DNA from: Candidatus Iainarchaeum sp. | GTDB lineage: Archaea; Iainarchaeota; Iainarchaeia; Iainarchaeales; 1-14-0-10-31-34 | Direction of reading: 5' to 3' | Length of the DNA stretch: 64,000 bases | Assembly (NCBI GenBank): GCA_017609625.1 | Contig: JAFCDN010000010.1 | Coordinates: 9,153 to 73,152 of the forward strand | Shown here: one piece after another, positions 1 to 64,000 of the stretch | Position numbering within the stretch: the stretch's first letter is position 1 | Layout of the letters: each line of letters starts with the position of its first letter | Notes under the pieces: model-generated | The model's database searches: none | Seen by the model: the letters and a program-made list of their open reading frames with translations, nothing else | What the model was told of the DNA's origin: nothing | Program-made: the position numbers and the translations under genes

Positions 1-350
1 TCTTCACTCCTTTAATCCAAAAAACATTTTTTCTTGGAATCTATGTTTTGGATGTTTCCAGAGCAAAAAATTTCTCTGATTCTTTCAGTGTAGCAGTACA
101 GGAATTAAATGCAATGAGCAATGGATCGAAAATTTCCGTTACAGCAGAGCCTTTAACTGAATGGAAAATAAAAACAGAAAAAGAAAAGCTGACAGTAAAA
201 GTTTTTCTTGAAAAATATTCCAAAGAAAAAACTTTTTCGTCTGAACAATTCAACATTATTCCTTTTGAAGAGTTTTCCTTAAAAGAAAAAACCCTTTTTG
301 TTCTGACAAAAACAGAAAAAGGAGTCAAAATAGAAATTCAAAAAGTTTAA
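1..350 (+). CDS. 3' end of a hypothetical protein; the reading frame is open from the window start
   Basis: Frame 3 is open from nt 3 to the stop at 348-350. K/E-rich, no recognisable motif. Confidence 0.3.
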   Translation, partial: FTPLIQKTFFLGIYVLDVSRAKNFSDSFSVAVQELNAMSNGSKISVTAEPLTEWKIKTEKEKLTVKVFLEKYSKEKTFSSEQFNIIPFEEFSLKEKTLFVLTKTEKGVKIEIQKV

Positions 351-359
351 ATCTTTTGG

Positions 360-1475
360 ATGCACAATTTGTGTATGAAAGTATTTTTTGACGGTTTTGA
401 CATCAGGGGAGAAAACTTTAGTTTTCTTGGAGAAACTGAAACAGAAACTTTTTCTATTAAAGAAAAGCCTTCCTTAAGTTTTTCCCGTTACAGCCTTCCT
501 TACCCTTTGCTTCCTTTCTTTAATTTTGCTTATTATCCAAAAAAATTCCTGCAAAAAAATAGGGTTGATTTGATTTATTCTTTCAAGCTTTTTCCTTTAA
601 ATAAAATCCCTTGGATTGCAGATGCAGAAAACTTCCATTATCTGAATTCTTTTTACAGTTATTTTCGCAGAGAAAACTTTTTTTCAAAAAAAATGAATTA
701 TTTAGGGTTAAAAATAATAAAAAAAGCCCTTAATTCAAACTATTGCAGAAAAGTTGTTCCCTGGAGCGAATACGCAAAAAAAACAGTTTTATCTTTTGGA
801 GGAAAACAATTAGAAAAAAAAATAACTGTTTGTTTTCCTGCAGTTAAATGCCCTGAACAGAAAATGAAAAAAGAAAGAGAAAAAATTTCACTGCTTTTTG
901 CTGCAACAAACCCTGTGTATAAAGGAACAGAATTTGTTTTTTCTGCTTTCGGTGAACTCAGAAAAAAATATGATGTTGAGTTAAACTGTTTTGGGAACTT
1001 TTCTGAAAAAACAAAAAAACAGTTTCCTGAAATAAATTTTGATCTTGTTTCTTATAAAAATTTTTCAGAAAAAGTTCTTCCAGAAAATGACATTTTATTA
1101 ATGCCTTCTTTAATGGAGTCTTTTGGTTTTACTGCATTACAGGCTTTTGCCAGTTCACTTCCAGTTATTTCTTCAGACATAATGGCTTTGCCTGAAATAA
1201 ACACAGAAAACAAAACAGGTTTTTTGGTCAACTTTCCAAAACAATATCATGAAAGCCTCTTTAAGAACCCTTTTTCTTTTTTTCATGAATCAAAAAAGCT
1301 TGATAAAGAAAAAATTGTTTCCAAGTTAGTCGAAAAAACTTCTTTGTTGATAGAAGATTCTTCTTTAAGAAAGCAGTTAGGAAGAAATGCTTTCAATGAA
1401 GTGCAAAACAGAAAGTTTTCCGTTGAGAAAAGAAAAAAATCTTTGCTTGAAATTTTTGCTGAAGCAATTAAATAA
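360..1475 (+). CDS. Glycosyltransferase, GT4 family (GT-B fold)
   Basis: C-terminal motif MPSLMESFGFTALQAFASSLPVISSD...GFLV resembles the E-x7-E sugar-donor signature of group 1 glycosyltransferases. The N-terminal half is divergent. Confidence 0.55.
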   Translation: MHNLCMKVFFDGFDIRGENFSFLGETETETFSIKEKPSLSFSRYSLPYPLLPFFNFAYYPKKFLQKNRVDLIYSFKLFPLNKIPWIADAENFHYLNSFYSYFRRENFFSKKMNYLGLKIIKKALNSNYCRKVVPWSEYAKKTVLSFGGKQLEKKITVCFPAVKCPEQKMKKEREKISLLFAATNPVYKGTEFVFSAFGELRKKYDVELNCFGNFSEKTKKQFPEINFDLVSYKNFSEKVLPENDILLMPSLMESFGFTALQAFASSLPVISSDIMALPEINTENKTGFLVNFPKQYHESLFKNPFSFFHESKKLDKEKIVSKLVEKTSLLIEDSSLRKQLGRNAFNEVQNRKFSVEKRKKSLLEIFAEAIK

Positions 1476-1836
1476 AAACTTTAACTGAAATTTCGCTTAT
1501 TTTTCCGTTCTTGTAATAAAAGCCAGAAACTTTTAATTCATCTTTTCCTTCTTTTCCTTTTATTTCAATTTTTTTTCCTTTGATTTCTATTTCTCCTTTC
1601 TGAAAAGGAAACATTTTTTTGAAGTCCTCTTTCAAATTCTTTTCTTCAAAATTTTTTGTTTTAATCCAGATTTTAATCAAATCATGCTCTTTTTGTATTG
1701 AATAAATTTTTTCCAAATCGCTTTTTTCTTTTTGAACAGGAATTGTCAGAATCAAGAGAAGAACACTAAAACTGATTAAAGCTTCCAAGGTAAAACTGAA
1801 GCCTTTTTCATTTGCATGCAGAAACAAACAAAACAC
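1468..1836 (-). CDS. Type IV pilin-like protein (class III signal peptide-like N-terminus)
   Basis: GTG start. N-terminus ...EKG-FSFTLEALISFSVLLLILTIPV is a KG followed by a ~20-aa hydrophobic helix with Glu near +5/+6. 4-nt-style overlaps tie it to a run of similar small ORFs. Confidence 0.4.
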   Translation of the reverse strand: MFCLFLHANEKGFSFTLEALISFSVLLLILTIPVQKEKSDLEKIYSIQKEHDLIKIWIKTKNFEEKNLKEDFKKMFPFQKGEIEIKGKKIEIKGKEGKDELKVSGFYYKNGKISEISVKVFI

Positions 1837-2182
1837 CTTTTTTTTCTTTTACTAAAACAAATCTTCTTGCTTCAAAACAATTCCCTTTCTTCTCTCCTGC
1901 AATTATTTTTTCTCCTTCAAATTCCAGTCTTATTTCCTTTAAATATTCTGGAAAATTTTTTTCTTCAATTTTTTTCAGCAAAGACTGGTCGATTACATTT
2001 TCTTCTACTCTCTTTTTTTCTGGATTATAAAATGCAATTCCTTTTTCTGGTTCTTCTGAATTTGAATTTTTAACAAGAGAATCTGCAAAAAATACTGCTT
2101 TGCTTTTAATGTAATAAAATTCTTCCACTTCCTTGTTTTTGTTTACAGTTTCTTCCAGTGCAGCCAGCATTAAAAAAAGCAT
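1808..2182 (-). CDS. Hypothetical small protein; an upstream in-frame extension encodes a pilin-like signal (DKG-LIGTDTLTAFLAALLMLFLML) with no canonical start
   Basis: The in-frame sequence upstream of the annotated Met reads *EWKNITDKGLIGTD... with no ATG/GTG/TTG. That frame is +1 relative to the upstream ORF. Confidence 0.3.
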   Translation of the reverse strand: MLFLMLAALEETVNKNKEVEEFYYIKSKAVFFADSLVKNSNSEEPEKGIAFYNPEKKRVEENVIDQSLLKKIEEKNFPEYLKEIRLEFEGEKIIAGEKKGNCFEARRFVLVKEKKGVLFVSACK

Positions 2183-2231
2183 TAGTAAAGCCGCAAGAAA
2201 AGCAGTCAGAGTATCAGTTCCAATTAATCCT

Positions 2232-2573
2232 TTATCTGTAATGTTCTTCCACTCCTACTTCAATTCCTTTTTCTGAATTGGCTATTTTTTTTGTAATTGT
2301 TTCTTCTTCCGCAATTTCTTTTTTTACTTTACTTTTTATTTTTCCTTTGTCAAAAAAGCAGTTTTCTTTTATTTCAATTTTTCCTCCTGAATTGGAGTAA
2401 ATTGAATCTGCAAGCACTGCGCATTTAACTGCGTCAGATTTTGCCAAGAGAAAATCCTTTTTTTCTTCCATCAGACTATTTGCGTTTTGCAGTGAATTCA
2501 AAAAAATTCCAATCAGCAAAAAGTAGGCCAGAAAAAAAACTGCGGCTTCAAGATTCAGCATTCCTTTCATCAA
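2232..2573 (-). CDS. Type IV pilin-like protein
   Basis: N-terminus MMKG-MLNLEAAVFFLAYFLLIGIF is the classic prepilin pattern: a basic residue, Gly, a hydrophobic stretch, and Glu at +5. Confidence 0.5.
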   Translation of the reverse strand: MMKGMLNLEAAVFFLAYFLLIGIFLNSLQNANSLMEEKKDFLLAKSDAVKCAVLADSIYSNSGGKIEIKENCFFDKGKIKSKVKKEIAEEETITKKIANSEKGIEVGVEEHYR

Positions 2574-3130
2574 ATCCCTTTTACTGCAACCTGTTTTACT
2601 GAATAATTAAATGGAATGAAAAAATTTCTGTTGGAATTTTTTTCTTTTATTTCCGCCCCAATCAAGTTGTTTTTTTCCAGTCCTCCGGTGTAAATAAACT
2701 CTACAAGGTAAACTGTTTCCTTTAAATTGATTACAATTGTTTTGCTGTTTTTTTCCAGAAACTCCTTTTCAACTTTTTTTCCTCTTATTTTTATTTTGCT
2801 GTATTTTTTGCCTGAATTCGCTTCTTTGAATTCAATTTCTTTTTCTTCGAGAACTGAAAATACTTCAATCAGTTTTTCTGAAATTTTTTCATTTAGTTTT
2901 TTTGGTTCTGTTGTTCCAAAAGCAATTTCTTTTTTTATTTCTTCTTCTATAACAGAATCTATTGTGTTTTCTAACAAATTTCTTTTGAATGAAGTGTTTT
3001 CTATTTCAATTAATTTTGCTTCAGCAAAATTTTTCTCTGAATTAAAAGAGCTTAAAGAATAAACCAGATTGAAATAGATTAAAATAAAGAAAAAAACCAG
3101 AACAAAAGCAATTAACCCCTTGTGTTGCAT
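2570..3130 (-). CDS. Type IV pilin-like / secreted protein with prepilin-like N-terminus
   Basis: N-terminus MQHKG-LIAFVLVFFFILIYF. It overlaps the downstream ORF by 4 nt. Confidence 0.4.
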   Translation of the reverse strand: MQHKGLIAFVLVFFFILIYFNLVYSLSSFNSEKNFAEAKLIEIENTSFKRNLLENTIDSVIEEEIKKEIAFGTTEPKKLNEKISEKLIEVFSVLEEKEIEFKEANSGKKYSKIKIRGKKVEKEFLEKNSKTIVINLKETVYLVEFIYTGGLEKNNLIGAEIKEKNSNRNFFIPFNYSVKQVAVKGI

Positions 3131-3184
3131 TCCAGAATTTGCTTTAGAAGCAGTTAAATAGTTTTTCTAACGTTGATTGTCGAA

Positions 3185-3796
3185 CTAAACCTTTACTTTC
3201 TTTTCGCTTGCTTTTGCTGCAAGGAATCCTGCAATTAATGCAAAAGCAACCAATAGTGTAATTAAATACGCCTGCTCTTTTATTCCTGTTTCTTTTTGTT
3301 CAGTTTCTTTTGTTTCATCTGTTGTTTCAGTATCCCCAACTTTATCTTCTTCTGGAGCTTTATAGCTTCCTGCAATTTTTGCTTCAGAATCTCTTAAATC
3401 ATTTTTGACTTCAGTTGTTGGTGCAGTAAACTGCATTTCAGAGCCTGCAAGTGCTCCCGTTCCGGTTCCAAAAATAATGTAAACCAAAAAAAGCATTCCA
3501 ACAATACTTGCCGCAAGCAGAATCATTATTTTTGGCTCGTTTTCCGGCTCCACTAATTTTTTTCCTTTTCTTGTCAAACAATAGTATTTCCATTTCCTTC
3601 CCTCATCTTTTTGCTGGATTAAATCAGATTTCAGCAGTGTTTCAATATGTTGTTTTATTGTGGGAGAACTCATATCAAGCTTTGCTGAAATCTCGCTTAA
3701 AGTATGATTTCTTTCATGCAAGAGTTTTATTATGTTGATTCTTGTATCTGAACTCAATGCTTTAAACTCTTCTCTGCCTATTTTCAGTTCATCCAT
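3185..3796 (-). CDS. ArsR/SmtB-type winged-helix transcriptional regulator fused to a C-terminal membrane anchor
   Basis: ALSSDTRINIIKLLHERNHTLSEISAKLDMSSPTIKQHIETL is an ArsR-type HTH. Two hydrophobic helices follow (MILLAASIVGMLFLVYIIF; LITLLVAFALIAGFLAA). Confidence 0.55.
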   Translation of the reverse strand: MDELKIGREEFKALSSDTRINIIKLLHERNHTLSEISAKLDMSSPTIKQHIETLLKSDLIQQKDEGRKWKYYCLTRKGKKLVEPENEPKIMILLAASIVGMLFLVYIIFGTGTGALAGSEMQFTAPTTEVKNDLRDSEAKIAGSYKAPEEDKVGDTETTDETKETEQKETGIKEQAYLITLLVAFALIAGFLAAKASEKKVKV

Positions 3797-4044
3797 TCTT
3801 TATATTTCGGTTTAAAGCCCTTTAAATAGCTTTCATTTTTTTAAGGCAAAATATTAAATATTCGAAAACGGGTTTTATTGTTTGTTTTTTATGAATTCAT
3901 AGTATTTTGAATCAGTTGTCCGTCAAGTTTTTTATTTCCAATGCTTAAACTTTTTTCCCATTCTTTTAGCATAAACTTTCCTAAGCTGATTTTTATTATA
4001 TAAATAAGGACAAGAGTTAAATACTTATTTAGCTTATTTAGCTT
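3797..4044. promoter_or_regulatory. Divergent intergenic region with a direct repeat TTATTTAGC x2 (4026-4043) abutting the ATG of the 4045 gene, and a palindrome AAAAC-GG-GTTTT (3865-3876)
   Basis: Read directly. It lies between the divergently transcribed ArsR-like gene and a membrane-protein gene. Confidence 0.35.
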
Positions 4045-5361
4045 ATGGCTTTATACTTTTCAAAAGCTTTAAGGGTTTTTGTTGAAACAGCTTCTTTTGT
4101 TTTTGCCAGAGTCATAGCTAATGCGTATTTTATTCTGTTTTCAGTAATTCTTGTATTCTTTTTTGTTTTTGTTCCGGATTTTCTGGGTTTAAGCTCCTTC
4201 CTGGTTGAAGTTTCCCTTGCAGCAGGTCTTTTTGTTTTTTTAATGTACTGGACTTTTTTCAGAAAAAGAATCATTTATGTTTTGAAGTCAGCGGAAATTG
4301 TTGCGGCAGCTGAATTCATTTCCGGAAGAAATGTTCCGATTACAAGACAGGCAAGCTTTGGTTATAATCTTATTAAAAAAAGCTTTTCTTCAATTTCAAA
4401 CTTCCGTAAATTTGAATTTCTGCCGCAAAAAGTTATAAAAAAGTTTTATGGAGCAGTAGGTTTTATTTCTTTCATTCCAAATCTGAATTCTGCAGTTTTT
4501 TCCTGTATTCTTTCTTATGTTTTTGCAGACCCTTCTGTTGACAAATACACTTCTCTAAGAGACGGGCTTGTTTTGTTCTACCAGAAAAAGAATTCTCTTT
4601 TATTTCAGATTTTTGCAATGCAGATATTTTCTTATATTATTTTTATTTTATCTTATTTTGTTCTGTTCATGATTTTTAATCCAACAATTCTCGCTTTTTC
4701 TTATCCTTTCAATTTAATGCTTTATTTTTCCCTTTTCCTTTTTGTTTTATTTTTTTATTCTTCTTTTTTGTCTCATTTCCTTATCTGCTGGCAAAGCGTT
4801 TTTTTCACTGAAACAGTAAAAAATGATGTTCCCATGAAAAAAACCAGAGCTTTAATTGAAAACTATTCTTTAGAGTTCAATGAAATTTCTTCCAAAGCAA
4901 AAGTTTTTGTTCCTTTGAAAAGCCTTTCTGCAAGGCACCTTCTTTCTGCTTTGGAAAAAACAAAAAAAGGTTCTTTTTTGGATGCACTTGACGGGGCAAT
5001 AAAAGACAGGGAAACCTTTGAAAAAGAAAGAAAAGGAGGGGAAGCATTAACAGATCTTGTTTCAAAAGTAACTGAAATAAAAACTTCTTCAAAAAAACAA
5101 AAGAACAAAAAAAGAGAAGAAAAACATAAGAAAAAAATGCAGGAGCGCTATAAAAAAGAAAGAGAATACAACAAAATCTTCAATTTACTGCTGGATTTTT
5201 TAGGAGAAGAATTAGGAAAAAAAGATTCTTATAAAATAACTTCAATGGAAAAGAAAGGAAAAGGCTGGACTGCAATTGTATTAATAAACGGGGAAAAGTT
5301 CAGGTTTGCTTTGGATTCAGAAGGCGAAGTAATAGATTTCAAAGAAATAAAAGAGATTTAA
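4045..5361 (+). CDS. Polytopic membrane protein with a charged C-terminal cytoplasmic domain (hypothetical)
   Basis: About 6 hydrophobic helices in the N-terminal 250 aa, then a K/E-rich tail. No recognisable motif. Confidence 0.35.
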   Translation: MALYFSKALRVFVETASFVFARVIANAYFILFSVILVFFFVFVPDFLGLSSFLVEVSLAAGLFVFLMYWTFFRKRIIYVLKSAEIVAAAEFISGRNVPITRQASFGYNLIKKSFSSISNFRKFEFLPQKVIKKFYGAVGFISFIPNLNSAVFSCILSYVFADPSVDKYTSLRDGLVLFYQKKNSLLFQIFAMQIFSYIIFILSYFVLFMIFNPTILAFSYPFNLMLYFSLFLFVLFFYSSFLSHFLICWQSVFFTETVKNDVPMKKTRALIENYSLEFNEISSKAKVFVPLKSLSARHLLSALEKTKKGSFLDALDGAIKDRETFEKERKGGEALTDLVSKVTEIKTSSKKQKNKKREEKHKKKMQERYKKEREYNKIFNLLLDFLGEELGKKDSYKITSMEKKGKGWTAIVLINGEKFRFALDSEGEVIDFKEIKEI

Positions 5362-5507
5362 CTGATATAAATAGTATATATTTTCTATATACCTCTGCCC
5401 TTTTCTTTCACAAAGAAAAATGCAAGTTGCCCAAAAGAAAGGTTTTCGTTTCACGAAAACGCGCATAGCGCCTATAATTTTAAGGAGTATTTGTATTTAC
5501 TTTTTCT
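5362..5507. promoter_or_regulatory. Candidate origin/ORB-like element and promoter upstream of orc1/cdc6
   Basis: Perfect dyad GTTTTCG-TTTCA-CGAAAAC at 5442-5460, flanked by an AT-rich stretch (atataaatagtatatattttctatata), immediately 5' of orc1/cdc6. Confidence 0.3.
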
Positions 5508-6635
5508 ATGCAAAACATTTTTTCCAAATCTTCCAGAATAAATGAAATCTTTAAGGATGAAAGAGTATTGTATCCTGAATTTCTTCCGGAAAATCTTCCG
5601 CACAGGGAAAAAGAAATTGAATCCTTGGCTTTTTGTTTCAAGCCAATTGTTTCTGGAAAAAAACCTTTTAATGCTATTGTTGTTGGAACTCCTGGAACAG
5701 GAAAAACTGTTTCAGCTAGATTTATGTTGTCACAATTGCAGGAATTTTCCGGCAGAGCAAAAAGTCTATATGTAAACTGCTTTGAATTCAATACAAGAAA
5801 TTCTGTTTTGTTTTTAATCTCAAATTTTGTTGGAGCAGCAATTCCCCGGAGAGGCCTTGCAACAGATGAAATATATTCAAAAATGCTTGATTACCTTAAA
5901 AAAATTGATTTTGTTCCAATAATTGTTTTGGATGAAGCCGACCAGTTAATTGCAAGAGAAGAAGGTTCAAAGCTTTTGTATGACCTTTTAAGAATAATTG
6001 AATTTGAAAAAATCCATTTTGGAATTATTTTGATTTCAAATGATTTCTTTCTTTCCTCTAAATTGGATTCAAGAGTCAAAAGCAGTTTAGCTGAAGAGTC
6101 AATTGTTTTTGAAAAATATTCTCCTGAACAGTTAAAAAATATTTTGAAAGAAAGGGCTTCTTTTGCTTTTTTTTCAAATGCACTGGAAAAAGATGTAATT
6201 AATGTTGCTGCAGCCCGTGCAGGGAAACTTGGAGGGGATGCAAGGATTGGAATTGAGTCTCTTTTAAAAGCAGGAAGAATTGCAGAAAAAGAAAACGCAA
6301 AAAAAGTTTCTTTAACTCATTTAAAAAAAGCTTTTTCTTCTATGGATTCTTCTTTGCTGAAAAAAGCTTTTCCTTTCCTGAGCAAACAGGAAAAAAGTAT
6401 TCTTGAATTAATTTCTTCTTTTGACGGGGTTTTTTCAGGAGAATTATTTGAAAAATACTCTAAAGTTAAAAATCATCTTGAATTAAGGCAGTTCCGTGCG
6501 ACAATTTCCAAGCTGGAAAATATGAACCTGATTTCCGCGCCTTTAGTGGAATTCAAGCCAAAAGGAAAAAGCAAATTCATTTCTTTAAAGGTTCCAAAAG
6601 AAGCTCTGCAAAAATTCCTCAAGGAAAAGAGTTAA
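5508..6635 (+). CDS. cdc6: Orc1/Cdc6 replication initiator (AAA+ plus winged helix)
   Basis: Walker A VVGTPGTGKT, Walker B IIVLDEADQL, and an ~375-aa length with a C-terminal wH typical of archaeal Orc1/Cdc6. Confidence 0.9.
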   Translation: MQNIFSKSSRINEIFKDERVLYPEFLPENLPHREKEIESLAFCFKPIVSGKKPFNAIVVGTPGTGKTVSARFMLSQLQEFSGRAKSLYVNCFEFNTRNSVLFLISNFVGAAIPRRGLATDEIYSKMLDYLKKIDFVPIIVLDEADQLIAREEGSKLLYDLLRIIEFEKIHFGIILISNDFFLSSKLDSRVKSSLAEESIVFEKYSPEQLKNILKERASFAFFSNALEKDVINVAAARAGKLGGDARIGIESLLKAGRIAEKENAKKVSLTHLKKAFSSMDSSLLKKAFPFLSKQEKSILELISSFDGVFSGELFEKYSKVKNHLELRQFRATISKLENMNLISAPLVEFKPKGKSKFISLKVPKEALQKFLKEKS

Positions 6636-6669
6636 ATATTACTGTTGCTTTATTTATTCAGGTGATGCA

Positions 6670-6966
6670 ATGGCAAAAAAGAAAACAAAAAAAGTTTCAG
6701 TTAAAAAATCTTTAAAGAATTCTTTTTCAATTCCTGATGAGGAAATGGCTTTCAGGATGGTTAAACTGTATTTTGAGGAAATTGCAAGGCTTGGCTTCAA
6801 AAGAACCTTGGATTTGGATGCAATAATCAATGCATACTTTTATTCTTTAACAAGACTGCAAAGAAAAGATACTGAAATGAAATTAATAAAAGAAAAAGTC
6901 CTGAAAGAAGAATCCGAGTTGGCAGAAGAAACAAAAGAAGAACTTTTCCCAGAGCCAGAGAAATAA
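6670..6966 (+). CDS. Small basic/acidic hypothetical protein
   Basis: ORF with a K-rich N-terminus and E-rich C-terminus. No motif recognised. Confidence 0.3.
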   Translation: MAKKKTKKVSVKKSLKNSFSIPDEEMAFRMVKLYFEEIARLGFKRTLDLDAIINAYFYSLTRLQRKDTEMKLIKEKVLKEESELAEETKEELFPEPEK

Positions 6967-6982
6967 TTTATTTTTTTCTTTT

Positions 6983-8620
6983 TTATATTTCTATTTCAAT
7001 TACTGAAACCTTTGTTTCTAACCCAAAGTTTTCCAGAACTTTTTGATTGACTTCTCCTAAAAAACCTTTTTTTCCGTTTTCAAACTGAATCAAAGCGCTT
7101 TTTCCCTGTTCTAAAAAAGAAATTGTTTCTTCTTTGAGCTTAAACTTCATGTTCAGTTCTTTTCCTATTGCTTCAAGAATGGATTTCACTTCATTGAAAT
7201 TTGTTTTTGCATGTGCTATGCAGACACATGCTTTCCATTTTTCTTCCACTCCAGTTTCTTTTTCTGGATTAAATTCAACTGTTCTTCCGACTTCAAAAAT
7301 CTTCTGCGGATAACTGCAATGCTTGTTTTTGCTTAAAAAACTCAAACTTTCTGGAAGCAGTTTTTTCCTGAATATTTCCCAGTTTAATGAAACAGGATTT
7401 GCAATCTGAACAAATTCTTCTTTTAGGTTCATTTTTTCTCCTTGAATTTCTTTTGAAGTCAAATGGTTTGAGGCAATCTCTTGCAATCCAAAACCAATAC
7501 ATAATTCCCTTACCTCATTTGTTTCCTTGCTTTTTTCTTCCAAACTTCCTAAAGTAAAAACATTCATTTCTTCTGGTTCAAGTTTATTGTAATCTGCTGC
7601 AATCGCAATATCTTCTATTACATCCCATACATGGATAATGTCTTTTCTGTAATCCCCAAACTTCACTTCCAAATTTTTTCCCTTAATTTTTCCTCTCATT
7701 CTTTTTTTCTCCAAAAGCTTCGGAATTTCTTTTATTTTGAATTCTGTTCCAAGCAATTCATTAACTTCTTTTAATGGAAAAATAATTTTTTCTTCTTTAA
7801 ACTCTGGAGAAACAATTTTTTTGTTTTTGTAATTCAGTTCAACTGAATAAATTTTTCCTCCTCTGTCTGCCAAAGCCATGCACATTATTTTTAATGCAAT
7901 GTCAATCAGTTCCTGGTTGAATCCTGTTACATCGACAAACAGATTTTTTGTTTTTGTGGTAATTTTTCCCGAGCTTTCTGAATTTATTATTGGAGGCATT
8001 GAAAGAACTTCATTTTTTTCGTCTGTTAGTAAAGGAAATTTCTCAAACTTTTCTATTAATTTTCCGTATTCTTTTCCTTTCTGATGTTTTATCAGAATTT
8101 CCCTTAAGCTCATGCTTTCAGAAAAACCAAGTGGAACAAATTCCATTGAAGGCTCTGCTGCAAAATATTTTACATTTCCTTTCACTTTATCAGAATCAAA
8201 CACTCCGATTGCAATCTGTTCTCTTTTTTTTCCAAAGCTCTGGCAGATTTTTTCCTGCAATTGAATTATCTGCAGTAAAACCTCTTCAGTGATTTTTACA
8301 TTTCTTACTTCAGCATAAGCTGCTTTAGGCCTTATTCCCTCTAATTTTTCATCAATAAACGCTTTTCTTTTTCCTTTTAATACTTTGTATTCTGGAATCC
8401 CTTTTTCTTTTCCAATAAAAGCTTTAATCTCTCTGGCAATCCCTTCTGTAGACCATAAATCCGGTCTGTTGGTATCCTTAATATCAATTTTTAGCGCATC
8501 ATCTTCTATTGCGTCTAATTCCCCTTTAGCGCAAAGAACTATTTCTTCTAATTCTTCTTTTGAAAATTTTTTTCCAATAAGTTCTTCTAAATCTTTTTTT
8601 GACGCTTCAATTGTAGGCAT
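6983..8620 (-). CDS. pheT: Phenylalanine--tRNA ligase beta subunit (archaeal type)
   Basis: N-terminus MPTIEASKKDLEELIGKKFSKEELEEIVLCAKGELD... is typical of archaeal PheT. It overlaps the stop of pheS by 1 nt (TAATG). Confidence 0.88.
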   Translation of the reverse strand: MPTIEASKKDLEELIGKKFSKEELEEIVLCAKGELDAIEDDALKIDIKDTNRPDLWSTEGIAREIKAFIGKEKGIPEYKVLKGKRKAFIDEKLEGIRPKAAYAEVRNVKITEEVLLQIIQLQEKICQSFGKKREQIAIGVFDSDKVKGNVKYFAAEPSMEFVPLGFSESMSLREILIKHQKGKEYGKLIEKFEKFPLLTDEKNEVLSMPPIINSESSGKITTKTKNLFVDVTGFNQELIDIALKIMCMALADRGGKIYSVELNYKNKKIVSPEFKEEKIIFPLKEVNELLGTEFKIKEIPKLLEKKRMRGKIKGKNLEVKFGDYRKDIIHVWDVIEDIAIAADYNKLEPEEMNVFTLGSLEEKSKETNEVRELCIGFGLQEIASNHLTSKEIQGEKMNLKEEFVQIANPVSLNWEIFRKKLLPESLSFLSKNKHCSYPQKIFEVGRTVEFNPEKETGVEEKWKACVCIAHAKTNFNEVKSILEAIGKELNMKFKLKEETISFLEQGKSALIQFENGKKGFLGEVNQKVLENFGLETKVSVIEIEI

Positions 8621-10374
8621 TAAACTACCTTCCTTAACCAGTTTAAATTCTGGGAAAACAATTCTCTTACGTCATTTAACCCTAGCTTAAACATTGCAAG
8701 CCTGTCAATTCCCAAGCCCCAGGCAAGGGCTTTTCCTTTTATTCCAAGATTTTCTGTAATCTCTGCTCTGAAAATTCCTGCTCCGCCAAATTCAACCCAT
8801 CCAAGTTTTGGATGCAATGCATTCAACTGAACACTTGGCTCGGTAAAAGGATAATAATCGGGCAAAAACTTTACTTTTTTTGCTCCAGCAATTTCTATTG
8901 CAAATCCTTTCAATAATCCTAATAATTTTCTGAAAGTAAAATCTTCTCCTACGACAAAACCTTCAAGCTGATTAAATTCAATCAAGTGTGTTGTATCAAC
9001 TACATCTGGACGGAAGCATCTTGCAGTAGTAAAATATTTTCCTGGAACTTCAACTCCTTTAACAAATTGCCTTGCAGAATGAGCTGTTCCATGAGCTGAA
9101 GGCATTAATTGAGAAGCTATTCTTGTATTCCATTTATATCTCCATCCTTTTGATTTTGCTTTTCCTCCATTTTCATGCGCTGATTTTACTGCAGAAACAA
9201 TTTTTTTGTCTGGAAGCTTTCCATATTCTGGTTTTTTTAGTCTATAAGTGTCAGTCCAAGTCCTTGCCGGATGGTTTTGCGGCTGAAATAATACATCAAA
9301 GTTGTAAAATTCTTGTGTAATCAAAGGATTTTCCATTTCTTTAAATCCTAAGTTAACTAACCTTTGCTTTACTTCATCCTGAAACTTAAAATAAGGCTGT
9401 TTTTTTCCAGGAAAAACTGCTTCAACCGGATCCATAATATTGTATTTTCTTTCCCCTGTTTTTCCGAGAACAGAAACTGCTTCAAGGCCTTTTTGTGTAA
9501 CCTGAATAAATTCATTTCCTTTTTCTTTGTGCTTCAGAAACCTTTTTCTAAAACCAAGAAATTTCAAAACAGATTTTTCTTTTTCACTCAAAGAGCTTTC
9601 TTCTATTTCTTTTTCACTGAGTTTTTCCAGCATTAATTCTTCTTCTGTTTTTTTCTCTAAAAATTCTTTTCCTTTTCCTGTTCTCTTAATCAACAGCTCT
9701 TTTTCTTTTTTTAATTCAACCAATCCTTTCTTTTTTGCATTTCCTAAAGCAATGTTTATTTCCTGTTTTTGAATTGTTTTTATTTCAGAAATTTTTTTCC
9801 ATTCTATTCCAAGTTCTTTCAAAAAATTCTTTTCCGGCAGCCCTTTCTTTAATGCATTTGCTCCTTCTTCTCCTAAAGAAACAAAAACAGATTTTTGAAT
9901 CCTTGCTTTTCCCAGTCCTTTTTCATTCAGCCACTGAATGCTTCTTCTGGCAGAATCCAAATCAATTCCTGCGTTCTCTGAGAGTTCCTGAACGCTTAAT
10001 TCTTTTTTTTCTATTGCAATTGCTTTTAATGCATTTCTTTCAATTTCGCTTAACTCTGAAACAATTTTTTCTGTCTGCTCATCTAATTTAATTTCTCCCA
10101 TTTCAGCTTCTTTTTTTATTTCTTCCATTTTTTCAACTTTTATTTCTTTTTCTTGGCCAGTGATTTGAATCCATTCAACTTTTCCTTCTTCATTCAGCCT
10201 GATTTTTTTTGCCTCTATAAGATGTTCTAAAACAGTTGCAAAAGTCTGGTACATCATTTTTTTCGGCAGTTTTTTCCATAACTCTGTTTTACTGAGATTT
10301 TCTTTGCTTTTTTTGATGGTTTTTTCAACCATTGCAACTGTATCCAGTCTTGGAGAATGAATTTTTTGAACCAT
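8620..10374 (-). CDS. pheS: Phenylalanine--tRNA ligase alpha subunit (archaeal type, with N-terminal wH repeats)
   Basis: Class II aaRS motifs FRPDVVDTTHLIEFNQLEGFVVGEDF and GLGIDRLAMF, and SAHGTAHSARQF. Confidence 0.9.
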   Translation of the reverse strand: MVQKIHSPRLDTVAMVEKTIKKSKENLSKTELWKKLPKKMMYQTFATVLEHLIEAKKIRLNEEGKVEWIQITGQEKEIKVEKMEEIKKEAEMGEIKLDEQTEKIVSELSEIERNALKAIAIEKKELSVQELSENAGIDLDSARRSIQWLNEKGLGKARIQKSVFVSLGEEGANALKKGLPEKNFLKELGIEWKKISEIKTIQKQEINIALGNAKKKGLVELKKEKELLIKRTGKGKEFLEKKTEEELMLEKLSEKEIEESSLSEKEKSVLKFLGFRKRFLKHKEKGNEFIQVTQKGLEAVSVLGKTGERKYNIMDPVEAVFPGKKQPYFKFQDEVKQRLVNLGFKEMENPLITQEFYNFDVLFQPQNHPARTWTDTYRLKKPEYGKLPDKKIVSAVKSAHENGGKAKSKGWRYKWNTRIASQLMPSAHGTAHSARQFVKGVEVPGKYFTTARCFRPDVVDTTHLIEFNQLEGFVVGEDFTFRKLLGLLKGFAIEIAGAKKVKFLPDYYPFTEPSVQLNALHPKLGWVEFGGAGIFRAEITENLGIKGKALAWGLGIDRLAMFKLGLNDVRELFSQNLNWLRKVV

Positions 10375-10436
10375 AAAAATCGATTATATAAATTTATATA
10401 ATAAGGTTTTTATATGTTTGCCTTTACTTTTCTTTA

Positions 10437-10814
10437 ATGCAAAAGTTTGTAATGGATTCTGCAGTTATTCTAAACAACTTTAATTTCTCTTTTTCTGAAA
10501 ATGAAGTGTATTTCACTACAAATGAAATTCTGGTTGAAATAATTGACCTTAGGTCAAGACAGCTGGTTGAAACCGGCTTAAAGCAAGGCAAAATTAAAAT
10601 TAAAGAGCCTTCAAAAAAATCTCTTTTTGTTGCAAAAAAAGCTGCAAAGGAATTAAACATTTTTCACAAACTTTCTCCAGCAGATTTTTCAATTCTTGCC
10701 CTTGCTTTAGAAATAAAACTTCCTTTGCTTTCTGACGACTATCAAATCCAAAAAGTCTGCTTAAAGCTTGAATTAGATTTTGAGCCTGTTTTCAGGGAAA
10801 AGATTAAAGAGTAA
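10437..10814 (+). CDS. PIN-domain protein (putative ribonuclease)
   Basis: N-terminal VMDSAVIL (first acidic residue) and C-terminal SPADFSILALALEIKLPLLSDDYQI (conserved D/T-D-D region), in a 125-aa protein. Confidence 0.5.
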   Translation: MQKFVMDSAVILNNFNFSFSENEVYFTTNEILVEIIDLRSRQLVETGLKQGKIKIKEPSKKSLFVAKKAAKELNIFHKLSPADFSILALALEIKLPLLSDDYQIQKVCLKLELDFEPVFREKIKE

Positions 10815-10816
10815 AA

Positions 10817-11155
10817 TTAGCGTGGTCTTTTTCTTACTGGTTTCCCTATTTTAGGTTTAGACTTTTTTGGTCTGGAACGTCTATTGTTTTTAACATTTAG
10901 TCGTTTGCATAGTCTTGATATTTTTTCCAGTGGAAGCAATTCTCCAGGCTTTCCAGGTTTTCTTTCCCGCCATTTTTTGTATCCTTCCCAACCAAGATTA
11001 TAAACATGAAATAGTTCCCTGCCTTCTTGCTGGTTAATACCAGAAAGTTTTGTGTTTAAATCTGCTCTAAACTCTGCTAGTCTAATAAAAAAAGCTTTAG
11101 TGGAATCAAATACAGGAATTCCTTTTCCCCTTCCATAAGGACGAAATTTTGTCAT
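10817..11155 (-). CDS. Hypothetical protein with a very basic C-terminal tail
   Basis: ORF MTKFRPYGRGKGIPVF...YNLGWEGYKKW... ending RRSRPKKSKPKIGKPVRKRPR. No family recognised. Confidence 0.3.
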   Translation of the reverse strand: MTKFRPYGRGKGIPVFDSTKAFFIRLAEFRADLNTKLSGINQQEGRELFHVYNLGWEGYKKWRERKPGKPGELLPLEKISRLCKRLNVKNNRRSRPKKSKPKIGKPVRKRPR

Positions 11156-11228
11156 TCTTCTCAGTATATATTAATCGTCAACCTACTATTTAAGCAATTT
11201 GTTTTATTTCTTCTTTTTTGTTTTCTTT

Positions 11229-12431
11229 TCATTTCTTGTTAAAAATTATTTCTATTACATCCCCTGATTTCAGTTTGTGTTCTTTTCCAATCATCTGTTC
11301 TGTTTTTCTGTCAACTGCTCGAATGAAATTTTCTCCAATGTCTGTATGAAGTTTGAAAGCCAAATCCAGTGCATTAGAACCTTCTGGCAAAAGCAGACAA
11401 TCTGGCAAAACATCACCGTCTTCATTTGTTAATTTTTTTGTTGCAACAGGAAAAACAGGAATGAACTTAAGAAGTTCAAACACTGCCTTATCTAATATTT
11501 CTTGTACGCCTGTTGAACCAAACTTTTCCAGAACATTTTTTTGAATATACCCCAAACCTTTTTCCTGCTTTTCATTTAACTCTTTTACTTTTTTGAATTC
11601 TTTTTCTCCTGCAATATACTCTAAACTTTTTTCTTTTGCTGCTTTCTTTAAGGTCAGTTCACTTACTGCAGAGCATGGAACAATAATTTTTTCCGGAAAC
11701 TTTTTCCTTAATTTTTCAATCTGTTCTTCTGAAGCAATGTCTGCTTTGTTTGCTGCAATAATCATTGGCTTGCTTTCTTCTCTAACGGCTTTAGAGAAAG
11801 CTTCAAAGTTCTCTTCATTCCATTCAATAAAAGTTTTTTTCCATAATCCAAGTTTTGATACCGCCTTGTCTATCTGTAATGCGTTTGCTCCAATTCCGCT
11901 TAGATTTTGTGCCATTACTTCCAGTTTTTTATTTTTTTCTTTTGCTGGAATCTTTGCAAATTTGCTCCAGTTTTTTTTGATTATCCCCAGAAACCATAAT
12001 TCAATTTCTTTTTCCAGAAACAAAATATCTTCTTCTGGATTAAAACTTCCTTTTTCCGCCGGCTCTCCTTTTTCATTTGTGCTTCCAGACAAATCAATTA
12101 CATGAATTAAAATATCAGCCTGTCTTAAATCATCTAAAAATTTATTGCCTAATCCTTTTCCTTCTGATGCTCCAGGAACTAATCCTGCAACATCAATTAA
12201 TTCCACTCCGACAAATCTTGTCCCATTAATGCAGTATCCTGTTTTTGGATTGCATTTTACATTGAATTCTTTTTCTGCACACTCTACTCTTACAAAACCC
12301 ATTCCTTTATTTGCCTCTATTGTAGTAAAAGGATAATTTTGTATTTCCACGTCAACCAGTGTTGCTGCGGAAAAAAAAGTGCTTTTTCCCACATTAGGCT
12401 TTCCTACTACGCCAATCTGCATGTAAATCAA
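11229..12431 (-). CDS. Obg-like GTPase/ATPase of the YchF/OLA1 family (G domain plus C-terminal TGS-like)
   Basis: G1 GVVGKPNVGKST, G2 YPFTTIEAN, DVAGLV, NKAD, and a C-terminal SGDVIEIIF beta-grasp region. Confidence 0.7.
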   Translation of the reverse strand: MIYMQIGVVGKPNVGKSTFFSAATLVDVEIQNYPFTTIEANKGMGFVRVECAEKEFNVKCNPKTGYCINGTRFVGVELIDVAGLVPGASEGKGLGNKFLDDLRQADILIHVIDLSGSTNEKGEPAEKGSFNPEEDILFLEKEIELWFLGIIKKNWSKFAKIPAKEKNKKLEVMAQNLSGIGANALQIDKAVSKLGLWKKTFIEWNEENFEAFSKAVREESKPMIIAANKADIASEEQIEKLRKKFPEKIIVPCSAVSELTLKKAAKEKSLEYIAGEKEFKKVKELNEKQEKGLGYIQKNVLEKFGSTGVQEILDKAVFELLKFIPVFPVATKKLTNEDGDVLPDCLLLPEGSNALDLAFKLHTDIGENFIRAVDRKTEQMIGKEHKLKSGDVIEIIFNKK

Positions 12432-12466
12432 ATAATCTTTTATGCACTAACTTATTTAATCATATT

Positions 12467-13861
12467 ATGGCAGAATTGTGGACTGAAAAGTTTTCTCCAA
12501 AAAATTTGGAGGAATTTATCGGCAATACTGATATAGTGCAGAAGTCTTTGCTTTGGAGCAAGGAATGGAACAAAAACAAACTGCAAAAACCGCTGCTTTT
12601 TTTCGGCCAGACCGGAGCAGGAAAAACAGCTTTAGCTTATCTTTTAGCAAAAATCAACGGCTGGAGTGTTTTTGAATTAAATGCAAGCGATTTCAGAAAC
12701 AAGGATGTAATTGAAAGAGTTGTTTCTGCTTCTGCAATGAATGCCTCTTTTTCTGGAGAAAAAAGATTAATCCTTTTGGATGAAATTGACGGCTTGAATT
12801 CTTATGATAGAGGGGCAGTTGGAGCAATAAACAAAATTATGAAAGAAACTCAGAATCCAGTAATCTTAACAGCAAACGAAGTCTATGGAAACAAAAAATT
12901 AGTTCCTTTGCGCAGCACAACAACTTTTATGCAGTTCAAAAAGATTAATTACCTTTCAATGGCTAAACGATTAAAAGAAATCTGCAAAAATGAAGAAATT
13001 GAATTTGAAGAAGATTCAATTGAACTGCTTTCAAAAAACTCTGCTGGAGATATGAGAAGCGCGTTAACTGATTTGCAAAACATTTGTTATAATAAAAAAG
13101 TTTCAAAAAAAGATGTAGAATCTTTAGGCTACAGGGAAAAACAAGAAGATGTTTTTAAGGTTTTGAGAAAAATTTTTACTGCAGAAAATTTTTCTGATGC
13201 AAGAAAAGCAAGGGTTTCTGCTGATGTGGATTCAGATTTTTTAATGAAATGGATTGAAGAAAACATTCCAAGGCACTTCAAAAGCGTTAATGAAATTTCA
13301 GATGCATTTGATGAATTAAGCAAAGCAGACATTTTTAAAGGGAGAATCCGGAAAAGACAGCATTATGGTTTCTTAAGATATAGCTCTGAATTAATGACTG
13401 TTGGGGTAAGTTTGGCAAAAGAAAAACCAGACAAAAGCTTTGTAATGTATCAGTTTCCTAAAGTTTTAAGCAAGCTAAGCAAAACAGTTTCAACAAGAGA
13501 AACAAAAAAATCTATTGCATCAAAAATGAATAAAGAAGTCCATGCTTCTTCTAAGGCAATTTTTTCTAAAGACATGCCTTTTATCAGACAAAGTTTTTCA
13601 AACAAGGATTTTGCAGTTGATTTTTCTGCAAGATTTGATTTAAATGAAAAAGAAATTGCCTTTCTTTTGAACACCAAACCTGAAACAAAAAAAGTGGCTT
13701 CAATTTTTGAGTCAGCCCAGATAAAGAAAAAATCCCTTTTTGCTGGAAGAAAACCTTTAGAGCCTGTAACAGAAAGCCTGCTAAAAGACATCCAAAAAGA
13801 AGAAAAGAAAACAGAACCAGAGAAAGAAAAACAATCTTCTTTAGGGCACTATTTTTCCTAA
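12467..13861 (+). CDS. rfcL: Replication factor C large subunit
   Basis: MAELWTEKFSPKNLEEFIGN...LLFFGQTGAGKTALAYLLA, Walker B LILLDEIDGL, a sensor region, and a long K/E-rich C-terminus typical of archaeal RfcL. Confidence 0.85.
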   Translation: MAELWTEKFSPKNLEEFIGNTDIVQKSLLWSKEWNKNKLQKPLLFFGQTGAGKTALAYLLAKINGWSVFELNASDFRNKDVIERVVSASAMNASFSGEKRLILLDEIDGLNSYDRGAVGAINKIMKETQNPVILTANEVYGNKKLVPLRSTTTFMQFKKINYLSMAKRLKEICKNEEIEFEEDSIELLSKNSAGDMRSALTDLQNICYNKKVSKKDVESLGYREKQEDVFKVLRKIFTAENFSDARKARVSADVDSDFLMKWIEENIPRHFKSVNEISDAFDELSKADIFKGRIRKRQHYGFLRYSSELMTVGVSLAKEKPDKSFVMYQFPKVLSKLSKTVSTRETKKSIASKMNKEVHASSKAIFSKDMPFIRQSFSNKDFAVDFSARFDLNEKEIAFLLNTKPETKKVASIFESAQIKKKSLFAGRKPLEPVTESLLKDIQKEEKKTEPEKEKQSSLGHYFS

Positions 13862-15159
13862 CCTTCAATTTCTATTTCAGTTTTTTCTGCTTCTTCTATT
13901 TTTGAATTTTTCAGAATAAAGTTTTCTATTTTGCCGCCTATAGAATCTCTTTTTACATAAAGAACTAACCCAACAACAACCAAAACAACAAACAGAACAG
14001 TTAGTGTTTCTTTGTTGGATAAAATTCCCTGAATTGCTGCAGAAAGATTAAATGTAGGCGCGATGTTTTCTTTTATTAAGTAAACAACATTTATTTTGCT
14101 TGTTGTTTTGTATCCTTCCCACAAGATTTTTCCTTTTTTAATTTCCATGTCGCTTTGAAGTATTTCTGCATTTGCAGGCAAAGTAATTTCCAGCAGAGTG
14201 TTTTCAGGAAGGATTATTACTCCTCCAAAAACCATTGGAGTCAGCTTTTTTGAATTAAAAACCCATTCAACAAACCTTCCGCTTTTTTCTTTTTGTTCAA
14301 TAAAAATCGGACTCTCATTTTCATAGATAATGTTCAAAAAACTGTTTTCTAATCCGTCTTCAACAAATTCCACTGAAGCGTTTTTTGTGTCAAAATCGTT
14401 TTCTGCTATATGGACAAAAATCCTGTTGTCAAAAGTATTCCAGCTCAACAGGCTTGAACCGTTTTTTTGTGCGTTTTCAACAAAAAATTCCAGTTCTTCC
14501 TGGCTTTTGAACTTAAATAAATATTTTTCTGAAACAACCCCAAAACCGTTTTTCTGAACTTCGATTTCAATTATTGTTTCTTTTATTTCAATTGGTTCAG
14601 GAGTTTTATCCATAGAAAAAGTCAATGCAAGCTTGTTTGTTATTATTGGCCCGGTCCATTCCACTGTATTTGAAAAAACCCTTGCTGTTGGAACAACTTC
14701 TTTTACTTTTGTTTCCCTTGGAACAACAAACCTTAAAGAAAAGTTTTCCGGGAAAATAATTTCCTCGTCTGATTTCAGAAAAGAAAATTTTGCTTCTGAC
14801 AGTGAAAATTCAGTTGAAGTTATTTTTTCATTTATTAAAAAAAGAGAGTCAGAAAGATAACTGGTTTTTATTATTTTGTTTTCTCCCTGTTCTTCAAAAG
14901 AAATTACAGCCTCTTTTTTTTCAAGTTTTGGTATGATTTCAACAAACTCTTTTACTATTTCGGCTGAAATATTTTCTTCTATTTTTTCTTTGAAAGAATT
15001 ATATTCGTTTTGGTCTGAAAAAGAAATAAAATATGTTTCTTCAATCAGAGAGTTTCCTTCGCTGTCAACAATAACATTTATGCTTGTCTCATCTATTTTT
15101 GCACTAAAACTAAATGAAACTAAAAAAACAAAGAAAACTAGCCAAACTGTTTTTTTCAT
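13858..15159 (-). CDS. Secreted/surface protein with an N-terminal signal peptide and a C-terminal TM anchor (hypothetical)
   Basis: N-terminus MKKTVWLVFFVFLVSFSFSA. C-terminal TLTVLFVVLVVVGLVLYV followed by a KR tail. Confidence 0.35.
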   Translation of the reverse strand: MKKTVWLVFFVFLVSFSFSAKIDETSINVIVDSEGNSLIEETYFISFSDQNEYNSFKEKIEENISAEIVKEFVEIIPKLEKKEAVISFEEQGENKIIKTSYLSDSLFLINEKITSTEFSLSEAKFSFLKSDEEIIFPENFSLRFVVPRETKVKEVVPTARVFSNTVEWTGPIITNKLALTFSMDKTPEPIEIKETIIEIEVQKNGFGVVSEKYLFKFKSQEELEFFVENAQKNGSSLLSWNTFDNRIFVHIAENDFDTKNASVEFVEDGLENSFLNIIYENESPIFIEQKEKSGRFVEWVFNSKKLTPMVFGGVIILPENTLLEITLPANAEILQSDMEIKKGKILWEGYKTTSKINVVYLIKENIAPTFNLSAAIQGILSNKETLTVLFVVLVVVGLVLYVKRDSIGGKIENFILKNSKIEEAEKTEIEIEG

Positions 15160-15271
15160 AAAAAACCTATTACTTTATTGAAGAAAGGCTATTTATTGCT
15201 TACTTTTTTCTGTTTTTTTCAGTGACTAATAGTACTGATTTATATTTAACAATTACCTATTCATTGCTGGT

Positions 15272-15964
15272 GTGAGATTGGTTGAAATAACTTTTTTTGG
15301 GCATTCATTTTTTAAAGTAAATTTTGAAGGCACAAAAGTTTTGTTTGACCCTTTTATTAACAATACTTGTTCAGACGCTGCATTTAAAAGAATTCTTCCC
15401 TGCACAGCAAAAAAATGCCATTTAAATGACATTGACATGATTCTTGTTTCGCACGAACACTTTGACCATTTTGATAAGAAAACAATTGAATGTTTAGTTA
15501 AACAAAACAATTGTTTTGTTTTGTCTCATGACAGCATATTAAATAAATTAGAAATAGAAAAGCGTTTTCTGTTTCCTTTATCTCTTGATCAGAAAATAAA
15601 TCTAAGAAACTTAACAATAGAATGTGTTACTGCGCATCACCCTGAATCATTTTATCCTGTTGGCTTTATTGTTTCTTCAAAAGGAAAAAGCGTTTATTTT
15701 TCCGGAGACACTTCTTTGATTGATGCTTTCTCTAAAATAAAAGCAGATGTTGCACTGCTTCCGATTGGCGGGACTTATACAATGGACTGCGTTGACGGAG
15801 TCAAGGCAACAAAATTAATGAAACCAAAATATGTTATTCCGATGCATTACAATACTTTTGAAATGATTAAAGCAGACCCAAACGAATTCAAAAGAAAAAT
15901 AGAAAAAAGCGTTTTAACAACCCAGCCAATTTTATTAAAGCCCGGAGAAACATTCAAGTTTTAA
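15272..15964 (+). CDS. Metallo-beta-lactamase-fold metal-dependent hydrolase (UPF0173-like)
   Basis: ITFFGHSFFKV...ILVSHEHFDHFD (HxHxDH motif), then downstream His/Asp ligands. Confidence 0.75.
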   Translation: MRLVEITFFGHSFFKVNFEGTKVLFDPFINNTCSDAAFKRILPCTAKKCHLNDIDMILVSHEHFDHFDKKTIECLVKQNNCFVLSHDSILNKLEIEKRFLFPLSLDQKINLRNLTIECVTAHHPESFYPVGFIVSSKGKSVYFSGDTSLIDAFSKIKADVALLPIGGTYTMDCVDGVKATKLMKPKYVIPMHYNTFEMIKADPNEFKRKIEKSVLTTQPILLKPGETFKF

Positions 15965-16652
15965 TCTCTTTTTCTGCTTTTTCCAGTTCTTTTATTGTTC
16001 CTACATCAAAAAATTTTCCTTTAACAGGAATCCAAAAAACCTTGTCTTTTTCTGCCAGCAGTTTGATTGCATCAGTCAGCTCTAATTCATTTCTTTTGCT
16101 GAAAGAAATTTTTTCTATCGCAGAAAAAATTTCAGGAGTAAATCTGTAAATCCCGCAGTTCACCAACTTTTTTTCAGTTCCTTTTTTTTCTTCTGAAGGT
16201 TTTTCAATTAAATCAATTACTTTTTCACCTTTTGTTTTGACCAGCCCGAAATTTTCTGCATTTTTTACTTTTCTTAATACAAGCACATTGTCTTTTTTTT
16301 CTTTCAGTGTTTCAATCAATGTGCTTTTAAAAATCAAATCCCCGTTTACCTGTAAAAAATCTTCCTTCAAAAAATCTTTCACGCAAAGTAGTGCATGGGC
16401 AGTTCCTTTTTGTTCTTTCTGCTCAACGAACTGAATTTTCACGCCGTTAAATTCTTCTCCAAATTTTTCAATAATTTTTTCCTGTAAAAATCCTGCAACA
16501 ATTATAACTTCTTGTATTCCTGCTTTTTCCAGCTCTTCCAACTGCCTTTCAAAAAAGCTTTTTCCTTTAACTTCAACCAAAACTTTTGGAGTGTTTTCGG
16601 TTAAAGGCTTCATTCTTAAGCCTTTCCCTGCTGCCAGAATAACTGCTTTCAT
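15954..16652 (-). CDS. Sugar-phosphate nucleotidyltransferase (glucose-1-phosphate thymidylyl/uridylyltransferase-like)
   Basis: N-terminus MKAVILAAGKGLRMKPLTENTPKVLV (G-x-G-T-R-x-x-P-x-T-x-x-x-PK NTP-transferase signature). Confidence 0.75.
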   Translation of the reverse strand: MKAVILAAGKGLRMKPLTENTPKVLVEVKGKSFFERQLEELEKAGIQEVIIVAGFLQEKIIEKFGEEFNGVKIQFVEQKEQKGTAHALLCVKDFLKEDFLQVNGDLIFKSTLIETLKEKKDNVLVLRKVKNAENFGLVKTKGEKVIDLIEKPSEEKKGTEKKLVNCGIYRFTPEIFSAIEKISFSKRNELELTDAIKLLAEKDKVFWIPVKGKFFDVGTIKELEKAEKEIKT

Positions 16653-16714
16653 TTAAATCAAGAATCCACAATACTTTTTTTAAATCAACGCACCAAATTT
16701 TTTTTAGGGATTAA

Positions 16715-17617
16715 ATGAAAGACGTAATAATAATCGGAGGTTCAGCTGCAGGAGCCACTGCAGGAATCTATTGTGCAAGAAGCGGGCTGAAAACAATGCT
16801 TTTAACAAAAGATTTTGGCGGCCAGCTTTTGCTTACAGAAAATATTGAAAACTACACTGGATTCAAAAGTATTTTTGGCTTTGATTTGGCAATGAAATTC
16901 AAAGAGCATTTAACTTCTTATAAAGAAATTGAAGCAGAAGATGGGGTTGAAGTAACTGGAATAGAAAAAAAAGGGGAAAACTTTCTGGTTAAAACAAAAA
17001 ACAAGGAATTTGAATCAAAAGCAGTAATTATTGCTACAGGAAAAAGGCCGAAAAAAATACAAGTTAAGGGCGCAGAAAAATTAGAGCATAAAGGAATCCA
17101 TTACTGTGCAGTATGTGACGGCCCTTTGTATAAAGGAAAAACTGTTGTAGTGATTGGAGGAGGCTATTCTGGAATAGAAGAAGCATTGTTTTTGAGCAAT
17201 ATAGTAGAAAAAGTTTTTATTCTGGAATACGGCAAAGAATTAGGCGGAGAAGAAATCACAAGAAAACAGCTTTTAGAGAAAAAAAACATTGAAGTTCTCA
17301 CAGAAGTTGAAGTAACAGAAATTTCAGGGGAAAAAACAGTTGAAGGATTAAAGTTTAAAGGAAAAGAAGGTGAAAAAGAAATTAAAGTTCAGGCAGTTTT
17401 TGTTAATATTGGTGAAATTCCAAATTCAGATTTTATTGATTTAGTTGAAAAAACCGAATCCAATGAAATAAAAATAAATGAAAAAAACGAAACAAGCGTT
17501 AAAGGGATTTTTGCTGCAGGAGATGTTTCAAATATTCCAGTGCGTCAACTGATTGTTGCTGCAGCAGAAGGATGCAAAACAGCAATTTATGCAAACCAAT
17601 ATATTCGAGAAAAATAA
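16715..17617 (+). CDS. trxB: Thioredoxin-disulfide reductase
   Basis: FAD site VIIIGGSAAGATAG, redox-active CAVCD, NAD(P) site VVVIGGGYSG, and C-terminal FAAGDV. Confidence 0.85.
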   Translation: MKDVIIIGGSAAGATAGIYCARSGLKTMLLTKDFGGQLLLTENIENYTGFKSIFGFDLAMKFKEHLTSYKEIEAEDGVEVTGIEKKGENFLVKTKNKEFESKAVIIATGKRPKKIQVKGAEKLEHKGIHYCAVCDGPLYKGKTVVVIGGGYSGIEEALFLSNIVEKVFILEYGKELGGEEITRKQLLEKKNIEVLTEVEVTEISGEKTVEGLKFKGKEGEKEIKVQAVFVNIGEIPNSDFIDLVEKTESNEIKINEKNETSVKGIFAAGDVSNIPVRQLIVAAAEGCKTAIYANQYIREK

Positions 17618-17631
17618 CCAGAGGAAATTTT

Positions 17632-18870
17632 ATGGATTCAAAATTTGATGTTATTGTAGTTGGTGCAGGGCCATCAGGAAGCACTTGCGCCTCTTTTCTG
17701 GCAAAAGGAAACGCAAGAGTTTTGCTTTTGGATAAAGCAGTTTTTCCCCGCGACAAAACCTGTGGTGATGCAATAAGCGGAAAATCCTTGAAAGTGTTAA
17801 GAGAATTGGGCTGGGAAAAAGGAGTGGAAAAATTAGAGCACGGAAAAGTTTTTGGGATAACATTTTCTTCTCCTAATGGAACAACAATAAAAATTCCTTT
17901 CCCTAAGAAAGCAGAAAAAGGTTCTTATGCGGCAGAAGGCGGAAAAGGTTATGCTTTGAAAAGAGAAGTCTATGATAACTTTCTCTTCCAAAATACAAAA
18001 AAACTTTGCAGCACAATTGAAGGGTTTACTGTAACCGATTTATTAAAAGACGGGAAAAGAGTTTTTGGAGTAAAAGGAACTGATTCAAAAGGAAACCAAA
18101 AAGAATTCAAGGCAAAAATTATTGTTGGAGCAGACGGTTCCACTTCAACTGTTGCAACAAAACTCGGACTAAACAAGATTGATGTTAATCATCATATTAC
18201 TGCTTTAAGGCTTTATTATAAAGGAGTAAAAAACTGTGATGAAAAAATTGAAATCCATTTCATTAATTCGATGCTGCCGGGCTATTTTTGGATTTTCCCT
18301 ATAGGAAACAATTTGGTGAATGTCGGTGCAGGAATTATCACAAAAGATTTGAAAAACAAAAAAATCAATCTGCAGAAATCAATGTTTAATGCAATAGAAA
18401 AAGATGAATTATTCAAAGAACGATTCAAAAATGCAGAAAAAGTTTCTGAAGTTAAAGGCTGGACTCTTCCTTTAGGAAGTACGCATAGAAAAGCACATGG
18501 AAATGGTTTTGTTTTATTAGGAGATGCAGCTTCTTTAATTGACCCTTTTAGCGGAGAAGGAGTTGGAAATGCAATGACTAGTGCAAAATTTGCTTCGCAA
18601 ACAATCCTCAAAGCTTTAAAGGAAAAAAATTATTCGGCTGAATTTCTGAAAGAATATGAAGAAAATCTCTGGAATGAAATTGGTCAGGAATTAAAAACAA
18701 GCTATCTTTTGCAGAGAATTGGAAGAATTAAATTTCTTTTGAATTTTATTATAGGCAAGGCTGAAAGAAAAAAAGAAGTGCAGGAAGTGATTTCCGGAAT
18801 GCTTGCAAATGAGGAATCAAAAAAAGAATTTGTTTCGCCTTGGTTTTATTTAAAACTTTTATTCACTTAA
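17632..18870 (+). CDS. Geranylgeranyl reductase family flavoprotein (digeranylgeranylglycerophospholipid reductase-like)
   Basis: FDVIVVGAGPSGSTCASFLAKGNARVLLLDKAVFPRDKTCGDAIS. The likely true start is 17632, after GAGGA; the track start 17572 would overlap trxB. Confidence 0.8.
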   Translation: MDSKFDVIVVGAGPSGSTCASFLAKGNARVLLLDKAVFPRDKTCGDAISGKSLKVLRELGWEKGVEKLEHGKVFGITFSSPNGTTIKIPFPKKAEKGSYAAEGGKGYALKREVYDNFLFQNTKKLCSTIEGFTVTDLLKDGKRVFGVKGTDSKGNQKEFKAKIIVGADGSTSTVATKLGLNKIDVNHHITALRLYYKGVKNCDEKIEIHFINSMLPGYFWIFPIGNNLVNVGAGIITKDLKNKKINLQKSMFNAIEKDELFKERFKNAEKVSEVKGWTLPLGSTHRKAHGNGFVLLGDAASLIDPFSGEGVGNAMTSAKFASQTILKALKEKNYSAEFLKEYEENLWNEIGQELKTSYLLQRIGRIKFLLNFIIGKAERKKEVQEVISGMLANEESKKEFVSPWFYLKLLFT

Positions 18871-20298
18871 AACAGAATGCACTGCATTTTTTTTTGTTTC
18901 AGGAAAATCTGTCCTAAAATGGCATCCGCGGGATTCTTCTCTATTCAAAGCAGATTCAATAATTTTTTCAGCCAAAAAAGTTGAATTATTTTCCTGCATT
19001 TTCCTGATTTCTTGCAGAGCTTTCTTTAATCCATTTTCATTTCTTTGAATTCCAACAAAATTCCGCATGAGCTCTTTTAAATTATTCAAATTAAAATCTG
19101 AATTTGATTCTTTTGTTTTTAATTCAATTTTTGTTTTACTTTTTTCATTTTTTTCCTTCAAAGAATTCCTGCCCGCAATCGAACCAAAAACCATTGCTTC
19201 TAATAAAGAATTGCTTGCCAGCCTGTTTGCTCCGTGCAGGCCGGAACAAGAGCATTCCCCTGCAGCAAAAATGTTTCTAATGTTGGTTCTTGCATTTTCA
19301 TCTATTTTTATTCCTCCAATGGAATAATGCGCTGCAGGTTCTATTTCAATTGCCTTTTCTTCTATTTTTAATCCAAGTTCCCTTGTTTTCTTATAGATGC
19401 TTGGAAACCTTTGTTTTAAATTCTCTATTTTGGTGCAGTCCAAAAAAACTTTTCTTCCGGAATTAATCTGCAAAAAAATTTCCTGCGAAACAATGTCTCT
19501 TGTGGCTAAGTCTTTTCCTTCAAATTTTCTCATAAATTTTTCATTTAAATCATTTACCAAAAAAGCGCCTTCTCCTCTCAAAGTTTCTGAAAGCAGAAAA
19601 TTGTTTCCTTTAATTGTGGTTGGATGGAACTGTTCAAACTCCAAATCCATTAAATGAACCCCTGCTTTAAGTGCAATAGAATTTGCTTCTCCTAAGTTTC
19701 CTTTAGGATTAGTGCTTTTGCCGTAAAGAGAAGAATATCCGCCGGAAGCAAAAACCAGTGAATTAAATTTTGCAGTGAAATCTTCAAACACTGCGGCTTT
19801 TCCAGAATTATTTTCAATTATCACTTCTTTTAGTGTTTGTTCAGGAAAAAAATGAATATTTTTTTCTTTTGCGAGTTTAAAATAAAATTTTGTTATTTCT
19901 CTCCCTATGTTGTCCCCGTCTGCATGCAATACCCTGTTTTTTGAATGCCCTGCTTCTAATCCAAGGCTTATTCCTTTTTCATTTTCATCAAATTCAAATC
20001 CTTGTTCAATCAATTCCAGAACTTTTTCTTTTCCTTTTTCTACAAGAATTTTAACGATTTTTTCTTCGCATAATCCTGCACCTGCTCTAACTGTATCATT
20101 AAAGTGTTCTTTAACCAGATCGTTTTTTGCTATTGCGGCAGAGATTCCTCCCTGTGCATTAAAGCTGCTTGATTCAAAACTTTTTTTTTCTTCGGAAAAA
20201 AAGACTGCGGTATTTTTTTCTTTTGTTGTTTCGATTGCAGTGCTTAACCCTGCAAGCCCTCTTCCTATAATTACTGAATCAAAAAATTCTTCTTCCAT
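18859..20298 (-). CDS. nadB: L-aspartate oxidase-like FAD flavoprotein (NadB / fumarate-reductase flavoprotein family)
   Basis: DSVIIGRGLAGLSTA, FHPTT, RGEGAFL, HYSIGGIKID, and AAGECSCSGLHGANRLASNSLLE. The 479-aa length fits NadB better than SdhA. Confidence 0.6.
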   Translation of the reverse strand: MEEEFFDSVIIGRGLAGLSTAIETTKEKNTAVFFSEEKKSFESSSFNAQGGISAAIAKNDLVKEHFNDTVRAGAGLCEEKIVKILVEKGKEKVLELIEQGFEFDENEKGISLGLEAGHSKNRVLHADGDNIGREITKFYFKLAKEKNIHFFPEQTLKEVIIENNSGKAAVFEDFTAKFNSLVFASGGYSSLYGKSTNPKGNLGEANSIALKAGVHLMDLEFEQFHPTTIKGNNFLLSETLRGEGAFLVNDLNEKFMRKFEGKDLATRDIVSQEIFLQINSGRKVFLDCTKIENLKQRFPSIYKKTRELGLKIEEKAIEIEPAAHYSIGGIKIDENARTNIRNIFAAGECSCSGLHGANRLASNSLLEAMVFGSIAGRNSLKEKNEKSKTKIELKTKESNSDFNLNNLKELMRNFVGIQRNENGLKKALQEIRKMQENNSTFLAEKIIESALNREESRGCHFRTDFPETKKNAVHSVLSE

Positions 20299-20307
20299 TT
20301 AAATCAG

Positions 20308-21210
20308 TTAAACTTCAATTTCATCCAAATCTTTTGCTGCAATAACATTTCCAAAAAATTCCCTTGTTTCAATTTCAAACTTTTCTGTTTCCTTGTGCCT
20401 TGGGCTGAAATGAAACAACACCAATTTCTTAACTTTAGCTTTTTCTGCAATCTTTCCAGCATCTTTTGCTGTAGAATGCATTGTTTCTTTTGCTCTTTCT
20501 TTCATTTTTTCAATAAAAGTGCTTTCATGAAACAAAACATCTGATTCCTTTACTTTGCTTATGTAAGAATTGTTTGCTAAAGTATCAAAAACAAAAGAAA
20601 TTTTTTTCCCAGTCTTTTTTTTGCTTTCATCCAAAACATCTTTTGGATAAAAAGTTTTTTTCCCAACTTTAACTTTTTTTCCTTTCTGTAAAGCGCTCCA
20701 TAAAGGGCCTTCCGGAATCTTTAATTTCAATGCAGTTTCTCTGCTGAATTTTCCTAAAGAATCTTTTTCCTTAAAAACAAATCCAAAGCAGGGAATATCG
20801 TGTTTTAGCTTGAATGCTTCAATAAAAAAGTTTTCTTCTTCTAAAATCTTTCCTGCTTTTAATTCAACTGTTTTAATCTCAAAATTAACTTTTAATAGGC
20901 TTAACTCCATTGATTTTTTTATTGTTTCTTTGATTCCTTTTGGCCCAAACACATATAATGGATAATCCCTTTGATGCATTGACATTGTTGCAATCAATCC
21001 CGGCAATCCAAGAATATGGTCCCCATGCAGATGCGAAAGAAAGATTGAATGGATTTTCATATAAGAAAGCTTTGCTTTCATTAACTGTCTTTGAGTTCCT
21101 TCTGGACAGTCAAACAAATAATTTAATCCGTCAAAGTTCAGTAAAATTGAACTTAAATTCCTTTCTTTGGAGGGAGTTGATGCGCTGGTTCCCAATACAA
21201 AAAGCTTCAT
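20308..21210 (-). CDS. rnz: Ribonuclease Z (tRNA 3' endonuclease)
   Basis: MKLFVLGTSASTPSKERNLSSILL...FLSHLHGDHILGLPGLIATM (HxHxDH), with a C-terminal His motif. Confidence 0.85.
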   Translation of the reverse strand: MKLFVLGTSASTPSKERNLSSILLNFDGLNYLFDCPEGTQRQLMKAKLSYMKIHSIFLSHLHGDHILGLPGLIATMSMHQRDYPLYVFGPKGIKETIKKSMELSLLKVNFEIKTVELKAGKILEEENFFIEAFKLKHDIPCFGFVFKEKDSLGKFSRETALKLKIPEGPLWSALQKGKKVKVGKKTFYPKDVLDESKKKTGKKISFVFDTLANNSYISKVKESDVLFHESTFIEKMKERAKETMHSTAKDAGKIAEKAKVKKLVLFHFSPRHKETEKFEIETREFFGNVIAAKDLDEIEV

Positions 21211-21338
21211 ATTAACACTTTCCTTTTTATTTTTATTATTATTTTTTGGTTCATTCTTCGATTGAATTCATTATGATTTTAATACCCAATGCAGTATTAT
21301 TTTTTTATAAAGAGAGTTTTTAAAAGAGCGTTTTTTTT

Positions 21339-23270
21339 ATGCAAAAAAAGCAACAAAAAGAAACAAAGGATTTGCAGTTTAAATCCACAAAAGAAATTGA
21401 AGTTCCAAAGAAATTAGTAGCACAGGTTATAGGCCAGGAAAAGTCGGTTGAAATAATAAAAAAAGCAGCTGCACAAAAAAGAAATGTTTTGCTGGTTGGA
21501 AAACCAGGAACAGGAAAATCAATGCTTGCACAGGCAATGTCTGAAATAATTCCAATAGGAAAACTAACTGATATTTTAGTGTATCCAAACAAACCTGATC
21601 CAAATAATCCAAAAATCAGGGTTGTAAGAGCAGGAGAAGGAAAAAAAATTGTGGAACAGGCAAAATTAAACCAAATGCAAAAAGACAATGGCTCAAGAAT
21701 GCTTGGTTTTATTCTTCCAATTGGTTGGTTTATTTTAGCTTCAATTTTGTTTCATTTTGGTTTTATTGGAGAAATTACCTTTGCCGCCTTGCTTATTTTA
21801 GGCGGATTTATTTTAATAGGTTTTGCTTTAGGTTCCCAAATCAGAACAAAAGGCGAAAACGATGTTCCAAAGTTATTGGTAGATAATTCAGCAAAAAAGA
21901 TTGCTCCTTTTTTTGAAGCAACAGGAGCAAGAGCAGGAGCACTTCTTGGGGATGTAAGACATGATCCTTTGCAAAGCGGGGGCCTTGGAACCCCCCCTCA
22001 CTTAAGAGTTGAACCTGGATATATTCACAGAACAAACAACGGAGTATTGTTTGTTGATGAAATTGCAACTCTTACACCAAAATCTCAGCAGGAACTTTTA
22101 ACTGCAATGCAGGAAAAAAAATATTCTATTACAGGCCAAAGCGAATTAAGTTCTGGTGCAATGACCAGAACAGAAGCAATCCCGACAGATTTTGTTTTGG
22201 TTGCAGCAGGAAACTATGAAGATTTGGAAAAAGTCCACCCCGCATTACGCTCCAGAATCCGCGGTTACGGCTATGAACTTTATATGAACCTTGACATGCC
22301 TGATACCTCAGAAAACAGGAATAAAATTGTGCAGTTTGTTGCACAAGAAATAAAAAAAGACAAAAAAATCCCTCATTTTTCAAAGAACGCAGTTGACTTG
22401 ATTATTTTTGAAGCAAAAAGAAGAGCAGGAAAAAAAAACAATTTAACCTTAAAACTAAGAGATTTAGGCGGCCTAGTAAGGGCTGCAGGAGATATTGCAA
22501 TAGAAAAAAGCCATTCTTTAGTTGAAGAACAAGATGTATTGGAAGCAAAAACTAATGCCAAAACTTTAGAGCAGCAGATAGTAACCCAATTAATTGAAGA
22601 AAGAAAAGGATATGATGTTTTCCTGAATGAAGGTTTTGCAGTTGGAAGAGTAAATGGATTAGCTGTTTCTGGAGACGGAGACGCTGGAATGATTCTGCCG
22701 ATTGAAGCTGAAATTGCTCCGGCTCAAAGCTCTTCTGAAGGAAAAATTATTGCTACAGGAAAGCTTGGAGAAATTGCAAGAGAAGCAGTGCAGAATGTTT
22801 CTGCAATAACTAAAAGAATCAGCGGAAAAGATATTTCAAAATATGATCTGCATATTCAGTTTTTGCAGACATATTCTGGAGTAGAAGGGGATTCTGCTTC
22901 AATTTCTGTTGCAACAGCAATAATTTCTGCTTTAGAAAAAGTTCCGATTAAACAGTCTCTTGCAATGACCGGCTCTTTAAGTGTCAGAGGAGAAGTTCTG
23001 CCGGTTGGAGGAGTTACAGCAAAAGTTTCTGCCGCAATTACTGCTGAATTTAAACAAGTTATAGTTCCAAAATCAAATGTTCCGGATATTATTTTAACAA
23101 AAAAAGAAAGACAAAAAATTGAAATAATTCCAGTTTCAACTTTAAGTGATGTATTGAATAATGCGTTTGAAAAAACCAGTGGAAAAACCAAATTATTAAA
23201 GGATTTAGAGAGGCTTCTAAATATTGACTTTCCAAGTGTCATAAAAAAAGTATCGCATAAAATGAAATGA
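21339..23270 (+). CDS. lonB: Archaeal membrane-bound Lon protease (LonB)
   Basis: Walker [14 protein letters not shown], two TM helices inserted in the AAA+ module, Walker B VLFVDEI, and a protease domain [24 protein letters not shown] (Ser-Lys dyad). Confidence 0.9.
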
Positions 23271-23318
23271 TTTTTCAGGAAACCATTTTGCATTCACAAA
23301 ATAAAGTATTGGTAAATT

Positions 23319-24539
23319 TCACGAAACTATGATTTTTCCTTTATGCACTTTAAATTTTGTTTTTGTAAGCTTTGTCAGTGGTTTTGCTTTTCCTTTGAAT
23401 AAAATACTTTTCTCTTTTTTGTTTATTTTTTCTACTTCTCCGATCATTTTTCCTTTAGAATAAACAGGCAGACCTACAAGCAGTTCTGTTACTCTTTTTC
23501 TTACATCAAACACTTCGCTTAATTTATAAGAAATTATCAAAACAACAAAGCTTGAAATCATGCTTCCAATAAACCACAACAAATCAGCCTGGCCGATTAA
23601 AACTAGAGTTCCTGCATCCAGAATAAACCATAAAAGCAAGGTAGAGATTGCATACATTACATAATTCCTTAAATGAAATGCTTTTTTGAAGTGAAATGCA
23701 TCAATACTTTTTCCTATTAGAAAAGAGATTGGAACCAAAAACAATAAAACAAAATAAACTTCCTGTAAAGCAGAAAAGCTTCTTAATAAAATATCTGTTT
23801 CCAGGCTTTCAGTGAATGCAGTGTAAACCTGATAAAATCCAAAAACAAAAATAAACAGGCTTCCAACATAAAAAATAAAGCTTGACCTTGAAATAGAAAT
23901 ATGCTGGAAAAAATCTCTGCTTGTGGAAATAATTTTTTCTTCTATTCCAAATCCTTTTAACAATAAATAAATTCCTAAAACCAGTGAAACTAACTGCAAG
24001 CTTAACGCGCCAAAAATGTAATATAAAATCAGGATTACTCCTGGAACCCCAAAAACAATTCTTGCTAAATAAGGGTCTTTCAAAGCTTCTTTTATTGTAT
24101 AATAAGTGCTTTCAACTTCTGAAGCCTGTTTTACTATTATTGTTTCTTTTGACAAAATAATTGCCCTGGATTGTAAAATCGGAATAACCTGGTCGTCTTC
24201 TGCGCCGTCAGTAACCAAAACAAAAGCATCTGTCTGAAACTTTTCCAAAACCTGGTCTAATTGTTCGTTTATTTCTTTGTCTGATTCAAACTCTTTTTTT
24301 CCCACTCCTGTTAAAGTTGCGATTTCCACATTAGAATAGTATTTTTTTACTTCGTCAAACTTTCTCACTGCGCCGAAAATGCAGTTTACATCGCTTTCTC
24401 CTGGATCTGCAATTCCAAGCTTTGCTGCTGCATTTAGATTTTCTTTTCTTCCGATTATCGGCCCTGAAACATTTGCTTTTCTGCCTAAATCATTGTCTCT
24501 GTCAACGCACACAATCAAAACGTTCTTTGCTTCTTTCAT
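23319..24539 (-). CDS. Conserved archaeal integral membrane protein with an N-terminal cytoplasmic domain (possibly the DUF373 family)
   Basis: A soluble N-terminal ~130 aa (VLIVCVDRDNDLGRK...), then about 6 TM helices. The family name is from memory and uncertain. Confidence 0.35.
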   Translation of the reverse strand: MKEAKNVLIVCVDRDNDLGRKANVSGPIIGRKENLNAAAKLGIADPGESDVNCIFGAVRKFDEVKKYYSNVEIATLTGVGKKEFESDKEINEQLDQVLEKFQTDAFVLVTDGAEDDQVIPILQSRAIILSKETIIVKQASEVESTYYTIKEALKDPYLARIVFGVPGVILILYYIFGALSLQLVSLVLGIYLLLKGFGIEEKIISTSRDFFQHISISRSSFIFYVGSLFIFVFGFYQVYTAFTESLETDILLRSFSALQEVYFVLLFLVPISFLIGKSIDAFHFKKAFHLRNYVMYAISTLLLWFILDAGTLVLIGQADLLWFIGSMISSFVVLIISYKLSEVFDVRKRVTELLVGLPVYSKGKMIGEVEKINKKEKSILFKGKAKPLTKLTKTKFKVHKGKIIVS

Positions 24540-24651
24540 AATCTCATTTCTCTTTTGTTTTATTTAAATTTAATGCCTAGCTTTAAATACATCTTTACAA
24601 TTTATATTATATATAAAAACAATATTTTATTAAACAATTTAAGGTTATAAA

Positions 24652-25638
24652 ATGGTCAAGAGATTCGGCAAAACTGAAAGCTATAAAGTAAAGCAATACA
24701 TCTTTATTTTTGTTTTTATTATTTTAATTGCTGTTACATGGCTTGCATGGAACAGCAGGGATGAATTTGCAGTCTGGCTTGCAGTGGTTTTTGCTTTTTT
24801 TGCAGTGGCTTTTTTAATCCGCCAGTATGATTTTTTGTTAACACTAAAAGAATATGAAAGAGCAGTAATATTTACTTTAGGCAGAGTTACAAGAGTTGGA
24901 GGTCCTGGATGGACTTTTGTTATTCCAATAATCCAGTCTTATGTGCTGGTTGATTTGCGAACCAAGACTATTGATGTTCCTCCGCAGGAAGTGATTACTA
25001 CAGATAAAATAAAGCTTCAGATTAATGCAGTAATTTATTTGTATGTTGATAAAACAAAAAATTCTGTAATCAATTCAGTAATTGAAATAGATAATTATGT
25101 TACTGCTACAAGGCTTTATGTCAGGTCTACTGTCAGGGATGTAGTTGGTTCAATGGATTTATCCAGTGTTATTTCAAACATTGCTTTATTAAATGCTGAA
25201 GTTAAAAGAAAACTGGAAGAAGTTGCAATTCAATGGGGAGTTAAAATTGAAGCAGTTGAAATAACTAATGTAACTATTCCAGAAGAAGTTTTAGTTGCAA
25301 TGCACGAGCAAAAAGCAGCAGAGCAAAGAAAGCTTGCAGTATTTGAAGAAGCAGAAGGCAAAAAATATGAAATTGAAGCAATTAAAGCTGCCTCTGATTC
25401 TTTAAGTGACAAAACAATTGCATATTATTACATTAATGCCCTTGAAAAAATGGCTGACGGAAAAAGCACTAAAATTGTTTTTCCAATGGAACTCTCAAGG
25501 TTTGCTCAATCTTTAAGCGAGCGCGTAGGAAGAAAAGGCGGAGGATTAGATTTAGCTTCAATTGGCATTACTCCGGAAATGGTAAAAGAATATTTAGAAA
25601 TGAAAAAAAAGAAAAAGAAAAAAACTGATGAAGAATAA
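24652..25638 (+). CDS. SPFH/band-7 (stomatin-like) membrane protein
   Basis: N-terminal TM helices, then YERAVIFTLGRVTRVGGPGWTFVIPIIQSYVLVDLRTKTIDVPPQEVITTD (stomatin signature). Confidence 0.85.
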   Translation: MVKRFGKTESYKVKQYIFIFVFIILIAVTWLAWNSRDEFAVWLAVVFAFFAVAFLIRQYDFLLTLKEYERAVIFTLGRVTRVGGPGWTFVIPIIQSYVLVDLRTKTIDVPPQEVITTDKIKLQINAVIYLYVDKTKNSVINSVIEIDNYVTATRLYVRSTVRDVVGSMDLSSVISNIALLNAEVKRKLEEVAIQWGVKIEAVEITNVTIPEEVLVAMHEQKAAEQRKLAVFEEAEGKKYEIEAIKAASDSLSDKTIAYYYINALEKMADGKSTKIVFPMELSRFAQSLSERVGRKGGGLDLASIGITPEMVKEYLEMKKKKKKKTDEE

Positions 25639-25706
25639 TTAACCCGCTATCAGCATTGCTTTAATCAACACCCAAACAAAAACCACGCACTCTATTTTGT
25701 TGTTGT
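25639..25706 (-). pseudogene. Remnant of the C-terminal coding end of a membrane-protein gene related to 28092..28970
   Basis: The minus strand translates *NNNKIECVVFVWVLIKAMLIAG*, matching the end of the 28092..28970 ORF (...FLLIGALIEAMLIAG*). The differences are mostly at synonymous positions. Confidence 0.4.
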
Positions 25707-25778
25707 TTTAGGGTTTTACAGCTGAACAGCAAGGGAATATTTATAAGATTTTACTGTCTTTTAGGTTTAGGTGGTTAA

Positions 25779-26210
25779 ATGAAAGTCAGGGATGTTTATG
25801 AAAAAAATTCCGGTTTTGTAGATAAAGTTTTTGAAAATGATTCAATTGAAAAAGTCATTGAAGTAATGGCAGAAAATAAATCCACCAGAACAGTTTTTGT
25901 GATTGATAAAAAAATGAATTTAGTCGGAGTAATAACAATCCGTGAAATTTTCGGCCAGATATTTGATAAAATGAAACCCAAAATACTAAAAATATTCAAC
26001 AAAAAAAAGAATTTAAAAGCAAGGGATGTAATGAAATTTGGGATATCTGTTTCATTAGATGACAGCTTAGATGATGCTTTTCGTGCAGCTATTGTATCTA
26101 ACCTGCAGGATCTTCCTGTTTGTGAAAAAGGAAAAATTGCAGGCGAGCTGGACTGCTTTGAGCTTTTAGATGGTTTGATTGCAGAAAACAAGAATTACTT
26201 CAAAGAATAA
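25779..26210 (+). CDS. CBS-domain pair protein
   Basis: Two CBS-like modules (VMAENKSTRTVFVIDKKMNLVGVITIREIF; LQDLPVCEKGKIAGELDCFELL) in a 143-aa protein. Confidence 0.7.
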   Translation: MKVRDVYEKNSGFVDKVFENDSIEKVIEVMAENKSTRTVFVIDKKMNLVGVITIREIFGQIFDKMKPKILKIFNKKKNLKARDVMKFGISVSLDDSLDDAFRAAIVSNLQDLPVCEKGKIAGELDCFELLDGLIAENKNYFKE

Positions 26211-26215
26211 TATCA

Positions 26216-27886
26216 TTAATAATTAAATTCCTTGTTTTTCAGCCAGTTTAATTCAAAATTTCTTCCTTTATTAATGTCCTGCAGAATAGTTTTCACTTTG
26301 TCTGCTGCAATAATTGAAGGCACTAAAACAAATTCAATGCCTTCTGCATAAAGTTTTCTTGCATTATGTTTGTTTTGAGCCAGAACAATAAGTTTTGTTT
26401 CACTGTTTTTTTGAAGGAGTTTTTTTGCAAGAACAATATTTGAATTAATATCCATTATAGTTGAAACAACCACTTTTGGTTTTACTTTCAGAATAAAATT
26501 GATTGTTTCTAAATCAGATACATCTCCATAAAAAGTATGAAAGTTTAATTTGCCTGCTTCTTTTAATGCTCTTGGATCAAAATCAACAACTAAAATATTT
26601 TTTTCTTTCACTTGTTTTTCAATAAAAATTCTTTTTCCTGCTTTTCCAAAGCCAAGGCAGACAATAGAGTATTCTTTTTCTTCAGCCATGTGCAAGGAAT
26701 CTTCAAAAAATCTTTTGCTTTGCAAAAAAGGCAAAAAGTCAGATAATATATTGTAAATCCTGTTATTGTAAATAATAAGATAAGTGGAAACGCTGATTGT
26801 TGCAACTGCCACTAAAGTAATCATTGAAACAACTTCTTTGGAAACATGCCCTGCTTTTTCCCCTAAAAAAATTAATATCAATGAAAATTCACTTATTTGT
26901 GCAACCGTCAGGCTTGAAAGAAAACTTGTCCTGCCTTTATAACCCAGCTTAGCCATTAAAATAAAAACTATTATCGGGTTTCCTATAAGGACAAAAATTG
27001 AAAATATTATTGCAGGGGTAAAAATTATGTTTGATGCAGTAAACACCAAATTTGAGCCTAAGACCACAAAAAACAATACAATGAAAAAATCCCTTAAATA
27101 TTTTAGTTTCCCTAATACTTCATAAGTGTATGGAAGGGCTGCTATTGAAACTCCTGCAAGAAAAGCCCCAATTTCTTTGGAAAAACCAAGAAAAATAGCC
27201 GCCGCAGAAAAAACAAAACACCAGGAAATAGCTCCAAGGAAAAGAAGTTCCTGGTTTGTGGAAAGAGCATCAAATACTTTTTTAACCAGAAACTTTGAAA
27301 CAATAAAAAACAACAAAAACAATGCAATCAGGCTTAAAGCAAACTGGGAAAGCTGGTCGGTTAAGTTAGTTGAAAAAGAAAAAGAAGAAATCAAAACAAG
27401 AGCCACAATTGCAACAAAATCCTGCACAAGCAAAAAACCAATTGATATTTTTCCATATAATGAATTCAGTTCGTTTTTGTCAGACAATAGTTTTACAATT
27501 ATAATAGTGCTGCTGAAAGTTAATGCAATTGCTATATACAAGGATTCTAAAAAACCAAAACCCAAAAGCGTTGCAATCCCAAACCCGCCAATAGTGGTAA
27601 AAACAATCTGCCCTATTCCTGTTATGACTGATATTTTTCCGATTTCTCTGAAAATCCTTAAATCAAGATTCATTCCGACAAGGAACAGCAGAAAAGCCAC
27701 GCCAAGTTCTGAAAAAACATGCAGAAGTTCCTTGTAGGTGATTACATTCAAGAAAGAAGAGCCAAGAAGAATTCCTGCAAAAATAAAAGCAAGCAGAATA
27801 GGCTGTTTTAGTTTTCTGAACAAGAATCCAAGTAAAGTGGCAACCACAATTACTGCTGCAAGCTCTAAAAAGAAATTCTCTAACAC
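26216..27886 (-). CDS. Monovalent cation:proton antiporter (CPA2/Kef-type) with a C-terminal RCK/TrkA-N domain
   Basis: About 12 TM helices, then the Rossmann motif IVCLGFGKAGKRI and an RCK-like C-terminus. Confidence 0.8.
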   Translation of the reverse strand: MLENFFLELAAVIVVATLLGFLFRKLKQPILLAFIFAGILLGSSFLNVITYKELLHVFSELGVAFLLFLVGMNLDLRIFREIGKISVITGIGQIVFTTIGGFGIATLLGFGFLESLYIAIALTFSSTIIIVKLLSDKNELNSLYGKISIGFLLVQDFVAIVALVLISSFSFSTNLTDQLSQFALSLIALFLLFFIVSKFLVKKVFDALSTNQELLFLGAISWCFVFSAAAIFLGFSKEIGAFLAGVSIAALPYTYEVLGKLKYLRDFFIVLFFVVLGSNLVFTASNIIFTPAIIFSIFVLIGNPIIVFILMAKLGYKGRTSFLSSLTVAQISEFSLILIFLGEKAGHVSKEVVSMITLVAVATISVSTYLIIYNNRIYNILSDFLPFLQSKRFFEDSLHMAEEKEYSIVCLGFGKAGKRIFIEKQVKEKNILVVDFDPRALKEAGKLNFHTFYGDVSDLETINFILKVKPKVVVSTIMDINSNIVLAKKLLQKNSETKLIVLAQNKHNARKLYAEGIEFVLVPSIIAADKVKTILQDINKGRNFELNWLKNKEFNY

Positions 27887-28091
27887 AAATCAAAACCTTT
27901 TTTTCTGTTAATAACAAATTTTATTGTTTCAGCAAATTTTTCCATTTAGGCACGCCTTAAATTATTGAGTGCTATTAATACTTATAAATAGTTTTATAAT
28001 TATGCAGGCAGAGAACTCAAAAAACGCAGTTTATTGCACTGTTATTATTTAAAGACTTTAAATTAGGCAAACACTTAAAATATTAAAAGAG

Positions 28092-28970
28092 TCAGCCTGC
28101 AATCAGCATTGCTTCAATTAATGCTCCGATTAAAAGGAAAATTACTGCAAGCAAAATTAATCCAAGAGAATCTTTTACTAACTGTTTAATCTCGTGTTTT
28201 CTGTAATGCCCTTTTGTTACTACAATTGAAATCAATGCCCCGGCAATTGCTCCGACAAAATAACCTAAAACTTCAAATATTCCGTGGGGAACTAAACCCA
28301 AAGCTTTAATTAAACCATGAAAATAAGCTGCAATTGGAGCAAAAGCACCTAAAGAAGCATATTCAGGCAAAAGCATTAAAGCGTCTTTTCCTATTACTGC
28401 GCCGATAACTGAAGCATTCCATGCAATCAAAAACATTGCTCCTACTCCATAAACAAAAGACAAAATTATTGCCAAAAAAAGCACTCTTAAATTGTTTTGC
28501 AGTATTACATCAAACCAGCACCATAAATTTTCCCCGCACACTCCACTACTTCCAGAAAGTTGTCCAGTTAATTCTGTTCTTAATTCTCCTATTCCTTGAA
28601 TTACAGTATTTTGTTCAGCAAAAACAACACTGGAAACTTCTGTCGGCAAAACAACATACCATATGCTGTAACTTAAAATCAAGCCAATAAAAAACCAAGA
28701 ATAAATTGAAACAATATCAAAATGCCTTGAAATAAAAGAATGCCATTTCCCGCCTTTAGAAGCTTCTTCTGCTTCTTCTAAAATAAAGATAGTGTACAGA
28801 ATTGGAACTATTCCTATTGTAATAAATCCAATGCTTAAAACACTTGCACTCTCTGGAAAAGTATAATAGCTGGTCCAGATCCCCAAAGAAGAAAGTATTG
28901 CAGCCAAAAACATCATTACTAAAGGGTGTCTTCTTACTTCAATCCCGCTTACAATTGACTCTAAAACCAT
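28092..28970 (-). CDS. Polytopic membrane protein (possibly SpoIIM/DUF95-like)
   Basis: Multiple TM helices. The family assignment is tentative, and no catalytic motif was recognised. Confidence 0.3.
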   Translation of the reverse strand: MVLESIVSGIEVRRHPLVMMFLAAILSSLGIWTSYYTFPESASVLSIGFITIGIVPILYTIFILEEAEEASKGGKWHSFISRHFDIVSIYSWFFIGLILSYSIWYVVLPTEVSSVVFAEQNTVIQGIGELRTELTGQLSGSSGVCGENLWCWFDVILQNNLRVLFLAIILSFVYGVGAMFLIAWNASVIGAVIGKDALMLLPEYASLGAFAPIAAYFHGLIKALGLVPHGIFEVLGYFVGAIAGALISIVVTKGHYRKHEIKQLVKDSLGLILLAVIFLLIGALIEAMLIAG

Positions 28971-29042
28971 TTTTTTCGCCTTTTATTACTGTTTTAAATA
29001 TGTTTTCTTTCCTTATTAATATTATCTATTTTTATTTTTAGA

Positions 29043-29609
29043 GTGATTTTTTTGGGTAAAGAATTTGTTGTGCCAGGAGAATTTTTAACTGTAGAAGAAG
29101 AGTATTCTCCGGGAAAAAATACTTTTGAAGATGAAGAAGGAAACATTTATTCAACTAAAGTTGGAGAAAAAGACTTTGATAATAAAGAAAGAGAGGTTTC
29201 AATTAAAGAAAAAAATGCTGTAAATGACTTGATTGAAGTTGGAAGCATTGTAATAGGAAAAGTTGTTTTAATGAAAGACTCCTTTATGTTATTAGAGATT
29301 TTAAATATAGAAAAAAACGGAAAAAAACAGATTTCAGTTTTTAATTCAGCAAGATTAAGAATTTCAAATGTCTGCAGAAGTCATGTAAATGAATTAAGAG
29401 ACGAATTCAGGCGGGGAGATCTTGTAAAAGCAAAAGTAGTTGAAAAAAACAAGTTTGGAATAGAGGTTTCAACTGTAGAAAGAGAATTTGGAGTAATAAA
29501 AGCTTTTTGTTCAAAATGCAGGCAGTCTTTAAGTTTATTTGGAGAAACACTTAAGTGTTCTAAATGCGGTTCAATCGAAAAAAGAAAGCTTTCAGCTGAA
29601 TTCAAATGA
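29043..29609 (+). CDS. csl4: Exosome complex RNA-binding subunit Csl4 (S1 plus Zn-ribbon)
   Basis: N-terminal VPGEFLTVEEEYSPGKNT, S1-like GSIVIGKVVLMKDSFMLLEIL...RISNV, and a C-terminal Zn-ribbon CSKCRQ...CSKCGS. Adjacent to rpoL. Confidence 0.7.
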   Translation: MIFLGKEFVVPGEFLTVEEEYSPGKNTFEDEEGNIYSTKVGEKDFDNKEREVSIKEKNAVNDLIEVGSIVIGKVVLMKDSFMLLEILNIEKNGKKQISVFNSARLRISNVCRSHVNELRDEFRRGDLVKAKVVEKNKFGIEVSTVEREFGVIKAFCSKCRQSLSLFGETLKCSKCGSIEKRKLSAEFK

Positions 29610-29618
29610 GGTGTTATA

Positions 29619-29894
29619 GTGGAAATAGAAGTAATAAAAAAAGAAAAAAACCTTTTAGAATTTAAAATTAAAGGAGAAAGACATGCTTTATCTAATCTGC
29701 TTAAGACCAAATTACTGGAAGAAAAAGAAGCAGAATTTGTTGCATATAAATTAGAGCATCCAATGGACGAAGATTCAGTTTTTGTTTTAAGAACAAAAAC
29801 AAAAGACCCGAAAAAAGTTTTATCAGATGCTTTAACTGACCTTCAAAAAGATTTAAATGAATTTTCAAAAGAGTTAAAAAAGAATTTCAAGTAA
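29619..29894 (+). CDS. rpoL: DNA-directed RNA polymerase subunit L (Rpo11)
   Basis: MEIEVIKKEKNLLEFKIKGERHALSNLLKTKLLEEKEAEFVAYKLEHPMDEDSVFVLRTKT matches the RpoL/Rpb11 pattern (E...GEDHTLGNLL...V.FA.Y...HP). Confidence 0.75.
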   Translation: MEIEVIKKEKNLLEFKIKGERHALSNLLKTKLLEEKEAEFVAYKLEHPMDEDSVFVLRTKTKDPKKVLSDALTDLQKDLNEFSKELKKNFK

Positions 29895-29909
29895 AATTTA
29901 CTGGTTTGA

Positions 29910-30731
29910 ATGGATATAAAAAAAGAATATGATTCTTTCAGAAAAAAACTCTCTTTTTTGAAGTGGCTTGATCCGTTTACTTATATTGAAATTCTTCTTA
30001 GAAAATTTCATCCAGAAAAAGAAAACCCTTCAAACACAGATAAATTAATTGACAACGTAGTTTATATTGTTTCAGCTTTAATTCTGGCTTTTCTTTTATA
30101 CACTCTTTTAGGCCTTCTGCTTAACACAAGTTCCCCTATGGTGATTGTTTCTAGTTCTTCAATGGTTCCGGAAATGTACAGAGGAGACATTATTGTATTA
30201 TATGGAGAAAAAAACCTTAAAGCAAAAGAAGTAAATTTTGACGGAAGCATTTCAGATAAAATGTATTTAGAGTACGGAAAAACTTTTCCTGATCCAGTGG
30301 AAAAATTCATTGATACTTCCACCGGACAAATTATAGTTAAATTAAATACTGCAGAAGAAATACAGATTGGAGAAGAAAAATTTCCTGTAACAAAAGACGG
30401 AGACACAATAGTTTATTTTTCTCAGTATTCCCAGAAAGACATTATTCACAGGGCTGTAGCAAAAATTAATGCAACAGACGGTGTTTTTTTCTTAACAAAA
30501 GGAGCTGCAAACCCCTCTCTTGATCAGGAATGCGTTAAAGAAACAACTGCAACAGGACAAACAGTTTATTTAGCCTGTATTTCAAAGAAAGCAGTATCAG
30601 AAGAAGAAGTTAAAGGAAAAGCAGTTTTTAGAATTCCTTTAGTCGGCTGTATTAAAATCTGGGTTTTTGACAATATCCCTGCTTTTTTTGCAACAGGAAA
30701 ACTTCCTTCAGATTTTTATGGTGTCTGCTAA
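29910..30731 (+). CDS. Signal peptidase I (archaeal Sec11/S26-type)
   Basis: N-terminal TM, catalytic Ser box IVSSSSMVPEMYRGDIIVL, and His box DIIHRAVAKI, with a long insertion between them. Confidence 0.65.
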   Translation: MDIKKEYDSFRKKLSFLKWLDPFTYIEILLRKFHPEKENPSNTDKLIDNVVYIVSALILAFLLYTLLGLLLNTSSPMVIVSSSSMVPEMYRGDIIVLYGEKNLKAKEVNFDGSISDKMYLEYGKTFPDPVEKFIDTSTGQIIVKLNTAEEIQIGEEKFPVTKDGDTIVYFSQYSQKDIIHRAVAKINATDGVFFLTKGAANPSLDQECVKETTATGQTVYLACISKKAVSEEEVKGKAVFRIPLVGCIKIWVFDNIPAFFATGKLPSDFYGVC

Positions 30732-30878
30732 AACCTTTTAGAAAAAGGTTTATCAAAAACTGCTTCGCAGAAACCTTTTAGAAAAAGGTTTATCAAAAAC
30801 TGCTTCGCAGAAACCTTTTAGAAAAAGGTTTATCAAAATGCTTCGCAGAAACCTTTTAGAAAAAGGTTTATCAAAATG
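30731..30878. repeat. Tandem array of 3.6 x ~40-bp units, each containing a perfect hairpin AAACCTTTT-aga-AAAAGGTTT
   Basis: Units at 30731-30770, 30771-30810 and 30811-30848 (2-nt deletion), plus a partial unit 30849-30878. A further hairpin GTCCAGC-gcaag-GCTGGAC is at 30878-30896. The array starts at the signal-peptidase stop codon. Confidence 0.85.
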
Positions 30879-30977
30879 TCCAGCGCAAGGCTGGACTGCT
30901 GTTCTAAAGAAATACTCTTTAAATTACTTCTACTGATTATTTCTTATTGTAAAAGAAAAAACAAAAAAGGTGAATAA

Positions 30978-31724
30978 ATGAAATTAGTTTTAGATGATGC
31001 AACTCAATTCAAGAAAGCAATTGATGCAATCTCTGTTTTAATTGATGAAGCAGAAGTAATTGTTTCAAAAGACGGATTAAAAGTTAAGGCAACAGACCCT
31101 TCTCAGATTTCAATGATTGATTTTAAAATGCCAAAAAGTGCTTTCTCTGAATATACAATAGAAAACGAAACAAAGCTTGGAATAGATTTGAATTATTTAA
31201 GCCAGGTATTAAACAGAAGCAAAGCAAAAGAAAAATTAATCCTGGAACTGCAGGAAAAAGAATCAAGGTTAAAGGTTCAGTTGAAAGGAAATTCTGTCAG
31301 GACTTTTTCTGTTCCGCTTATAGATATTTCTTCTGCTGACCTTCCAACTCCAAAAGTTGAGTTTGATGCAGTAATAAAAGCAAAAGCAAACTTAATTCGA
31401 GACGGATTAAAAGATTCTTCTTTGGTTAGCACGCATGTAACTTTAGGAATCACTTCAAAAAACTTTTTTATTAAAGCAAGCTCTTCTAAAGGAGAAACAG
31501 TAAATGAAATAACAAAAGAAGACAAAGACTTAAAGGAATTAAATGCAAAAAAAGAATGCTATGCAATGTTTCCTTTGGATTATCTGCAGGACATGCTTAA
31601 AGCAACTGAAGCAGATACAATAGTTGAATTGTCTTTGAAAAGCAATGCTCCAGTGAAAATAAACTATTTAGTAGGAAAAGCAGAATTAGAATACTTTTTG
31701 GCTCCAAGAATAGAGTCATCCTAA
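30978..31724 (+). CDS. pcn: DNA polymerase sliding clamp PCNA (paralog 1)
   Basis: MKLVLDDATQFKKAIDAISVLIDEAEVIVSKDGLKVKATDPSQISMIDF..., a ~248-aa length, and a C-terminal ...FLAPRIE. RBS aaaggtga. Confidence 0.85.
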   Translation: MKLVLDDATQFKKAIDAISVLIDEAEVIVSKDGLKVKATDPSQISMIDFKMPKSAFSEYTIENETKLGIDLNYLSQVLNRSKAKEKLILELQEKESRLKVQLKGNSVRTFSVPLIDISSADLPTPKVEFDAVIKAKANLIRDGLKDSSLVSTHVTLGITSKNFFIKASSSKGETVNEITKEDKDLKELNAKKECYAMFPLDYLQDMLKATEADTIVELSLKSNAPVKINYLVGKAELEYFLAPRIESS

Positions 31725-31775
31725 ATCTGTCTTTGACACAATCCTTTTATTTCACTTACTCTGTTATTTTAGTGC

Positions 31776-32759
31776 ATGATAGAGTTTTTTGCTTTCTTTA
31801 TTTTAGGAATCTTTTTGTTAGTTAAAGGCAGTGACTTGTTTGTTGTTTCTGCTTCTCGTTTGGCAAAAGTTCTTGGAGTGTCAGAATTAGTTATCGGCTT
31901 GACTGTTGTTGCAATCGGAACTTCTTTGCCGGAACTTGCTTCTTCTTTAATGGCTTCTTTTTATGGTAATTCAGGTTTGGTTGTAGGAAACATTATCGGC
32001 AGCAATATTGCAAATTTAGCTTTGATTTTAGGTGTTGCAGGATTTTTTCACACTCTAAGAATAGAAAAAAGATTGTTTGAAAGGGAATGCTATATTCTGA
32101 TTGGAGTTACACTTCTTTTTTATATTCTGATGATGGATTTTATTATTTCTTTTGCTGATGCAATTCTGCTTGTTTTTTTGTTTTTTGCTTACATGTTTTT
32201 TATGTTCAAATTCAGGGCACAGTTTCATGAAATATTTAAAGTGAATTTATACATTGAACATCTTGCAAGCTTTAGAAAATTTCTGTACCTGCTAAAAGAC
32301 AATTTCAAAAAAATTCTGGTAGGAGAAACTTTGGTTTTGATTGTTTCTCTTGCAGGGCTGCTTGTTGGCGCTTATTTTGTGGTTGATTCTGCAACAAACC
32401 TTGCAAAAGCTTTTTCTTTATCTGACACTTTTATTGGTTTGACTTTAGTTGCTTTGGGAACTTCTCTTCCTGAACTGGCAGTAGCTTTGGTTTCTTTAAG
32501 CAAGGGATTCCATAACATGCTTATAGGAAACATTGTCGGAAGCAATATATTCAATATTCTTTTAGTTGGAGGTTTTGCTTCTCTTATAAGGCCTATAGCT
32601 ATAGATGAATTTATTTTAGCTGTTTTAGGGCCTTTTTTGATTGCAGTTTCTGCAGTATTCCTGTTGTTTGCCTGGAGTGATTTGCAGATAAAAAAAACCG
32701 AAGGAATTGTATTATTTATTCTTTACCTGCTTTTCCTGGCAATGGTTCTTCCGAAATGA
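31776..32759 (+). CDS. Ca2+/cation antiporter, CaCA family (YrbG-like)
   Basis: Two alpha-repeats, GTSLPELASSLMAS and GTSLPELAVALVS, each followed by GNIIGSNI / GNIVGSNIFNI. Confidence 0.85.
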   Translation: MIEFFAFFILGIFLLVKGSDLFVVSASRLAKVLGVSELVIGLTVVAIGTSLPELASSLMASFYGNSGLVVGNIIGSNIANLALILGVAGFFHTLRIEKRLFERECYILIGVTLLFYILMMDFIISFADAILLVFLFFAYMFFMFKFRAQFHEIFKVNLYIEHLASFRKFLYLLKDNFKKILVGETLVLIVSLAGLLVGAYFVVDSATNLAKAFSLSDTFIGLTLVALGTSLPELAVALVSLSKGFHNMLIGNIVGSNIFNILLVGGFASLIRPIAIDEFILAVLGPFLIAVSAVFLLFAWSDLQIKKTEGIVLFILYLLFLAMVLPK

Positions 32760-32777
32760 TTAGCTTAATATACTACT

Positions 32778-32972
32778 TTGCCCTTATTTTTTAGAATGGA
32801 TTTTATTAGAAAAAACTATGAGAAAAGAACTGCAGCGTTAAGTGTAATCTGGCTGGCAGCTTTTACTGCATTTTATTTCAATGGAAACCAGTTTATGGAA
32901 ATGACTTTAGTGTTTATTGTAGGCTGGTTTTTTTCTCTGGTTATATTAAATAAACCAAAAAAAGATGAATAA
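32778..32972 (+). CDS. Small membrane protein (hypothetical)
   Basis: 64-aa ORF with two hydrophobic segments. Weak support. Confidence 0.2.
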   Translation: MPLFFRMDFIRKNYEKRTAALSVIWLAAFTAFYFNGNQFMEMTLVFIVGWFFSLVILNKPKKDE

Positions 32973-32974
32973 AA

Positions 32975-33157
32975 ATGTCTTTTTCAAATGTAATTGCAGG
33001 TGTGCTGGCAGGAGCAATAGCTTTTCTTTCAAACTCTTTAGTTCAGTTTCTGTTAAATCAAAAAGTAGATTTTCTGGAAGCATTTCTTACAGCTTTAATT
33101 ATTGCAGTAATTTTTTTTCTTATTACTTTCCGTTTTTCCAAAAATAAGAGCCTTTAA
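32975..33157 (+). CDS. Small membrane protein (hypothetical)
   Basis: 60-aa ORF with two hydrophobic helices. Weak support. Confidence 0.2.
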   Translation: MSFSNVIAGVLAGAIAFLSNSLVQFLLNQKVDFLEAFLTALIIAVIFFLITFRFSKNKSL

Positions 33158-34004
33158 ACGGGTCAATGTGAATAAACGCTCTGTCGATTTCTTCCATTGA
33201 TTCAATTGAGTATTGAACATTTTTTCCAATTGAATGTGCTTTCTGCACTGAAATGCTTTCATCTACAACAACATGAATTTCAACCTGAACCAAAACCCCT
33301 AAATGCTGTGCTTTAATGTCATGAACTGATTTAATTCCTTCAACTTTTGTTGCTTTTCTTTTAATTTCTTCTATTAATTTTTTTGAAGGGGCTTTTCCGA
33401 TTAATTGATTAGAACTTTCTAATGAAATTTTCACTCCGCTCCACACAATATAAAAAGAAATCAACAAAGCCATTAATGGATCCAAAAAAGAATAGTTATT
33501 CATTGCTCCAAAGATTCCGATTAAAGCTGCAACAGAAATTAATACATCAACTTTGCTGTCTTTTGCTATTGCAATTAAAGCAGTGCTTTTTGTTTTCTTT
33601 CCGACTTTTTTAGTGTAGACTGCCAAAATCACTTTTACTATAATGCTAATAAACAAAACTACAAGTGCGAGAAACCCAAATTTTATTGTGGTTCCAGAAA
33701 TCAACTTTAAAATTCCTTCTTTTGCTAATTCAATTCCAATCACTGCAACCAGCACTCCAATAACCAGTCCTGCAATGGATTCTGCTCTTTCATGCCCAAA
33801 TGGATGGCATAAATCAGGCTTTTTGCATGCAACCCTTACAGCAATTAAAGTAATTGCAGAAGAAAGAATATCTGAAAGAGAATTCAATGAATCTGCAATC
33901 AAAGAAAAGCTTCCTGAAAGAATCCCAATAAAAATTTTAATTAAAAAAAGAAAAATATTTCCTGAGAGATTCAGCAATGAAACAAACTTTTTTTCTTTTT
34001 CCAT
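33123..34004 (-). CDS. Cation diffusion facilitator (CDF) family metal efflux transporter
   Basis: IKIFIGILSGSFSLIADSLNSLSDILSS...HPFGHERAESIAGL, six TM helices, and a C-terminal cytoplasmic domain. Confidence 0.85.
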   Translation of the reverse strand: MEKEKKFVSLLNLSGNIFLFLIKIFIGILSGSFSLIADSLNSLSDILSSAITLIAVRVACKKPDLCHPFGHERAESIAGLVIGVLVAVIGIELAKEGILKLISGTTIKFGFLALVVLFISIIVKVILAVYTKKVGKKTKSTALIAIAKDSKVDVLISVAALIGIFGAMNNYSFLDPLMALLISFYIVWSGVKISLESSNQLIGKAPSKKLIEEIKRKATKVEGIKSVHDIKAQHLGVLVQVEIHVVVDESISVQKAHSIGKNVQYSIESMEEIDRAFIHIDPFKGSYFWKNGK

Positions 34005-34093
34005 TTAACCAACAACTTTTTGCTTAAATATTTTATTTGTCCAGCTTATTTAATCTTTCCATCTTTTTTTATTAACATTCTTTTTATTTAAAT

Positions 34094-34705
34094 ATGATTT
34101 TTATGTTTGAAGTTAATTTAATTGAAGTTTTTATTTTAGGCCTGTTATTTGGTTTTGGTCCCTGCACTGTGTTCTGTGCCCCAATTTTGACTCCAATGGT
34201 TTTATCCAGCGCAAAATCAGCAAAAGAAGGACTTTTCGAAGGAATTTCTTTTAGTTTAGGCAGGCTTTTAAGTTATTCTGTTTTAGGAGCTGCAGCAGCT
34301 TTTATCGGAAGCAAGATTAGCACTATAATGCCTCCTTGGTTTTTTGGATTGTTTATAATTGTTTTAGGAATTCTAATTTTATTGAAAAAAACCCCAAAAC
34401 TTTGTGGGGTTTTCTCTAAATACAAAGGAGTTCACGCTGCATTTGTTACAGGAGTTTTTGTAGGGTTTGCTCCGTGCTATCCTTTGGTTGCGGCATTATC
34501 GCTTGCAGCAGTTTCTGGGTCAGTTTTTTTAGGTGCATTAATTGGATTTGTTTTTGGTTTGGGAACAATGCTTTCGCCTTTGCTGTTAATCAGCCTTGCC
34601 GCAGGAAAATGGGCTTCTTTTTCAATACAGTTCCAAAAAACAAACACAATAATCAGCGGGCTATTCCTGATTTTTTTGGGCGCAATAACTTTGCTTGCAG
34701 TCTAG
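34094..34705 (+). CDS. CcdA/DsbD-family thiol:disulfide transmembrane electron-transfer protein (DsbD_2-like)
   Basis: Two G-x-x-PC motifs in TM helices (LLFGFGPCTVFCAPILTP and FVGFAPCYPLVAAL), with about 6 TM helices. Confidence 0.45.
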   Translation: MIFMFEVNLIEVFILGLLFGFGPCTVFCAPILTPMVLSSAKSAKEGLFEGISFSLGRLLSYSVLGAAAAFIGSKISTIMPPWFFGLFIIVLGILILLKKTPKLCGVFSKYKGVHAAFVTGVFVGFAPCYPLVAALSLAAVSGSVFLGALIGFVFGLGTMLSPLLLISLAAGKWASFSIQFQKTNTIISGLFLIFLGAITLLAV

Positions 34706-34706
34706 T

Positions 34707-35090
34707 TTAAGATTCTTCTAAAAGGCTGTCAATTTTCCAGGCTTTTTCTTCTTTTACAAAAAAGATGTTTCCTTTTGAAGTGTTTAAAATCATTTCTTCA
34801 TTTTGAACCACAACTATTTCTGAAACATATTCAGCTGAAACCAGTTCTTCAAATTCATTGCTTTCTACAGCCCATTTTTTGAATAAATCAAAAGAGTTTT
34901 TGAATTTGTTTTCCTTAAACTCAGAAGAAAAACAGTTCCAAGCGAAATCCAAATCATTTCCTGCAGCTGCTTTTTTTAAATTCTCAAAAGTGTAAATCGG
35001 TGCAACAGGATCTTTATATTCTGCTTTTTGAGTGCAGCCAAAAGAAAAAAATAAAACAAAAAGCAAAATCAATGCAAAAACTTTTTTCAT
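34707..35090 (-). CDS. Putative lipoprotein / secreted protein
   Basis: Signal peptide with a lipobox-like LFFSFGC. Confidence 0.35.
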   Translation of the reverse strand: MKKVFALILLFVLFFSFGCTQKAEYKDPVAPIYTFENLKKAAAGNDLDFAWNCFSSEFKENKFKNSFDLFKKWAVESNEFEELVSAEYVSEIVVVQNEEMILNTSKGNIFFVKEEKAWKIDSLLEES

Positions 35091-35158
35091 ACTCTCATTT
35101 AATTTTTTAGAACAAATCCTTAATAAATAAGCTTTGGTTATTATATAAGGTTTTTTCT

Positions 35159-36169
35159 TTGAAGAGAATCACTTTGTTGAGAAGAACTTTTCAGATAATT
35201 TCATTCATTTTGATAGTATATCTTGGGGTAATTGTATCACAATTGATTGCAATGGAAGTATTGCCTCCTGCTTTAAGTGCAGCTGAATTCAAGGATGCAA
35301 CAGGCCCGGCATTAGAAAAAGACACTACAGGAAAAGTTGAATTGACAGGAGGTCTTTATGGGCCGGTAAAAACATGCAGATATGCCCAAGGAGATGCAGA
35401 ACTCTTTCAGGGCTGTGCATTATATTTCATATCCAGAAGTTTAACTTATCTGCCTCCAATCGAATTCATTTTGCCTTTTATTGTTTTTTTGCTTTTAGCT
35501 TTTTTTATTTTTGGTAGGGCGTGGTGCGGCTGGATTTGCCCTATTGGATTTTTTTCTGAAATAATCAACAGCATTAGAAGGGTTTTAGGAATAGGTTATC
35601 TTACTTTTTCTCCGCGAACTAATAATTTTCTTTTAAACGTGCGCTATGGCATGCTTACTTTGATTGTTTTGATTTCACTTGCAATTTTTTTCCCTGCAAT
35701 GGTTCCTTTCCAAAAAGATTTGTTAGTGTCTAGTTGTCAGCTCTGTCCTGTGCGATTTATTTTTCAGTTCCTGGCAGGACAGATTCCAATATTTTTCTCT
35801 TTTGATTCAATAATAGTAACTTTGTTTTCAATAGTGGGAATGATTTTATTTTTGTTTTTAATTTCTGGTGTGTTATTCAGAAAACCTTGGTGCAGAATCT
35901 GCCCTTCAGGTGCAATAGCTTCTTTTTTCAACAAAACCAGTTTGCTAACAAAAGAAAAAGATGTAAAAAAATGCACTAAATGCGGAATCTGCAAAAGAAT
36001 CTGTCTGGTTCAGAACACTCATGTTTATGATGAAAAAGAAAGCAAGGAATTAAACAATGCAAACTGCATCCGTTGTTTTAGGTGTGTAGAACACTGCCCT
36101 GAAAAAGACTGCCTAAAAGTAAAGTTTTTGGGAAAAACTCTTTACAGCAGCAACATTAAAAACAGGTGA
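35159..36169 (+). CDS. NapH/MauN-like membrane polyferredoxin (CGWICP motif plus 2x[4Fe-4S])
   Basis: TM helices with GRAWCGWICPIG and KPWCRICPSG, and a C-terminal CTKCGICKRIC...NCIRCFRCVEHCP ferredoxin-type domain. Confidence 0.7.
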   Translation: MKRITLLRRTFQIISFILIVYLGVIVSQLIAMEVLPPALSAAEFKDATGPALEKDTTGKVELTGGLYGPVKTCRYAQGDAELFQGCALYFISRSLTYLPPIEFILPFIVFLLLAFFIFGRAWCGWICPIGFFSEIINSIRRVLGIGYLTFSPRTNNFLLNVRYGMLTLIVLISLAIFFPAMVPFQKDLLVSSCQLCPVRFIFQFLAGQIPIFFSFDSIIVTLFSIVGMILFLFLISGVLFRKPWCRICPSGAIASFFNKTSLLTKEKDVKKCTKCGICKRICLVQNTHVYDEKESKELNNANCIRCFRCVEHCPEKDCLKVKFLGKTLYSSNIKNR

Positions 36170-36173
36170 ATTA

Positions 36174-37073
36174 ATGAAAAAGATTTTCTTTCTTCTATCA
36201 ATTTTTTTATTATTTTTTCCTTTTTGTTCAGCCCATGCATGGGAAGAACTAAATCAGATTTTTAAATGTGAACAGCCGGCAAAAATAAGCATTGGAGAAG
36301 TAAAAGAAACAAAAGACGGTTTTTATTTTTCTGTTTTTGTTTCAAACAATTCTTTAACTGCAACAAAAGAATGTGCTCCTTGGAGAAACAAAATCCAGAA
36401 CTCTAAAATTGTTTTATTTAACGGAAATGAAGAAAATCTTTTTGAAGTTTTAGTTGAGCCGGAAAAGCAGACAATAAAAATAGATGAAGAAAGTGCTTTC
36501 AAAATAACAGTAAAAAGAATCAAACCAGTTTATTATGAAACACTTTTGGATTTCAGGTTTTTTTCTGACCAGATTAATTTAGTTAAACCTATTTTTGTTA
36601 AAATTCCAAATGATGTTTCCTCAAAAAAAGCAGGGGTTTTTCTTGGAGAAGATTTTCCTATAGTTTTTGCCAGTGCAACAGAGCCTGATGAAATAACTTT
36701 TCAGAGAGGAAAAGAAGGAGAATTTAAACTCTTTTTGAGAAACGCAAGCAAAATTGATTTGCATAATGTAAAACTGAAAATAATTGAAAGTGATTTTGAA
36801 GTTGAAATTTTTCCGGAAGAATTTGAGGAAATGAAAGCAAATGAAATAAGAAGCTTTACTATTTCAGCAAAAGAAACAACAGATAAGCCTGTCGGGCAGT
36901 ACAAGATTTTGTTTGAAATTACTGCAGAAGAGTTCCCTTATTCTTTGACAAAAAACATCTGGATAACTGTTGTTTTAGAAGACCTTTTTGTTTACCTTTT
37001 TGCAGGAATAATAATTTTATTAATCGCTTTGGTTTTGTTCAGATACAAAAAGTTTTTTTCAGCAAAAAACTAG
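36174..37073 (+). CDS. Secreted protein with a C-terminal membrane anchor (hypothetical)
   Basis: Signal peptide MKKIFFLLSIFLLFFPFCSAHA and a C-terminal TM LFVYLFAGIIILLIALVLF followed by a basic tail. Confidence 0.35.
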   Translation: MKKIFFLLSIFLLFFPFCSAHAWEELNQIFKCEQPAKISIGEVKETKDGFYFSVFVSNNSLTATKECAPWRNKIQNSKIVLFNGNEENLFEVLVEPEKQTIKIDEESAFKITVKRIKPVYYETLLDFRFFSDQINLVKPIFVKIPNDVSSKKAGVFLGEDFPIVFASATEPDEITFQRGKEGEFKLFLRNASKIDLHNVKLKIIESDFEVEIFPEEFEEMKANEIRSFTISAKETTDKPVGQYKILFEITAEEFPYSLTKNIWITVVLEDLFVYLFAGIIILLIALVLFRYKKFFSAKN

Positions 37074-37616
37074 TCAGCATTTCGGCTGAATTTCTTTTTT
37101 CTTGCATGTCTGATAAAAAAAGATTTCTTCGCTGAAAGTTCCAATCAACACCTGAAACTTTTGTGCGATATCATATGTTTCTACTCCGCAGCACACTTCA
37201 AATTCATGTGTTTTTGTTGCATCAGCGTAATCAAATGATTCTAATTTTCCTTCAGTTACTCCAAAATAGCTTTCTTCTTTATCGTAGTAATTTACTCCAT
37301 CAATTATTTTCACGCAATGGAATTCTCTTTCAAAAAGCCATTGATTCCATTCATCTATTTTTGGCAGTTCAACTTCAAAATAAAGTTTTAGATCACAGTT
37401 TTCTTCTTTGCATTCTTCGCAGAACTCCTGCATGTCTTCAATTTTTCCTTTGCTGTTTTCTTCTTTCCATTCAAGTTTATTAAGAGAAACATCTTCTGCA
37501 GAGAATGCCTGAAATGAACCAATGCTTCCGATTATCAAAAACACTCCAAGCAATATAAGACAAAAAATAAATGCAATTTTTTTTCTTCCAAGTTTTTTCA
37601 AATCTTCTTTAAGCAT
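37074..37616 (-). CDS. Membrane-anchored extracytoplasmic Cys-containing protein (hypothetical)
   Basis: N-terminal TM IAFIFCLILLGVFLIIGSIG, and 8 Cys in the extracellular part (CEECKEENC...CC...C). Confidence 0.3.
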   Translation of the reverse strand: MLKEDLKKLGRKKIAFIFCLILLGVFLIIGSIGSFQAFSAEDVSLNKLEWKEENSKGKIEDMQEFCEECKEENCDLKLYFEVELPKIDEWNQWLFEREFHCVKIIDGVNYYDKEESYFGVTEGKLESFDYADATKTHEFEVCCGVETYDIAQKFQVLIGTFSEEIFFYQTCKKKEIQPKC

Positions 37617-37896
37617 TCTTAATTACCTTTTTTGAGTAAAAAAATATACAGAGAGCTGTTAATATAAGTATTGCAGTGCTCCATGGAGTAAAAGTACAAT
37701 GAGAATAATAACCTAAAAGATTTTCTTTGCTTGCAGGCAAAGGAAGCACAGTTGAAACTGCTGAGATTAAAAGCAGTGCAATAAGAATTTTTTTAAAGTC
37801 TATTTTCATCAACATCCTAAAAAAATAACTCCCAAATGTTTTTAACTTTCTTGCACTTATTTTTAAACAGATGAAACTTTTTACCTTATCCAACAC
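37609..37896 (-). CDS. Small two-TM membrane protein (hypothetical)
   Basis: 95-aa ORF overlapping the downstream gene by 8 nt, with two hydrophobic helices. Confidence 0.25.
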   Translation of the reverse strand: MLDKVKSFICLKISARKLKTFGSYFFRMLMKIDFKKILIALLLISAVSTVLPLPASKENLLGYYSHCTFTPWSTAILILTALCIFFYSKKVIKNA

Positions 37897-38905
37897 AAGG
37901 CGTGCAGTGCAGATAATTGCTTTTTTTCTTTTAGTTTACACTTCTATTTTTTTAACCACAGGAATAGATATTGAAGGTCTGCCTTTTGTAAGTGTGCCAA
38001 AAGATGTTGTAAGACCTGAATGGTATGCTCCGGAAAAAGGCTATACTGAAGTTTTTGATACTTATCTTCCAATAAAAAGCTGCAGGTTTATTGCAGATGA
38101 AAACAGGGCTTTTAGAGCATGTTTTATGCATTTTGCAAATGAAAGCATTGTCTGGAATTCCCCTCCAGAAGAATGGATACCTCATTTACTGTTATTTCTT
38201 TTCGCTGCATTAATTTTTGCACGAGCCTGGTGCGGCTGGATTTGCCCTTTAGGTTTTATTTCTGAAAGCGCTTTTTGGATTAGAAAAAAACTCGGTTTTA
38301 AGGAAAGGAAAATTCCTGAAAAAATAAAACAATATATTCCTGCATTTAAATATGGTTTTCTTTCTTTTGTGTTTCTACTTTCGCTTTTAGTGATTCTTCC
38401 AATTGGTCTTTCAGCTTTTCAGGGAGAATTTTCAATTGTAAACTGTGCGACCTGCCCTGCAAGAACAATCTTTCCTTTGTTTGCAGGAAAATTTTCACTG
38501 GATTTTTCTTTCAGCAATCCGGTTTACTTTTTGTTTTCAATAATTGGAATAGCTTTTTTGCTTGTTTTTATTTCTAGTTTTTTCTTTTCCCGCCCTTGGT
38601 GCAGGATCTGTCCTTCTGGAGCGCTGCTATCTCTTTTAAATCCGGTTTCTTTCCTTAGAAAAGAAAAAGAAAAAGAGAAATGCACTTCATGCGGAATCTG
38701 CGAGAGAATCTGCCCGATGGATAACACTACAATCCAGGAAAAGAAAGGAGATTCAATTAACACAGGAAACTGCATCCGTTGTTTTAGGTGTGTAGAACAT
38801 TGTCCTGAAGAAGACTGCCTTAAAGTAAAGTTTTTTGGAAAAACAATTTATAAATCAAAATATAAAGAGAAAACTGAATCGCTTTTGGATTCAACTAAAA
38901 AATAA
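37871..38905 (+). CDS. NapH/MauN-like membrane polyferredoxin, paralog 2
   Basis: ARAWCGWICPLG, RPWCRICPSG, and CTSCGICERICP...NCIRCFRCVEHCP. Its 3' ~85 nt are nearly identical to those of the 35159..36169 paralog. Confidence 0.7.
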   Translation: MKLFTLSNTRRAVQIIAFFLLVYTSIFLTTGIDIEGLPFVSVPKDVVRPEWYAPEKGYTEVFDTYLPIKSCRFIADENRAFRACFMHFANESIVWNSPPEEWIPHLLLFLFAALIFARAWCGWICPLGFISESAFWIRKKLGFKERKIPEKIKQYIPAFKYGFLSFVFLLSLLVILPIGLSAFQGEFSIVNCATCPARTIFPLFAGKFSLDFSFSNPVYFLFSIIGIAFLLVFISSFFFSRPWCRICPSGALLSLLNPVSFLRKEKEKEKCTSCGICERICPMDNTTIQEKKGDSINTGNCIRCFRCVEHCPEEDCLKVKFFGKTIYKSKYKEKTESLLDSTKK

Positions 38906-38949
38906 AGTTTATTAAATGTAAATGTCTTAATAATTCAAGAAGTGTTTTT

Positions 38950-40299
38950 ATGCAGGTTTTGAACAATGTAAAAAGAGCATTGCTTGGAGATGTTACACAA
39001 GAAAAAGAAAACCCGATTTTAGAGAGAAGATATGAAGAGGAACCTTATTCAGAGCCTGGAAAAACAGAAGAATTCAGAAAAAAAATCCTTAACGCCTCAA
39101 TGCAAAACCTGAAATCAATGCAAAGCAAAAAAAACAGGCCAAAAGCAATGGCTTACTTTGACAAGATTGTAACAGGTTCCAGAGAAGAAGAAATAAAAAA
39201 ATCAGGAAAAAAAGTTTTAGGTTATTTTTGTTCTTTTATTCCAGAAGAAATCCTTTATGCAGCAGATGTGATTCCAATAAGATTATGTGCTGGCTCTTTT
39301 GATACAATGGATGTTGCAGAAGGAATACTGCCAAGAGATGTCTGCCCTATGGTGAAATCTTCTTTTGGATTCAAAGTTTTGGGTTTGCCTTTGATGGAGT
39401 TATGCGAGATTGCAGTTGTTCCAACTTCTTGTGATGCAAAAAAGAAAATGGGTTATTATTTAGCAGATTACATGCCTGTCTGGATGCTGCATTTGCCTCA
39501 TAAAAAAGACAGCGATAAGTCAGTTAAATTATGGCTTGAAGAAATGTATGACTTTAAGGATGCTGTTGAAAAATTTGCTGGAAAAAAGATTTCAAAGAAA
39601 GCGCTTGAAGATTCAACTAAACTCTTAAGAAAAAGAACAGATGCTTTCAGAAGATTCTTAGAACTTCGTAAAGCAAAGCTTATTCCAATTTCAGAAAAAG
39701 ATTTTTTGCTTGTAGTTTATGTAAGCTTTTTTGATGATGCAGAAAGATGGACAAAAAATGTTTCTTTATTGTGCGATGAAATTGAAAAAAACATTGAACG
39801 CGGAATTGGAGTTCATTCAAAAGACACTATAAGATTATTATTAACCGGCTCTGCAACAATCTGGCCAAACTTCAAGATTTTAGATATTATAGAAAAAGCA
39901 GGAATGGCAATTGCAGTTGACCAGAGCTGTGTTGGAACATGGCACTTGTATGAACCAGTTGAAGTAGAAGAATACTCTTTGCCTGGGTTAATGCAAGCAA
40001 TAGCTGAACGCTATCTTTCTCCAAGCATCTGCCCCTGCTTTACAGTAAATGATGACAGGTTTGATAATTTAACTGAATTAATCAAAGCCTATGAAGTTGA
40101 CGGAGTCATTTACCATATTTTAAGATTGTGCCAGCTTTTTGATATGGAAGCAGAAACAGTAAAAAAAATCCTTGAAAAAGAAAACATTCCAATGCTAAAA
40201 GTTGTGACAGACTACAGCAAAGAAGATGTAGGCCAGCTGTCTACTAGAATTGAAGCATTCAAAGAAATGATTTTGATTAGAGAGGAAGGAGAAAAATGA
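38950..40299 (+). CDS. 2-hydroxyacyl-CoA dehydratase / benzoyl-CoA reductase (HgdB/BcrB-like) family protein
   Basis: GYFCSFIPEEILYAADVIPIRLCAG plus C-terminal Cys ligands (CPCF...; ILRLCQ). It overlaps the activase gene by 4 nt (ATGA). Confidence 0.65.
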   Translation: MQVLNNVKRALLGDVTQEKENPILERRYEEEPYSEPGKTEEFRKKILNASMQNLKSMQSKKNRPKAMAYFDKIVTGSREEEIKKSGKKVLGYFCSFIPEEILYAADVIPIRLCAGSFDTMDVAEGILPRDVCPMVKSSFGFKVLGLPLMELCEIAVVPTSCDAKKKMGYYLADYMPVWMLHLPHKKDSDKSVKLWLEEMYDFKDAVEKFAGKKISKKALEDSTKLLRKRTDAFRRFLELRKAKLIPISEKDFLLVVYVSFFDDAERWTKNVSLLCDEIEKNIERGIGVHSKDTIRLLLTGSATIWPNFKILDIIEKAGMAIAVDQSCVGTWHLYEPVEVEEYSLPGLMQAIAERYLSPSICPCFTVNDDRFDNLTELIKAYEVDGVIYHILRLCQLFDMEAETVKKILEKENIPMLKVVTDYSKEDVGQLSTRIEAFKEMILIREEGEK

Positions 40300-41090
40300 T
40301 TACTGCAGGAATTGATGTTGGAAGCGTTACAACAAAATGCGTTTTATTTGATGGAAAAAAAGTTTTAGGAAAAGCTTTAACCCAGACAAAAGCAGATCCA
40401 AATCTTGCAGCAGAATTTGTATACAAAAAAGCTTTGGAAGAAAACAAGATTTCAAAAGAAAAGATTTCTTTTATTGTTTCAACAGGCTATGGAAGAAGAG
40501 CAATAGATTATGGAAATACCAGTGTAACAGAAATAATGGCTAATGCAACCGGAGCTTACTGGGTTGGATGCCCTAAAGGAGAAATCAAAACAATAATTGA
40601 TTTAGGAGGCCAAGACAGCAAAGTGATTGCTTTAGAGAAAGGCGGGCATATAAGAAATTTTGTTATGAACGATAAATGCAGTGCAGGCACAGGCAGATTC
40701 CTTGAAAACATGGCTAATGTTTTAGGAGTTTCATTAGAAGAACTTGGAAGTTTTTCCTTGAAATCAAAAAATCCTATTGCAATCAACAGCACCTGCACTG
40801 TTTTTGCAGAATCAGAAATAATTTCTTTGATTTCCAAGAGAGCAAAAAAAGAAGACATTATTGCAGGGCTTCATATTTCTATAAGCAAAAAAATTGTTCA
40901 CATGGCCAGGGAATTAGGGGTAAGAGAACCTGTTTTTTTTGACGGCGGGGGAAGCAAAAACATTGGAATAAAGAAAGCTCTTGAAAATGCGCTTGGAGTA
41001 GAAATTTATGTTCCGGAAAACTCGCAGTTTATTATTGCTTTAGGTGCAGCAATAGTTGCATTTAAACTAGCAACAAAACAGCAGAAATAA
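40296..41090 (+). CDS. CoA-substrate-specific enzyme activase (HgdC/BadF/BcrA-like ASKHA ATPase with a bridging [4Fe-4S])
   Basis: MITAGIDVGSVTTKCVLFDG..., IDLGGQDSKVIAL, and MNDKCSAGTGRFLENMA. Confidence 0.85.
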   Translation: MITAGIDVGSVTTKCVLFDGKKVLGKALTQTKADPNLAAEFVYKKALEENKISKEKISFIVSTGYGRRAIDYGNTSVTEIMANATGAYWVGCPKGEIKTIIDLGGQDSKVIALEKGGHIRNFVMNDKCSAGTGRFLENMANVLGVSLEELGSFSLKSKNPIAINSTCTVFAESEIISLISKRAKKEDIIAGLHISISKKIVHMARELGVREPVFFDGGGSKNIGIKKALENALGVEIYVPENSQFIIALGAAIVAFKLATKQQK

Positions 41091-41093
41091 AAT

Positions 41094-43757
41094 TTATGCT
41101 CCGCCAAATATTTTGAATGCAATTGAGCCAATGATTGCAATTACAATCACTGCATAAACAAAAATCATTAAATCAGATGGTTCACTTACAACAAGAGTGG
41201 TTGTTACAATCCTGCTTCTAGTGAATTCTCTTGCTTCAACTTCAAAGCTTAATTCAGTGCTTCCAAGCTCTGCATCTTCTGCAGTGGTTAAAGTTGCAAC
41301 AAAACTTTTTATTTCATTTGGCTTTAATTCATCAATTATTTCTGGTTCAATCTTTTTTACTATTTCAGTGTTATCTGCATTCACTTTCAAATTATGCAGC
41401 CCTTCTGTATGACCATTTCTAACAAAAATTCTTACTTCAATTGTTTCTCCAGGGCGCATTTCAATTTTATCTCTGTCTCCTATGCTTACAGCAAAAGGAA
41501 TTGAATCTGGATCTAAAATCTTTATTTCTACTCCTTCTTTTGCAAAAACATCAATTGAAGATGTTTTAAATCCTATTTTTTCTGCAGTGAGTTTTAGAGT
41601 TCCTTTTCTTGCGGTTAAAACAGCTTCTCCGTTTGAGTTAGTAGTTGCAGTTTGATTCAAATAAGCTATTTTCACTCCAGAAACTGGCTTTGAATCTTTA
41701 TCAACAACTTTTGCAGTAAAAGATTGTTTGTCAACAATAGTTTGAGGAAGAATTACAGACATTTCTTTTAAATCAGGTGCAGTATTATGCTTGCATTCAG
41801 AATTGCATTTCCCTGGGTTTTCACAAACATCTTCAGTTAAAGAATCATTATCATTACATTCAGCATCATTTTTACATGCAGTTTCTGCACAAGAACCATT
41901 ACAGCAAATTTTTTCTCCAACACAACCACAATCTTTCTGGCAGGTAGAACAATTTTCTGTTCCAGTACATTGCCCGTCCCCGCAAGTCAAACTGCAATCA
42001 TTGTCATTTTCATTAGTGCATCCAGCCGGACAGCAGCCATCATTGTCTGCACATTCTTTTGGTGCATAAGAACAAGATGCACTGCAAGAGTTTGGATTAT
42101 TACAAGAATCTGTAGTGCATGCATCTGAATCATTACAAGCAGAATTATCTGCACAAGCCGGAGTAATACAAGAACCATCACAGCATAATCCTGTACCACA
42201 ACTGCAGTCTTCTGAACAGCTTGAACAATTTTCTCCTACTCCTGAATTACATTGTGAATTTCCACAGCAATCACTTACTTCACAATCAGAACAACCAGAA
42301 CTGCATTCCCCTGTTTCACAAACTTCATTCCCGCAAATCAAACCACAATCATTATCATTTGCTGTAGTGCATCCTGAAGGACAGCAGGAATCTGAATTTA
42401 CACAAGAAGTAATTGCAGGATTAGAACAAGATGAACTGCATGTTCCTGCATTATTGCAGGAATCATTTGTACAAGAATCTGAATCATCGCAGCCAGAATT
42501 ATTTGAACAGGTTGGTTCTTCGCAAGAGCCAGAACAGCAAATTCCGGTTGTACAACTACAATCAGCAGAGCAACTTTCACAATTTTCTGCTCCATTGCAT
42601 GTTCCGTCCCCGCATTCTGCACTGCAGTCATTATCGTTTCCTGTTGTACATCCGCTTGGACAGCACCCGTCAGAGTTTACACAGAAAGTTATTTCAGGAA
42701 AAGTGCATTCTGCACTGCAAGTTCCTGCATTACTGCAAGTGTTTGTAGTGCATGCATCTGAATCATCACATTCAGAGTTTTGTGAACAATCTGCTTCAAC
42801 GCAGGAGCCTGAGCAACAGATGTCATCTCCTATACAACTACAATCTTGTGCACAAGTAGAACAGTTTTCTGTTCCATTACAGCTTCCATCCCCGCATACT
42901 GCTTCGCAATCATTATCATTTAATATTGTGCATCCGCCAGGGCAACACCCGTCAGAGTTAATGCAGGAAGTTATTGGAGGATTAGAACAAGATGAACTGC
43001 ATGTTCCTGGATTATTGCATGTGTCTGTAGTACATGAATCTCCGTCAGAACAGTCTGGGTTGCTTATGCAGGTTGGTGCAATGCAAGATCCAGAACAACA
43101 GATATCCCCTCCATTACAACCACAATCTTGTGCACAGCTTGAACATGTTTCTCCTGGATTGCAGGTTGAATCCCCGCAGCAACCAGATAAACCACAGTCC
43201 GGGTCTTCTCCTTCTTCACAATATGCAGGGCAGTTTCCATTGCATCCGTCTGGAGTGCAGCTTCCACTAGTCACTTGGATATTTGTTGCATCAACATATC
43301 TGCTTGAGTAACTGTCTGGTTTTACTTTAAAACGCATACTGTAAGTTCCTGGAGCAGCATTTTTGATGGTTATTGTTACATCAAAGTCTCTTGACTGGTG
43401 AATTGGAATTCCCTGGCTTGAAGGGTTAATGTTTATTTCAAAATCACAGTTTGGGCATCCAGTGTAAGTGCAGGTTGTACAGCTGTAAACTGAAACAACT
43501 ACATTAGAAAAATTTGAGCTCCATGGGTTGCACTTCCCACTGGCATTCTGGAAAGTTTGTCTGTTTTCAACATTTATTGTAAACGATATTTGGTTTCCAT
43601 TATAATTTGGGCCGTCAGTAATCGTTATTACAACCGGATCAAGACAGCCATACCCTGCCTGGCTTCCTCCTGGAAGAACATCACTACACACGTGAGCAAA
43701 AGCATTAGAAAAAAAGAACAGAAGAAAAACTAAAACTAAAAAAATCTTTTTACTCAT
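41094..43757 (-). CDS. Giant cysteine-rich cell-surface protein with about six ~90-aa tandem slime-mold-type (Dictyostelium CxDxxxCTxDxC) repeats, an Ig/CarboxypepD_reg-like domain and a C-terminal TM anchor
   Basis: Signal peptide MSKKIFLVLVFLLFFFSNAFA. Repeats of ...CGDGSCNGTENCSTCAQDCSC...CCSGSC...C..NS.CDDSDACTTNTCSNAGTCS..C..P.IT.C.NSDGCCP.GCT..NDNDC. C-terminal LMIFVYAVIVIAIIGSIAF. Confidence 0.6.
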   Translation of the reverse strand: MSKKIFLVLVFLLFFFSNAFAHVCSDVLPGGSQAGYGCLDPVVITITDGPNYNGNQISFTINVENRQTFQNASGKCNPWSSNFSNVVVSVYSCTTCTYTGCPNCDFEININPSSQGIPIHQSRDFDVTITIKNAAPGTYSMRFKVKPDSYSSRYVDATNIQVTSGSCTPDGCNGNCPAYCEEGEDPDCGLSGCCGDSTCNPGETCSSCAQDCGCNGGDICCSGSCIAPTCISNPDCSDGDSCTTDTCNNPGTCSSSCSNPPITSCINSDGCCPGGCTILNDNDCEAVCGDGSCNGTENCSTCAQDCSCIGDDICCSGSCVEADCSQNSECDDSDACTTNTCSNAGTCSAECTFPEITFCVNSDGCCPSGCTTGNDNDCSAECGDGTCNGAENCESCSADCSCTTGICCSGSCEEPTCSNNSGCDDSDSCTNDSCNNAGTCSSSCSNPAITSCVNSDSCCPSGCTTANDNDCGLICGNEVCETGECSSGCSDCEVSDCCGNSQCNSGVGENCSSCSEDCSCGTGLCCDGSCITPACADNSACNDSDACTTDSCNNPNSCSASCSYAPKECADNDGCCPAGCTNENDNDCSLTCGDGQCTGTENCSTCQKDCGCVGEKICCNGSCAETACKNDAECNDNDSLTEDVCENPGKCNSECKHNTAPDLKEMSVILPQTIVDKQSFTAKVVDKDSKPVSGVKIAYLNQTATTNSNGEAVLTARKGTLKLTAEKIGFKTSSIDVFAKEGVEIKILDPDSIPFAVSIGDRDKIEMRPGETIEVRIFVRNGHTEGLHNLKVNADNTEIVKKIEPEIIDELKPNEIKSFVATLTTAEDAELGSTELSFEVEAREFTRSRIVTTTLVVSEPSDLMIFVYAVIVIAIIGSIAFKIFGGA

Positions 43758-43826
43758 AAAAAACCTTTTTCTATTTTTAATATTATAAGGAGTTTCAATT
43801 ATTAAAGATTTTCTGTTTTGTGGTTT

Positions 43827-44366
43827 CTATTTTTTTCGACTTAGCAGAACTTTTCCTCCGACTCTTCTAAAAGTCCCGCCAGTTTCATGCATTAAATAAT
43901 TCATCTCATCAATATCCAATACTCCGTCTTTTTCAGCAGCCTTTACTGAAACAACTCTTCCAACTACAATGCAATGGTCTGCTTCTTTTAATTCCAAAAC
44001 CTCGTTTAATTTGCATTCTAAAACTGCTTTGCTTTCTTTTATCCTTGGAACAGAAACTTTTTCTGAATCCTCTAAATGAAGTTGATTTTTTTCAATCCTT
44101 TTGTAGAACTCAATCTTTTCTTCACAGTTTACAGCCTGCTGTGCAAAATCTTCTGAAACAATATTTACAGTGAATTCTTTTGTTTCTTTAATGTTTTTAA
44201 AAGTCATTTTATGCTTTCCAACTCCGACTCCTATCAGCGCAGGCTCAAAACTAAAAGGATAAACAAAAGAATACGGGGCAGCATTAATTTTTCCCTCTGA
44301 ATTTTTTGAAACAATCAGTGTTGTAACTCTTGGGCTTAAAAGTTTAACAAAATTTTTTTCTTCCAT
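43827..44366 (-). CDS. Flavin reductase-like FMN-binding split-barrel protein
   Basis: LSPRVTTLIVSKNSEGKINAAPYSFVYPFSFEPALIGVGVG matches the flavin reductase domain pattern. Confidence 0.65.
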   Translation of the reverse strand: MEEKNFVKLLSPRVTTLIVSKNSEGKINAAPYSFVYPFSFEPALIGVGVGKHKMTFKNIKETKEFTVNIVSEDFAQQAVNCEEKIEFYKRIEKNQLHLEDSEKVSVPRIKESKAVLECKLNEVLELKEADHCIVVGRVVSVKAAEKDGVLDIDEMNYLMHETGGTFRRVGGKVLLSRKK

Positions 44367-44370
44367 TCTC

Positions 44371-45012
44371 TCACTCTAAAAACTTTTTTAGTTCTTCAAA
44401 TGATTCAATCACTTCGTTTTCTGCTCCTTTAACTTTTTCCTGGAAATAAATCATTTTAACTTTTGCCTGTTCTCCTGCTTTCATGTCTGCAATTGTATCT
44501 CCGATATAAATCACTTCTTCTGCTTTAACTTGAAATTTTTCAATTGCTTTTAGTATTCCTTCAGGAGAAGGTTTTGGTTCCTGCACATCGCTTGCGGTTA
44601 CAATAAAATCAAAAAACTGAATTAATTCAAAGTGTTCTAATACTGTTGTTTTTGTTCTGTTTGTAATTATTGCAAGCTTGAATTTTTTTTCCTTCAAAAA
44701 TTCAAGGATTTCTCTTATCCCTGGATTCAGATTAATGTATTCCATATATTTTTGGTATTTTTCCGACCATTCTTCCCGTATTTTTTCTCTTTCTTTTATT
44801 GGAGTTTCTGGCATAAACTTTTCCAGAACCTGTTTTATAGTAAAAAACTTTATTTCCAGATATTCTTTTTTGCTTAACTTTTTTTTTCCGTGCTCCCCAA
44901 ACAAGTCATTTAGAAATCTTCTGTTTGCTTCTTTTGAGTTAATTATTACTCCGTCTATATCAAAAAAAACTGCTTTAATCATTTTTTCCCTCTGTGTTTT
45001 AATTGAATTCAA
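44371..45012 (-). CDS. HAD-superfamily hydrolase (beta-phosphoglucomutase-like subfamily IA)
   Basis: Motif I IKAVFFDIDGVIINS, motif II ITNR, and motif IV YIGDTIADMKAG. The likely start is the Met at 44982. Confidence 0.8.
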   Translation of the reverse strand: MNSIKTQREKMIKAVFFDIDGVIINSKEANRRFLNDLFGEHGKKKLSKKEYLEIKFFTIKQVLEKFMPETPIKEREKIREEWSEKYQKYMEYINLNPGIREILEFLKEKKFKLAIITNRTKTTVLEHFELIQFFDFIVTASDVQEPKPSPEGILKAIEKFQVKAEEVIYIGDTIADMKAGEQAKVKMIYFQEKVKGAENEVIESFEELKKFLE

Positions 45013-45076
45013 AGAAATGATTTAAAAGCATTAATGAGCATAATGTAATTAAATAGAATCAGTGGGAGAGTTTTGT

Positions 45077-45802
45077 ATGGCAATAGAATTAAAGAAAGCA
45101 GAATCTTGGGCAAGAGCAATTAATGCAATTTCAACTTTTATTTCTGAAGGAAACTTTCGTTTTAATGATTCAGGAATAAGTTTTAAGGCAATTGACCCAA
45201 GCCAGATTGTTTTAGTTGATTATTCTGTTGCAAAAAGCTCTTTTGACAAATACTCTATTGAACCAACTTATGTTGGAGTAGATTTGGTTGAATTAAACAA
45301 AATAATGTCCAGAATCCTTCAGCATGACAAAATGACTCTGGATTTAACTGAAAACGAAATGTCAATCCATTTTACTGGAGAGCTTTCAAGAAGTTTCAGA
45401 CTTCCCTTAATTGATGTTTCAGAACAGGAAATCAATGTTCCTACAACAAAATTTGACACTACAATTCAAATCAATGCAAGAATGTTTAAAGAAGCATTAA
45501 AAGACGCTTCTTTGTTTGGCAGTTCAGTTGTTTTAAGAGCAAAAGGAAACCAGTTTATGATTGAAGCAAGAGGTTCTTCCGGCACTTTAAAGACTGTTGC
45601 AAAAGAAGCAAAAAATGTTTTAGTTAAAACTTCTTCAGAGGTTGTAAGCAAATACTCTTTGAACTTCCTTTCAAATATCATAAAAGAAGCAGACTCTGAT
45701 TCAATGATTAAATTAGAATTAAAAGGCGATGCCCCCATGAAAGTTTCTTATTCAATCGGAGACAACAAAATCAACTTCCATTTAGCGCATATGATCCTCT
45801 GA
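45077..45802 (+). CDS. DNA polymerase sliding clamp PCNA (paralog 2)
   Basis: MAIELKKAESWARAINAISTFISEGNFRFNDSGISFKAIDPSQIVLVDY...RLPLIDVSEQE... Low identity to PCNA-1, but it shares the AIDPSQI and PLIDxS blocks. Confidence 0.8.
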   Translation: MAIELKKAESWARAINAISTFISEGNFRFNDSGISFKAIDPSQIVLVDYSVAKSSFDKYSIEPTYVGVDLVELNKIMSRILQHDKMTLDLTENEMSIHFTGELSRSFRLPLIDVSEQEINVPTTKFDTTIQINARMFKEALKDASLFGSSVVLRAKGNQFMIEARGSSGTLKTVAKEAKNVLVKTSSEVVSKYSLNFLSNIIKEADSDSMIKLELKGDAPMKVSYSIGDNKINFHLAHMIL

Positions 45803-45857
45803 TTGCCGGCAGTCTGCTTGCCTTCTATTTTTATTTCTTTTAATTCAATATTCTAGT

Positions 45858-46898
45858 ATGCCTTCGAAAGAAGAATTGATTTTTGCCCAGATGTTTCCGT
45901 TTTCAGATAAAGCAAAAAACTTAATAAAAAAAGAAAAATTCCTTTTAGAAGATGTTTCAGAAGAAGTAATGGCAAGAGCAAAAATAATGCTTTTAAATGC
46001 TTTCAGAAAAAAGCCTTATTCAGTAAACGGAATATCTTTTTCAAATGAATTAATGTTAAATGAAATCTATGCTTTTCCTGTAGCAAAAATCCTTTTGTCT
46101 GAAATGAGTTCTTTTGATTTGAACAGGAAATTTGCTTTAACTTTTTCTTTAAACACTTTTGGTTTTTTAGAAAAAGAAAAAAACAACGACAAACTCCTCC
46201 GGCTCTTTGACGATTTTAAAATAAAATTCTCTTTGTCTGAAAACAAAGCTTTTTTTCTTTCAGTTTCGCTGAAAGAATTTCTTTCAATGCCTTCTTTTAG
46301 GGAACTGAAATTAGTAAACCAAAGCATTTCAAATGGTAGGGTTTTTCTGACAAAAAACGATTCAATAAGGTTTATTTCAAATTTAAGCTATAAAAAAATA
46401 AATTCTTCTCTGCCAATTGAAACAAAAGGAATCCCAAAAAAGTTCAAAGAAAATGCCAATGTATTAAAACAGGAATTTTTTTCCCTCAAAAAAACTCTGC
46501 CGGAATTCAAGTTTGCAGGAAACTTAAAAACAGAATTTATTCCTCCGTGCATGAGCTTTTTATATGGAAAGCTTTCTTCTGGTTCAAAACTAACTCATAT
46601 TGCAAACTTTGATTTAGCTTGTTTTTTAATCAATTCAAGAACCTCAAAAGAAGATTTTCTAAAACTCTATTCTCGCGCTTCAAACTTCAAGGAAAAGCTT
46701 GTTTTATATCATTACAGCAATATTAAAGGAAAAGAAGCAAAACCAAAATATTCCAGTCCTTCCTGCAATAAAGTAGTAGAACACAGCTTGTGTTTGAGGA
46801 ATGAAACATGTGAAGGAATCAAAAGTCCGCTGGGATATTACATCAGAAACCTGAAAAACCTGAAAAAAAGCAAAAAACCCCAAACCGAAAGTAAATAA
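45858..46898 (+). CDS. priL: DNA primase large subunit PriL (Fe-S domain)
   Basis: C-terminal PPCM...H..NFDLACFL...YSSPSCNKVVEHSLC...ETCEGIKSPLGYY (the four Cys of the PriL [4Fe-4S] domain, with the PPCM motif), in a 346-aa protein. Confidence 0.75.
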   Translation: MPSKEELIFAQMFPFSDKAKNLIKKEKFLLEDVSEEVMARAKIMLLNAFRKKPYSVNGISFSNELMLNEIYAFPVAKILLSEMSSFDLNRKFALTFSLNTFGFLEKEKNNDKLLRLFDDFKIKFSLSENKAFFLSVSLKEFLSMPSFRELKLVNQSISNGRVFLTKNDSIRFISNLSYKKINSSLPIETKGIPKKFKENANVLKQEFFSLKKTLPEFKFAGNLKTEFIPPCMSFLYGKLSSGSKLTHIANFDLACFLINSRTSKEDFLKLYSRASNFKEKLVLYHYSNIKGKEAKPKYSSPSCNKVVEHSLCLRNETCEGIKSPLGYYIRNLKNLKKSKKPQTESK

Positions 46899-46946
46899 AT
46901 ACTTTATGTTTTTCCTTTAATTTAAAACTTGAAGGAGGCCAATAAA

Positions 46947-47054
46947 ATGGTTGATAAATTTAAGTTACAAGAAGAAGATGGAGAAACAGAGGATTTTCCT
47001 CCAGAAGATAAACCAGCAGAAGAAGAGGAACCGGTTGAAGAAGAAAGTTTCTGA
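46947..47054 (+). CDS. Micro-ORF encoding a 35-aa highly acidic peptide (MVDKFKLQEEDGETEDFPPEDKPAEEEEPVEEESF)
   Basis: Strong SD GGAGG 8 nt upstream of the ATG, and a T-rich tract (47055-47140) after it. Below the 60-aa cutoff of the ORF track. Confidence 0.3.
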   Translation: MVDKFKLQEEDGETEDFPPEDKPAEEEEPVEEESF

Positions 47055-47142
47055 TTATTTTTATTCCTTTATTTTTTTCTTCCTTTTTTTCTTTTTTTTA
47101 TTCCAATTTCTTATTTTAATTATTTCCTTTTAAGAGGTATTT

Positions 47143-48360
47143 ATGAAGGAAAGTAATGAAATTTTTTTGAAGAAAAAATTTCGCTCTTATTATAAGTCAG
47201 GTTTTATTGATTCAGTTCCAGAGCTGGAAAAAAGAGAATTCGGTTACGGGGTTTTTGGAAAAAAAATTATTGCAAGACACCTTTCTTTTTCCACTGCAAA
47301 GGAATTCAACTCTTTTTTAAGGGAAGACACTCCTTTTTTTGTTTCTTATTCCCCTGCTTTCTATGAATTCCCTGACAAAAGGCCAATGGAAAGGAAAATC
47401 TACTTAAAATCTGACTTGATTTATGAATTTGATGCAGATGATTTGAAAACAGACTGCAAACAAAAACATGATTCCTGGAAATGCAAAGAATGCAAATCAA
47501 AAGGAAAAGGTTTGGTTGAAAAATGTCCTTCCTGCGGTTCAAACACTGAAACAGAAGAATGGGTTTGCGAAGAATGCTTAAACGAAACAAAAAAACAGTC
47601 TTTAAAACTGATTAATTTCCTTGAAAAAGATTTCAGTTTCTCTGAAGGAATTTCAGTTAATTTTTCCGGAGCAAAAGGATTTCATATTCATTTAAGAAGC
47701 GAAGAAATCCAGAATTTAAGTGCAGCCGCAAGAATTGAACTGCTGGATTACCTTACAGCAAATGATTTAGAGTTAAAAAAATTGGGTTTTGTTTATTCAA
47801 AAAACAAAATGCTCTGCCCAAAAGAATCTGAAGCGTTTGGCTGGAGCAAAAAAGTCCTTTTTTCTCTGAAAGAATTAATAGAAAAAGAAGATGCAGAAAA
47901 AATCTCTGCTTTAGGAAACTCTAGAACCTCTGTAATAAAAAAGTTTCTTGAAAAAAAAGAACTGATTTTAAAGGGAATGAAAAACGGTTTTTTGTTTCCA
48001 AAACCTTCTGCTTCAGAAAAATTCTGGACTTCTCTTCTTTCAGCTCTTGTTGAAAAAGAAAAGCTTTTTTTGGACAGGCAGACTTCAATGGATCTGGCAA
48101 AAATAATCAGGGTTCCTGATTCAATTCATGGCTCTACAGGACTGCAGGCAAAAAGCTTTTCCATGGAAGAATTCAAGAATTTTAAGCCTTTAGAGCAAGG
48201 CATAATCTTTTCAAATAATCCTTTAAGAGTTTTTATTAAAAGTACTCCTAAATTCAGTTTAAAGGGAGAAAACTTTGGACCGTTTAATTTAGAGGAAACA
48301 GAATTGCCTGAATTTGCTGCAGTTTATCTGCTTGCAAGGAATTCAGCCAAGCTGGTGTAA
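47143..48360 (+). CDS. priS: DNA primase small (catalytic) subunit PriS
   Basis: Catalytic LIYEFDADDL, GAKGFHIHL, and a Zn-binding CKQKHDSWKCKECKS...CPSCGS...CEEC. RBS aagaggt. Confidence 0.85.
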   Translation: MKESNEIFLKKKFRSYYKSGFIDSVPELEKREFGYGVFGKKIIARHLSFSTAKEFNSFLREDTPFFVSYSPAFYEFPDKRPMERKIYLKSDLIYEFDADDLKTDCKQKHDSWKCKECKSKGKGLVEKCPSCGSNTETEEWVCEECLNETKKQSLKLINFLEKDFSFSEGISVNFSGAKGFHIHLRSEEIQNLSAAARIELLDYLTANDLELKKLGFVYSKNKMLCPKESEAFGWSKKVLFSLKELIEKEDAEKISALGNSRTSVIKKFLEKKELILKGMKNGFLFPKPSASEKFWTSLLSALVEKEKLFLDRQTSMDLAKIIRVPDSIHGSTGLQAKSFSMEEFKNFKPLEQGIIFSNNPLRVFIKSTPKFSLKGENFGPFNLEETELPEFAAVYLLARNSAKLV

Positions 48361-48363
48361 AAA

Positions 48364-48912
48364 ATGGAATTAAATTATGATGAAATAAGAAGGATTTATC
48401 GTCTGGAGAAGAACACTTCAAAGTTAGTGGAAGTGCCGGAAGATTTTTTCTATTCTCTTGCAGATTTTATTGTGCAGGAAAAAGAAAACTATTTTGATTC
48501 AATGAAAGACCTTAATTTTGGGAAAGCCCGCGGTTTTACTAATTTAAAAAAAATGGTTGAAGAAATTTTAAGTTTGCGCCAGAAAAAAATTTTAAGCAAG
48601 GCTTTAGTTGCATCAAAGACTTCTGAAGAAAACGAAGAAATAATGTCTTCAGAAGAAAAAAAATTATTCGATGAAATGCTGAAAGTTTTAAATTCACATA
48701 ATTCTTTGATTGAATCTGTTTTTGTAGGAAAAAAGAAAACAGTAAAAGAAAAGGATTTAAATAAGGTTTTAGTTAGAATTCTTTCTGATGTTCCTTCTTT
48801 CATTGGAACTGATATGAAAGAATACGGCCCTTATAAGAAAAACGAAAAAGTTAAATTGCCTCCGAAAATTGCAAAACTTTTTGTTTCAAGAAAAATCGGA
48901 GAAAAAGTATAG
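48364..48912 (+). CDS. GINS complex subunit Gins51 (Sld5/Psf1-like)
   Basis: N-terminal MELNYDEIRRIYRLEKNTSKLVEVPEDFFYSL... is a typical archaeal GINS A-domain start. It lies immediately downstream of priS, as in many archaea. Confidence 0.6.
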   Translation: MELNYDEIRRIYRLEKNTSKLVEVPEDFFYSLADFIVQEKENYFDSMKDLNFGKARGFTNLKKMVEEILSLRQKKILSKALVASKTSEENEEIMSSEEKKLFDEMLKVLNSHNSLIESVFVGKKKTVKEKDLNKVLVRILSDVPSFIGTDMKEYGPYKKNEKVKLPPKIAKLFVSRKIGEKV

Positions 48913-48920
48913 GTGATATA

Positions 48921-49109
48921 ATGGCAGGACCAAGCATTCCAAAAACAAGAACAAGGTTTTTGGAAATAAAATGCATTAAATGCGGGAAAGAAAGAAAAGT
49001 TTTTTCTGCTTCAAACAGGGAAATAAAATGCAAAGGGTGCGATGAAGTTTTAGTTTATCCTTCAGCTTCAAGAGCAGCAATCCAGGCAAAAGTAATTAAA
49101 GTTTTATAA
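48921..49109 (+). CDS. rps27e: Ribosomal protein eS27 (S27e), C4 zinc finger
   Basis: FLEIKCIKCGKERKVFSASNREIKCKGCDEVLVYPSASRA matches S27e (C-x2-C...VFSHA...C-x2-C). It precedes aIF2-alpha, as in the conserved archaeal order. Confidence 0.75.
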   Translation: MAGPSIPKTRTRFLEIKCIKCGKERKVFSASNREIKCKGCDEVLVYPSASRAAIQAKVIKVL

Positions 49110-49118
49110 AGGATTTTT

Positions 49119-49889
49119 ATGGAAAAAGAACTTCCAGCAGTAAATGAAATTGTAGTGGTGCGTGTAACAAAAGTACTGAATTACGGTGCTTTTGTTGAAT
49201 TATTAGAGTATAACAATGAAAAAGGCTTTGTGCATATTTCTCAGGTAACTTCTGGCTGGATTAAAAACATAAGGAATTTTGTAAAAGAAAACCAGATTCG
49301 CGCTGCACAGGTTCTTGCAATAGACCAGTACAAAAACCAGATTGATTTGAGTTTAAATAAAGTTTCTTCCGGCATTCAAAGAAGAAAAATAGAAGAATAC
49401 AGCAGATTAGTAAGAGCAAAAAAACTTATTGAAGTTTTGGCTAAAGCAAAAAAAGTTTCTTTTGATGAAGCATGGGAAAACACTGCAGATCCTTTGCTTA
49501 ATGAATTTCCTTCTCTTTCTGAAGCATTTAATGAAATTTCCCTTTCAGGAAAAGTTTCTGTTTTAGTAAAAGAACCCTGGAATTCTGAATTATTAGAATT
49601 GGTGAAGAAAAATGTTTCTGTCCCGAAAAAAACAGTGAAAGGAATTCTTGAATTAATCTGTTTTGAACCAAACGGGGTTGAAATAATAAAAAAAGCTTTG
49701 AGTGAAGCAGAAAAACTTGCAGGAAAAGACTCTGAATTAATTTATTTAGGTTCAGGAAAATATCAGATTGAAGTTGTTTCTGCTGACTACAAGTCAGCTG
49801 AAAAAAAATTAAATAATTCAGTTGAAAAGGCAACTGAAATAATTGCTAAAGTAAAAGGAAAAGTAGAATTCAAAAAAATTGAAGAGTAA
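49119..49889 (+). CDS. eif2a: Translation initiation factor 2 alpha subunit (aIF2-alpha)
   Basis: S1 domain LPAVNEIVVVRVTKVLNYGAFVELLEYNNEKGFVHISQVTSGWIKNIRNF. Confidence 0.9.
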   Translation: MEKELPAVNEIVVVRVTKVLNYGAFVELLEYNNEKGFVHISQVTSGWIKNIRNFVKENQIRAAQVLAIDQYKNQIDLSLNKVSSGIQRRKIEEYSRLVRAKKLIEVLAKAKKVSFDEAWENTADPLLNEFPSLSEAFNEISLSGKVSVLVKEPWNSELLELVKKNVSVPKKTVKGILELICFEPNGVEIIKKALSEAEKLAGKDSELIYLGSGKYQIEVVSADYKSAEKKLNNSVEKATEIIAKVKGKVEFKKIEE

Positions 49890-49908
49890 TGTAACAAATA
49901 AAAAACCT

Positions 49909-50700
49909 ATGATAAGTGATTTGTTTATGACTAAAGTAAAATTTCTGAAAAAGAAAAAATTCAAGAACGCAGTAATGTTTTCAGGTCTGCCTGGAATTGG
50001 TTTGGTTGGAAAGATTGCAGTAGACTATATGTTAAAACATTTTAAGGCAGAAAAAATCGCTGAAATAACTTCTGATGCTTTTCCTCCTAGCGTTCACACA
50101 AAACATTCAGTTATTGAATTAATTCAGGATGAATTATGCCACTATAATTTCAAAGGAAAAGATTATGTTTTTCTTGCAGGTCCTGTACAGCCTGCTTTAG
50201 ATGCTTCTTTGGCTTCAGCAAAAGAACACTATGAATTTGCTCAGGAAGTTGTTGCTGCAGCAAAACAAATTGGAGTAAAAGAAATTTACACTCTTGCAGG
50301 AATAAATGTAGGAGAAAAAAGAATGAATTCAGAACCAAGAGTTGTTGTAGCAGCAACAGACAAAAAAATGATTGCAGAATTCAAGAAACTAAATGCAATT
50401 GAAGGCCATGAAGAAGGCTTAATTTCTGGCGCAGCAGGACTGATAGTAGGCCTTGCAATAGAAGAAAAAATTAAAGGCGCGTGTTTAATGGGGGAAACAA
50501 ATGCAAGACTGATTTATGGCGACAACGGAGCAGCAAAAAAAATAATTGAAATTCTTTCAAAAAAATTTGGCTTTAAATTAAACATGAACCAGATAGAAAA
50601 AGACTCAAAAGAAATAGAAAAAGCCTTTCAGCAGTTAAGCAAGCAGTTGGAAAACAGAGACGATGAACTTCCGGAAAAAGGCCTTTCATATGTTAGATAA
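49909..50700 (+). CDS. PAC2-family proteasome assembly chaperone-like protein (COG1938)
   Basis: SGLPGIGLVGKIAVDYML is the PAC2 signature. The track start 49879 is a TTG overlapping the eif2a stop; ATG 49909 is more plausible. Confidence 0.55.
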   Translation: MISDLFMTKVKFLKKKKFKNAVMFSGLPGIGLVGKIAVDYMLKHFKAEKIAEITSDAFPPSVHTKHSVIELIQDELCHYNFKGKDYVFLAGPVQPALDASLASAKEHYEFAQEVVAAAKQIGVKEIYTLAGINVGEKRMNSEPRVVVAATDKKMIAEFKKLNAIEGHEEGLISGAAGLIVGLAIEEKIKGACLMGETNARLIYGDNGAAKKIIEILSKKFGFKLNMNQIEKDSKEIEKAFQQLSKQLENRDDELPEKGLSYVR

Positions 50701-51972
50701 TTAAAACTCAAACAATTTTTTCTGCTGGGCAGAAAACTGTTTTTTTTCTTTCTGCTCTAATTCAAACTTTTTCTTTTCAAAATCTTTTTTGTTTTCACAG
50801 ATTATTGGTTTGCCGTACTGCCCTCCGCCGCCTTCTTCAAACAAAACCAGTCCTTTTCTAAAACAGTCAATCTTTTTTGCAATCCCTGCATCAACTTTCA
50901 TCAGCTCTTCAATCGGCTCGTCAACCAAAACATTTATTTCAGAGCCAAACTTTTCAACAAAATTTTTCCACAAAAACTGAATCTTCTGTGAAGTGATTAA
51001 TTTGATTTTCAGTTTGCTTTGGATTATTTCCTGCAATGGAAGCAAATGCAAATAATCAGGCCTGAAATCAGGCTTTTCATTTTTTCCGTCTGAAAGCATT
51101 TCAATTCTTTCCACTACCCCTCGTTTGATTTCTTTTTTGCATTCAATGCATTTCCATTTTAATTTTTCTGCTTCCTGCAGAGTATATTTTGTATAACAGC
51201 TCTGACAGGCTGTTCTATGATATTTTCCTTCTTTTGGATTTAATCCGACATTTAATACAATTCTTTTCTCTTCTTTTTCACTCAAAGCTTTTTGCAGTTC
51301 CTTAAAAGAAGGGTCTTTTAATTTGATTCTGTTGAATTCTCTTCCCAAACGAAAAGGCCAGGGAGAATGCGAATCAGAGTTTGAAAGAAAAATAAATTCC
51401 CTGTCTTCTTTAATTTTGTCTGCCAAAAAAGAATCTGCGCTTAACCCTAGTTCTAAAAAAGAAATTTTTTTTCCTTGCTCTCCATAAGCTTTTCTTATTG
51501 AATCAAAAAAAGCATAAACTCCAAAATACGGAGTAAAAGCATGTGCTGGACCAATCATTCCTCCTGCATCAAAAACTATTTCTGAGATTTGTTCCCCGTT
51601 TAATTTCATTCTTGGACGCCCGCCCATAATTGAATCCAGTTCATTAGTGTAGTTTCTGAATTTTTTCCTAATCTCTTCTATTGCATTAAAATCCGGCAGA
51701 AAAATAATATGGTGAACTTTATTTTTGCATTGCACTTCTGTTCCCAACACAAAAGAAATTTCATTGTTTTTTGCCTTAAATATTCCATTTTCTTCTTCAA
51801 CTAAATTTTCTTTTAAATGAGAAATCCAGTGTCTGTTTAAACAGTCTGCAGAGCTTAAAAAATTCAGGCCTTTTAGTTCAGCTTGTTCTGCTATAATCGG
51901 AATAAGCATATTTTTGCTTACTCCTACAGAGTAAGGGCTGTGGTAATGCAAATCAGAGTCAAATTCTTTCAT
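50701..51972 (-). CDS. PHP-domain protein, endonuclease Q-like (EndoQ/TIGR00375 family)
   Basis: N-terminal DLHYHSPYSVGVSKNMLIPIIAEQAELKGLNFLSSADCLNRHW is a PHP motif. C-terminal Zn-ribbon CQSCY...CIECKKE, in a ~423-aa protein. Family recalled from memory. Confidence 0.5.
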   Translation of the reverse strand: MKEFDSDLHYHSPYSVGVSKNMLIPIIAEQAELKGLNFLSSADCLNRHWISHLKENLVEEENGIFKAKNNEISFVLGTEVQCKNKVHHIIFLPDFNAIEEIRKKFRNYTNELDSIMGGRPRMKLNGEQISEIVFDAGGMIGPAHAFTPYFGVYAFFDSIRKAYGEQGKKISFLELGLSADSFLADKIKEDREFIFLSNSDSHSPWPFRLGREFNRIKLKDPSFKELQKALSEKEEKRIVLNVGLNPKEGKYHRTACQSCYTKYTLQEAEKLKWKCIECKKEIKRGVVERIEMLSDGKNEKPDFRPDYLHLLPLQEIIQSKLKIKLITSQKIQFLWKNFVEKFGSEINVLVDEPIEELMKVDAGIAKKIDCFRKGLVLFEEGGGGQYGKPIICENKKDFEKKKFELEQKEKKQFSAQQKKLFEF

Positions 51973-51998
51973 AAATAGAAAAAATAAAAGAAATGATT

Positions 51999-52484
51999 TT
52001 AAGTTGATTTTTCGAGTTTTTTGACTTCTTTTAGTATTTCCCTAAGTTCAGCAGTATATTCGCGAGTGATTTTTATTACGCGCTTCAATCCTTCCGCATC
52101 AATAACTTTGACGTTCTTTTTTTTCTCTGGAACCTTTTTGAGCAGCAGACTCTTTTTGGCTAAATTAGTGACTTGTATTAATCTATTTATTTCTCTTTCA
52201 ATAAATCTTGTTTTGCCTACAAACGCTTTTGGTCCTTTTAATGAGTACTCCATTACAATAGAGAAATATTTCGCTTTGCGTATTCTTATAGTTGCTATAC
52301 TTGCTCTAAATTGGCTTAGGGTTTCTTTTTCATTTAAAATTCTATTTAAAACTTTTTTTTCTGCTCTTTTTCTAGCGCTTTGACCTCTTTTAATTTTTGA
52401 CTTAGGGTGCTTAACATAGTCAAACAAAGTTTTTTTGGCTCCAAGTCCTTTAGATTTTTTAGGCATACTATTTTGCTGAAACAA
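51999..52484 (-). CDS. Basic hypothetical protein (possible nucleic-acid-binding)
   Basis: K/R-rich 161-aa ORF with no recognised family. The likely start is MPKKSKG at 52466. Confidence 0.3.
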   Translation of the reverse strand: MFQQNSMPKKSKGLGAKKTLFDYVKHPKSKIKRGQSARKRAEKKVLNRILNEKETLSQFRASIATIRIRKAKYFSIVMEYSLKGPKAFVGKTRFIEREINRLIQVTNLAKKSLLLKKVPEKKKNVKVIDAEGLKRVIKITREYTAELREILKEVKKLEKST

Positions 52485-52518
52485 AATAGTTTTAACCTGT
52501 TACCTGCTTTTTTTAATA

Positions 52519-53529
52519 ATGAAAGAAGCAAAATTCTGGAAAAAAGAAAAAGATTCTGTTAGATGTTTTGCATGCAAAAGAAACTGTTTAGTTGCAAAAG
52601 GAAAAACAGGCTTTTGCGGAGTAAGAAAAAATCTGGATGGAAAATTGTTTTCTTTGGTTTACGGAAAAAACCTGACTTTAGAAATTGATCCAATAGAAAA
52701 AAAACCTTTGTTTCATTTTCATCCAGCTTCAAATGTTTTAGGAGTAAGCACTTTTGGCTGTAATTTTGCCTGCCAGCACTGCCAGAATTTTCATATCTCA
52801 AAAGAATTCAATGAAAAAGCAATTGATGCTTTACCTTTTGTTTCTCCTGAAAAAGTGATTGAAGAGGCTTTAAGGGAAAATGTTGAAGGAATTGCATACA
52901 CTTATACTGAACCAACTATTTTCATTGAATATGCTTTGGATATAATGAAATTAGCAAAAGAAAACGGGTTGTTTAATGTTTTTGTTTCAAACGGATATAT
53001 GAGTACAGAAGTTTTAGCTGAGACAAAAAAATATTTGGATGCAATAAACATTGATTTAAAAGGAAATTCAGAATTCTATAAAAAAATCTGCGGAAATGTT
53101 GAAATCAAAGGAGTAAAAGAAAATATTAAATGGCTGTATAAAAACAAAATCCACACAGAAGCAACCTATTTAATTATCCCTTCTTTTAATGACAAAAAAG
53201 AATTTTTTGAAGAAGTTTCAGATTTTATTTTATCTCTTTCAGATAAAATTCCGCTGCATTTCACTGCATTTTATCCAACCTATAAATTAGATTATCTGCC
53301 CAGAACTTCTCCTTTAACTGTTCAGCAAGCAAAAGAAACCGCAGAAAAAAAAGGATTAAAATATGTGTATGCAGGAAACCTAAGAGAAGAAGAAAATTCT
53401 TTTTGTCCGCACTGCAAAAATCTGCTTGTTTCGCGCATGTATTTTAATGCAGAAATAAAAGGCATTAAAGAAAACAAATGTTCAAAGTGTGGAGCAGAAG
53501 TTGATTTTGTTTTAGGCAAACAAGCCTAA
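52519..53529 (+). CDS. Radical SAM enzyme, PflA-like / AmmeMemoRadiSam-type
   Basis: N-terminal C-x-C ...C..C, DPIEKKPLFHF, and a radical SAM cluster GCNFACQHCQNF, in a 336-aa protein. Confidence 0.8.
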   Translation: MKEAKFWKKEKDSVRCFACKRNCLVAKGKTGFCGVRKNLDGKLFSLVYGKNLTLEIDPIEKKPLFHFHPASNVLGVSTFGCNFACQHCQNFHISKEFNEKAIDALPFVSPEKVIEEALRENVEGIAYTYTEPTIFIEYALDIMKLAKENGLFNVFVSNGYMSTEVLAETKKYLDAINIDLKGNSEFYKKICGNVEIKGVKENIKWLYKNKIHTEATYLIIPSFNDKKEFFEEVSDFILSLSDKIPLHFTAFYPTYKLDYLPRTSPLTVQQAKETAEKKGLKYVYAGNLREEENSFCPHCKNLLVSRMYFNAEIKGIKENKCSKCGAEVDFVLGKQA

Positions 53530-53793
53530 AAAATACAATATAAGCATTACTCCAATTCCAGCCAAACCAAAAATTGCAGTAACTATTAAGGTTGGAACAA
53601 AAGGCAGGTTAACCTGAAAAACAAAGTGAACTATTCCAAAAACAATCAATCCTATAATAGAGTTAACTATAATCTTTTTCAGAACCAAAAAAATTATTAC
53701 TGCCGCGATAATAAGCACTATTCCAATAATTAGAACAGTAGGGTCTCCAATGAAATTCCCTGCAGTTTCTCCTGCTGTATGAGTTAAATCCAT
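53512..53793 (-). CDS. Small integral membrane protein (3 TM, hypothetical)
   Basis: 93-aa hydrophobic ORF. Confidence 0.3.
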   Translation of the reverse strand: MDLTHTAGETAGNFIGDPTVLIIGIVLIIAAVIIFLVLKKIIVNSIIGLIVFGIVHFVFQVNLPFVPTLIVTAIFGLAGIGVMLILYFLGLFA

Positions 53794-53879
53794 ATTCTCT
53801 CTAAAGACTTCTTATTCTTCTATTTAAAACCTTATGCCTGTCCTAAAGCTTTTTAAACAATTTTTTTGCTTTATTTATA

Positions 53880-54515
53880 ATGCCAAGGTTTAATGCGAAC
53901 CAGAAAAAAATTGCTGTTTTGCTTTTGCATGACTCTAAAACAGCAGAAGAATTAAGAGAGCAATTAGACATTCCATATGATAAATTAATGCAGGAATTGC
54001 GGGGAATGCTGAAATTAGAGGTAATTTTAAAAAAAGGTTTTCCTACAAAATTTTCTTTGAAAAAAGAAATTGCTGAGGCTGTGAGGAATAGAAAAATGAT
54101 TGCAGAAACAGACAAAAACAAATTAAGATTAAGGATTACAATAGAAATCCAGGCAATAGAAGAGAATTTACTGAAAAAACAACTAAAAGAAATCCAAGAC
54201 ACATTAAAAAAAGAGGATGTTTTCACTATTTATGACATAATTGAAGCAGAGCCTTTACAGCAAGGAGAACACTATTCTTCTTATTTAGACATAAACCTTT
54301 CAGTTAAAGACTTTCATGCTTTAATGAGATTAATGTTTTTATACGGCCCAAATTCTGTTGAAGTAATTAAGCCTGAAAAAGTAGAGTTTGCTTCAGGCGA
54401 ACTGCAGGACGGCCTGGTTTTAATCTCTGACTTGGTTCATTCTTACACTGAATTTATTGCAACAAGATTAAACAAAGAAGAATTATCAGAATTCAACAGA
54501 AAACTCTATGAATAA
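53880..54515 (+). CDS. Hypothetical protein with a possible N-terminal winged-helix DNA-binding domain
   Basis: NQKKIAVLLLHDSKTAEELREQLDIPYDKLMQELRGM is wHTH-like. The overlapping minus-strand ORF looks like low-complexity antisense. Confidence 0.3.
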   Translation: MPRFNANQKKIAVLLLHDSKTAEELREQLDIPYDKLMQELRGMLKLEVILKKGFPTKFSLKKEIAEAVRNRKMIAETDKNKLRLRITIEIQAIEENLLKKQLKEIQDTLKKEDVFTIYDIIEAEPLQQGEHYSSYLDINLSVKDFHALMRLMFLYGPNSVEVIKPEKVEFASGELQDGLVLISDLVHSYTEFIATRLNKEELSEFNRKLYE

Positions 54516-54768
54516 AGAAAAAAATTCTCAAAAAAATGAATTAAATAAAAAGAAAAATATTCTTTCTTTAAACAAAAAATTGTATGAAAAATTCATAAAA
54601 AATTGTATAAAAAAACAAGTATTTTTTAAGGTGAATCTCTCTGAAAAACACGAAAAAAAGGCTTCGTCAATACACGAAGCAAAATTCAACAATTCCCCAA
54701 AAAAAGCCCTTATTTGGCTGTTTTGGCAGGGTTTCTTTGTTTTTCAAAACAGAAACCTATTTAAATAA
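54508..54768 (+). CDS. Small K/N-rich hypothetical protein
   Basis: ORF only. Confidence 0.15.
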   Translation: MNKEKNSQKNELNKKKNILSLNKKLYEKFIKNCIKKQVFFKVNLSEKHEKKASSIHEAKFNNSPKKALIWLFWQGFFVFQNRNLFK

Positions 54769-54881
54769 AACATTATATTCAATATTAGAGCCTTTAGTTG
54801 TAGGACTGAATCTCTTGTATGGACTTCAGTTTGCATATAATGGTTCTTATTTTTTATTGAAATTGTGAGGTGAAATAAAGT

Positions 54882-57698
54882 ATGAAATTGAATATAAAGA
54901 AGCTCGCAGCAGTTGCAGCAGGAGTAGCCTTAGTTGGTTCAGCTCTAGCTCCAATGGCTTCAGCTATCTCTTTGACAAAGTCAGACTTAATGTCTAGCAC
55001 TGCAGTCAATGTAGATGTTGTTGTTGGAAAAAAAGCAGCTGTAAGCGACGGTGTATGGGCAGGAAACATTGCAGCAGCAATTGGATCTAAAGCCTATGCA
55101 GAAAAAACAGTTGCAGTTGGTGCAGCAGACTGTTCTGGTGGAGCAACTCCTTCAGTAACTGACTTGACTGTTGACTTAAGTGTCGGCGGAACCACAAGTG
55201 TTACAGGAGGAAAAGCTTTCTTTGACTATATGGATTCAACAGCTACTGAAACAAACTTTAATAGTCAGACTGTAACAGAAGCAAGTGTTCCTTCATTGTA
55301 TTACAATGGTGCAAAATCATATACCTGGAATGGATCACAATATACAACTTCAATCCAAGAAAGACTTTACTTTACATCAGACGTAAAGTTTGACAGAGAA
55401 GACAATGACGACTTGATTGCAGAAATATCAGCAAATGGCCTAAAATATAATTTGAATTTAGGAACAGGAGTTCCAGCAGTAGAAGCATTAGGAGGGACAA
55501 CAACTTTTACAGATGACGCAAACGATAATGTAAGAATTCCTTTCTTTGGAACAGACTATTTGTTGAAAACAAGCACACCTACAGCAGGAAGCGAATATGT
55601 TGAATTAATCCAAACATCAGGAGAAACAAGATATTCAGAAGGAGACAGAATAACTGACTTAGAAGGATATGACGGAGAATCATATTACATTGAAGTAGGA
55701 CCCGGAGGGACTGTTGGCTCAACACAAAAGATACAACTTTCTTTGTATAAAGAAGATGGAACTTTAGTGAAAAGCGACAACTTTGGAACAGTAGATGTAA
55801 TATTCTATGGAGATGACACAGGAGAACCAATTTTAAGCACTCTTGTAAACATCAGTGAAATCCTGAAAACAGTTGTTTCAGACGCTGAAGTATACACTCC
55901 AACAATTCTTGTAGGAAGCTCAAGAATAAGGTTATACCATAACAAAGGATATCCTTATGACGCTACAATAGTAGATGCTGACTATGACTGGAAAGTAACT
56001 TTAGGGTTTTCATCAGACAAAAACTACTTGCAGGACATTAACATCAGCAATAAGTCAAAGTATGACTTTATTGGTTTTGATGCCTTAAAGGTAGGAGATA
56101 AAGCAGCATTTCCAGAAGGTCTTGGAACTTTAGAATTCCTTGGACTGCAATTACCAGACTTTACAGGAGTTTCAAAAACAGAGAGAACAACTGTAATTGA
56201 AATAAAAGCCGGAGAACTCTTATACAGAGACAACACATATGAAGCACAACACACTGTTCCTTTGTATATATATGAGTCAGGAATATCTAATAGTGATGGA
56301 TCAGGTTCTTTTGTTGTTGATGGAAAAACCATTTCCTATGCATTTAGCGGAACAGATTTAAATGTGTTTGGAACTAGTGCTGCAGACGGTTCAGGAACAA
56401 GATATTCTTGTATTGGTGACGCAAACTACCTTAACGGAGAACCAGTATCAATAACAGACATAAACTACACTCAAATGGATGGTGCATTACCAAGAGCAAA
56501 CAACGCAATAGTCGCTGGAACTGATGTAAACGTTGGACAGCATGTTGACATTAACGGAATGAACTATAAAATGACCGGAGTTAGTGACAGCAACACTTGC
56601 ATATATTTACAAGCCGATGGAAATGTTACTTTCAGAAAAGGAACTACTACAGGAACATTAATACAGGAAATATACTATGCAGATAACAACTACAGTACAG
56701 GTGACATAATAACCCTTGCAGGTGCAAGCGACATAACCCACAAATATGAGGTTATTGTTGAAGAAGGAAGTTCTACTTCAGAACTATGGTTATTACTTGA
56801 TGCACAAAGCAAAACCACACAATATGGCAAAACTTGGTCTCTTACAGGAACAGACGTACAAGAAGATGTTAGTTTTGATGACTATGGATTCTATTTGCCA
56901 CACACATCAAAAATGCCTTTGTATTTAGATGGAGACACAAACTACAATCAAACAGAATACTTCACAGCAAACTTTGAAATTGACGAAGACGAAGACGGAG
57001 CACCAGTCTATGACATAAATGCTCATGTTGACACAGGAACAGGAAATTTGATGATATTTCCAAACACTCAATTAAGCAGTTCTGGTGTCGGAGCAGAAGC
57101 AGACTATAATGGATTGAAGCAATTGAGTGAAAGCTCAGATGCATCAGTTCCTTCTTGGGCATACACTGATTGGGGTTCAAAGATTGTGGTGTTAAACCAT
57201 GAATTCAAAGTTACAATACCAGAAAACAGACCTAAAGCAGAAGTATTGATTTCTGGAACAGGAACAAGCAAAACAGTTACTGGCGGAGAAGATTTGACAA
57301 TAGCTGAAGGAGAAACAGGAAGCACTACAGGCGGAACAAGAGTTACTGTGACAAAAGTCAACTATAACGCAACATGTGAAGGTGGAATAGGAACAGGAAC
57401 AGGAGAATGTACTGTAACTCCAACAACCTATATGTCACCATTGGCAGTAGGCCAACTTGTAACATATGATGAATCACCGTCATCAGCAACACATATTATT
57501 GTTGGTGGATGGAAAGTCAACAAGTTAGCTGAAGGTGTTACTCTTGCAGACGGAACTCCATTGAAGTCAGCATTGACTAAATCAGGAGACTCTGTTGCTG
57601 AGAGAACAAGCGATGGAGACATAATTGTTGCAGGATACAAGGCAGGCGACACAGGAACCGCTGCACAAGAATTAATCAATGCAATTGACAATCTGTAA
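54882..57698 (+). CDS. Large secreted T/G/D-rich surface-layer-like protein (putative S-layer/surface glycoprotein)
   Basis: Signal peptide MKLNIKKLAAVAAGVALVGSALAPMASA, 938 aa, low Cys, rich in T/G/S/D/N/Y, many N-x-S/T sequons, a strong RBS (tgtgaggtga), a terminator hairpin downstream, and less AT-biased codon usage than its neighbours. Confidence 0.55.
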   Translation: MKLNIKKLAAVAAGVALVGSALAPMASAISLTKSDLMSSTAVNVDVVVGKKAAVSDGVWAGNIAAAIGSKAYAEKTVAVGAADCSGGATPSVTDLTVDLSVGGTTSVTGGKAFFDYMDSTATETNFNSQTVTEASVPSLYYNGAKSYTWNGSQYTTSIQERLYFTSDVKFDREDNDDLIAEISANGLKYNLNLGTGVPAVEALGGTTTFTDDANDNVRIPFFGTDYLLKTSTPTAGSEYVELIQTSGETRYSEGDRITDLEGYDGESYYIEVGPGGTVGSTQKIQLSLYKEDGTLVKSDNFGTVDVIFYGDDTGEPILSTLVNISEILKTVVSDAEVYTPTILVGSSRIRLYHNKGYPYDATIVDADYDWKVTLGFSSDKNYLQDINISNKSKYDFIGFDALKVGDKAAFPEGLGTLEFLGLQLPDFTGVSKTERTTVIEIKAGELLYRDNTYEAQHTVPLYIYESGISNSDGSGSFVVDGKTISYAFSGTDLNVFGTSAADGSGTRYSCIGDANYLNGEPVSITDINYTQMDGALPRANNAIVAGTDVNVGQHVDINGMNYKMTGVSDSNTCIYLQADGNVTFRKGTTTGTLIQEIYYADNNYSTGDIITLAGASDITHKYEVIVEEGSSTSELWLLLDAQSKTTQYGKTWSLTGTDVQEDVSFDDYGFYLPHTSKMPLYLDGDTNYNQTEYFTANFEIDEDEDGAPVYDINAHVDTGTGNLMIFPNTQLSSSGVGAEADYNGLKQLSESSDASVPSWAYTDWGSKIVVLNHEFKVTIPENRPKAEVLISGTGTSKTVTGGEDLTIAEGETGSTTGGTRVTVTKVNYNATCEGGIGTGTGECTVTPTTYMSPLAVGQLVTYDESPSSATHIIVGGWKVNKLAEGVTLADGTPLKSALTKSGDSVAERTSDGDIIVAGYKAGDTGTAAQELINAIDNL

Positions 57699-57707
57699 AT
57701 ACAAATA

Positions 57708-57745
57708 AGTAGGTTTATCCTACTTTTCTTTTTCTTTTTTTTTTA
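57708..57745 (+). terminator. Hairpin GTAGG-tttatc-CCTAC followed by a long T-tract
   Basis: Read directly, 10 nt after the stop of the S-layer-like gene. Confidence 0.5.
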
Positions 57746-57792
57746 TTTTAGAGTTTTTTCCTTTTTAATTATAAGTTTATTTTAAATTTCTT

Positions 57793-58434
57793 TTGTGTGG
57801 TTTTATTCTTATGGAAAGAAACAATTTGATTGCATACTCGCTTATTATTTTAATTTTTATTTTAGCAGGAGTTTATTTATTTTATCCAGAAGAACAGAAA
57901 TTCATTTACTCTGAAGAAATTAATGGAGTAATTTTTTCTTCTAATTCTTTTTCTTCTCCGCAAAAATATTTTTCTGAAACAGTTAAAGAGAGAAGCAGTT
58001 TTATTGTTGTTTCAGAAGTTTTTGAGGATGAATCAAACCTGCCTGAAGCTGCAAGTCATCTGGCTTTAACTTTAGGAGTTTTTTCTGCAGTAGGAAAATC
58101 AGTTTCTTCTGTTATTCTGGTTATGAATGAAGAAGGGGAAACAGATTACTGCCAGACAAATTTTGGGGACACTTCAAAAAATGAGAAAATAACTGCAAGA
58201 CAGTGTGAAAATTTATTGGAAAACTCAACTGACTTCAAGTTTATAGTTAAATTACCGGCAGATGAAAAGCTTCAGAAGCCTGTTGTAGAAATGTACAATA
58301 ATTCTGTTGTATTAAGGCCAAGGGCAAAAGAAGAAGGTCTGCCAATGCTGCAGCAGGTTTTAACTGCAATGTATCACAATTCACAGGAAATTGTTGATAA
58401 AATTAATGAGCTTTTGCATTCTGTTACCGGCTGA
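57793..58434 (+). CDS. Membrane-anchored hypothetical protein
   Basis: N-terminal TM LIAYSLIILIFILAGVYLF, then a soluble domain. The likely start is MERNN at 57811. Confidence 0.3.
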   Translation: MCGFILMERNNLIAYSLIILIFILAGVYLFYPEEQKFIYSEEINGVIFSSNSFSSPQKYFSETVKERSSFIVVSEVFEDESNLPEAASHLALTLGVFSAVGKSVSSVILVMNEEGETDYCQTNFGDTSKNEKITARQCENLLENSTDFKFIVKLPADEKLQKPVVEMYNNSVVLRPRAKEEGLPMLQQVLTAMYHNSQEIVDKINELLHSVTG

Positions 58435-58439
58435 CTCTT

Positions 58440-59417
58440 ATGAAAAATTTAATAAAAAAATCAGTTTTTTCCCTGATTTTTTTTATTGTAGTAATTACAG
58501 TTATACTGTTTTGGACTAATGCACATATTGAATTGCTTCAAATCAACTGGCTTTTTTTTGCTGCAGCTTGTTTTTTCTTTTTGTTTTCTGTTTTTATCTG
58601 GCTTGTTTCATGGGCGTTTCTTATAAGAAAGCGTTCAAGTGTAAGCTATTCCAACTTGTTTATTGTGGGTTTCAGCTCTTTGTATGGAGCCTTAACTCCA
58701 GTTCAGTTTGGTGCAGAAGCACTGCGTTTAATGAAACTAAAAAGTTTTTTTAAAATCCCTTATAATGAATCAATTTCCTCTTCAATGATAGCCAAAGGCA
58801 CTAAATTTCTGATTTTAGGGATTCTTTTCCTTTTTATTCTGATTTTTTTTATTTCTAAAGCAGAACTTGATTCAAGCACTTTTTTTGCTTTGCTTAGCGG
58901 TTTTTTTGTAATAGCTCTTGCAGCACTTTTTTTTGTTTTTCCTTTGAGCAGAAGGCTTACAGGAAAAGTTATTTCTTTTTTTGGTTTTCTTTCAAAAAAC
59001 ATTTCTCTTTTTGCTCATTTGGAAAAATTTTTCATTTCTTACTCTAAAAAGCTAAGACAATTAACTTTCAAGTCTTTTATTATAGTTTTGTTTATTTCAA
59101 TTCTTTCTTATGTTTTTGAATTCCTTGCATTTCAGTTCAGTTTTTTTTCTGTTAAAATACAACTGGATTTTGTTCCATTGCTTGTTTTATTTATAGTAAT
59201 TTCTGTTTTAGAGAGAACCCCTTTTCTTCCCCGCGGAATTGGTTTGGTTGAATTTGCAGGCCTAACTTTGCTTTCAATTCCCTGGTTTGTTAATGAAACC
59301 CTTTCACTTCCAGAGATTGGGGCGGTATTGATTGTGTTTAATTTTGTAAGATTAATTTTTCCTACAATTTTCAGCCTGCTGATTGCAGGAATATTCAAAA
59401 TAGAAATCAAAGAGTAA
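58440..59417 (+). CDS. Polytopic membrane protein, UPF0104/flippase-like (LPG-synthase TM-type)
   Basis: About 8 TM helices. Resembles the family commonly found in archaeal glycosylation loci. Tentative. Confidence 0.4.
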   Translation: MKNLIKKSVFSLIFFIVVITVILFWTNAHIELLQINWLFFAAACFFFLFSVFIWLVSWAFLIRKRSSVSYSNLFIVGFSSLYGALTPVQFGAEALRLMKLKSFFKIPYNESISSSMIAKGTKFLILGILFLFILIFFISKAELDSSTFFALLSGFFVIALAALFFVFPLSRRLTGKVISFFGFLSKNISLFAHLEKFFISYSKKLRQLTFKSFIIVLFISILSYVFEFLAFQFSFFSVKIQLDFVPLLVLFIVISVLERTPFLPRGIGLVEFAGLTLLSIPWFVNETLSLPEIGAVLIVFNFVRLIFPTIFSLLIAGIFKIEIKE

Positions 59418-60363
59418 TTTTCCCAAAAACAAAAAGCCAGAAGAAACAGTTGACTGTAACTATTAACCAGATTATTAAAACAATATTTCTTTCTTTAAGC
59501 TGGCCAAAAATTTTTATTAAGAGCTTTGCAAAATCATACCTTGTTTTTCCTGTATAATCAGGAATCCCGAGCTTTTTATTCTCCAAAATTTTGTATGGTT
59601 TGATTTTTGTTTGAGTAGGGTCTTTTGGGTTTGTAAGCATTTTAAGAAACAAGAAATCAATTAAATGAGGCAGATAAAAGAAAGCCAAAACAATTAAGAG
59701 TTCTTTCTGCATTGTTAATGCAATCAATCCTGTTATTGTGCTTCCCATAAACAATGTTCCGGAATCTCCTGGAAAAACCCTTGCAGGGAAAATATTAAAC
59801 ACGAGCAGACCTAAAATTAAAGCCAAAATAATCGCTGCATAAAGAAAAAATCCTGTTCCAATCAGCAAAAAAGCAGTAAATAATGCAATAATGTAGCTTG
59901 AGCCAACCTCCCAGCCGTTTAACCCTGCAAAACTGTTATGAAAGGAAGAAAACACTCCGACAAAAAACCCAAGCAAAACTGCATTTACAATATTTCCTGA
60001 AACCAGAAAACCAAAAACAAAAGAAGCAATTATTACCGGAAAAGCACGTTCTTTCCAGCTCAATCCTTTTTTCTTCCACTTGCTTGTTGTATCGTCTACA
60101 AAACCCACTAAAGAAAAAACACTAACCAATCCAAGCCAGTAAAAAATTTCTATTCTGAATTCATTCAGAAAACTAACTGCAGAAACAAAAATCCACAAAA
60201 GCACAAGCAAAACAATTCCTGTGGCTTCAGGAGTTTTATTCTGCTCTTTTTTGTTAATGTCAATCCCTAAAGCAAAATTTTTTTTCCTGCTGAATCTGTC
60301 AAACAAGTAAACTCCTGTTCCTGAAAAAACCAGGGCAAAAAAAAAATAAATAATTTCTTCCAT
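59407..60363 (-). CDS. Polyprenyl-phosphate N-acetylhexosamine-1-phosphate transferase (GT4 MraY/WecA/AglH family)
   Basis: Multi-TM, DD-like FVDDTTSKW, and NSFAGLNGWEVGSS (family N-x-x-N/DGL-x-G motif). Confidence 0.55.
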   Translation of the reverse strand: MEEIIYFFFALVFSGTGVYLFDRFSRKKNFALGIDINKKEQNKTPEATGIVLLVLLWIFVSAVSFLNEFRIEIFYWLGLVSVFSLVGFVDDTTSKWKKKGLSWKERAFPVIIASFVFGFLVSGNIVNAVLLGFFVGVFSSFHNSFAGLNGWEVGSSYIIALFTAFLLIGTGFFLYAAIILALILGLLVFNIFPARVFPGDSGTLFMGSTITGLIALTMQKELLIVLAFFYLPHLIDFLFLKMLTNPKDPTQTKIKPYKILENKKLGIPDYTGKTRYDFAKLLIKIFGQLKERNIVLIIWLIVTVNCFFWLFVFGKITL

Positions 60364-60364
60364 A

Positions 60365-61603
60365 TTATTCCTTCATTATTTCTCTTAAAACTGTAGTAGC
60401 ATAATTGCCTTTTGGTAAATAAAAGCTTATCTTTGCTTTTAATTTTCCTTCTTCAAATTCATCTTTACTTATTTCTTCAAGTTTTATTTTTTCAGGAAAC
60501 AATACGATCTCTTTTCTTGAGCCTTTGGAAGACATTTCTTTTATTTCTTTGACATAAAACTCTTTTAATTCAATTCCTTCTTCTTCTAAAGCACTTTTTT
60601 CAATTTTGCCGGCTTTCCCTTCTGTAAAAATTGTTTCAAACCCGATTAATGGTGCAGAAGGCAGGCCGTTAACTAAAACCTCTTCTTTTGTTTTCTCCAA
60701 TCCAATTCCATGTTTTATCCTTTCTTTAATTATTTTATTGAACAAGAAACTCTGATAAGCATGAACAAACATATATCTTAAAGCTTTTGGAAGCACTCTG
60801 AAAGCCCCTACAAAATCTTCGGGTTTTCTGTTTAAGCTGTCAATTATTGCTCTTTCATACCTGAATTTTAAAGGAAACTCTTTCAATGCCTGTTTAAAAT
60901 CTCTTGTTTTTTTCAGATTGTTTCTTGCATTTCTGATTTCTTCTTCTTCCAGTGAATTTGTTTCAGTCAAATAAATCATAACTGCTTTTTCAGGGTTTGC
61001 TTTAACAAATTCTCTTCCAACTAAATGAGTTACCTTTCTAATGCCCCCAAACCTTTGTTCGCCGAAATAATTTGGAATCCCTTTTTTCATTTCTTTAAAA
61101 CAATTTTCTATTCTTTTTTTTGTTTCTTTTTTTTCAAGTTCAATTTTTCTTATGGTTATTTCAAATTTGTTTCCTTTTAGCATGCCAATCCTTAGTTTTT
61201 CTTTTTTCCATTCCGGCTTTTCTAATTTTACGAATTTGCTTTTGAATTCTTTCAGCCTTTCCACATCTGGCTTGAAAAAACAGATTTTTTGCGAGGTTAT
61301 TGCTCTTTTGTCTTTCACTCCTGCATAAGAAACCCTTTTCTTTGAAACCATATTAAATCTTGCAATTCTTCTTATTGCTTCATTTACATCCAAATTGAAT
61401 TTTTGCATTTCCATATGCAAAAATTTGCATTCATTTTTGTTTTCCGGAATTTCCAAAGCATTGTGTTTTTCCAGTGAATCTTCATCCAGCCATAATTCAC
61501 ATTCTTTTCCTTCTTCACTTATTTCCATAACCTTGAAGTCTTTTATTCTTTCTTTTATTCTTCCTTTAACTCCTTTTGTTTTAGTGTAAAAATCAGCCTG
61601 CAT
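60365..61603 (-). CDS. truD: tRNA pseudouridine(13) synthase TruD
   Basis: YAGVKDKRAITSQKICF (catalytic Asp block) and IPNYFGEQRFG. Confidence 0.85.
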   Translation of the reverse strand: MQADFYTKTKGVKGRIKERIKDFKVMEISEEGKECELWLDEDSLEKHNALEIPENKNECKFLHMEMQKFNLDVNEAIRRIARFNMVSKKRVSYAGVKDKRAITSQKICFFKPDVERLKEFKSKFVKLEKPEWKKEKLRIGMLKGNKFEITIRKIELEKKETKKRIENCFKEMKKGIPNYFGEQRFGGIRKVTHLVGREFVKANPEKAVMIYLTETNSLEEEEIRNARNNLKKTRDFKQALKEFPLKFRYERAIIDSLNRKPEDFVGAFRVLPKALRYMFVHAYQSFLFNKIIKERIKHGIGLEKTKEEVLVNGLPSAPLIGFETIFTEGKAGKIEKSALEEEGIELKEFYVKEIKEMSSKGSRKEIVLFPEKIKLEEISKDEFEEGKLKAKISFYLPKGNYATTVLREIMKE

Positions 61604-61622
61604 AAAGATAACCCTTTAGAAA

Positions 61623-64000
61623 TTATTTGTATCTAAGGAAAGCCGCCATTCCGCCGAACCCTTTTAGAAACTGTTCTCCTTCGCTGGTTTCTGTTGAAAT
61701 TATTTTAACTTCTGCGCCGCTGTTTTTTGCTTTTTCTTCCATGAATTCAGCAAACTCTAAATCCTCTAATTCTTCAATTTTTGTTGAACTGCATTTGCTG
61801 CATTTCAGTTTAGGCTTTTCTTTTTTTACAATTATTTCTTCTATGTTTCCGCAGGAAGTGCATTCAAATCTTATTGCAGTCCATTCAATTCCTTCTGAAA
61901 GCAAAATTGTTTCTGCTTTTCCAACCTCTAAAGCTTGCATTACTTCTGTTTCTCCATAAGTTACTAATCCCTCTTTTACTATTTCTTCCATAAATCTATT
62001 AAGCAAAGCTCTTTCTTTCATTAAAGCAGTGTCTTTCAGCAGCTGCTCTGATTTCTGAATCATTTCCCTTATTCCTGATTCATCAGTATAAGAAGTGTCT
62101 AAAGTCCCGATGATTTTTTCTTTTAGCCTGTAATCAAGTTCATCTTTTTCAAGAAATTTGTTTTTTGTTATTCCAGGGCCGCCAATTATTACTCCTTTTA
62201 ATTTCTCTCCATATTCTTTGAAGGTTGAATTAATTTTTTCGCTTGTTCTTTTGAAAAAATCCTGTGTTGCTTCTTCTCTTAATCTTTCAAATCTGTGTGC
62301 GCTGTTATGGACTATTAATCCATTTGCGATAAAATTCTGATTTGAAACACTAATGTCCACTAGTTTTGCTTTTTTATTTACTTTTTCTATTTTGTGGATT
62401 TTTACTGGAATTAAAGGGATTTGCATTATTTTTTCCAGTTTTTCTTTCAACTTTTTATCTTTTACATGTGAAACTATTGAATTTGCAAAAACACTTTTGC
62501 TCATTTTTCTTTCATCTCTGAAAAAATTGTTTACTTTAGGAAATAATTCAAGATTGTATCCTTGTTTTTCAATCATTTTTCTGATTTTTTTTCCTGAAAC
62601 AAACATTTGTCTTACATTGCTTCTAATTTGCTTTCGATTTTTAATTAGTTTTTCCAGCTTTTCTTGTTTTGTTTTCAGGCTAAAACCAATCAGTTTTGAA
62701 AATAATTTTAGTGATTCATTATCTGATATGTCCACTGTATGCCTTGGATTGTCTGAATAAAAATTTCTTCTGTTGTCATATTTATGAAGTGAAGAGATAA
62801 TTCCAAACCTTAGTAATGAAAGGTGAAGTTGTTCAGCCATTTTTTTGTTGTTGATTCCTAATCCAATTCCTCTTTTGTCTGTTGCATATCCTTCTGCATC
62901 ATAAAACCCTTTAATAAAAGCAGCTAGAACATCATTTTTTGATTTCAGTATTTTTAATGGTATTTCGCTGTCTCTTGCTTTTTTTATTTCAGGAAAGTTT
63001 TTTTCAATGAATTTAACAATTGGCTTTCCATAAATTCTTATTTGATGATAACCTTTATTTTCTCTGAATTTTATTACATTATTTGCATTGAAAAAATTAG
63101 AGGTTTTGTTTTTATAGTATTCTGTAAGTTCTTTGCTTTGTTCAGAAAAACTTATTCTTTCTTTTTCAAAACTTCCGTCGCCAGCAAAATAGCCAATTAT
63201 TTTAGCCAGATCTTTTGTTAATTTTTTTGGCATAAATAATTCAGAATTAGCCTTTGTTTTAGTTTTGATAAAATTTTCAAAATTAATATTTAATTCTCTG
63301 CATAGTTTCTTAAGCAAATTTTTTCTTACATTTCTTTTTCCTAATTCAATTACTGAAACCCCTGTTTTGGTTATCCCTAATTTTTTTCCCAGTTTTTTCT
63401 GTGAAAACCCTGCTTTTTTTCTTGCATCAATCAAAGTATTTTTTCCTTTCTTTGTAATATTGTATGAATTAAAGCAGTCAAATGATTCAATGGTTTGTAT
63501 TTTTCCTTTAATTTCCAGTTTTTCAGGCATTAATAATTGGTCTCCGACTTTTAGTTCTTCAGCAGCTTTTTCTTCTATTTCTTCTTCTGCAGTAAAAAAC
63601 AAATGGTCTTTTGAAGAAACAATTTCTGTTCTTGGATTTTTTGTAATTATTTTATAAAAGCTTTTTTTTGTTTCCCATTTATCTTTTATGTCTGAATCAT
63701 CAAAAGAATAATCTTCAAAGTTTATGCTTTTTACTTTAAGAGGGTTGTGTGTTTCTTTGATTGGAATAATTGAACCGTCATTTAACTGTATTAATGTTTC
63801 TGGATGCAGGCATTGCCCTCCTGCACGCGTTTTCCCTGCAACATTGGAAGTAAAATGCCCTACAATTTCATAGCTTTTTCCTTTCAATAATGCAACTGTT
63901 GCTTCTCTTTTATCCAGCACAATTAAGGCATAAATTTCTTTTGTTTCCTGCATTTCATTTAATGGATCTAAATGAAAAGTTGAATCACACCAGTATAATT
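61623..64000 (-). CDS. prf1: Peptide chain release factor aRF1, 5'-truncated by the window edge and interrupted by an intein at the GGQ motif
   Basis: The frame stays open upstream of the annotated Met to the window end (...YYWCDSTFHLDPLNEMQETKEIYALIVLD). The exteins join as ...KTRAGGQ|SAHRFERLREE, the eRF1 GGQ signature. Domain 3 carries a mini Zn-ribbon CTSCG...CSKCS. Confidence 0.8.
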   Translation of the reverse strand, partial: LYWCDSTFHLDPLNEMQETKEIYALIVLDKREATVALLKGKSYEIVGHFTSNVAGKTRAGGQCLHPETLIQLNDGSIIPIKETHNPLKVKSINFEDYSFDDSDIKDKWETKKSFYKIITKNPRTEIVSSKDHLFFTAEEEIEEKAAEELKVGDQLLMPEKLEIKGKIQTIESFDCFNSYNITKKGKNTLIDARKKAGFSQKKLGKKLGITKTGVSVIELGKRNVRKNLLKKLCRELNINFENFIKTKTKANSELFMPKKLTKDLAKIIGYFAGDGSFEKERISFSEQSKELTEYYKNKTSNFFNANNVIKFRENKGYHQIRIYGKPIVKFIEKNFPEIKKARDSEIPLKILKSKNDVLAAFIKGFYDAEGYATDKRGIGLGINNKKMAEQLHLSLLRFGIISSLHKYDNRRNFYSDNPRHTVDISDNESLKLFSKLIGFSLKTKQEKLEKLIKNRKQIRSNVRQMFVSGKKIRKMIEKQGYNLELFPKVNNFFRDERKMSKSVFANSIVSHVKDKKLKEKLEKIMQIPLIPVKIHKIEKVNKKAKLVDISVSNQNFIANGLIVHNSAHRFERLREEATQDFFKRTSEKINSTFKEYGEKLKGVIIGGPGITKNKFLEKDELDYRLKEKIIGTLDTSYTDESGIREMIQKSEQLLKDTALMKERALLNRFMEEIVKEGLVTYGETEVMQALEVGKAETILLSEGIEWTAIRFECTSCGNIEEIIVKKEKPKLKCSKCSSTKIEELEDLEFAEFMEEKAKNSGAEVKIISTETSEGEQFLKGFGGMAAFLRYK
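62304..63812 (-). mobile_element. Intein (503 aa) with a LAGLIDADG homing endonuclease domain and an internal HTH
   Basis: Block A CLHPETLIQLNDGSII, block B SSKDHLFFT, LAGLIDADG motifs IIGYFAGDGSF and LAAFIKGFYDAEGYA, terminal LIVHN|S, and HTH GFSQKKLGKKLGITKTGVSVIELG. Confidence 0.8.

Follow-up and report, generated by a model that had tools for sequence, protein, structure and literature searches.

In a DPANN-type archaeon, a tandem array of hairpins is present in the spacer that separates the signal peptidase gene from the PCNA gene. This raises the question of (i) whether this array is a local oddity or belongs to a wider family; and (ii) what such an element does at the end of a gene. 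In the following, the window refers to the whole stretch of DNA that was analyzed, 64,000 nucleotides from Candidatus Iainarchaeum sp. The array, first noticed in a reading made from the sequence alone (the sequence-only reading), was confirmed both in the sequence itself and by Tandem Repeats Finder: it occupies positions 30731–30896 of the window and consists of four head-to-tail units with spacings of 40, 40, and 38 nt (Table 1). Tandem Repeats Finder reports 30731–30876 (period 40, 3.7 copies, 97% matches, score 278) as by far the strongest repeat of the window, and the 21-nt hairpin occurs four times per strand versus 0.05 times expected from shuffles.

Each unit is composed of a perfect 9-bp hairpin, AAACCTTTT-AGA-AAAAGGTTT (H1), the linker ATCAAAA, and a short GC hairpin (H2). 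Units 1 and 2 are the same 40-mer, AAACCTTTTAGAAAAAGGTTTATCAAAAACTGCTTCGCAG. Although the units had been described as identical and as numbering 3.6, unit 3 is 2 nt shorter, a deletion having converted AAAAACTGC to AAAATGC, and the array contains four complete two-hairpin units, as units 1–3 also carry CTGC-TTC-GCAG. The ATCAAAATGCTTCGC form of unit 3 is present in ANME-1 copies too. Likewise, the GTCCAGC hairpin, previously taken to be separate, occupies the second-hairpin position of unit 4, where it differs from its counterparts in having a 7-bp stem (GTCCAGC-GCAAG-GCTGGAC) and closes the inserted block; this stem recurs after tRNA-Leu in a related MAG (locus L024). The array starts, as had been reported, on the signal-peptidase stop codon (TAA, 30729–30731), the last A of which is also the first base of unit 1, while the resemblance seen between gtctgctaa at the gene end and ctgcttcgcag in the unit extends to a few bases only. 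The sequence-only reading was also correct in that this is not a CRISPR array: the stretches between the 28-nt cores are only 10–12 nt long and identical or nearly so, as opposed to the unique spacers of about 30–40 nt of CRISPR arrays.

Table 1. Features of the signal peptidase–PCNA region (positions in the window)
Feature	Position	Strand	Description
Signal peptidase I gene	29910..30731	+	273 aa; archaeal type by TIGR02228 (NCBIfam), 77.4 bits, cut-off 52
Unit 1	30731..30770	+	40 nt; H1 30731-30751, linker 30752-30758, A, H2 CTGC-TTC-GCAG 30760-30770
Unit 2	30771..30810	+	40 nt, same as unit 1; H1 30771-30791, H2 30800-30810
Unit 3	30811..30848	+	38 nt; H1 30811-30831, ATCAAAA 30832-30838, then TGCTTCGCAG
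Unit 4	30849..30896	+	H1 30849-30869, ATCAAAA 30870-30876, T, second hairpin 30878-30896
Putative TATA-like box of PCNA, TTTAAATTA	30918..30926	+	conserved in relatives without the array
PCNA gene	30978..31724	+	248 aa; Pfam PCNA_N and PCNA_C; homologues found

The signal peptidase gene closes a co-oriented Csl4-like/RpoL/signal-peptidase run (neighbors named by Pfam), a gene order also found in relatives. On the other side of the array, AGGTGA lies 5 nt ahead of the PCNA start codon, and TTTAAATTA, judging from its position and the archaeal box A consensus, is probably the PCNA promoter box; TTTAAAT(A)-type boxes are seen in upstream regions of the window genome. By eye, this box is kept in position and sequence in the window, L051, L052, L058, L068, L069, and L070, and because it is conserved in relatives that lack the array, the array appears to lie upstream of PCNA's own promoter.

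Comparison with syntenic relatives, whose PCNA proteins are 75–83% identical, identifies the window array as a lineage-specific insertion, because these relatives have only 60–77 nt between the two genes, versus a window spacer of 246 nt. The additional DNA corresponds exactly to the array, between the stop codon and the conserved box, and the array is missing at the orthologous site in all of the short-spacer genomes (L051, L052/L054, L058, L068, and L069), a presence/absence polymorphism that supports the earlier suggestion of a recent expansion. The array lacks terminal inverted repeats and has the 5-nt sequence CTGCT on either side; we rejected these flanks as a simple target duplication, the position of the stop codon being conserved in relatives. 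Exact-protein look-ups of the window PCNA and signal peptidase, made in search of closer relatives, returned no record, and a junction-specific metagenome scan for the window array gave no match.

Related blocks vary at the strain level. L067 and L068 have flanks that are 100% identical and encode the same PCNA protein, but differ by a clean 100-nt block, which in L067 consists of three units of an H1-like hairpin plus ACCAAAA with a 10-nt direct repeat on its flanks. In L070 and L071, other hairpin modules occupy the exact site of the window array, one of them being common to L011 and L033. Related arrays thus come and go, and with three independent insertions of hairpin blocks in related genomes, the PCNA upstream region would be a recurrent landing site.

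Short perfect tandem repeats are prone to mis-assembly, and since units 1–3 differ by one 2-nt indel only, local duplication certainly contributed to the array. Nevertheless, we consider it extremely improbable that the array is an assembly artifact or a purely local slippage minisatellite without wider meaning: neither the 38-nt unit 3 nor the different hairpin of unit 4 would result from the collapse or expansion of a loop, tandem arrays of the same kind are carried by independent assemblies (AR10 and a second sample, L066), and the unit is present in dozens of other genomes.

Searching for the motif in other genomes, as had been proposed, we found the 28-nt core AAACCTTTTNNNAAAAGGTTTATCAAAA in 49 stretches of species-representative genomes, all of them archaeal (DPANN, ANME-1, Methanosarcinales, and Thermoplasmatota), so that the motif is not confined to this locus. 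Since an exact match to the core served to retrieve most loci, its conservation is in part a selection effect. Similarity extends to the whole 40-nt unit, which is identical at 38 of 40 positions to the Methanophagales locus L031, at 37 of 40 to seven more ANME-1 loci, and at 35 of 41 to AR10. On the basis of these alignments, the window array belongs to a dispersed, cross-phylum module family; seeding of the unit from the 3' end of the signal peptidase gene, as had been suggested, is not supported, since the unit belongs to a family that is nearly unchanged in other archaeal phyla.

Counted by exact or near-exact matching only, copies number one module locus in the 64 kb of the window, four distinct array loci recovered from the AR10 genome (1.24 Mb), and at least eight exact cores in one ANME-1 MAG. 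Copy number is thus low in DPANN genomes, well away from the high counts of REP sequences, and because it is low, the module is not the general terminator of these DPANN organisms. Apart from three chance matches in coding DNA, a metagenome scan for the tandem pattern found only AR10 and one identical record. No match to the module was obtained among GenBank plasmids and phages; one IMG/VR contig has a copy at the usual stop-codon position, with no Pfam match for the proteins that flank it. In ANME-1, the core is embedded in composite repeats of about 220 bp with terminal inverted repeats of about 30 nt. Among the loci of about 8 kb around some 50 copies, protein clustering revealed no shared neighbor family, no transposase or other recurrent gene lay beside the copies, and the fetched loci contained no candidate for an autonomous parent IS sharing its ends with the module. 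Literature searches by sequence strings returned unrelated primers only and no paper printing the module, and the MITE, REP, and terminator papers describe nothing that matches it.

Substitutions within the family point to conservation of the hairpin as a structure. The outer four pairs of H1 covary (17 double changes, compared with 5.8 in shuffles), the inner CTTTT/AAAAG is invariant, and the same stem carries at least 13 different loops; variant linkers are GCGAAAA and ACCAAAA. The sequence 3' of the core also folds better than shuffles (-5.6 and -6.2 versus -3.0 kcal/mol), H2 being conserved in structure and not in sequence; in several copies, a second hairpin is lacking altogether. ANME-1 copies clearly have an additional outer stem around the unit, which covaries in L009/L049; in the window unit it is unconvincing, with only TCTGC/GCAGA. 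G-U pairs number 53 on the reverse and 21 on the forward strand, a difference too weak for a choice of strand. A scan for bacterial-type terminators, whose model does not include archaeal signals, flagged only the GTCCAGC hairpin plus TTTTGAT on the minus strand.

The array as a whole is predicted to fold, on either strand, into structures much more stable than those of shuffles (z = -5.0 and -4.6), as might be expected if it specified a structured small RNA or an array of processed RNAs of about 40 nt, either a type III antitoxin of the ToxI kind or a PCNA 5' leader or attenuator. In toxI-terminator-toxN loci, tandem RNA repeats are followed by a terminator and the toxin gene, a layout similar to that of the window, where the tandem units (about 40 nt each) precede a stronger hairpin and a gene. 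However, the gene downstream is no toxin but PCNA (Pfam), with a putative conserved promoter of its own and with synteny conserved in the absence of the array, and we rejected a ToxI-like array on these grounds; PCNA is, moreover, expressed in relatives that lack the array, and the family consists mostly of solitary copies, which occur in either orientation and in contexts unrelated to each other. In Rfam 15, no family reached its gathering score on the array or on related copies, and the matches beside copies (tRNA, rRNA, SRP RNA, and one RT-16 RNA) never fall on the copies themselves. We therefore regard an RNA of this kind as hardly credible.

The same symmetry could be read by a dimeric DNA-binding protein, the units then being iterated sites similar to centromeres, iterons, or operators, as in the 43-bp repeats of sopC of plasmid F or in parS. 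In favor of such sites are the 9-3-9 dyad with its free spacer and invariant inner half-site, the tandem direct copies in a fixed 40-nt phase, the few copies per DPANN genome, and the constancy of sequence across phyla, which a conserved protein would explain; sopC, parS, and iterons are likewise tandem direct repeats of about 40 bp, each with a short inverted repeat, and parS sites can remain constant across phyla. In these systems, however, the sites have genes for partition or replication beside them and are recognized as double-stranded sequence, whereas no partition, replication-initiator, or regulator gene recurs near the module, compensatory changes in the outer stem are not required by a protein that reads sequence, and the second hairpin conserves structure instead of sequence. 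Placement tied to exact gene and stable-RNA ends, to a tRNA intron, and to MITE-like repeats of ANME-1 also argues against binding sites, and the absence of the array from close relatives implies that it is not an essential chromosomal site. Binding sites are thus very unlikely, and neither iterons nor a structured small RNA, both proposed in the sequence-only reading, gained specific support.

Instead, the family is characterized by its position. Across more than 50 related loci, the module is found directly at stop codons, at the 3' ends of genes for tRNA, 5S rRNA, and SRP RNA, and at the 3' end of a CRISPR array. It overlaps or adjoins stop codons in the window, L001, L020, L038, L047, and L050; it begins 0–3 nt past tRNA-Val (L042), tRNA-Gly (L017), and, as a variant, tRNA-Ala (L033), and equally close to the SRP RNA (L046; Rfam) and to the last repeat of the CRISPR array (L023). 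A module follows 5S rRNA in L019 and L040, and the 28-mer alone fills the gaps between convergent genes in L001 and L017. All copies in the family are intergenic, many adjoining stop codons or RNA gene ends; two further locations are the intron of a tRNA-Glu gene (L039) and, in L033, a 16S-tRNA-Ala-23S spacer. On the 5' side of AAACC, the bases vary among copies, the conserved flank being the 3' ATCAAAA. Since nearly the same module is located at the ends of protein and stable-RNA genes in many phyla of archaea, it has the appearance of a gene-end (terminator-like) element that is portable and apparently undescribed, and not of a local oddity. Of the options raised at the outset, a multi-hairpin transcript end accords best with this placement.

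We therefore favor, as having about an even chance of being correct, the explanation that the unit is a portable REP/MITE-like palindromic module, the U4-tract hairpins of which serve as a leaky bidirectional transcript-end signal, and that it was locally amplified here. On this view, a small palindromic module was inserted in this lineage and then amplified in tandem in place; its family is dispersed, non-coding, and non-autonomous, nearly unchanged in many archaeal phyla, and prone to settle at gene boundaries. Because H1 has an invariant C-TTTT/AAAA-G core, there is a run of T4–5 on both strands (per unit, one T4 and one T3 on the plus strand and two T5 on the minus strand), and a transcript from either strand would form a stable hairpin that contains or is trailed by U4–5 tracts, the archaeal termination signal. 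The module would then act, in either orientation, as a leaky terminator and/or as a hairpin that protects the 3' end, and the window locus would have gained four additional end signals between the signal-peptidase unit and the PCNA promoter. Family membership, the insertion, the conservation of the hairpin, and the placement at gene ends are demonstrated by the comparisons above, whereas we infer termination or stabilization by the module, as well as its mobility as such. Consistent with this explanation, U4 tracts are the archaeal terminator signal, more tracts resulting in more termination (PMC8716108), and a T4 tract is found on the coding strand directly 3' of the signal peptidase gene; a T-stretch has also been described downstream of nanoarchaeal tRNA genes (PMC3491384).

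Several observations count against a terminator. The archaeal terminators mapped so far require no hairpin (PMC8716108), the plus strand of each unit has no more than a T4 and a T3 run, the T5 runs are on the minus strand, where no gene needs them at the window locus, and an efficient terminator within the tRNA-Glu intron or the 16S-tRNA-Ala-23S spacer would be harmful.

Alternatively, the unit may be a portable core promoter, with AAAAGG as BRE and TTTATCAAAA (reverse TTTTGATAAA) as TATA box, firing about 27–30 nt downstream, so that the array would provide four extra promoters aimed at PCNA. Archaeal promoters combine a purine-rich BRE with a TATA box, a pattern that AAAAGG followed by TTTAT fits and that AAAAGG plus TTTATCAA resembles, but the variants GCGAAAA and ACCAAAA make poor TATA boxes, and the window genome's own promoters look like TTTAAAT(A). 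Some tRNA genes speak for a promoter: the L011 variant box TTTAACAAAA begins 27 nt ahead of tRNA-Glu, and in one Micrarchaeota MAG a reversed module adjoins the 5' ends of three tRNA genes (Leu and Ser, L024; Pro, L045), which brings TTTTGAT to about -29 to -23, the box A position of Nanoarchaeum tRNA genes (PMC3491384); the tRNA-Leu copy of L024, moreover, lies in a 71-nt divergent spacer, where a terminator is not needed. However, about 25 nt further upstream, two of these three tRNAs are also preceded by a canonical TTTATA box, and a start about 25–30 nt past the box was found only at some tRNAs (L011, L024, and L045) and not in the window, where the next start codon is 101 nt past the 28-nt core of unit 4 with the conserved PCNA box in between. 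Elsewhere, the box lies at no regular distance from the next start codon (14 nt in L006, 17 nt in L022), a co-oriented gene is missing altogether in about 16 of 39 loci, and in the convergent gaps that the module exactly fills (L001 and L017) a promoter would yield only antisense RNA. We consider a portable core promoter unlikely.

A transcript-end module of this kind has partial counterparts among known systems. Like REP/BIME sequences, which are intergenic palindromes of 20–40 nt just past stop codons, single or clustered, non-coding and non-autonomous, the module forms a 21-nt perfect intergenic hairpin; REP hairpins in transcripts affect termination and 3'-end stability, and RAYT tyrosine transposases mobilize REPs. 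However, REPs are species-specific and occur in hundreds per genome, whereas the module crosses phyla and is of low copy number in DPANN; REPs have a conserved GTAG 5' of the hairpin and clusters of alternating orientation, whereas the module has ATCAAAA on its 3' side, no 5' tetranucleotide, and head-to-tail arrays; and the RAYT gene is flanked by REPs, whereas no gene is associated with the module in the loci examined. MITEs, such as the Correia elements of Neisseria and archaeal MITEs, are also small, non-autonomous intergenic insertions, which may be present in one genome and absent from a close relative and which can introduce sequences resembling promoters or terminators, but the 40-nt unit is far shorter, lacks both a clear target duplication and terminal inverted repeats other than its own hairpin, and has a core that crosses phyla, while MITEs are reported to be taxon-specific (PMC11602168).

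Archaeal oligo-U terminators (aCPSF1/FttA) similarly present T4–5 tracts, several of them consecutive, right after genes or stable RNA genes; they are, however, degenerate and U-rich with no required hairpin, in contrast to a conserved sequence of 28–40 nt with two hairpins. In Neisseria and Haemophilus, inverted pairs of uptake sequences form terminator-like hairpins downstream of genes. These sequences, however, number about a thousand per genome, are restricted to families, and are tied to natural transformation, and nothing links the module to uptake.

It is unusual for 28–40 nt of non-coding DNA to be nearly identical from DPANN to ANME-1, as a given dispersed palindrome or MITE is normally confined to one species or genus. 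The prevailing view of archaeal terminators, furthermore, is that of degenerate U-tracts with neither a defined sequence nor a defined structure; a portable transcript-end signal, if this is what the module represents, would be the first terminator-like element of defined sequence that many archaeal phyla have in common. It would then help to annotate the ends of genes and stable RNAs in uncultivated archaea and would be a candidate part for the genetic engineering of archaea. Mobility of the module, if real, would imply a new mobilization system as well as a route by which DPANN symbionts and other archaea exchange DNA.

A more far-reaching proposal, which we put forward only tentatively as a possible if doubtful one, is that the 40-nt unit punctuates genes throughout the archaea and is horizontally mobile, being moved by an archaeal enzyme between DPANN and euryarchaea such as ANME-1. 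Hosts would, under this proposal, employ the module as a bidirectional terminator and sometimes as a tRNA promoter region, and it can also reside in tRNA introns. A mobilizing enzyme of the single-strand-specific HUH type may be a possible lead: on its reverse strand, the module consists of a GCGAAGC mini-hairpin, TTTTGAT, and a hairpin, an order that presumably recalls the hairpin-plus-cleavage-site substrates of HUH-type enzymes.

The array of repeated perfect hairpins that the sequence-only reading reported between the signal peptidase and PCNA genes (30731-30896) is present as described, small corrections aside. Each unit (the module, about 40 nt) comprises a first hairpin, H1, a linker, ATCAAAA, and a second hairpin, H2. 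The units had been called identical, but unit 3 is shorter and unit 4 has a different H2; because GTCCAGC-GCAAG-GCTGGAC occupies the H2 position of unit 4, what had been taken for a separate hairpin is the second hairpin of a complete fourth unit. Tandem Repeats Finder ranks the array as the top repeat of the window (period 40, 3.7 copies, 97% matches, score 278), and its predicted fold on each strand is far more stable than that of shuffled sequence (z = -5.0 and -4.6). The H1 21-mer occurs four times per strand, versus 0.05 in shuffles, with no copy outside the array within the 64-kb window. One further match, to the unit's opening 12 nt (AAACCTTTTAGA), lies 1.1 kb upstream inside the rpoL coding region (29648-29659) and is within chance (1 seen, 0.13 expected). 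The reverse-strand reading of H2 is GCGAAGC (30762-30768, 30802-30808, 30840-30846), as it is in ANME-1 (Methanophagales) copies and in those of AR10, a DPANN archaeon with a complete genome; this sequence, which we take to be the classic extraordinarily stable DNA mini-hairpin, precedes TTTT(T)GAT, and the combination may hint at a single-stranded DNA stage.

Components of the array, flanking genes, and module copies that follow stable RNA genes or a CRISPR array (L numbers denote genome loci from other archaea)
Feature	Position or locus	Details
Signal peptidase I, archaeal	29910-30731	ORF upstream of array; TIGR02228, 77 bits
H1 copies (n = 4), perfect hairpin	starts 30731, 30771, 30811, 30849	AAACCTTTT-AGA-AAAAGGTTT; ATCAAAA after each
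H2 of units 1-3		CTGC-TTC-GCAG, after ATCAAAA
Unit 3		38 nt, versus 40
H2 position of unit 4	30878-30896	GTCCAGC-GCAAG-GCTGGAC
PCNA		ORF downstream of array
Module after tRNA-Val	L042	0 nt, same orientation
Module after tRNA-Gly	L017	2 nt, same orientation
Module variant after tRNA-Ala	L033	0 nt, same orientation
Module variant after tRNA-Ser	L024	same orientation
Module after SRP RNA	L046	2 nt, same orientation
Module after 5S rRNA	L019 and L040	same orientation
Module variant after last CRISPR repeat	L023	3 nt, same orientation; repeats end in ATTGAAAC

In the window, PCNA stands in the order SpoIIM-like (opposite strand), Csl4-like protein, RpoL, signal peptidase, PCNA, Na/Ca exchanger, and the gene order around it is kept on the contigs of its homologues, which are 75-83% identical and carry the source labels Micrarchaeota, Diapherotrites or plain archaeon. 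The signal peptidase-PCNA spacer measures 60-77 nt in such relatives (L051, L052/L054, L058, L068, L069) versus 246 nt in the window. The short spacers run from the stop codon through 7-22 nt, a conserved TTTAAATTA / ATTAAAT box, an A-rich stretch and AGGTG to the ATG. In the window the signal peptidase stop codon is at the homologous position (…GVC* versus …GLC* in the relatives), the final base of its TAA being the first base of unit 1, and the PCNA box is retained at 30918-30926 with a normal 22-nt spacer ahead of it. Since the surplus DNA is exactly the array, and stop codon and box are kept, it is well supported from these comparisons that the array was gained in the window's lineage, upstream of PCNA's own promoter; PCNA has no need of it.

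When the core pattern AAACCTTTTNNNAAAAGGTTTATCAAAA was scanned against 185,579 mostly bacterial species, each represented by a single genome, all 49 matching stretches were archaeal; the search of related genomes suggested in the sequence-only reading thus did find the unit elsewhere. By record title, the DPANN sources are Iainarchaeum / Diapherotrites (including the complete AR10 genome), Micrarchaeota, Woesearchaeota, Nanoarchaeota and Altiarchaeota, and the others are many Methanophagales, Syntrophoarchaeum, Methanosarcinales and Thermoplasmatota. The likeness between copies continues past the core into linker and H2: the 40-mer of the window matches L031 at 38/40 positions, seven other ANME-1 loci at 37/40, and the AR10 units at 35/41, the H2 of AR10 (CAGC-TTC-GCTG) differing by a compensatory swap. 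The unit-3 form ATCAAAATGCTTCGC is also present in ANME-1, and head-to-tail tandem arrays like that of the window were found only at four AR10 loci and in an identical record that comes from a different sample. Membership of the window's unit in this family is well supported by such matches, and an artefact or purely local slippage is a most improbable account of the array. IMG/VR holds one viral contig with a module copy; a sequence search of GenBank plasmids and phages returned none, and a literature search by sequence found no paper printing the module. An Rfam search of the window and related loci gave no family matching the module, and we consider a structured or processed RNA very improbable as well. 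The Nanoarchaeota contig L022 carries an RT-16 RNA (RF03019, 82 bits; 515-671, minus strand), unrelated to the module.

Across the family, no variation was seen in the inner C-TTTT / AAAA-G of H1, and its loop varies freely: the same stem carries 13 or more different triplets. The outer stem shows compensatory changes (AAAACTTTT/AAAAGTTTT, CAAACTTTT/AAAAGTTTG, GAAAATTTT/AAAAATTTC, AAACCCTTT/AAAGGGTTT, CAACCTTTT/AAAAGGTTG) in copies that the exact pattern did not retrieve. Double changes fall in 17 cells versus 5.8 in shuffles, a count that, coming from 15 distinct variants hand-picked for pairing, illustrates rather than proves the pattern. The linker varies slightly (ATCAAAA, AACAAAA, ACCAAAA, GCGAAAA). 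H2 is often present and free in sequence in DPANN copies, is GC-TTC-GC in a subfamily of ANME-1, AR10 and the window, and is missing from several copies. That the repeated units are protein-binding iterons seems improbable to us. In ANME-1 an outer stem CTTTCTTT…AAAGAAAG surrounds the core, covarying to CTCTCTTT…AAAGAGA in L009 and L049, and the core lies either in an element of ~85 nt from the stop codon onward or within ~220-bp repeats with ~30-bp terminal inverted repeats. Two MITE-like families of about 200-270 bp can be told apart there (L003, L023, L027, L030, L041 and L004, L008, L012, L013, L028, L034, L047), their ~30-bp terminal inverted repeats consisting of short direct repeats (agacacagattaacgcagattaacac… and accacgagattacacgagattaacac…), with the core adjoining the left end of each.

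The PCNA locus also gives evidence that related blocks move. L067 and L068 share one PCNA protein sequence and are 100% identical over 116 nt aligned upstream, and L067 has a clean 100-nt block (1396-1495), absent in L068, between the PCNA ribosome-binding site and ATG. Three reversed H1-like + ACCA(C)AA units make up the block, and a direct repeat of 10 nt (AAAAAGGTGT), which regenerates AGGTG, lies on either side of it. The pair is a filled/empty polymorphism, at strain level, of a related hairpin block, part of which recurs in the L045 tRNA-Pro intron and in ANME-1 loci. At exactly the window's site, from signal peptidase stop to PCNA TATA box, L070 and L071 (1357-1451) carry different hairpin modules, ~80 nt in all (ACCCGC-ttccgt-GCGGGT, GCAAGAC-tttca-GTCTTGC, CACAATT-gaaa-AATTGTG), the first of which also lies 3' of tRNA-Glu in L011 and is present in L033. 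In the Micrarchaeota MAG represented by L055-L057 (866-2500), three extra genes (251 aa, DUF7718, HVO_A0114-like) separate signal peptidase from PCNA. The spacer upstream of PCNA is therefore a recurrent landing site, an insertion hotspot, and these genomes exchange short hairpin modules with one another. From this we infer that the module itself is mobile; comparison of neighbouring genes revealed no transposase or other gene recurring beside the copies, so that the modules would be non-autonomous.

By mechanical ORF calling, all module copies are intergenic. A co-oriented gene lies upstream in about 31/40 loci, or 16/22 without redundant ANME-1 copies (a rough count); the AAACC end overlaps the co-oriented gene's stop codon or lies directly against it in the window, L001, L020, L038, L047 and L050, and the outer-stem strand starts at the stop codon in six ANME-1 loci. 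The 28-mer alone fills convergent-gene gaps in L001 and L017. Reverse-orientation copies also occur 3' of genes (superoxide dismutase in AR10 locus L005, L036, a small ORF in L033) and are read there as GC hairpin, T4-5 run, H1. The CRISPR array of L023 (1-575) has eight or more copies of the 37-nt repeat GTGTGAAAAGTAGACCCGACTAATAGGGGATTGAAAC.

Archaeal termination, as mapped by Term-seq, depends on tracts of U4 or longer, more tracts giving stronger termination through aCPSF1 with no hairpin required (PMC8716108), and a T-stretch lies downstream of nanoarchaeal tRNA genes (PMC3491384). The module has a T4-5 run on both strands within a stable palindrome and, in reverse, a GC hairpin directly ahead of TTTT(T)GAT. 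These features, and the placement at ends of genes and stable RNAs and in convergent-gene gaps, are best read as a portable REP/MITE-like carrier of a transcript-end element that is leaky and independent of orientation; we give this functional reading an even chance. The element would terminate transcripts, protect their 3' ends with its hairpin, or both, termination being what we infer, and the array would add four transcript-end signals between the signal peptidase unit and the PCNA promoter. Against this, the + strand in the window offers only T4, copies lie in a tRNA-Glu intron (L039) and in a 16S-tRNA-Ala-23S spacer (L033), and DPANN genomes hold few copies; these facts fit a mainly selfish element surviving where it is least harmful.

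Alternatively, AAAAGG + TTTATCAAAA could serve as BRE/TATA, a promoter reading with real support at some tRNA genes: a variant box in L011 begins 27 nt before tRNA-Glu, and the reversed module lies directly against the 5' ends of three tRNAs in a single Micrarchaeota MAG, placing TTTTGAT at about -29 to -23. However, it fails as a general explanation, and we consider it unlikely, because the spacing from box to start codon is erratic, the module also occupies convergent-gene gaps, and PCNA retains a conserved box of its own. The three tRNAs of that MAG are Leu, Ser and Pro (L024 418-445 and 6579-6606, L045 4509-4536; 0-2 nt from the 5' end); their TTTTGAT falls at the box A position of Nanoarchaeum tRNA genes, with a canonical TTTATA box lying another 25 nt or so upstream in two of the three.

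As a transcript-end element, the module would work most like bacterial REP elements and MITEs carrying transcription signals. Unlike REPs, it lacks their copy number, GTAG foot, species specificity and associated RAYT gene; its unit lacks MITE ends; and it differs from known archaeal terminators by its conserved sequence and structure. We file it among dispersed palindromic gene-end repeats; its conservation across archaeal phyla is what makes it notable.

The exact 28-nt core opens the 184-nt intron of a tRNA-Glu gene at the exon-intron junction (L039 2535-2795), and similar CTTTT-N3-AAAAG hairpins occur in other DPANN tRNA introns (L016, L042, L045). In L015 (386-452) the core directly follows a 5' half-like tRNA-Val(CAC) sequence that ends at the anticodon loop, with no tRNA-Val 3' half within 7 kb; this could be a tRNA gene that is split or disrupted. 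Upstream of tRNA-Glu in L011 (about 351-450) and tRNA-Tyr in L016 (about 1991-2070), the module sits between a direct and an inverted 12-15-nt copy of the 5' end of that tRNA, the two copies creating a long outer stem around it. In the rRNA spacer of L033 (5586-6000), a small hydrophobic ORF of about 58 aa with its own AAGGAGG lies between a forward variant, placed directly after the tRNA, and an exact copy in reverse, an arrangement that looks like a cassette between inverted module copies.

Follow-up and report, generated by a model that had tools for sequence, protein, structure and literature searches.

A compact ten-gene cluster of a DPANN-type archaeon as a probable, conserved redox module of the membrane

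What could ten neighbouring genes for iron-sulfur proteins, cysteine-bearing membrane proteins and a giant cysteine-rich surface protein have in common in a small-genome archaeon of the DPANN type? The genes g1-g10 lie at positions 34094-43757 of the window, by which we mean the whole 64-kb stretch of DNA that was analysed, and all ten open reading frames were found in the order and at the coordinates given in a preliminary description of this DNA. A literature search found no paper on this gene combination, which agrees with that description. Occurrence of the block is far beyond chance, as the E-values of the encoded domains are very low and as independent contigs contain the same genes, with 41-69% identity of the proteins. 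We regard the cluster as a compact, conserved membrane redox module. Around it, the window shows nothing but housekeeping genes; genes of a respiratory chain are absent.

The redox proteins of the cluster

The gene g8 (38950..40299, plus strand, 449 aa) had been taken for a 2-hydroxyacyl-CoA-dehydratase-like protein. This label had to be given up, as the product passes the cutoff of the NCBIfam double_cubane model NF040772 (371.7 bits, cutoff 350) and matches the PDB entries 6ENO and 7YYL of the solved C. hydrogenoformans protein with every cysteine aligned (E ~2e-87), next to its Pfam HGD-D match (E 2.8e-99). Judged by its sequence, g8 is a double-cubane cluster protein (DCCP), and all full-length NapH-linked homologues that qualify as DCCP by their score have retained its cysteines C94, C132, C161, C327, C361 and C394. 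The next gene, g9 (40296..41090, plus strand, 264 aa), overlaps g8 by 4 bp and encodes, as recognized before, an ATP-dependent [4Fe-4S] activase, here the DCCP reductase (DCCP-R): it reaches 262 bits with TIGR00241 (cutoff 125), has an activase match with E 4e-78, and matches HgdC, HadI, MbdQ and DCCP-R in the PDB at E 1e-43 to 1e-63. The characterised pair of DCCP and its reductase drives electrons to very low potential; we know of no natural job or physiological substrate of DCCP.

Two polyferredoxins accompany this pair, namely g3 (paralogue A, 35159..36169, plus strand, 336 aa), which adjoins the gene of a DsbD_2-type protein, and g7 (paralogue B, 37871..38905, plus strand, 344 aa), which is located directly upstream of the DCCP gene. 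The same A/B arrangement is found in the loci L001, L010, L091 and L095. Both proteins contain Fer4_5 and two [4Fe-4S] motifs, with Fer4_5 plus Fer4_10 detected by Pfam in case of g3, and both score far below the NCBIfam NapH cutoffs (74-97 bits vs 213-234). On the cytoplasmic side, each carries the two [4Fe-4S] motifs and two CX3CP motifs; the inner motifs of g7 are CGWICP, CRICP and two CxxCxxCxxxCP. On the opposite side, there are four cysteines in the outer loops (C73, C86, C193 and C196 in g3; C71, C84, C192 and C195 in g7), whose orientation follows from the positive-inside pattern in g7, a protein with four transmembrane helices and an AlphaFold2 model of pLDDT 88.8, and from the loop charge pattern in g3. 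In an alignment of 37 family members, this quartet is invariant or nearly so, with C-x12-C in one outer loop and CxxCP in the other. By their sequences, g3 and g7 are not NapH but belong to a distinct subfamily that is marked by four (near-)invariant cysteines across two outward loops. NapH-like proteins are modular transmembrane electron conduits (10.1101/2021.01.07.425746).

The gene g1 (34094..34705, plus strand) encodes a six-helix membrane protein of 203 aa that had been described as CcdA/DsbD-like. DsbD_2 (PF13386, 88.9 bits, full length) fits better than CcdA/DsbD_TM (PF02683, 50.1 bits, N-terminal half only). Its cysteines form a CX3C motif in TM1 (C24, C28) and a PC motif in TM4 (C128), and C104 is located in a loop. 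In 45 aligned homologues from neighbouring positions, C24 and C28 occur without exception, C128 in 44 and C104 in 38, and these DsbD_2 neighbours constitute one subfamily with an invariant CX3C and a near-invariant PC. Pfam and NCBIfam searches found no thioredoxin-like or thioredoxin-fold partner in the ten-gene cluster, which leaves the formerly proposed role of a CcdA-type electron carrier unsupported.

Surface proteins and small membrane proteins

The surface protein g10 (41094..43757, minus strand, 887 aa) has a signal peptide and a C-terminal transmembrane helix, and it consists of an N-terminal domain (residues 1-165; 43263..43757), a cysteine-rich region (residues 166-665; 41763..43262) and a cysteine-free C-terminal part (residues 666-887; 41094..41762) with a CarboxypepD_reg-like domain (PF13620, E 3.5e-7, under the family cutoff), a g4-like beta domain and the membrane anchor. 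Of its 113 cysteines, 106 belong to the cysteine-rich region, in which the GC content rises to 0.40. The earlier count of roughly 100 cysteines was thus close, but there are about five diverged repeats of ~93 aa (four complete and partial copies) rather than six; one complete repeat contains 20 cysteines when counted by eye, and no tandem repeat was found in g10 at the DNA level. An antisense ORF of 398 aa (42115-43311) overlaps this region and is most simply a by-product of the composition of this region.

The mature N-terminus of g10 is His22-Val23-Cys24 (nt 43686-43694). The motif A|HVC[SN]DV is kept in L001, L003 and L010 and in six of eight fetched library homologues, and bacterial counterparts begin with A|HLCNN[VI]YR. 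The related protein g4 (36174..37073, plus strand, 299 aa) is secreted, beta-rich and anchored by a C-terminal transmembrane helix, and it likewise has a signal peptide and a mature N-terminal histidine (CSA|HAWEEL); in several DPANN loci, small proteins of the g4 type are devoid of this His1. N- and C-terminal domains are common to g4 and g10, and the C-terminal domain with its transmembrane helix is homologous in both (BLASTP E 7e-16); g10 is a g4 paralogue with an inserted cysteine-rich stalk. The middle of g10 is variable, with cysteine-rich repeats here and fn3 domains in L001, while both ends are conserved, which fits a stalk that bears a functional tip. Members of the g4 family adjoin NapH-like genes both in archaea and in bacteria; natural fusions of a g4-type domain with a NapH-like protein exist in P0041 (E 3e-9) and P0049, and the NapH-like protein of L020 has an N-terminal extension of 320 aa.

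Three small proteins complete the cluster. The lipoprotein g2 (34707..35090, minus strand, 127 aa) begins with a signal peptide that leads to a lipobox-like FSFGC, and no Pfam or NCBIfam family matched; an orthologue, with a canonical LSGC lipobox, was found only in L001. The type-II anchored g5 (37074..37616, minus strand, 180 aa) possesses one N-terminal transmembrane helix, and the abundance of K+R on its N-terminal side supports the earlier view that its eight cysteines face outward. In its orthologues from L001, L003, L005 and L011, NC, HC, CCG and a C-terminal cysteine are conserved. The two-helix membrane protein g6 (37609..37809, minus strand) contains a GYYSHC motif and probably starts at Met30 (nt 37809), giving 66 aa, as the 64-aa orthologue of L001 aligns from MKIDF onwards; the longer ORF, up to 37896, would overlap the start of g7.

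Recurrence of the core in archaea and bacteria

Is this neighbourhood conserved elsewhere? In 94 fetched loci, almost all NapH-like proteins with outer cysteines have a DCCP or a DsbD_2 neighbour. This core is shared by many archaea and bacteria, and named carriers include Dechloromonas agitata, Neptuniibacter and a cultured Sulfurimonas for the DsbD_2 type and Desulfothermus naphthae for the DCCP type. About 23 distinct loci of archaea and anaerobic bacteria have a DCCP gene within ~1.3 kb of the NapH-like gene, usually at 1-60 bp, with an activase nearby in nearly all of them. The HgdBC-like pair is located there immediately downstream of the NapH-like gene, and not among genes of CoA metabolism. 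In about 33 proteobacterial loci, the NapH-like gene is directly followed, at a distance of 0-70 bp, by a DsbD_2 gene, and those examined contain TonB-dependent receptors. Of the 30 control loci, defined by a NapH-like protein without outer cysteines, none has a DCCP, activase or DsbD_2 partner. The association is specific.

Surface partner proteins are present in nearly all module loci. In all seven evaluable DPANN loci, including the window, the module lies beside a giant surface protein with 7-15% cysteine and a mature N-terminal His-x-Cys, and a reciprocal search from a giant cysteine-rich protein recovered the module, which substantiates the suspected link between the two. In the proteobacterial branch, identity amounts to no more than 26-30%, and its role may differ. 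The DCCP-less version of the module is concentrated in the sulfur- and iron-oxidising lineages Sulfurimonas, Sulfuricurvum, Thiobacillus, Sedimenticola, Thiodiazotropha, a Solemya symbiont and Mariprofundaceae.

What the module may do

Conservation, the link to the cysteine-rich protein and the lack of a Nap, Nos or CoA context bear out part of the preliminary interpretation; the dehydratase label is wrong, and the CcdA carrier role is unsupported; the direction of electron flow and its target, disulfides or metal, can so far only be inferred. Everything above gene identity is likewise inferred from synteny and motifs. With somewhat less than even confidence, we favour the view that the module captures or takes up a thiol-loving metal or metalloid by reduction. 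The tethered outer proteins (g4, g10, g2, g5 and g6 would be outside) may capture such a metal or metalloid species, in case of g10 by a His-Val-Cys tip that is held out on a variable cysteine-rich stalk by a g4-type scaffold. The NapH-like proteins, which would reside in the membrane together with g1, could shuttle electrons between the outer cysteines and their cytoplasmic Fe-S domain. In the cytoplasm, DCCP-R and DCCP might supply ATP-boosted low-potential electrons, as known from the biochemistry of the homologue, and strict adjacency suggests that this pair belongs to the module. The cysteine-lined DsbD_2 protein may then provide a passage through the membrane for the reduced species, or for reducing equivalents.

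The mature N-terminal His-x-Cys occurs in ~20 partner proteins of archaea and bacteria, and experiments have validated a histidine that becomes N-terminal when the signal peptide is removed as a predictor of metal sites (PMC12537917). The bacterial partner proteins match DUF4198, a family of Ni- or Zn-binding proteins (PMC12537917, PMC12663993), but all of these matches are under the Pfam cutoff, which limits the argument. The bacterial module is flanked by TonB-dependent receptors and ExbB-ExbD-TonB, CobN-type chelatase, Peripla_BP_2, FecCD and ABC transporter genes adjoin the DCCP-type module, and in bacterial loci for TonB-dependent uptake, such as L023, the DsbD_2 protein is the sole candidate for a transporter of the inner membrane. 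The bacterial relatives point more to uptake of a metal or metallo-cofactor than to disulfide handling. To our knowledge, DPANN cells have no outer membrane, and the TonB context is therefore not directly transferable to them. Partner proteins of Desulfobacterota and proteobacteria have no N-terminal histidine, which counts against a metal, as does the missing His1 of small DPANN proteins, and the even number of cysteines in the counted repeat is no less compatible with a structural module knotted by disulfides than with a metal sponge. The weakest link is the role of DCCP, as we know of no metal uptake route that needs electrons as reducing as those of the double cubane.

What alternatives have to be considered? 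The main one, which we consider rather unlikely but a serious competitor, is a thiol-disulfide machine for giant cysteine-rich surface proteins. The NapH-like protein, with its four helices and a cysteine pair in one outer loop and CxxC in the other, would act like DsbB or VKOR with Fe-S clusters in place of the quinone, electrons of substrate thiols would flow inward to the activase and be ATP-pumped onto the double cubane for disposal, and the CcdA-like DsbD_2 protein would feed a reducing (isomerase) branch, so that disulfides could be formed in an anaerobe without respiratory chain. This would agree with the giant proteins at all seven evaluable DPANN loci and the reciprocal search, the C-x12-C and CxxCP loops, the even cysteine count, the paired PC-type cysteines of g1 that are typical of CcdA and DsbD, and a possible carrier role of the conserved, cysteine-rich g5, and electrons that flow inward would take the route that is known, from donor via activase to double cubane (PMC9351452, PMC7317905). 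The cluster has no thioredoxin-fold partner, however, thiol electrons would have to move uphill into low-potential [4Fe-4S] clusters before the ATP step, the bacterial DCCP-type partner proteins retain His1-x-Cys3 with only 3-6 cysteines, and the receptors, chelatases and ABC importers of bacteria would be left unexplained.

Less likely still is a device that exchanges electrons to balance energy or redox state, in which outer cysteines and His-Cys proteins trade electrons with sulfide, thiols, polysulfide, a mineral or a host cell, and DCCP is a cytoplasmic terminal reductase or electron source. The lineages of the DCCP-less version, the electron-conduit character of NapH-like proteins, a window with housekeeping but no respiratory-chain genes, and outer cysteines that would suit sulfur chemistry are in line with this, but the examined loci have no genes of sulfur oxidation or reduction beside the module, the surroundings with TonB and receptors indicate uptake and not respiration, and the ATP cost is hard to square with energy conservation. 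Equally improbable, in our estimation, is an only partly functional link, with DCCP and its activase reducing a cytoplasmic small molecule, the NapH-like protein serving as dedicated membrane-bound, ferredoxin-type donor or anchor, and the surface proteins merely nearby. Activases normally receive electrons from ferredoxin or flavodoxin, cysteine-rich surface proteins seem common across DPANN genomes, and the missing DCCP substrate leaves room for such a role. Yet a polyferredoxin without quinone or other partner needs an electron source, and the outward quartet is its sole other conserved redox feature; moreover, the surface partners are nearly universal, at least two lineages have them joined with the NapH-like protein in one chain, the cysteine-rich-anchored search led back to the module, and DCCP was absent from all 30 control loci.

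It is hardly credible that the cluster merely combines parts of known pathways, i.e. NapGH or NosR/NosH quinol dehydrogenases and a 2-hydroxyacyl-CoA dehydratase or benzoyl-CoA reductase. Partial Pfam and NCBIfam matches to NapH/MauN, HadC and BzdN models exist, but the scores for HadC (123 bits, cutoff 700) and BzdN (92, cutoff 454) are as insufficient as those for NapH, a single HGD-D gene in the window gives no alpha/beta pair, and no Nap or Nos reductase, NapA, NapG, NosZ, CoA-transferase or acyl-CoA genes were found anywhere in the 64-kb window. Family scores and gene context thus contradict such an ordinary identity. The outer cysteines also set the subfamily of g3 and g7 apart from E. 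coli NapH and from a control polyferredoxin, both of which are devoid of them.

Gene content of the cluster

The ten open reading frames g1 to g10 are densely packed at 34094-43757 of the window, on both strands and with intergenic gaps of -8 to +68 bp. The flanking window DNA is AT-rich (~32% GC) and of archaeal housekeeping type, with two PCNA paralogues, both primase subunits, GINS, Cdc6 and aIF2-alpha, and it also encodes an intein-bearing aRF1 and an S-layer-like protein. The PCNA genes (30978-31724 and 45062-45802, both on the + strand) lie ~13 kb apart on either side of the cluster, and the second is followed by the genes for both primase subunits and GINS. The aRF1 gene, an ORF of 776 aa at 61623-63953 (-), is recognized as an intein-interrupted archaeal release factor by its eRF1 domains 2 and 3, combined with domains for intein splicing, LAGLIDADG homing endonuclease and HTH_3. 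No tRNA genes or Rfam families were detected in the whole window (1-64000). As the nearest relatives of the cluster proteins come from assemblies of Aenigmatarchaeota, Pacearchaeota, Woesearchaeota and Nanoarchaeia, an assignment to the DPANN group appears reasonable.

Five of the proteins, g2, g4, g5, g6 and g10, have no curated family match. g2 is a lipoprotein, g5 has an N-terminal anchor and eight outward cysteines, g6, with Met30 as its probable start, is a two-helix peptide, and g4 is a beta-rich protein with a signal peptide and, at its C-terminus, an anchor. Adjacent to g1 and divergent from it lies a CDF-type cation-efflux gene (Cation_efflux and ZT_dimer; 33123-34004, -), but since this position is not conserved in the fetched related locus L001, where TBP is found upstream instead, we give the CDF gene little weight as a functional clue. 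At the other end, a flavin-reductase-like gene (PF01613; 43827-44366, -), which comes after a HAD hydrolase gene, lies upstream of g10 on the same strand, with 69 bp between its end and the start of g10. The two genes could share a transcript; the flavin-reductase-like gene was not found in the related loci.

In case of g8, which the preliminary description had called dehydratase-like, the family scores point elsewhere. The protein passes the NCBIfam double_cubane equivalog NF040772 (371.7 bits, cutoff 350), and it aligns with the C. hydrogenoformans double-cubane cluster protein (DCCP; PDB 6ENO, 7YYL) over 383 residues with E ~2e-87 and with all cluster cysteines in register, as C94, C113, C132, C161, C327, C361/363 and C394 coincide with cysteines of both structures. 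Six cysteines are invariant in all full-length NapH-linked homologues that score as DCCP, and the cysteine spacing of g8 agrees with the 7-Cys motif of Haft to within one residue, so that the literal motif pattern is missed by one. The dehydratase models (HgdAB, HadBC) are far from being reached, with HadC at 123 against a cutoff of 700 and HadB at 29 against 750, and the same holds for class I benzoyl-CoA reductase, with BzdN at 92 against 454 and BcrC at 62 against 421. Moreover, the alpha/beta catalytic pair is absent, with a single HGD-D gene in the window, and neither a CoA-transferase gene nor other acyl-CoA metabolism genes occur in the 64-kb window or in the related loci listed. Because of these scores and this gene context, the 2-hydroxyacyl-CoA dehydratase reading is rejected, and the expectation that the g8-g9 pair stands apart from CoA-metabolism genes holds for the window and the related loci listed. 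Judged by its sequence, g8 is a double-cubane cluster protein, for which an [8Fe-9S] cluster and ATP-dependent reduction of small molecules are predicted. Its gene overlaps by 4 bp with g9, which encodes an activase-type [4Fe-4S] ATPase (BcrAD_BadFG; TIGR00241, 262 bits) that matches the DCCP reductase DCCP-R in the PDB with E 2e-43.

A metagenome scan with g8 recovered the L001 contig alone. Several DPANN loci contain two DCCP paralogues that are separated by an ORF of ~100 aa (93-113 aa, no family), namely L003 (5432-9558), L005 (10992-13980) and L091 (9993-13119). In the two-DCCP DPANN loci, one paralogue lacks the equivalent of C113, and the sequences suggest that the DCCP of these lineages may be heteromeric.

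The polyferredoxins g3 and g7 are 42% identical, and both contain Fer4_5 and two CxxCxxCxxxC motifs. The family has the NapH-type layout, in which four TM helices go along with two CX3CP motifs and with a pair of [4Fe-4S] motifs on the cytoplasmic side, and an AlphaFold2 model of g7 also has four TM helices (pLDDT 88.8). However, with 96.8 and 89.2 bits for g7 and 73.9 and 70.1 for g3, both remain far below the cutoffs of the NapH/MauN models TIGR02163 (213) and NF007013 (234), and neither NapG nor a periplasmic reductase (NapAB, Nos, Mau) is encoded in the 64-kb window or the related loci. On the sub-cutoff scores and the missing NapG/reductase context, the possibility raised in the preliminary description, that these are ordinary NapGH or Nos components, is rejected. 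In an alignment of 37 homologues, the inner motifs CGWxCP and CRxCP are invariant, as are both ferredoxin motifs, and four extra cysteines are invariant or nearly so: C71 and C84 in the helix 1-2 loop (g7 numbering), and C192-x-x-C195-P in the helix 3-4 loop of g7. In g7, the positively charged residues Lys and Arg accumulate in the N-terminus, the 2-3 loop and the C-terminal domain, and both Cys-bearing loops therefore point outward. All four outer cysteines are missing in E. coli NapH and in a control polyferredoxin. No solved structure resembles the membrane part of the NapH-like proteins, and an exact-sequence look-up of g7 returned no record. By these sequence features, g3 and g7 appear to belong to a new NapH-like subfamily that is defined by its outward cysteines.

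The six-helix protein g1 matches PF13386 (DsbD_2) over its full length with 88.9 bits, and PF02683 (DsbD_TM, CcdA-type) only in its N-terminal half (50.1 bits, cutoff 27.1). It has the essential cysteines of CcdA/DsbD in each half (TM1 and TM4), with C24, C28 and C128 being conserved; among 45 aligned homologues, the CX3C of TM1 is present in 45 and the PC of TM4 in 44, and the DsbD_2 neighbours make up a single subfamily. A thioredoxin-fold acceptor of the ResA, CcmG or DsbC type is encoded neither among g1 to g10 nor in the neighbour lists of the related loci. At 16715-20298, 14-17 kb upstream from the cluster, there is a series of genes for flavoenzymes, with thioredoxin-reductase-like (Pyr_redox_2), FAD_binding_3 and fumarate-reductase/aspartate-oxidase-like FAD_binding_2 products. 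The thioredoxin-reductase-like gene lies 17 kb from the cluster, and its product is a possible electron source for a CcdA-type carrier.

Conservation of the neighbourhood in archaea and bacteria

By protein look-ups and a GTDB genome scan, 94 loci were fetched. Each NapH-like protein was classed by its outer-Cys signature (regex), and the nearest homologues of DCCP, activase and DsbD_2 were located by their distance from it. In ~23 distinct loci, the gene of an outer-Cys NapH-like protein is immediately followed by a DCCP gene, typically after 1-60 bp, and an activase gene is near in nearly all of them, with none in L093 and L007. The neighbourhood is thus conserved in related genomes, as the preliminary description required, and its core recurs in archaea as well as in bacteria: these DCCP-type loci belong to DPANN, Bathyarchaeota, Methanobacteriota, Planctomycetota, Armatimonadota, Desulfobacterales, Spirochaetes, Syntrophaceae and Hyphomicrobiales. 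In ~33 further loci, from sulfur- or iron-oxidizing Gamma- and Betaproteobacteria, Campylobacterota and Zetaproteobacteria, a DsbD_2 gene comes 0-70 bp after the outer-Cys NapH-like gene, and DCCP is absent. A DsbD_2 gene is present in many DCCP-type loci as well, and in DPANN loci there is usually a pair of NapH-like paralogues, of which one adjoins DsbD_2 and the other DCCP. There are a few exceptions: in L014 the DsbD_2 gene is ~1 kb off and there is no DCCP, in L022 the DCCP gene is ~5 kb off, L051 has neither partner, and L031 and L043 have a DCCP-family match nearby although their NapH-like proteins are negative for the outer-Cys regex. In the other 30 loci with NapH-like proteins that lack the outer cysteines, DCCP, activase and DsbD_2 are all absent.

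The bacterial loci contain further genes that may hint at a function. In Sulfurimonas, a Solemya symbiont and Mariprofundaceae, a TonB-dependent receptor gene adjoins a module with the order tethered protein, NapH-like protein, DsbD_2; it lies immediately upstream in Sulfurimonas and the Solemya symbiont (L023 7047-11683; L036 6995-16503) and downstream in Mariprofundaceae (L042 3341-8413), whereas in Neptuniibacter (L030 9183-13709) the module is followed by ExbB, ExbD and TonB. We found no description in the literature of an uptake locus consisting of tethered protein, NapH-like protein and DsbD_2. The bacterial tethered proteins have sub-threshold matches to DUF4198 (23 bits, cutoff 34) and to CarboxypepD_reg, and DUF4198 proteins are by experiment Ni- or Zn-binding capture proteins (PMC12537917, PMC12663993). 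In loci of the Desulfobacterota type, the DCCP-containing module is found beside TonB-dependent receptors, Peripla_BP_2, FecCD and ABC importer genes, as well as beside CobN-type chelatases with ChlI/D-like ATPases and, in one case, NifH/NifDK-like genes.

In the bacterial locus L094 (7967-18957, on a contig of 657 kb), the genes of the tethered protein, the NapH-like protein, DCCP and activase are followed by genes for a TonB-dependent receptor, a NifH-like protein, two NifD/K-like proteins (Oxidored_nitro) and a CobN/Mg-chelatase. In another bacterial locus, L092 (6080-15809), three radical-SAM genes and a gene for an amino-acid permease surround those of NapH-like protein, DCCP and activase, and a second set of HGD-D, DUF2229 and activase lies upstream.

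Surface proteins with N-terminal His-x-Cys motifs

The surface proteins g4 and g10 are paralogues, with similarity in the C-terminal beta domain and anchor (E 7e-16) and weaker similarity in the N-terminal domain. There are 113 cysteines in the 887 aa of g10, of which 106 fall into residues 166-665, and this part consists of about five diverged repeats of ~93 aa. A giant secreted Cys-rich protein adjoins the module in every DPANN locus that has enough flank: 76 Cys in 1086 aa in L001, 38 in 374 aa (partial) in L003, 112 in 901 aa and 74 in 663 aa in L005, 37 in 562 aa in L010, and 289 in 1950 aa in L091. The N-terminal domain of g10 defines a family with 18 representatives among 1.84 billion, and one member, P0123, is encoded divergently to DsbD_2, NapH-like protein, two small ORFs, NapH-like protein, HGD-D and activase. 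This locus, reached by a reciprocal look-up, is an independent confirmation of the link between surface protein and module, and together with the DPANN loci it bears out the assignment of the giant protein to the cluster that had been made from the window. Natural fusions of a g4-type domain to a NapH-like protein exist as well (P0041, P0049), and a NapH-like protein of Methanobacteriota has an N-terminal extension of 320 aa.

Both ends of the g10-type proteins are conserved and the middle is variable, with Cys repeats in the window and fn3 in L001; tblastn matches with g10 are likewise confined to the protein ends. With cleavage sites judged by the -3/-1 rule, a signal-peptide cleavage site of the A-x-A type is directly followed by a His-x-Cys motif in the proteins of the window (g10), L001, L003, L005, L010 and L091; of eight members fetched from the N-domain family, six begin with HVC[SN]DV, and a mature N-terminal His in A-x-A context is found in g4, g10 and about 20 homologues. 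In the DCCP-type loci of Planctomycetota, Armatimonadota and related groups, the partner proteins are not Cys-rich, and their mature N-termini have the same kind of motif, A/HLCNN[VI]YR or S/HTCHDP (slash, cleavage site). A mature N-terminal His predicts a metal site (PMC12537917), and the giant DPANN surface proteins appear to be a new, small family with a conserved, metal-site-like tip at which metal may be bound. Neither g4 nor g10 belongs to a Pfam family, and searches of a word-indexed database of 5.8 billion proteins with g4 and the g10 N-domain returned the query itself or nothing. The single-sequence AlphaFold model of g4 (pLDDT 44.7) is too poor for a comparison with YcnI, CopC or DUF4198.

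The partners from Planctomycetota and Armatimonadota (L013 5757-7809, L014 6596-7582, L028 6368-7363, L093 5395-6927) have an odd extracytoplasmic architecture of signal peptide, mature HLCNN[VI]YR N-terminus and beta-rich domain. HEAT_2 repeats are clear in L013 (6793-7809) and faint in L093, and L014 and L028 align closely. In the window, a 398-aa ORF at 42115-43311 (+) lies antisense to the Cys-rich part of g10, where the GC content rises up to 0.40; it is most simply regarded as an artefact of the Cys/Gly/Asp codon composition and not as a gene.

Possible function and comparison with known systems

The gene identities, outer-Cys signature, fusions and N-terminal His-x-Cys motif, and a synteny that is both specific and reciprocal, are shown by the sequences; from them we infer that the parts form one pathway. 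This pathway may serve the reductive capture or uptake of a thiol-loving metal, metalloid or metallo-cofactor, the reading that accounts for more of the observations in both domains of life than any other. The tethered proteins would capture metal or metalloid species, the NapH-like proteins would link the outer cysteines to cytoplasmic Fe-S clusters, DCCP-R and DCCP would supply boosted electrons in anaerobes, and DsbD_2 would be the Cys-lined passage. The DsbD_2 family PF13386 is also called 'UreH-like', and some of its members may be nickel permeases (UreH). The weak point of the metal-uptake reading is that we know of no uptake route that needs such reducing power. The main alternative is that of the preliminary description, a disulfide machine for Cys-rich proteins, which would agree with the Cys-rich proteins of DPANN and with the DsbB-like arrangement of the outer Cys pairs; indeed, by analogy, the NapH-like protein could work in the manner of DsbB/VKOR, with Fe-S clusters replacing the quinone. 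Such a machine would leave the bacterial context and the Cys-poor bacterial partners unexplained, however, and a thioredoxin-fold partner is not present.

It is also conceivable, although in its entirety rather unlikely, that the system is an ATP-driven transmembrane electron pump, in which a cysteine-faced polyferredoxin wires DCCP-R and DCCP to extracellular proteins, and which would have a TonB-linked relative lacking DCCP in sulfur-oxidizing proteobacteria. Electrons below -500 mV might then be delivered outward to the surface, where they would mobilize or reduce a metal or metalloid on His-Cys 'fishing-rod' proteins, or electrons might be pulled inward from surface thiols. Such a pump would provide the first physiological context for double-cubane proteins and, in either direction, would be a new kind of extracytoplasmic redox system for organisms without a respiratory chain, including DPANN archaea.

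The strict gene linkage across domains offers a concrete, testable context for at least one DCCP clade; the partners linked to it are a membrane polyferredoxin of a distinctive type, a membrane protein lined with cysteines, and surface proteins that begin with His-x-Cys when mature. That genome-reduced DPANN archaea keep a redox apparatus of roughly 10 kb suggests that it is important to them. The linkage also points to an uncharacterized TonB-dependent uptake system in sulfur-oxidizing bacteria; named strains are available for some of these, which may be open to genetic work. The combination of genes is not described in the full-text literature searched on double-cubane proteins, polyferredoxins, NapH, CcdA, DPANN and TonB, which has most subscription journals outside its coverage, and to this extent the system is undescribed, as had been supposed from the sequence. 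The component families are each known. What appears new is the partnership, together with the subfamily features and the family of surface proteins. The closest prior work is the link of DCCPs to a different transport locus, SAO (selenocysteine-assisted organometallic; Haft, 10.1101/2022.07.06.499078). There, comparative genomics ties NF040772 DCCPs to metal-substrate transport, and the DCCP is proposed to reduce the imported compound. The partners are wholly different, with an ABC transporter, a MerB-like lyase and selenoproteins; the words 'NapH' and 'DsbD' do not occur in the text of the preprint, and the passages considered here make no mention of His-x-Cys surface proteins (10.1101/2022.07.06.499078).

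With the TonB metal uptake loci (PepSY-like/DUF4198 clusters, Neisseria Zcp, Ni-binding IsDUF4198), the bacterial relatives share the order of TonB-dependent receptor, tethered DUF4198-like protein and membrane redox protein, with or without ExbB-ExbD-TonB, and many partner proteins share the N-terminal His after signal-peptide cleavage. They differ in their sub-threshold DUF4198 scores and in the redox protein, which is an outer-Cys Fe-S polyferredoxin and not of the PepSY type; moreover, the archaeal versions have no outer membrane, and the versions of anaerobes add DCCP and activase. From CcdA/DsbD, with which g1 shares six helices and Pro-preceded cysteines in TM1 and TM4, it differs by the better match to DsbD_2 than to DsbD_TM, by the CX3C instead of a single Cys in TM1, and by the lack of a thioredoxin-like acceptor gene nearby, and in the bacterial loci DsbD_2 is the only candidate inner-membrane transporter beside the TonB-dependent receptor. 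In case of DsbB/VKOR, the likeness is one of layout: there are four TM helices, and of the two outer loops one has a CxxC and the other a second Cys pair. A homologous four-helix fold with quinone site was not found.

NapH-like proteins are modular transmembrane electron conduits (eLife 2021, 10.1101/2021.01.07.425746), and g3 and g7 share with NapH, NosR, PceC and the flavinylated systems the four TM helices, the pair of CX3CP motifs on the cytoplasmic side and the 2x[4Fe-4S] domain at the C-terminus, and would likewise connect the cytoplasm or membrane with the outside. In contrast to these systems, there is no NapG/NapA, no FMN-binding domain and no ApbE, g3 and g7 have the four outward cysteines that E. 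coli NapH lacks, and the cytoplasmic partner would be DCCP with its activase, instead of or besides the quinone pool. Double-cubane cluster proteins, whose structure was described in 2018, are able to reduce small molecules that are very inert, and they have no known natural function or partners (PMC7317905); DCCP-R uses ATP to push an electron onto the double-cubane cluster at very low potential (PMC9351452, PMC7317905). The C. hydrogenoformans pair resembles g8 and g9 in the aligned cluster cysteines, the equivalog score and the activase-type ATPase gene directly downstream, but it is soluble and has no known physiological substrate or partners (PMC7317905), whereas in ~23 distinct loci of the present set the DCCP gene comes immediately after the gene of a membrane polyferredoxin.

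What the first reader, a model, noticed from the sequence alone, without database searches (positions are those of the whole stretch)
41094..43757. 887-aa surface protein built of about six ~90-aa slime-mold-type cysteine-rich repeats with DNA-level tandem repetition
The repeat unit (…C.DG.C.G.E.C..C..DC.C……CCSGSC….C..NS.C.DSD.CT.D.C.N.G.CS..C..P.IT.C.NSDGCCP.GCT..NDNDC) recurs about 6 times between roughly 41.8 and 43.3 kb. It matches the CxDxxxCTxDxCxxxxGC logic of Dictyostelium-type repeats. The N-terminus is a signal peptide. The C-terminus has an Ig/CarboxypepD_reg-like domain and a TM anchor. Such repeats are rare in archaea, and the repetitiveness produces a long spurious antisense ORF. 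The protein is a candidate adhesin or metal/disulfide-rich surface structure, which fits an episymbiotic lifestyle.
Basis: partly seen in the sequence, partly recalled or inferred. Interest (0 to 1): 0.6.

Follow-up and report, generated by a model that had tools for sequence, protein, structure and literature searches.

The report
Cysteine-rich repeat stalk surface protein
This gene encodes a membrane-anchored surface protein of a small uncultured (DPANN-type) archaeon; its long middle section is four and a half copies of a 94-residue, 20-cysteine repeat that most likely acts as a stiff, variable-length stalk holding a lineage-specific head domain away from the cell.

Summary
The 887-aa ORF at 41094-43757 (-) is real. 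It has a signal peptide, an orphan all-beta head (aa 22-166) and a 494-aa acidic region that is 21% cysteine. After that come a CarboxypepD_reg domain, an Ig-like domain and a C-terminal TM anchor.

The repeat count is 4 complete plus 1 truncated 94-aa unit, plus two stray modules, not about 6. The units share only 58-72% nucleotide identity and their synonymous sites are saturated. They are therefore old protein-level repeats, not a DNA tandem array, and assembly artefact is unlikely.

Only a ~20-aa sub-module resembles Dicty_CTDC, and only below threshold (16 vs 27 bits). The whole unit is a 20-Cys variant of the 12-Cys unit of Myxococcota DUF4215 "cysteine-rich repeat" proteins. About 2,200 cluster representatives match the unit profile. 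Full 20-Cys units were seen in only a minority of the hits examined (Altiarchaeales, DPANN, some bacteria). A confident AF2 model (pLDDT 88) has no PDB neighbour.

A syntenic ortholog keeps the head and the anchor but has a different middle, with fn3 x2. A 299-aa paralog 4 kb away has head and anchor with no stalk, and a 1,923-aa relative has 8 units. The repeats therefore behave as an exchangeable spacer. Function is inferred, not shown. I rate it a new variant of a known kind, of moderate interest.

The parts
41094..43757 (-). Complete CDS, 887 aa, type-I membrane-anchored surface protein
   Evidence: ORF. The exact protein is present in NCBI and JGI on an 83.7-kb contig. A syntenic ortholog is found in L041.
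43781..43788 (-). TTATAATA, a TATA-box-like element about 27 nt upstream of the ATG (possible own promoter)
   Evidence: Read directly from the sequence. Not tested further.
43695..43757 (-). Signal peptide, aa 1-21 (MSKKIFLVLVFLLFFFSNAFA|H)
   Evidence: Hydropathy peak at aa 1-28. Small residues at -3/-1 (A-F-A). The same arrangement occurs in 4 homologs.
43260..43694 (-). Head domain, aa 22-166: orphan, predicted all-beta, 7 Cys, mature N-terminus His-Val-Cys
43197..43259 (-). Pre-module, aa 167-187, CTPDGCNGNCPAYCEEGEDPD: a variant of module D
   Evidence: Sequence. The same element occurs in the L041 ortholog and in P0285.
42897..43196 (-). Repeat unit R1, aa 188-287 (full unit from aa 194)
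   Evidence: 130.7 bits to the unit HMM; alignment.
42615..42896 (-). Repeat unit R2, aa 288-381 (20 Cys)
   Evidence: 131.3 bits. AF2 model has pLDDT 87.6.
42336..42614 (-). Repeat unit R3, aa 382-474
   Evidence: 130.2 bits.
41985..42335 (-). Repeat unit R4, aa 475-591, beginning with an extra 23-aa A-like module (CGNEVCETGECSSGCSDCEVSD)
   Evidence: 118.2 bits for aa 498-591. The same doubled-A arrangement occurs in the L001 archaeal protein.
41778..41984 (-). Truncated unit R5, aa 592-660: modules A-B-C only, with the 'CT' Cys replaced by Ser
   Evidence: 63.3 bits, model positions 1-66. It is conserved, including the Cys-to-Ser change, in the L041 ortholog.
41520..41732 (-). CarboxypepD_reg / Ig-like domain, aa 676-746
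   Evidence: PF13620 E 3.5e-7; 33.2 bits vs cutoff 32.3 when scanned alone. A similar domain pair precedes the TM in P0301.
41235..41456 (-). Membrane-proximal Ig-like domain, aa 768-841 (NPCBM_assoc/CARDB-like)
   Evidence: Below threshold here (16.2 bits). The L041 ortholog scores 29.6 bits, above the 24.4 cutoff. It is 31% identical to the short paralog (E 7e-16).
41106..41171 (-). C-terminal transmembrane helix, aa 863-884, followed by a 3-residue tail (GGA)
   Evidence: Hydropathy >1.6 for 19-aa windows starting at aa 854-869. It aligns to the TM of the L041 ortholog.
42115..43311 (+). Spurious antisense ORF (398 aa) created by the repeat composition
   Evidence: Analogous antisense ORFs lie over the Cys-rich parts in L001, L021 and L041.
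36174..37073 (+). Stalk-less paralog (299 aa): signal peptide, head-like domain, Ig-like domain and TM, with no Cys repeats
   Evidence: BLASTP to the target C-terminus gives E 7e-16. hhalign head-to-head gives 91% probability, E 9e-7. It is conserved in L041 at 16904-17803.

Best explanation
The gene encodes a type-I, C-terminally anchored cell-surface protein of a Diapherotrites/Iainarchaeota-like archaeon. After Sec export and signal-peptide cleavage (predicted AFA|H), the protein stands on the membrane. Two Ig-like domains sit next to the anchor. Above them is a 494-aa, strongly acidic region that is 21% cysteine. A small lineage-specific beta-rich head sits at the distal tip.

The Cys-rich region is four and a half copies of a 94-aa unit built from four short modules:
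- A: CG[DN]GxCxxxExCxxCxxDCxC
- B: ICCSGSCxxxxC
- C: CxDxDxCTxDxCxNxGTCSxxC
- D: ITxCxNxDGCCPxGCxxxNDNDC

Each full unit has 20 Cys. I propose the cysteines are paired, as disulfides or possibly around metal ions, so that each unit is a compact knot with almost no hydrophobic core. The chain of units would then act as a stiff, protease-resistant spacer whose length sets how far the head projects, for example past the S-layer. The stalk is the evolvable part: units duplicate, are lost, or are replaced by other spacer domains, while head and anchor are kept.

Shown here: the architecture, the repeat anatomy, the homology relations, and the variability of the middle against the conservation of the ends. 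Inferred: export, cysteine pairing, rigidity, and the spacer role. The ligand or activity of the head is unknown.
For: Architecture.

Unit conservation:
- 27 invariant columns, including 15 of the 20 Cys positions (three more are >=90% conserved), across 11 units from 4 proteins.
- The 12 core Cys columns are essentially invariant in 469 units.
- 96% of units have an even Cys count (438 have exactly 12; the archaeal type has 20).
- The truncated unit R5 lacks module D, which has 5 Cys, and has also lost exactly one more Cys (the 'CT' Cys became Ser). The same is true in the ortholog. This keeps the count even and fits pairwise bonding.

Composition of the stalk: 106 Cys, 81 D+E against 6 K+R, and 4 aromatic residues in 494 aa.

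Structure: the AF2 model of one unit is confident (pLDDT 87.6) and contains only four short strands. That is what a small cross-linked knot would look like.

Spacer behaviour:
- The syntenic ortholog in L041 has a flanking activase 77% identical and a collinear 10-kb block. Its head is 67% identical and its C-terminal part 48% identical. Between module A of the first unit and the last C-D modules it carries 2 fn3 domains plus other Cys modules instead of our units.
- The paralog at 36174-37073 has head, Ig-like domain and TM with no stalk.
- P0242 has the same head, 8 full units and a TM.
- In other proteins the same units sit next to unrelated catalytic or binding domains: between domains in several (beta-helix and LamG in L001; CARDB and NlpC/P60 in P0010) and between a head domain and a TM anchor in others (sortilin-like in P0301, NHL-like repeats in P0113). 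They also accompany a papain protease (P0285) and a cellulase domain (P0083).
- Unit number is dynamic: three near-identical units in P0010 and a near-identical fn3 cassette duplication in L041.

The stalk is native, not recently imported: its GC3 is 0.23, as in neighbouring genes, and the local GC rise lies entirely at codon position 2.
Against: - There is no experimental data of any kind. No coordinates were available, so cysteine pairing and rod shape could not be read from the model.
- Total Cys is odd (113, with 7 in the head), so at least one Cys is free or does something else.
- The organism is probably an anaerobe, judging from the double-cubane reductase and polyferredoxin neighbours. 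Extracellular disulfides are less obviously stable in such a setting.
- Both 12 and 20 are multiples of 4, so four-Cys metal sites are not excluded.
- A spacer role does not exclude that the units also bind something.
Confidence: 0.6

Rival explanations
1. The repeats themselves are the working part. On this reading the protein is an adhesin or matrix protein in which the Cys-rich, Asp-rich units stick to surfaces, partner cells or polymers, or cross-link by disulfide exchange. Dictyostelium matrix proteins and diatom adhesive-trail proteins are thought to work this way.
For: - Module C resembles Dicty_CTDC below threshold.
- A DUF4215-repeat protein was listed among diatom adhesive-trail proteins (bioRxiv 10.1101/2023.03.06.531300).
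- Some relatives consist of little else than units (e.g. P0002, 19 units).
- The Cys total is odd, which leaves a free thiol.
Against: - The ortholog replaces most units with fn3 domains while keeping head and anchor.
- A paralog dispenses with the units altogether.
- In several relatives the units sit between a catalytic or binding domain and another domain or an anchor.
- No calcium-binding or lectin family hit was found.
Confidence: 0.2
2. The protein is a metal-binding or redox protein. On this reading the cysteines ligate metal ions (Zn, Fe, Cu) or act as an extracellular thiol buffer. The head, with its conserved N-terminal His, binds copper or another metal. It would work together with the neighbouring membrane polyferredoxins and the CcdA/DsbD-like thiol electron transporter.
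For: - His is the first residue after the predicted cleavage site in all 5 homologs: AFA|HVCSD twice, VAG|HACDC, CSA|HAWEEL and SFG|HAWEEL.
- The short paralog lies 5 nt downstream of a NapH-like polyferredoxin, with a second one nearby. DsbD_2 and a CDF metal efflux gene are in the same syntenic block.
- Each full unit contains CxxC and CxC spacings.
- FixG_C is a near-threshold hit on the ortholog's membrane-proximal domain (24.6-24.8 vs 25.6 bits).
Against: - The head model is unreliable (pLDDT 47), and its hits are generic Ig-like sandwiches among 2,716 matches.
- No second His is conserved.
- The two genomes compared are close (77% protein identity), so the shared gene order says little about function.
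- The even-number and paired-loss pattern fits disulfides at least as well.
- No metal-binding family reaches threshold.
Confidence: 0.12
3. The feature is an artefact: either a mis-assembled repeat array or a non-coding low-complexity region that happens to stay open.
For: Repeat regions can be mis-assembled. Both strands stay open over 1.2 kb.
Against: - Units are only 58-72% identical in DNA and the longest exact repeat is 32 nt, so collapse or expansion is unlikely.
- All Cys columns are conserved with relatives from other phyla.
- A syntenic ortholog has intact head, junction modules and anchor.
- GC3 is native.
Confidence: 0.02

Closest known systems
Myxococcus cysteine-rich repeat proteins (Pfam DUF4215 / PF13948; TIGR02232), function unknown
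   Same: - The same 12 core Cys columns.
- The same CGNGxxExGExC start.
- The same CDDxNxCTxDxxxxGxC and ITxCxxGDGCCPxGCxxxxDxDC modules.
- Secreted multi-unit proteins, with E-values down to 5.5e-234.
   Different: - The myxobacterial unit is 72-81 aa with 12 Cys. This one is 94 aa with 20 Cys: 8 extra Cys, including an added CCxGxC module.
- The DUF4215 HMM does not hit this protein and reaches E<=1 on only 1 of 106 related units.
- The host here is an archaeon, and the protein is TM-anchored rather than carrying a MYXO-CTERM-type signal.
Dictyostelium (slime mold) repeat, Dicty_CTDC (PF00526)
   Same: The C-x-D-x-x-x-C-T-x-D-x-C-x-x-x-x-G-x-C logic of module C. It is the only Pfam family that recurs on the units.
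   Different: - Scores stay below threshold (16 bits vs 27).
- It covers about 20 of 94 residues.
- It occurs once per unit, not as head-to-tail 24-aa arrays.
- Dicty_CTDC was listed in a 2021 paper among repeat families without a known structure, so no fold comparison is possible (PMC8078820).
Cys-rich rod-like spacers of eukaryotic surface proteins (integrin beta I-EGF stalk, laminin LE rods, TNFR CRDs) and Giardia VSPs (from general knowledge, not tested)
   Same: Works alike, by inference: strings of small cross-linked modules with little hydrophobic core, placed between a distal functional domain and a membrane anchor. Giardia VSPs are likewise type-I proteins with about 12% Cys, many CxxC motifs and a very short tail.
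Altiarchaeales protein ODS40779.1 (P0017) and unnamed metagenomic proteins P0010, P0110, P0242, P0285, P0301
   Same: - They carry the same full 20-Cys, 94-aa unit at 47-56% identity.
- P0242 also shares the head domain.
- P0301 shares the CarboxypepD_reg plus TM end.
   Different: They carry different heads or enzymes (repeat-rich N-terminal region, NlpC/P60, papain protease, sortilin-like) and different unit numbers (2-8). All are annotated 'hypothetical'.

Membership tests
Dicty_CTDC (PF00526) | Pfam HMM score at or above the gathering threshold (27 bits) | tested here: not met
   No hit on the whole protein at E<=10. Isolated units or module C score 16.0-16.3 bits, E about 0.01. Of 106 related units, 16 reach E<=1, best 1.1e-4.
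Dicty_CTDC (PF00526) | CxDxxxCTxDxCxxxxGxC motif | tested here: met
   Present once in each of R1-R4. R5 has Ser in place of the CT Cys.
Dicty_CTDC (PF00526) | Head-to-tail arrays of about 24-aa repeats | tested here: not met
   The motif recurs with a 93-117-aa period, embedded in a larger unit.
DUF4215 / Myxococcus cysteine-rich repeat (PF13948, TIGR02232) | HMM hit above threshold | tested here: not met
   No Pfam or NCBIfam hit at E<=10 on this protein. Only 1 of 106 related units reaches E 0.031.
DUF4215 / Myxococcus cysteine-rich repeat (PF13948, TIGR02232) | Unit-level homology to proteins annotated with the family | tested here: met
   There are 418 hits at E<=1e-3, many of them PF13948-annotated Myxococcota proteins. 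The 12 Cys columns are shared across 469 units.
   Not listed at E<=10 for the protein or for isolated units.
CarboxypepD_reg (PF13620) | Pfam HMM score at or above 32.3 bits | tested here: met
   33.2 bits when aa 657-887 are scanned alone. 30.9 bits in the full protein. PF13620 is precomputed for P0001.
NPCBM_assoc / CARDB-like Ig domain (PF10633) | Pfam HMM score at or above 24.4 bits | tested here: inconclusive
   14.4-16.2 bits here. The aligned domain of the L041 ortholog scores 27.6-29.6 bits.
Archaeal PGF-CTERM / archaeosortase-processed surface proteins | PGF motif before the C-terminal TM, or an NCBIfam PGF-CTERM hit | tested here: not met
   The C-terminus reads ...SEPSDLMIFVYAVIVIAIIGSIAFKIFGGA with no PGF. 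There is no NCBIfam hit.
Rusticalin-type CysRRep (Daugavet et al.) | Cys spacing Cx6-9Cx5-7Cx8-11Cx7-8CC; mostly eukaryotic | tested here: not met
   The spacing given in the paper does not fit the unit (C x5 C x4 C x5 C x3 C x7 C x5 CC). It is a different repeat.
Copper 'histidine brace' proteins (LPMO, CopC, PmoB, YcnI) | N-terminal His plus a conserved second ligand (usually His) in a beta-sandwich | tested here: inconclusive
   The N-terminal His is conserved in 5 homologs. No second conserved His is present. The fold model is too poor to judge.

The most novel reading that the evidence does not exclude
The head-plus-anchor family may be a new class of extracytoplasmic metal-binding (for example copper) or redox proteins. 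The family comprises this protein, its stalk-less paralog, the L041 pair and P0242, all with an invariant N-terminal His. On this reading they are functionally coupled to the adjacent NapH-like polyferredoxins and the CcdA-like thiol transporter. The 20-Cys units would then be a new fold that positions, or electronically or chemically connects, the head at a set distance from the membrane.
Probability: 0.1. Interest if true: 0.75.

Novelty: new variant of a known kind. Interest (0 to 1): 0.45.

Why it matters
- It defines a 94-aa, 20-cysteine repeat unit that no Pfam or NCBIfam model covers and that has no neighbour among solved structures. About 2,200 cluster representatives match its profile.
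- It links that unit to the long-unexplained Myxococcus DUF4215 repeats and, remotely, to the Dictyostelium repeat.
- Four versions of one head-and-anchor scaffold occur with no stalk, 4.5 units, fn3 plus fragments, or 8 units. This natural comparison gives the first argument from sequence for what these repeats do: they act as an exchangeable spacer.
- For DPANN archaea, whose cell-surface biology is almost unknown, it supplies a concrete, expressible surface protein with a lineage-specific tip domain to test for host or substrate contact.
- It also raises the question of how an apparent anaerobe stabilises more than 100 extracellular cysteines.

Tried and rejected
- Tandem Repeats Finder on 41000-43900 found only three trivial short repeats, because the units are too diverged.
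- A PDB sequence search with the whole protein and with a head profile gave nothing below E 0.038.
- A word-based homolog search with the head domain found nothing. The first metagenome scan, using the N-terminal part of the head, chose poor patterns and found nothing. A second scan, with the conserved end of the head, found the ortholog L041.
- The look-up of encoding contigs could not locate the exact protein.
- The genome-contig scan did not return the window's own genome. The organism was therefore placed only through PheS relatives.
- A viral-contig scan with the unit profile found no relatives.
- The rusticalin-type 'CysRRep' literature concerns a different, mainly eukaryotic repeat and was dismissed.
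- Literature searches for DPANN/Diapherotrites plus 'cysteine-rich' surface proteins returned nothing relevant.
- The 'split FixG/CcoG' idea for the short paralog plus the NapH-like neighbour was considered. The paralogs themselves give no FixG_C hit, so it is kept only as a low-probability reading.
- Recent horizontal transfer of the stalk from GC-rich myxobacteria was rejected, because GC3 is native.
Full report

Window 41094..43757 on the minus strand is an uninterrupted ATG-to-stop ORF of 887 aa. It contains 113 cysteines (12.7%).

The N-terminus (MSKKIFLVLVFLLFFFSNAFA|HVC) is hydrophobic with small residues at -3/-1. The only other strongly hydrophobic stretch is at about aa 863-884, followed by three residues. 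Pfam finds CarboxypepD_reg at aa 676-746 (E 3.5e-7; 33.2 bits against a cutoff of 32.3 when the C-terminus is scanned alone). A weaker Ig-like match (NPCBM_assoc/MG2) lies at aa 768-841.

Two details are not.

- **Copy number.** Aligning the Cys-rich region gives four complete units (aa 188-287, 288-381, 382-474, 475-591) and one truncated unit (592-660). There is also a 21-aa pre-module (167-187) and a 23-aa extra module at the start of unit 4. That is about five copies, not six.
- **DNA-level repetition.** Units are 58-72% identical in nucleotides and 46-68% in amino acids. TRF reports no long-period array. The repeat finder detects the 279/282-nt period only at 62-72% identity. Columns with an identical Cys use the same codon only 9-12 times in 20, which is about the random expectation for this gene's TGT/TGC usage. 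The longest exact repeat is 32 nt.

The units are therefore old duplicates held together by selection on the protein, and an assembler would be unlikely to collapse or inflate them.

The 398-aa antisense ORF (42115..43311) exists and is Q/S/P/L/E-rich. Similar antisense ORFs overlie the Cys-rich parts of three relatives, so it is a by-product of composition. The local GC rise (0.40 against about 0.32) sits wholly at codon position 2. GC3 of the stalk is 0.23, as in neighbouring genes.

**2. Anatomy of the unit**

Each full unit has 20 Cys and four recognisable modules:

- A: CG[DN]GxCxxxExCxxCxxDCxC
- B: ICCSGSCxxxxC
- C: CxDxDxCTxDxCxNxGTCSxxC
- D: ITxCxNxDGCCPxGCxxxNDNDC

Across 11 units from four proteins, 27 columns are invariant. 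These include 15 of the 20 Cys positions, and three further Cys positions are at least 90% conserved. The 494-aa region has 106 Cys, 81 Asp+Glu against 6 Lys+Arg, and only 4 aromatic residues.

**3. What family is it?**

No Pfam or NCBIfam model covers the units. Dicty_CTDC appears only when a single unit or module C is scanned alone, at 16 bits against a cutoff of 27. Over 106 related units it is the only recurrent family (16 units at E<=1, best 1.1e-4). GCC2_GCC3 and PSI never appear. The 'slime-mold' resemblance is therefore a below-threshold match to about 20 of 94 residues.

A search of 5.8 billion proteins returned 418 hits. Most are Myxococcota 'cysteine-rich repeat' proteins annotated DUF4215. 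Their unit is 72-81 aa with exactly 12 Cys, and those Cys align to 12 of our 20. The archaeal unit is thus the same unit with 8 added cysteines.

Full 20-Cys units at 47-56% identity occur in only a few of the proteins examined:

- an Altiarchaeales protein (ODS40779.1);
- P0010 and P0062/P0121;
- P0110.

A profile of the unit, run against 1.84 billion cluster representatives, gave 2,226 hits at E<=1e-3, 867 at E<=1e-10 and 130 at E<=1e-30. In about 16 of the best 150, the best-scoring stretch covers the full unit.

In species-representative genomes, 5 of 40 confirmed loci are archaeal: two unnamed archaea, one Woesearchaeota genome with two loci, and an Iainarchaeum. The rest are Myxococcota and allies. 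None was found in viral contigs.

**4. Structure**

Indirect evidence for pairwise bonding:

- 96% of 469 units have an even Cys count.
- The truncated unit R5 lacks module D (5 Cys) and has additionally lost exactly one Cys, the 'CT' Cys, now Ser. The ortholog shows the same change.

**5. Organism and context**

The window is archaeal: PriS, PriL, RFC, LonB, archaeal PheRS, aRF1 and an S-layer protein. PheS is 74-79% identical to unnamed 'archaeon' MAG proteins. It is 50-63% identical to many Candidatus Diapherotrites proteins. The organism is therefore a Diapherotrites/Iainarchaeota-like DPANN archaeon. An episymbiotic lifestyle is not shown by anything here.

**6. The decisive comparison**

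A metagenome scan with the conserved end of the head found L041, part of a 250-kb contig. It carries a 1,086-aa protein beside the same activase (77% identical) and double-cubane reductase. These lie in a 10-kb block collinear with window 43739-34037.

Compared with our protein:

- The signal peptide, head, pre-module and first A module are 67% identical.
- The last C-D modules, the truncated unit, both Ig-like domains and the TM are 48% identical overall.
- The middle is different. L041 has two fn3 domains (E 8.6e-19), in a near-identical duplicated cassette, plus other Cys modules where we have about three and a half units. It also has a cytoplasmic tail of about 90 aa that ours lacks.

Three further comparisons point the same way.

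- P0242 (1,923 aa) has the same head (28% identity, E 2e-13), eight full units and a TM.
- Four kilobases from our gene, ORF 36174-37073 (299 aa) is a paralog with signal peptide, head-like domain (hhalign 91%, E 9e-7), the same membrane-proximal Ig-like domain and TM (31% identity, E 7e-16), and no stalk at all. It is conserved in L041.
- Elsewhere the units accompany unrelated domains. They lie between a beta-helix region and LamG in L001, and between CARDB and NlpC/P60 in P0010. They lie between a sortilin-like head and CarboxypepD_reg plus TM in P0301. They also occur with NHL-like repeats and a TM anchor in P0113, with a papain protease in P0285, and with a cellulase domain in P0083.

**7. 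Mechanism**

The pattern of conserved ends and a freely changing middle is what one expects of a spacer. I therefore read the repeats as a stiff, cross-linked, highly acidic stalk that sets the distance between the membrane-proximal Ig-like domains and the distal head. I put confidence in this at about 0.6. What the head binds or does is unknown.

Rivals:

- **The units are themselves adhesive or cross-linking (0.2).** In favour: the Dicty-like motif, and a DUF4215 protein among diatom adhesive-trail proteins.
- **The protein is a metal or redox protein (0.12).** In favour: an invariant His as first mature residue in all five homologs; CxxC/CxC spacings; and the neighbourhood of two NapH-like polyferredoxins, a DsbD_2/CcdA-like transporter and a CDF efflux protein. 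Against: no conserved second His, only weak fold evidence, and gene order shared only between close relatives.
- **Artefact (0.02).**

**8. Novelty**

This is not a new kind of thing. Strings of Cys-rich modules are a familiar way to build extracellular stalks, and the core unit is that of DUF4215 proteins.

What is new:

- the 20-Cys, 94-aa variant, which is uncovered by domain databases and has no structural neighbour;
- its presence in DPANN and Altiarchaeales surface proteins;
- the head-and-anchor family with stalk-less, short-stalk and long-stalk versions.

I rate it a new variant of a known kind, with interest about 0.45.

Noticed in passing
window 36174-37073 (+); L041 16904-17803 (-): A 299-aa stalk-less paralog of the target (head-like domain, Ig-like domain and TM). 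It starts 5 nt after a NapH-like polyferredoxin gene and lies between two such genes. Its mature N-terminus is predicted to be HAWEEL.
   Followed up: partly
window 43692-43694 (His22); L041 ortholog; P0242; both short paralogs: His is the first residue after the predicted signal-peptide cleavage site in all five homologs (AFA|H, AFA|H, VAG|H, CSA|H, SFG|H). This recalls the N-terminal-His copper sites of CopC, YcnI, PmoB and LPMOs, but no second conserved His is present.
   Followed up: partly
window 33123-41090: A conserved block of membrane electron-transfer and metal genes: CDF cation efflux (33123-34004, -), DsbD_2/CcdA-like (34094-34705), NapH-like polyferredoxins (35159-36169 and 37871-38905), double-cubane-cluster reductase (38950-40299) and its activase (40296-41090). 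It is collinear with L041.
   Followed up: partly
window 61623-63953 (-): A 776-aa ORF whose residues 551-776 match aRF1 model positions 174-402. A long stretch of the upstream part matches intein-containing proteins, so it is probably an intein-bearing release factor aRF1.
   Followed up: no
window 54882-57698 (+): A 938-aa protein with S_layer_MJ (TIGR01564) and S_layer_C hits, a candidate S-layer protein 11 kb from the target. It is relevant to how far a stalk must reach.
   Followed up: no
L041 7577-9481 (-): In the related genome the ortholog is preceded by an AglB/STT3 oligosaccharyltransferase gene. Synteny with the window breaks exactly at the 5' end of the surface-protein gene. The target has 12 N-x-S/T sequons.
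   Followed up: partly
window 8620-10374 (-): PheS is 584 aa, about 100 aa longer at the N-terminus than the Diapherotrites homologs, which cover 82% of it. Some of its closest relatives carry a TrmB-type HTH domain (PF01978).
   Followed up: no
window 42417-42448 and 42978-43009 (gene positions 1309 and 748): A single 32-nt exact repeat between units R1 and R3 (encoding GTCSSSCSNP) in otherwise saturated repeats. It is possibly a small gene-conversion tract.
   Followed up: no
L041 10280-11740: The ortholog's stalk contains a near-identical duplication of a cassette of roughly 150 aa (Cys-rich segment plus fn3). This indicates recent duplication inside the stalk.
   Followed up: partly
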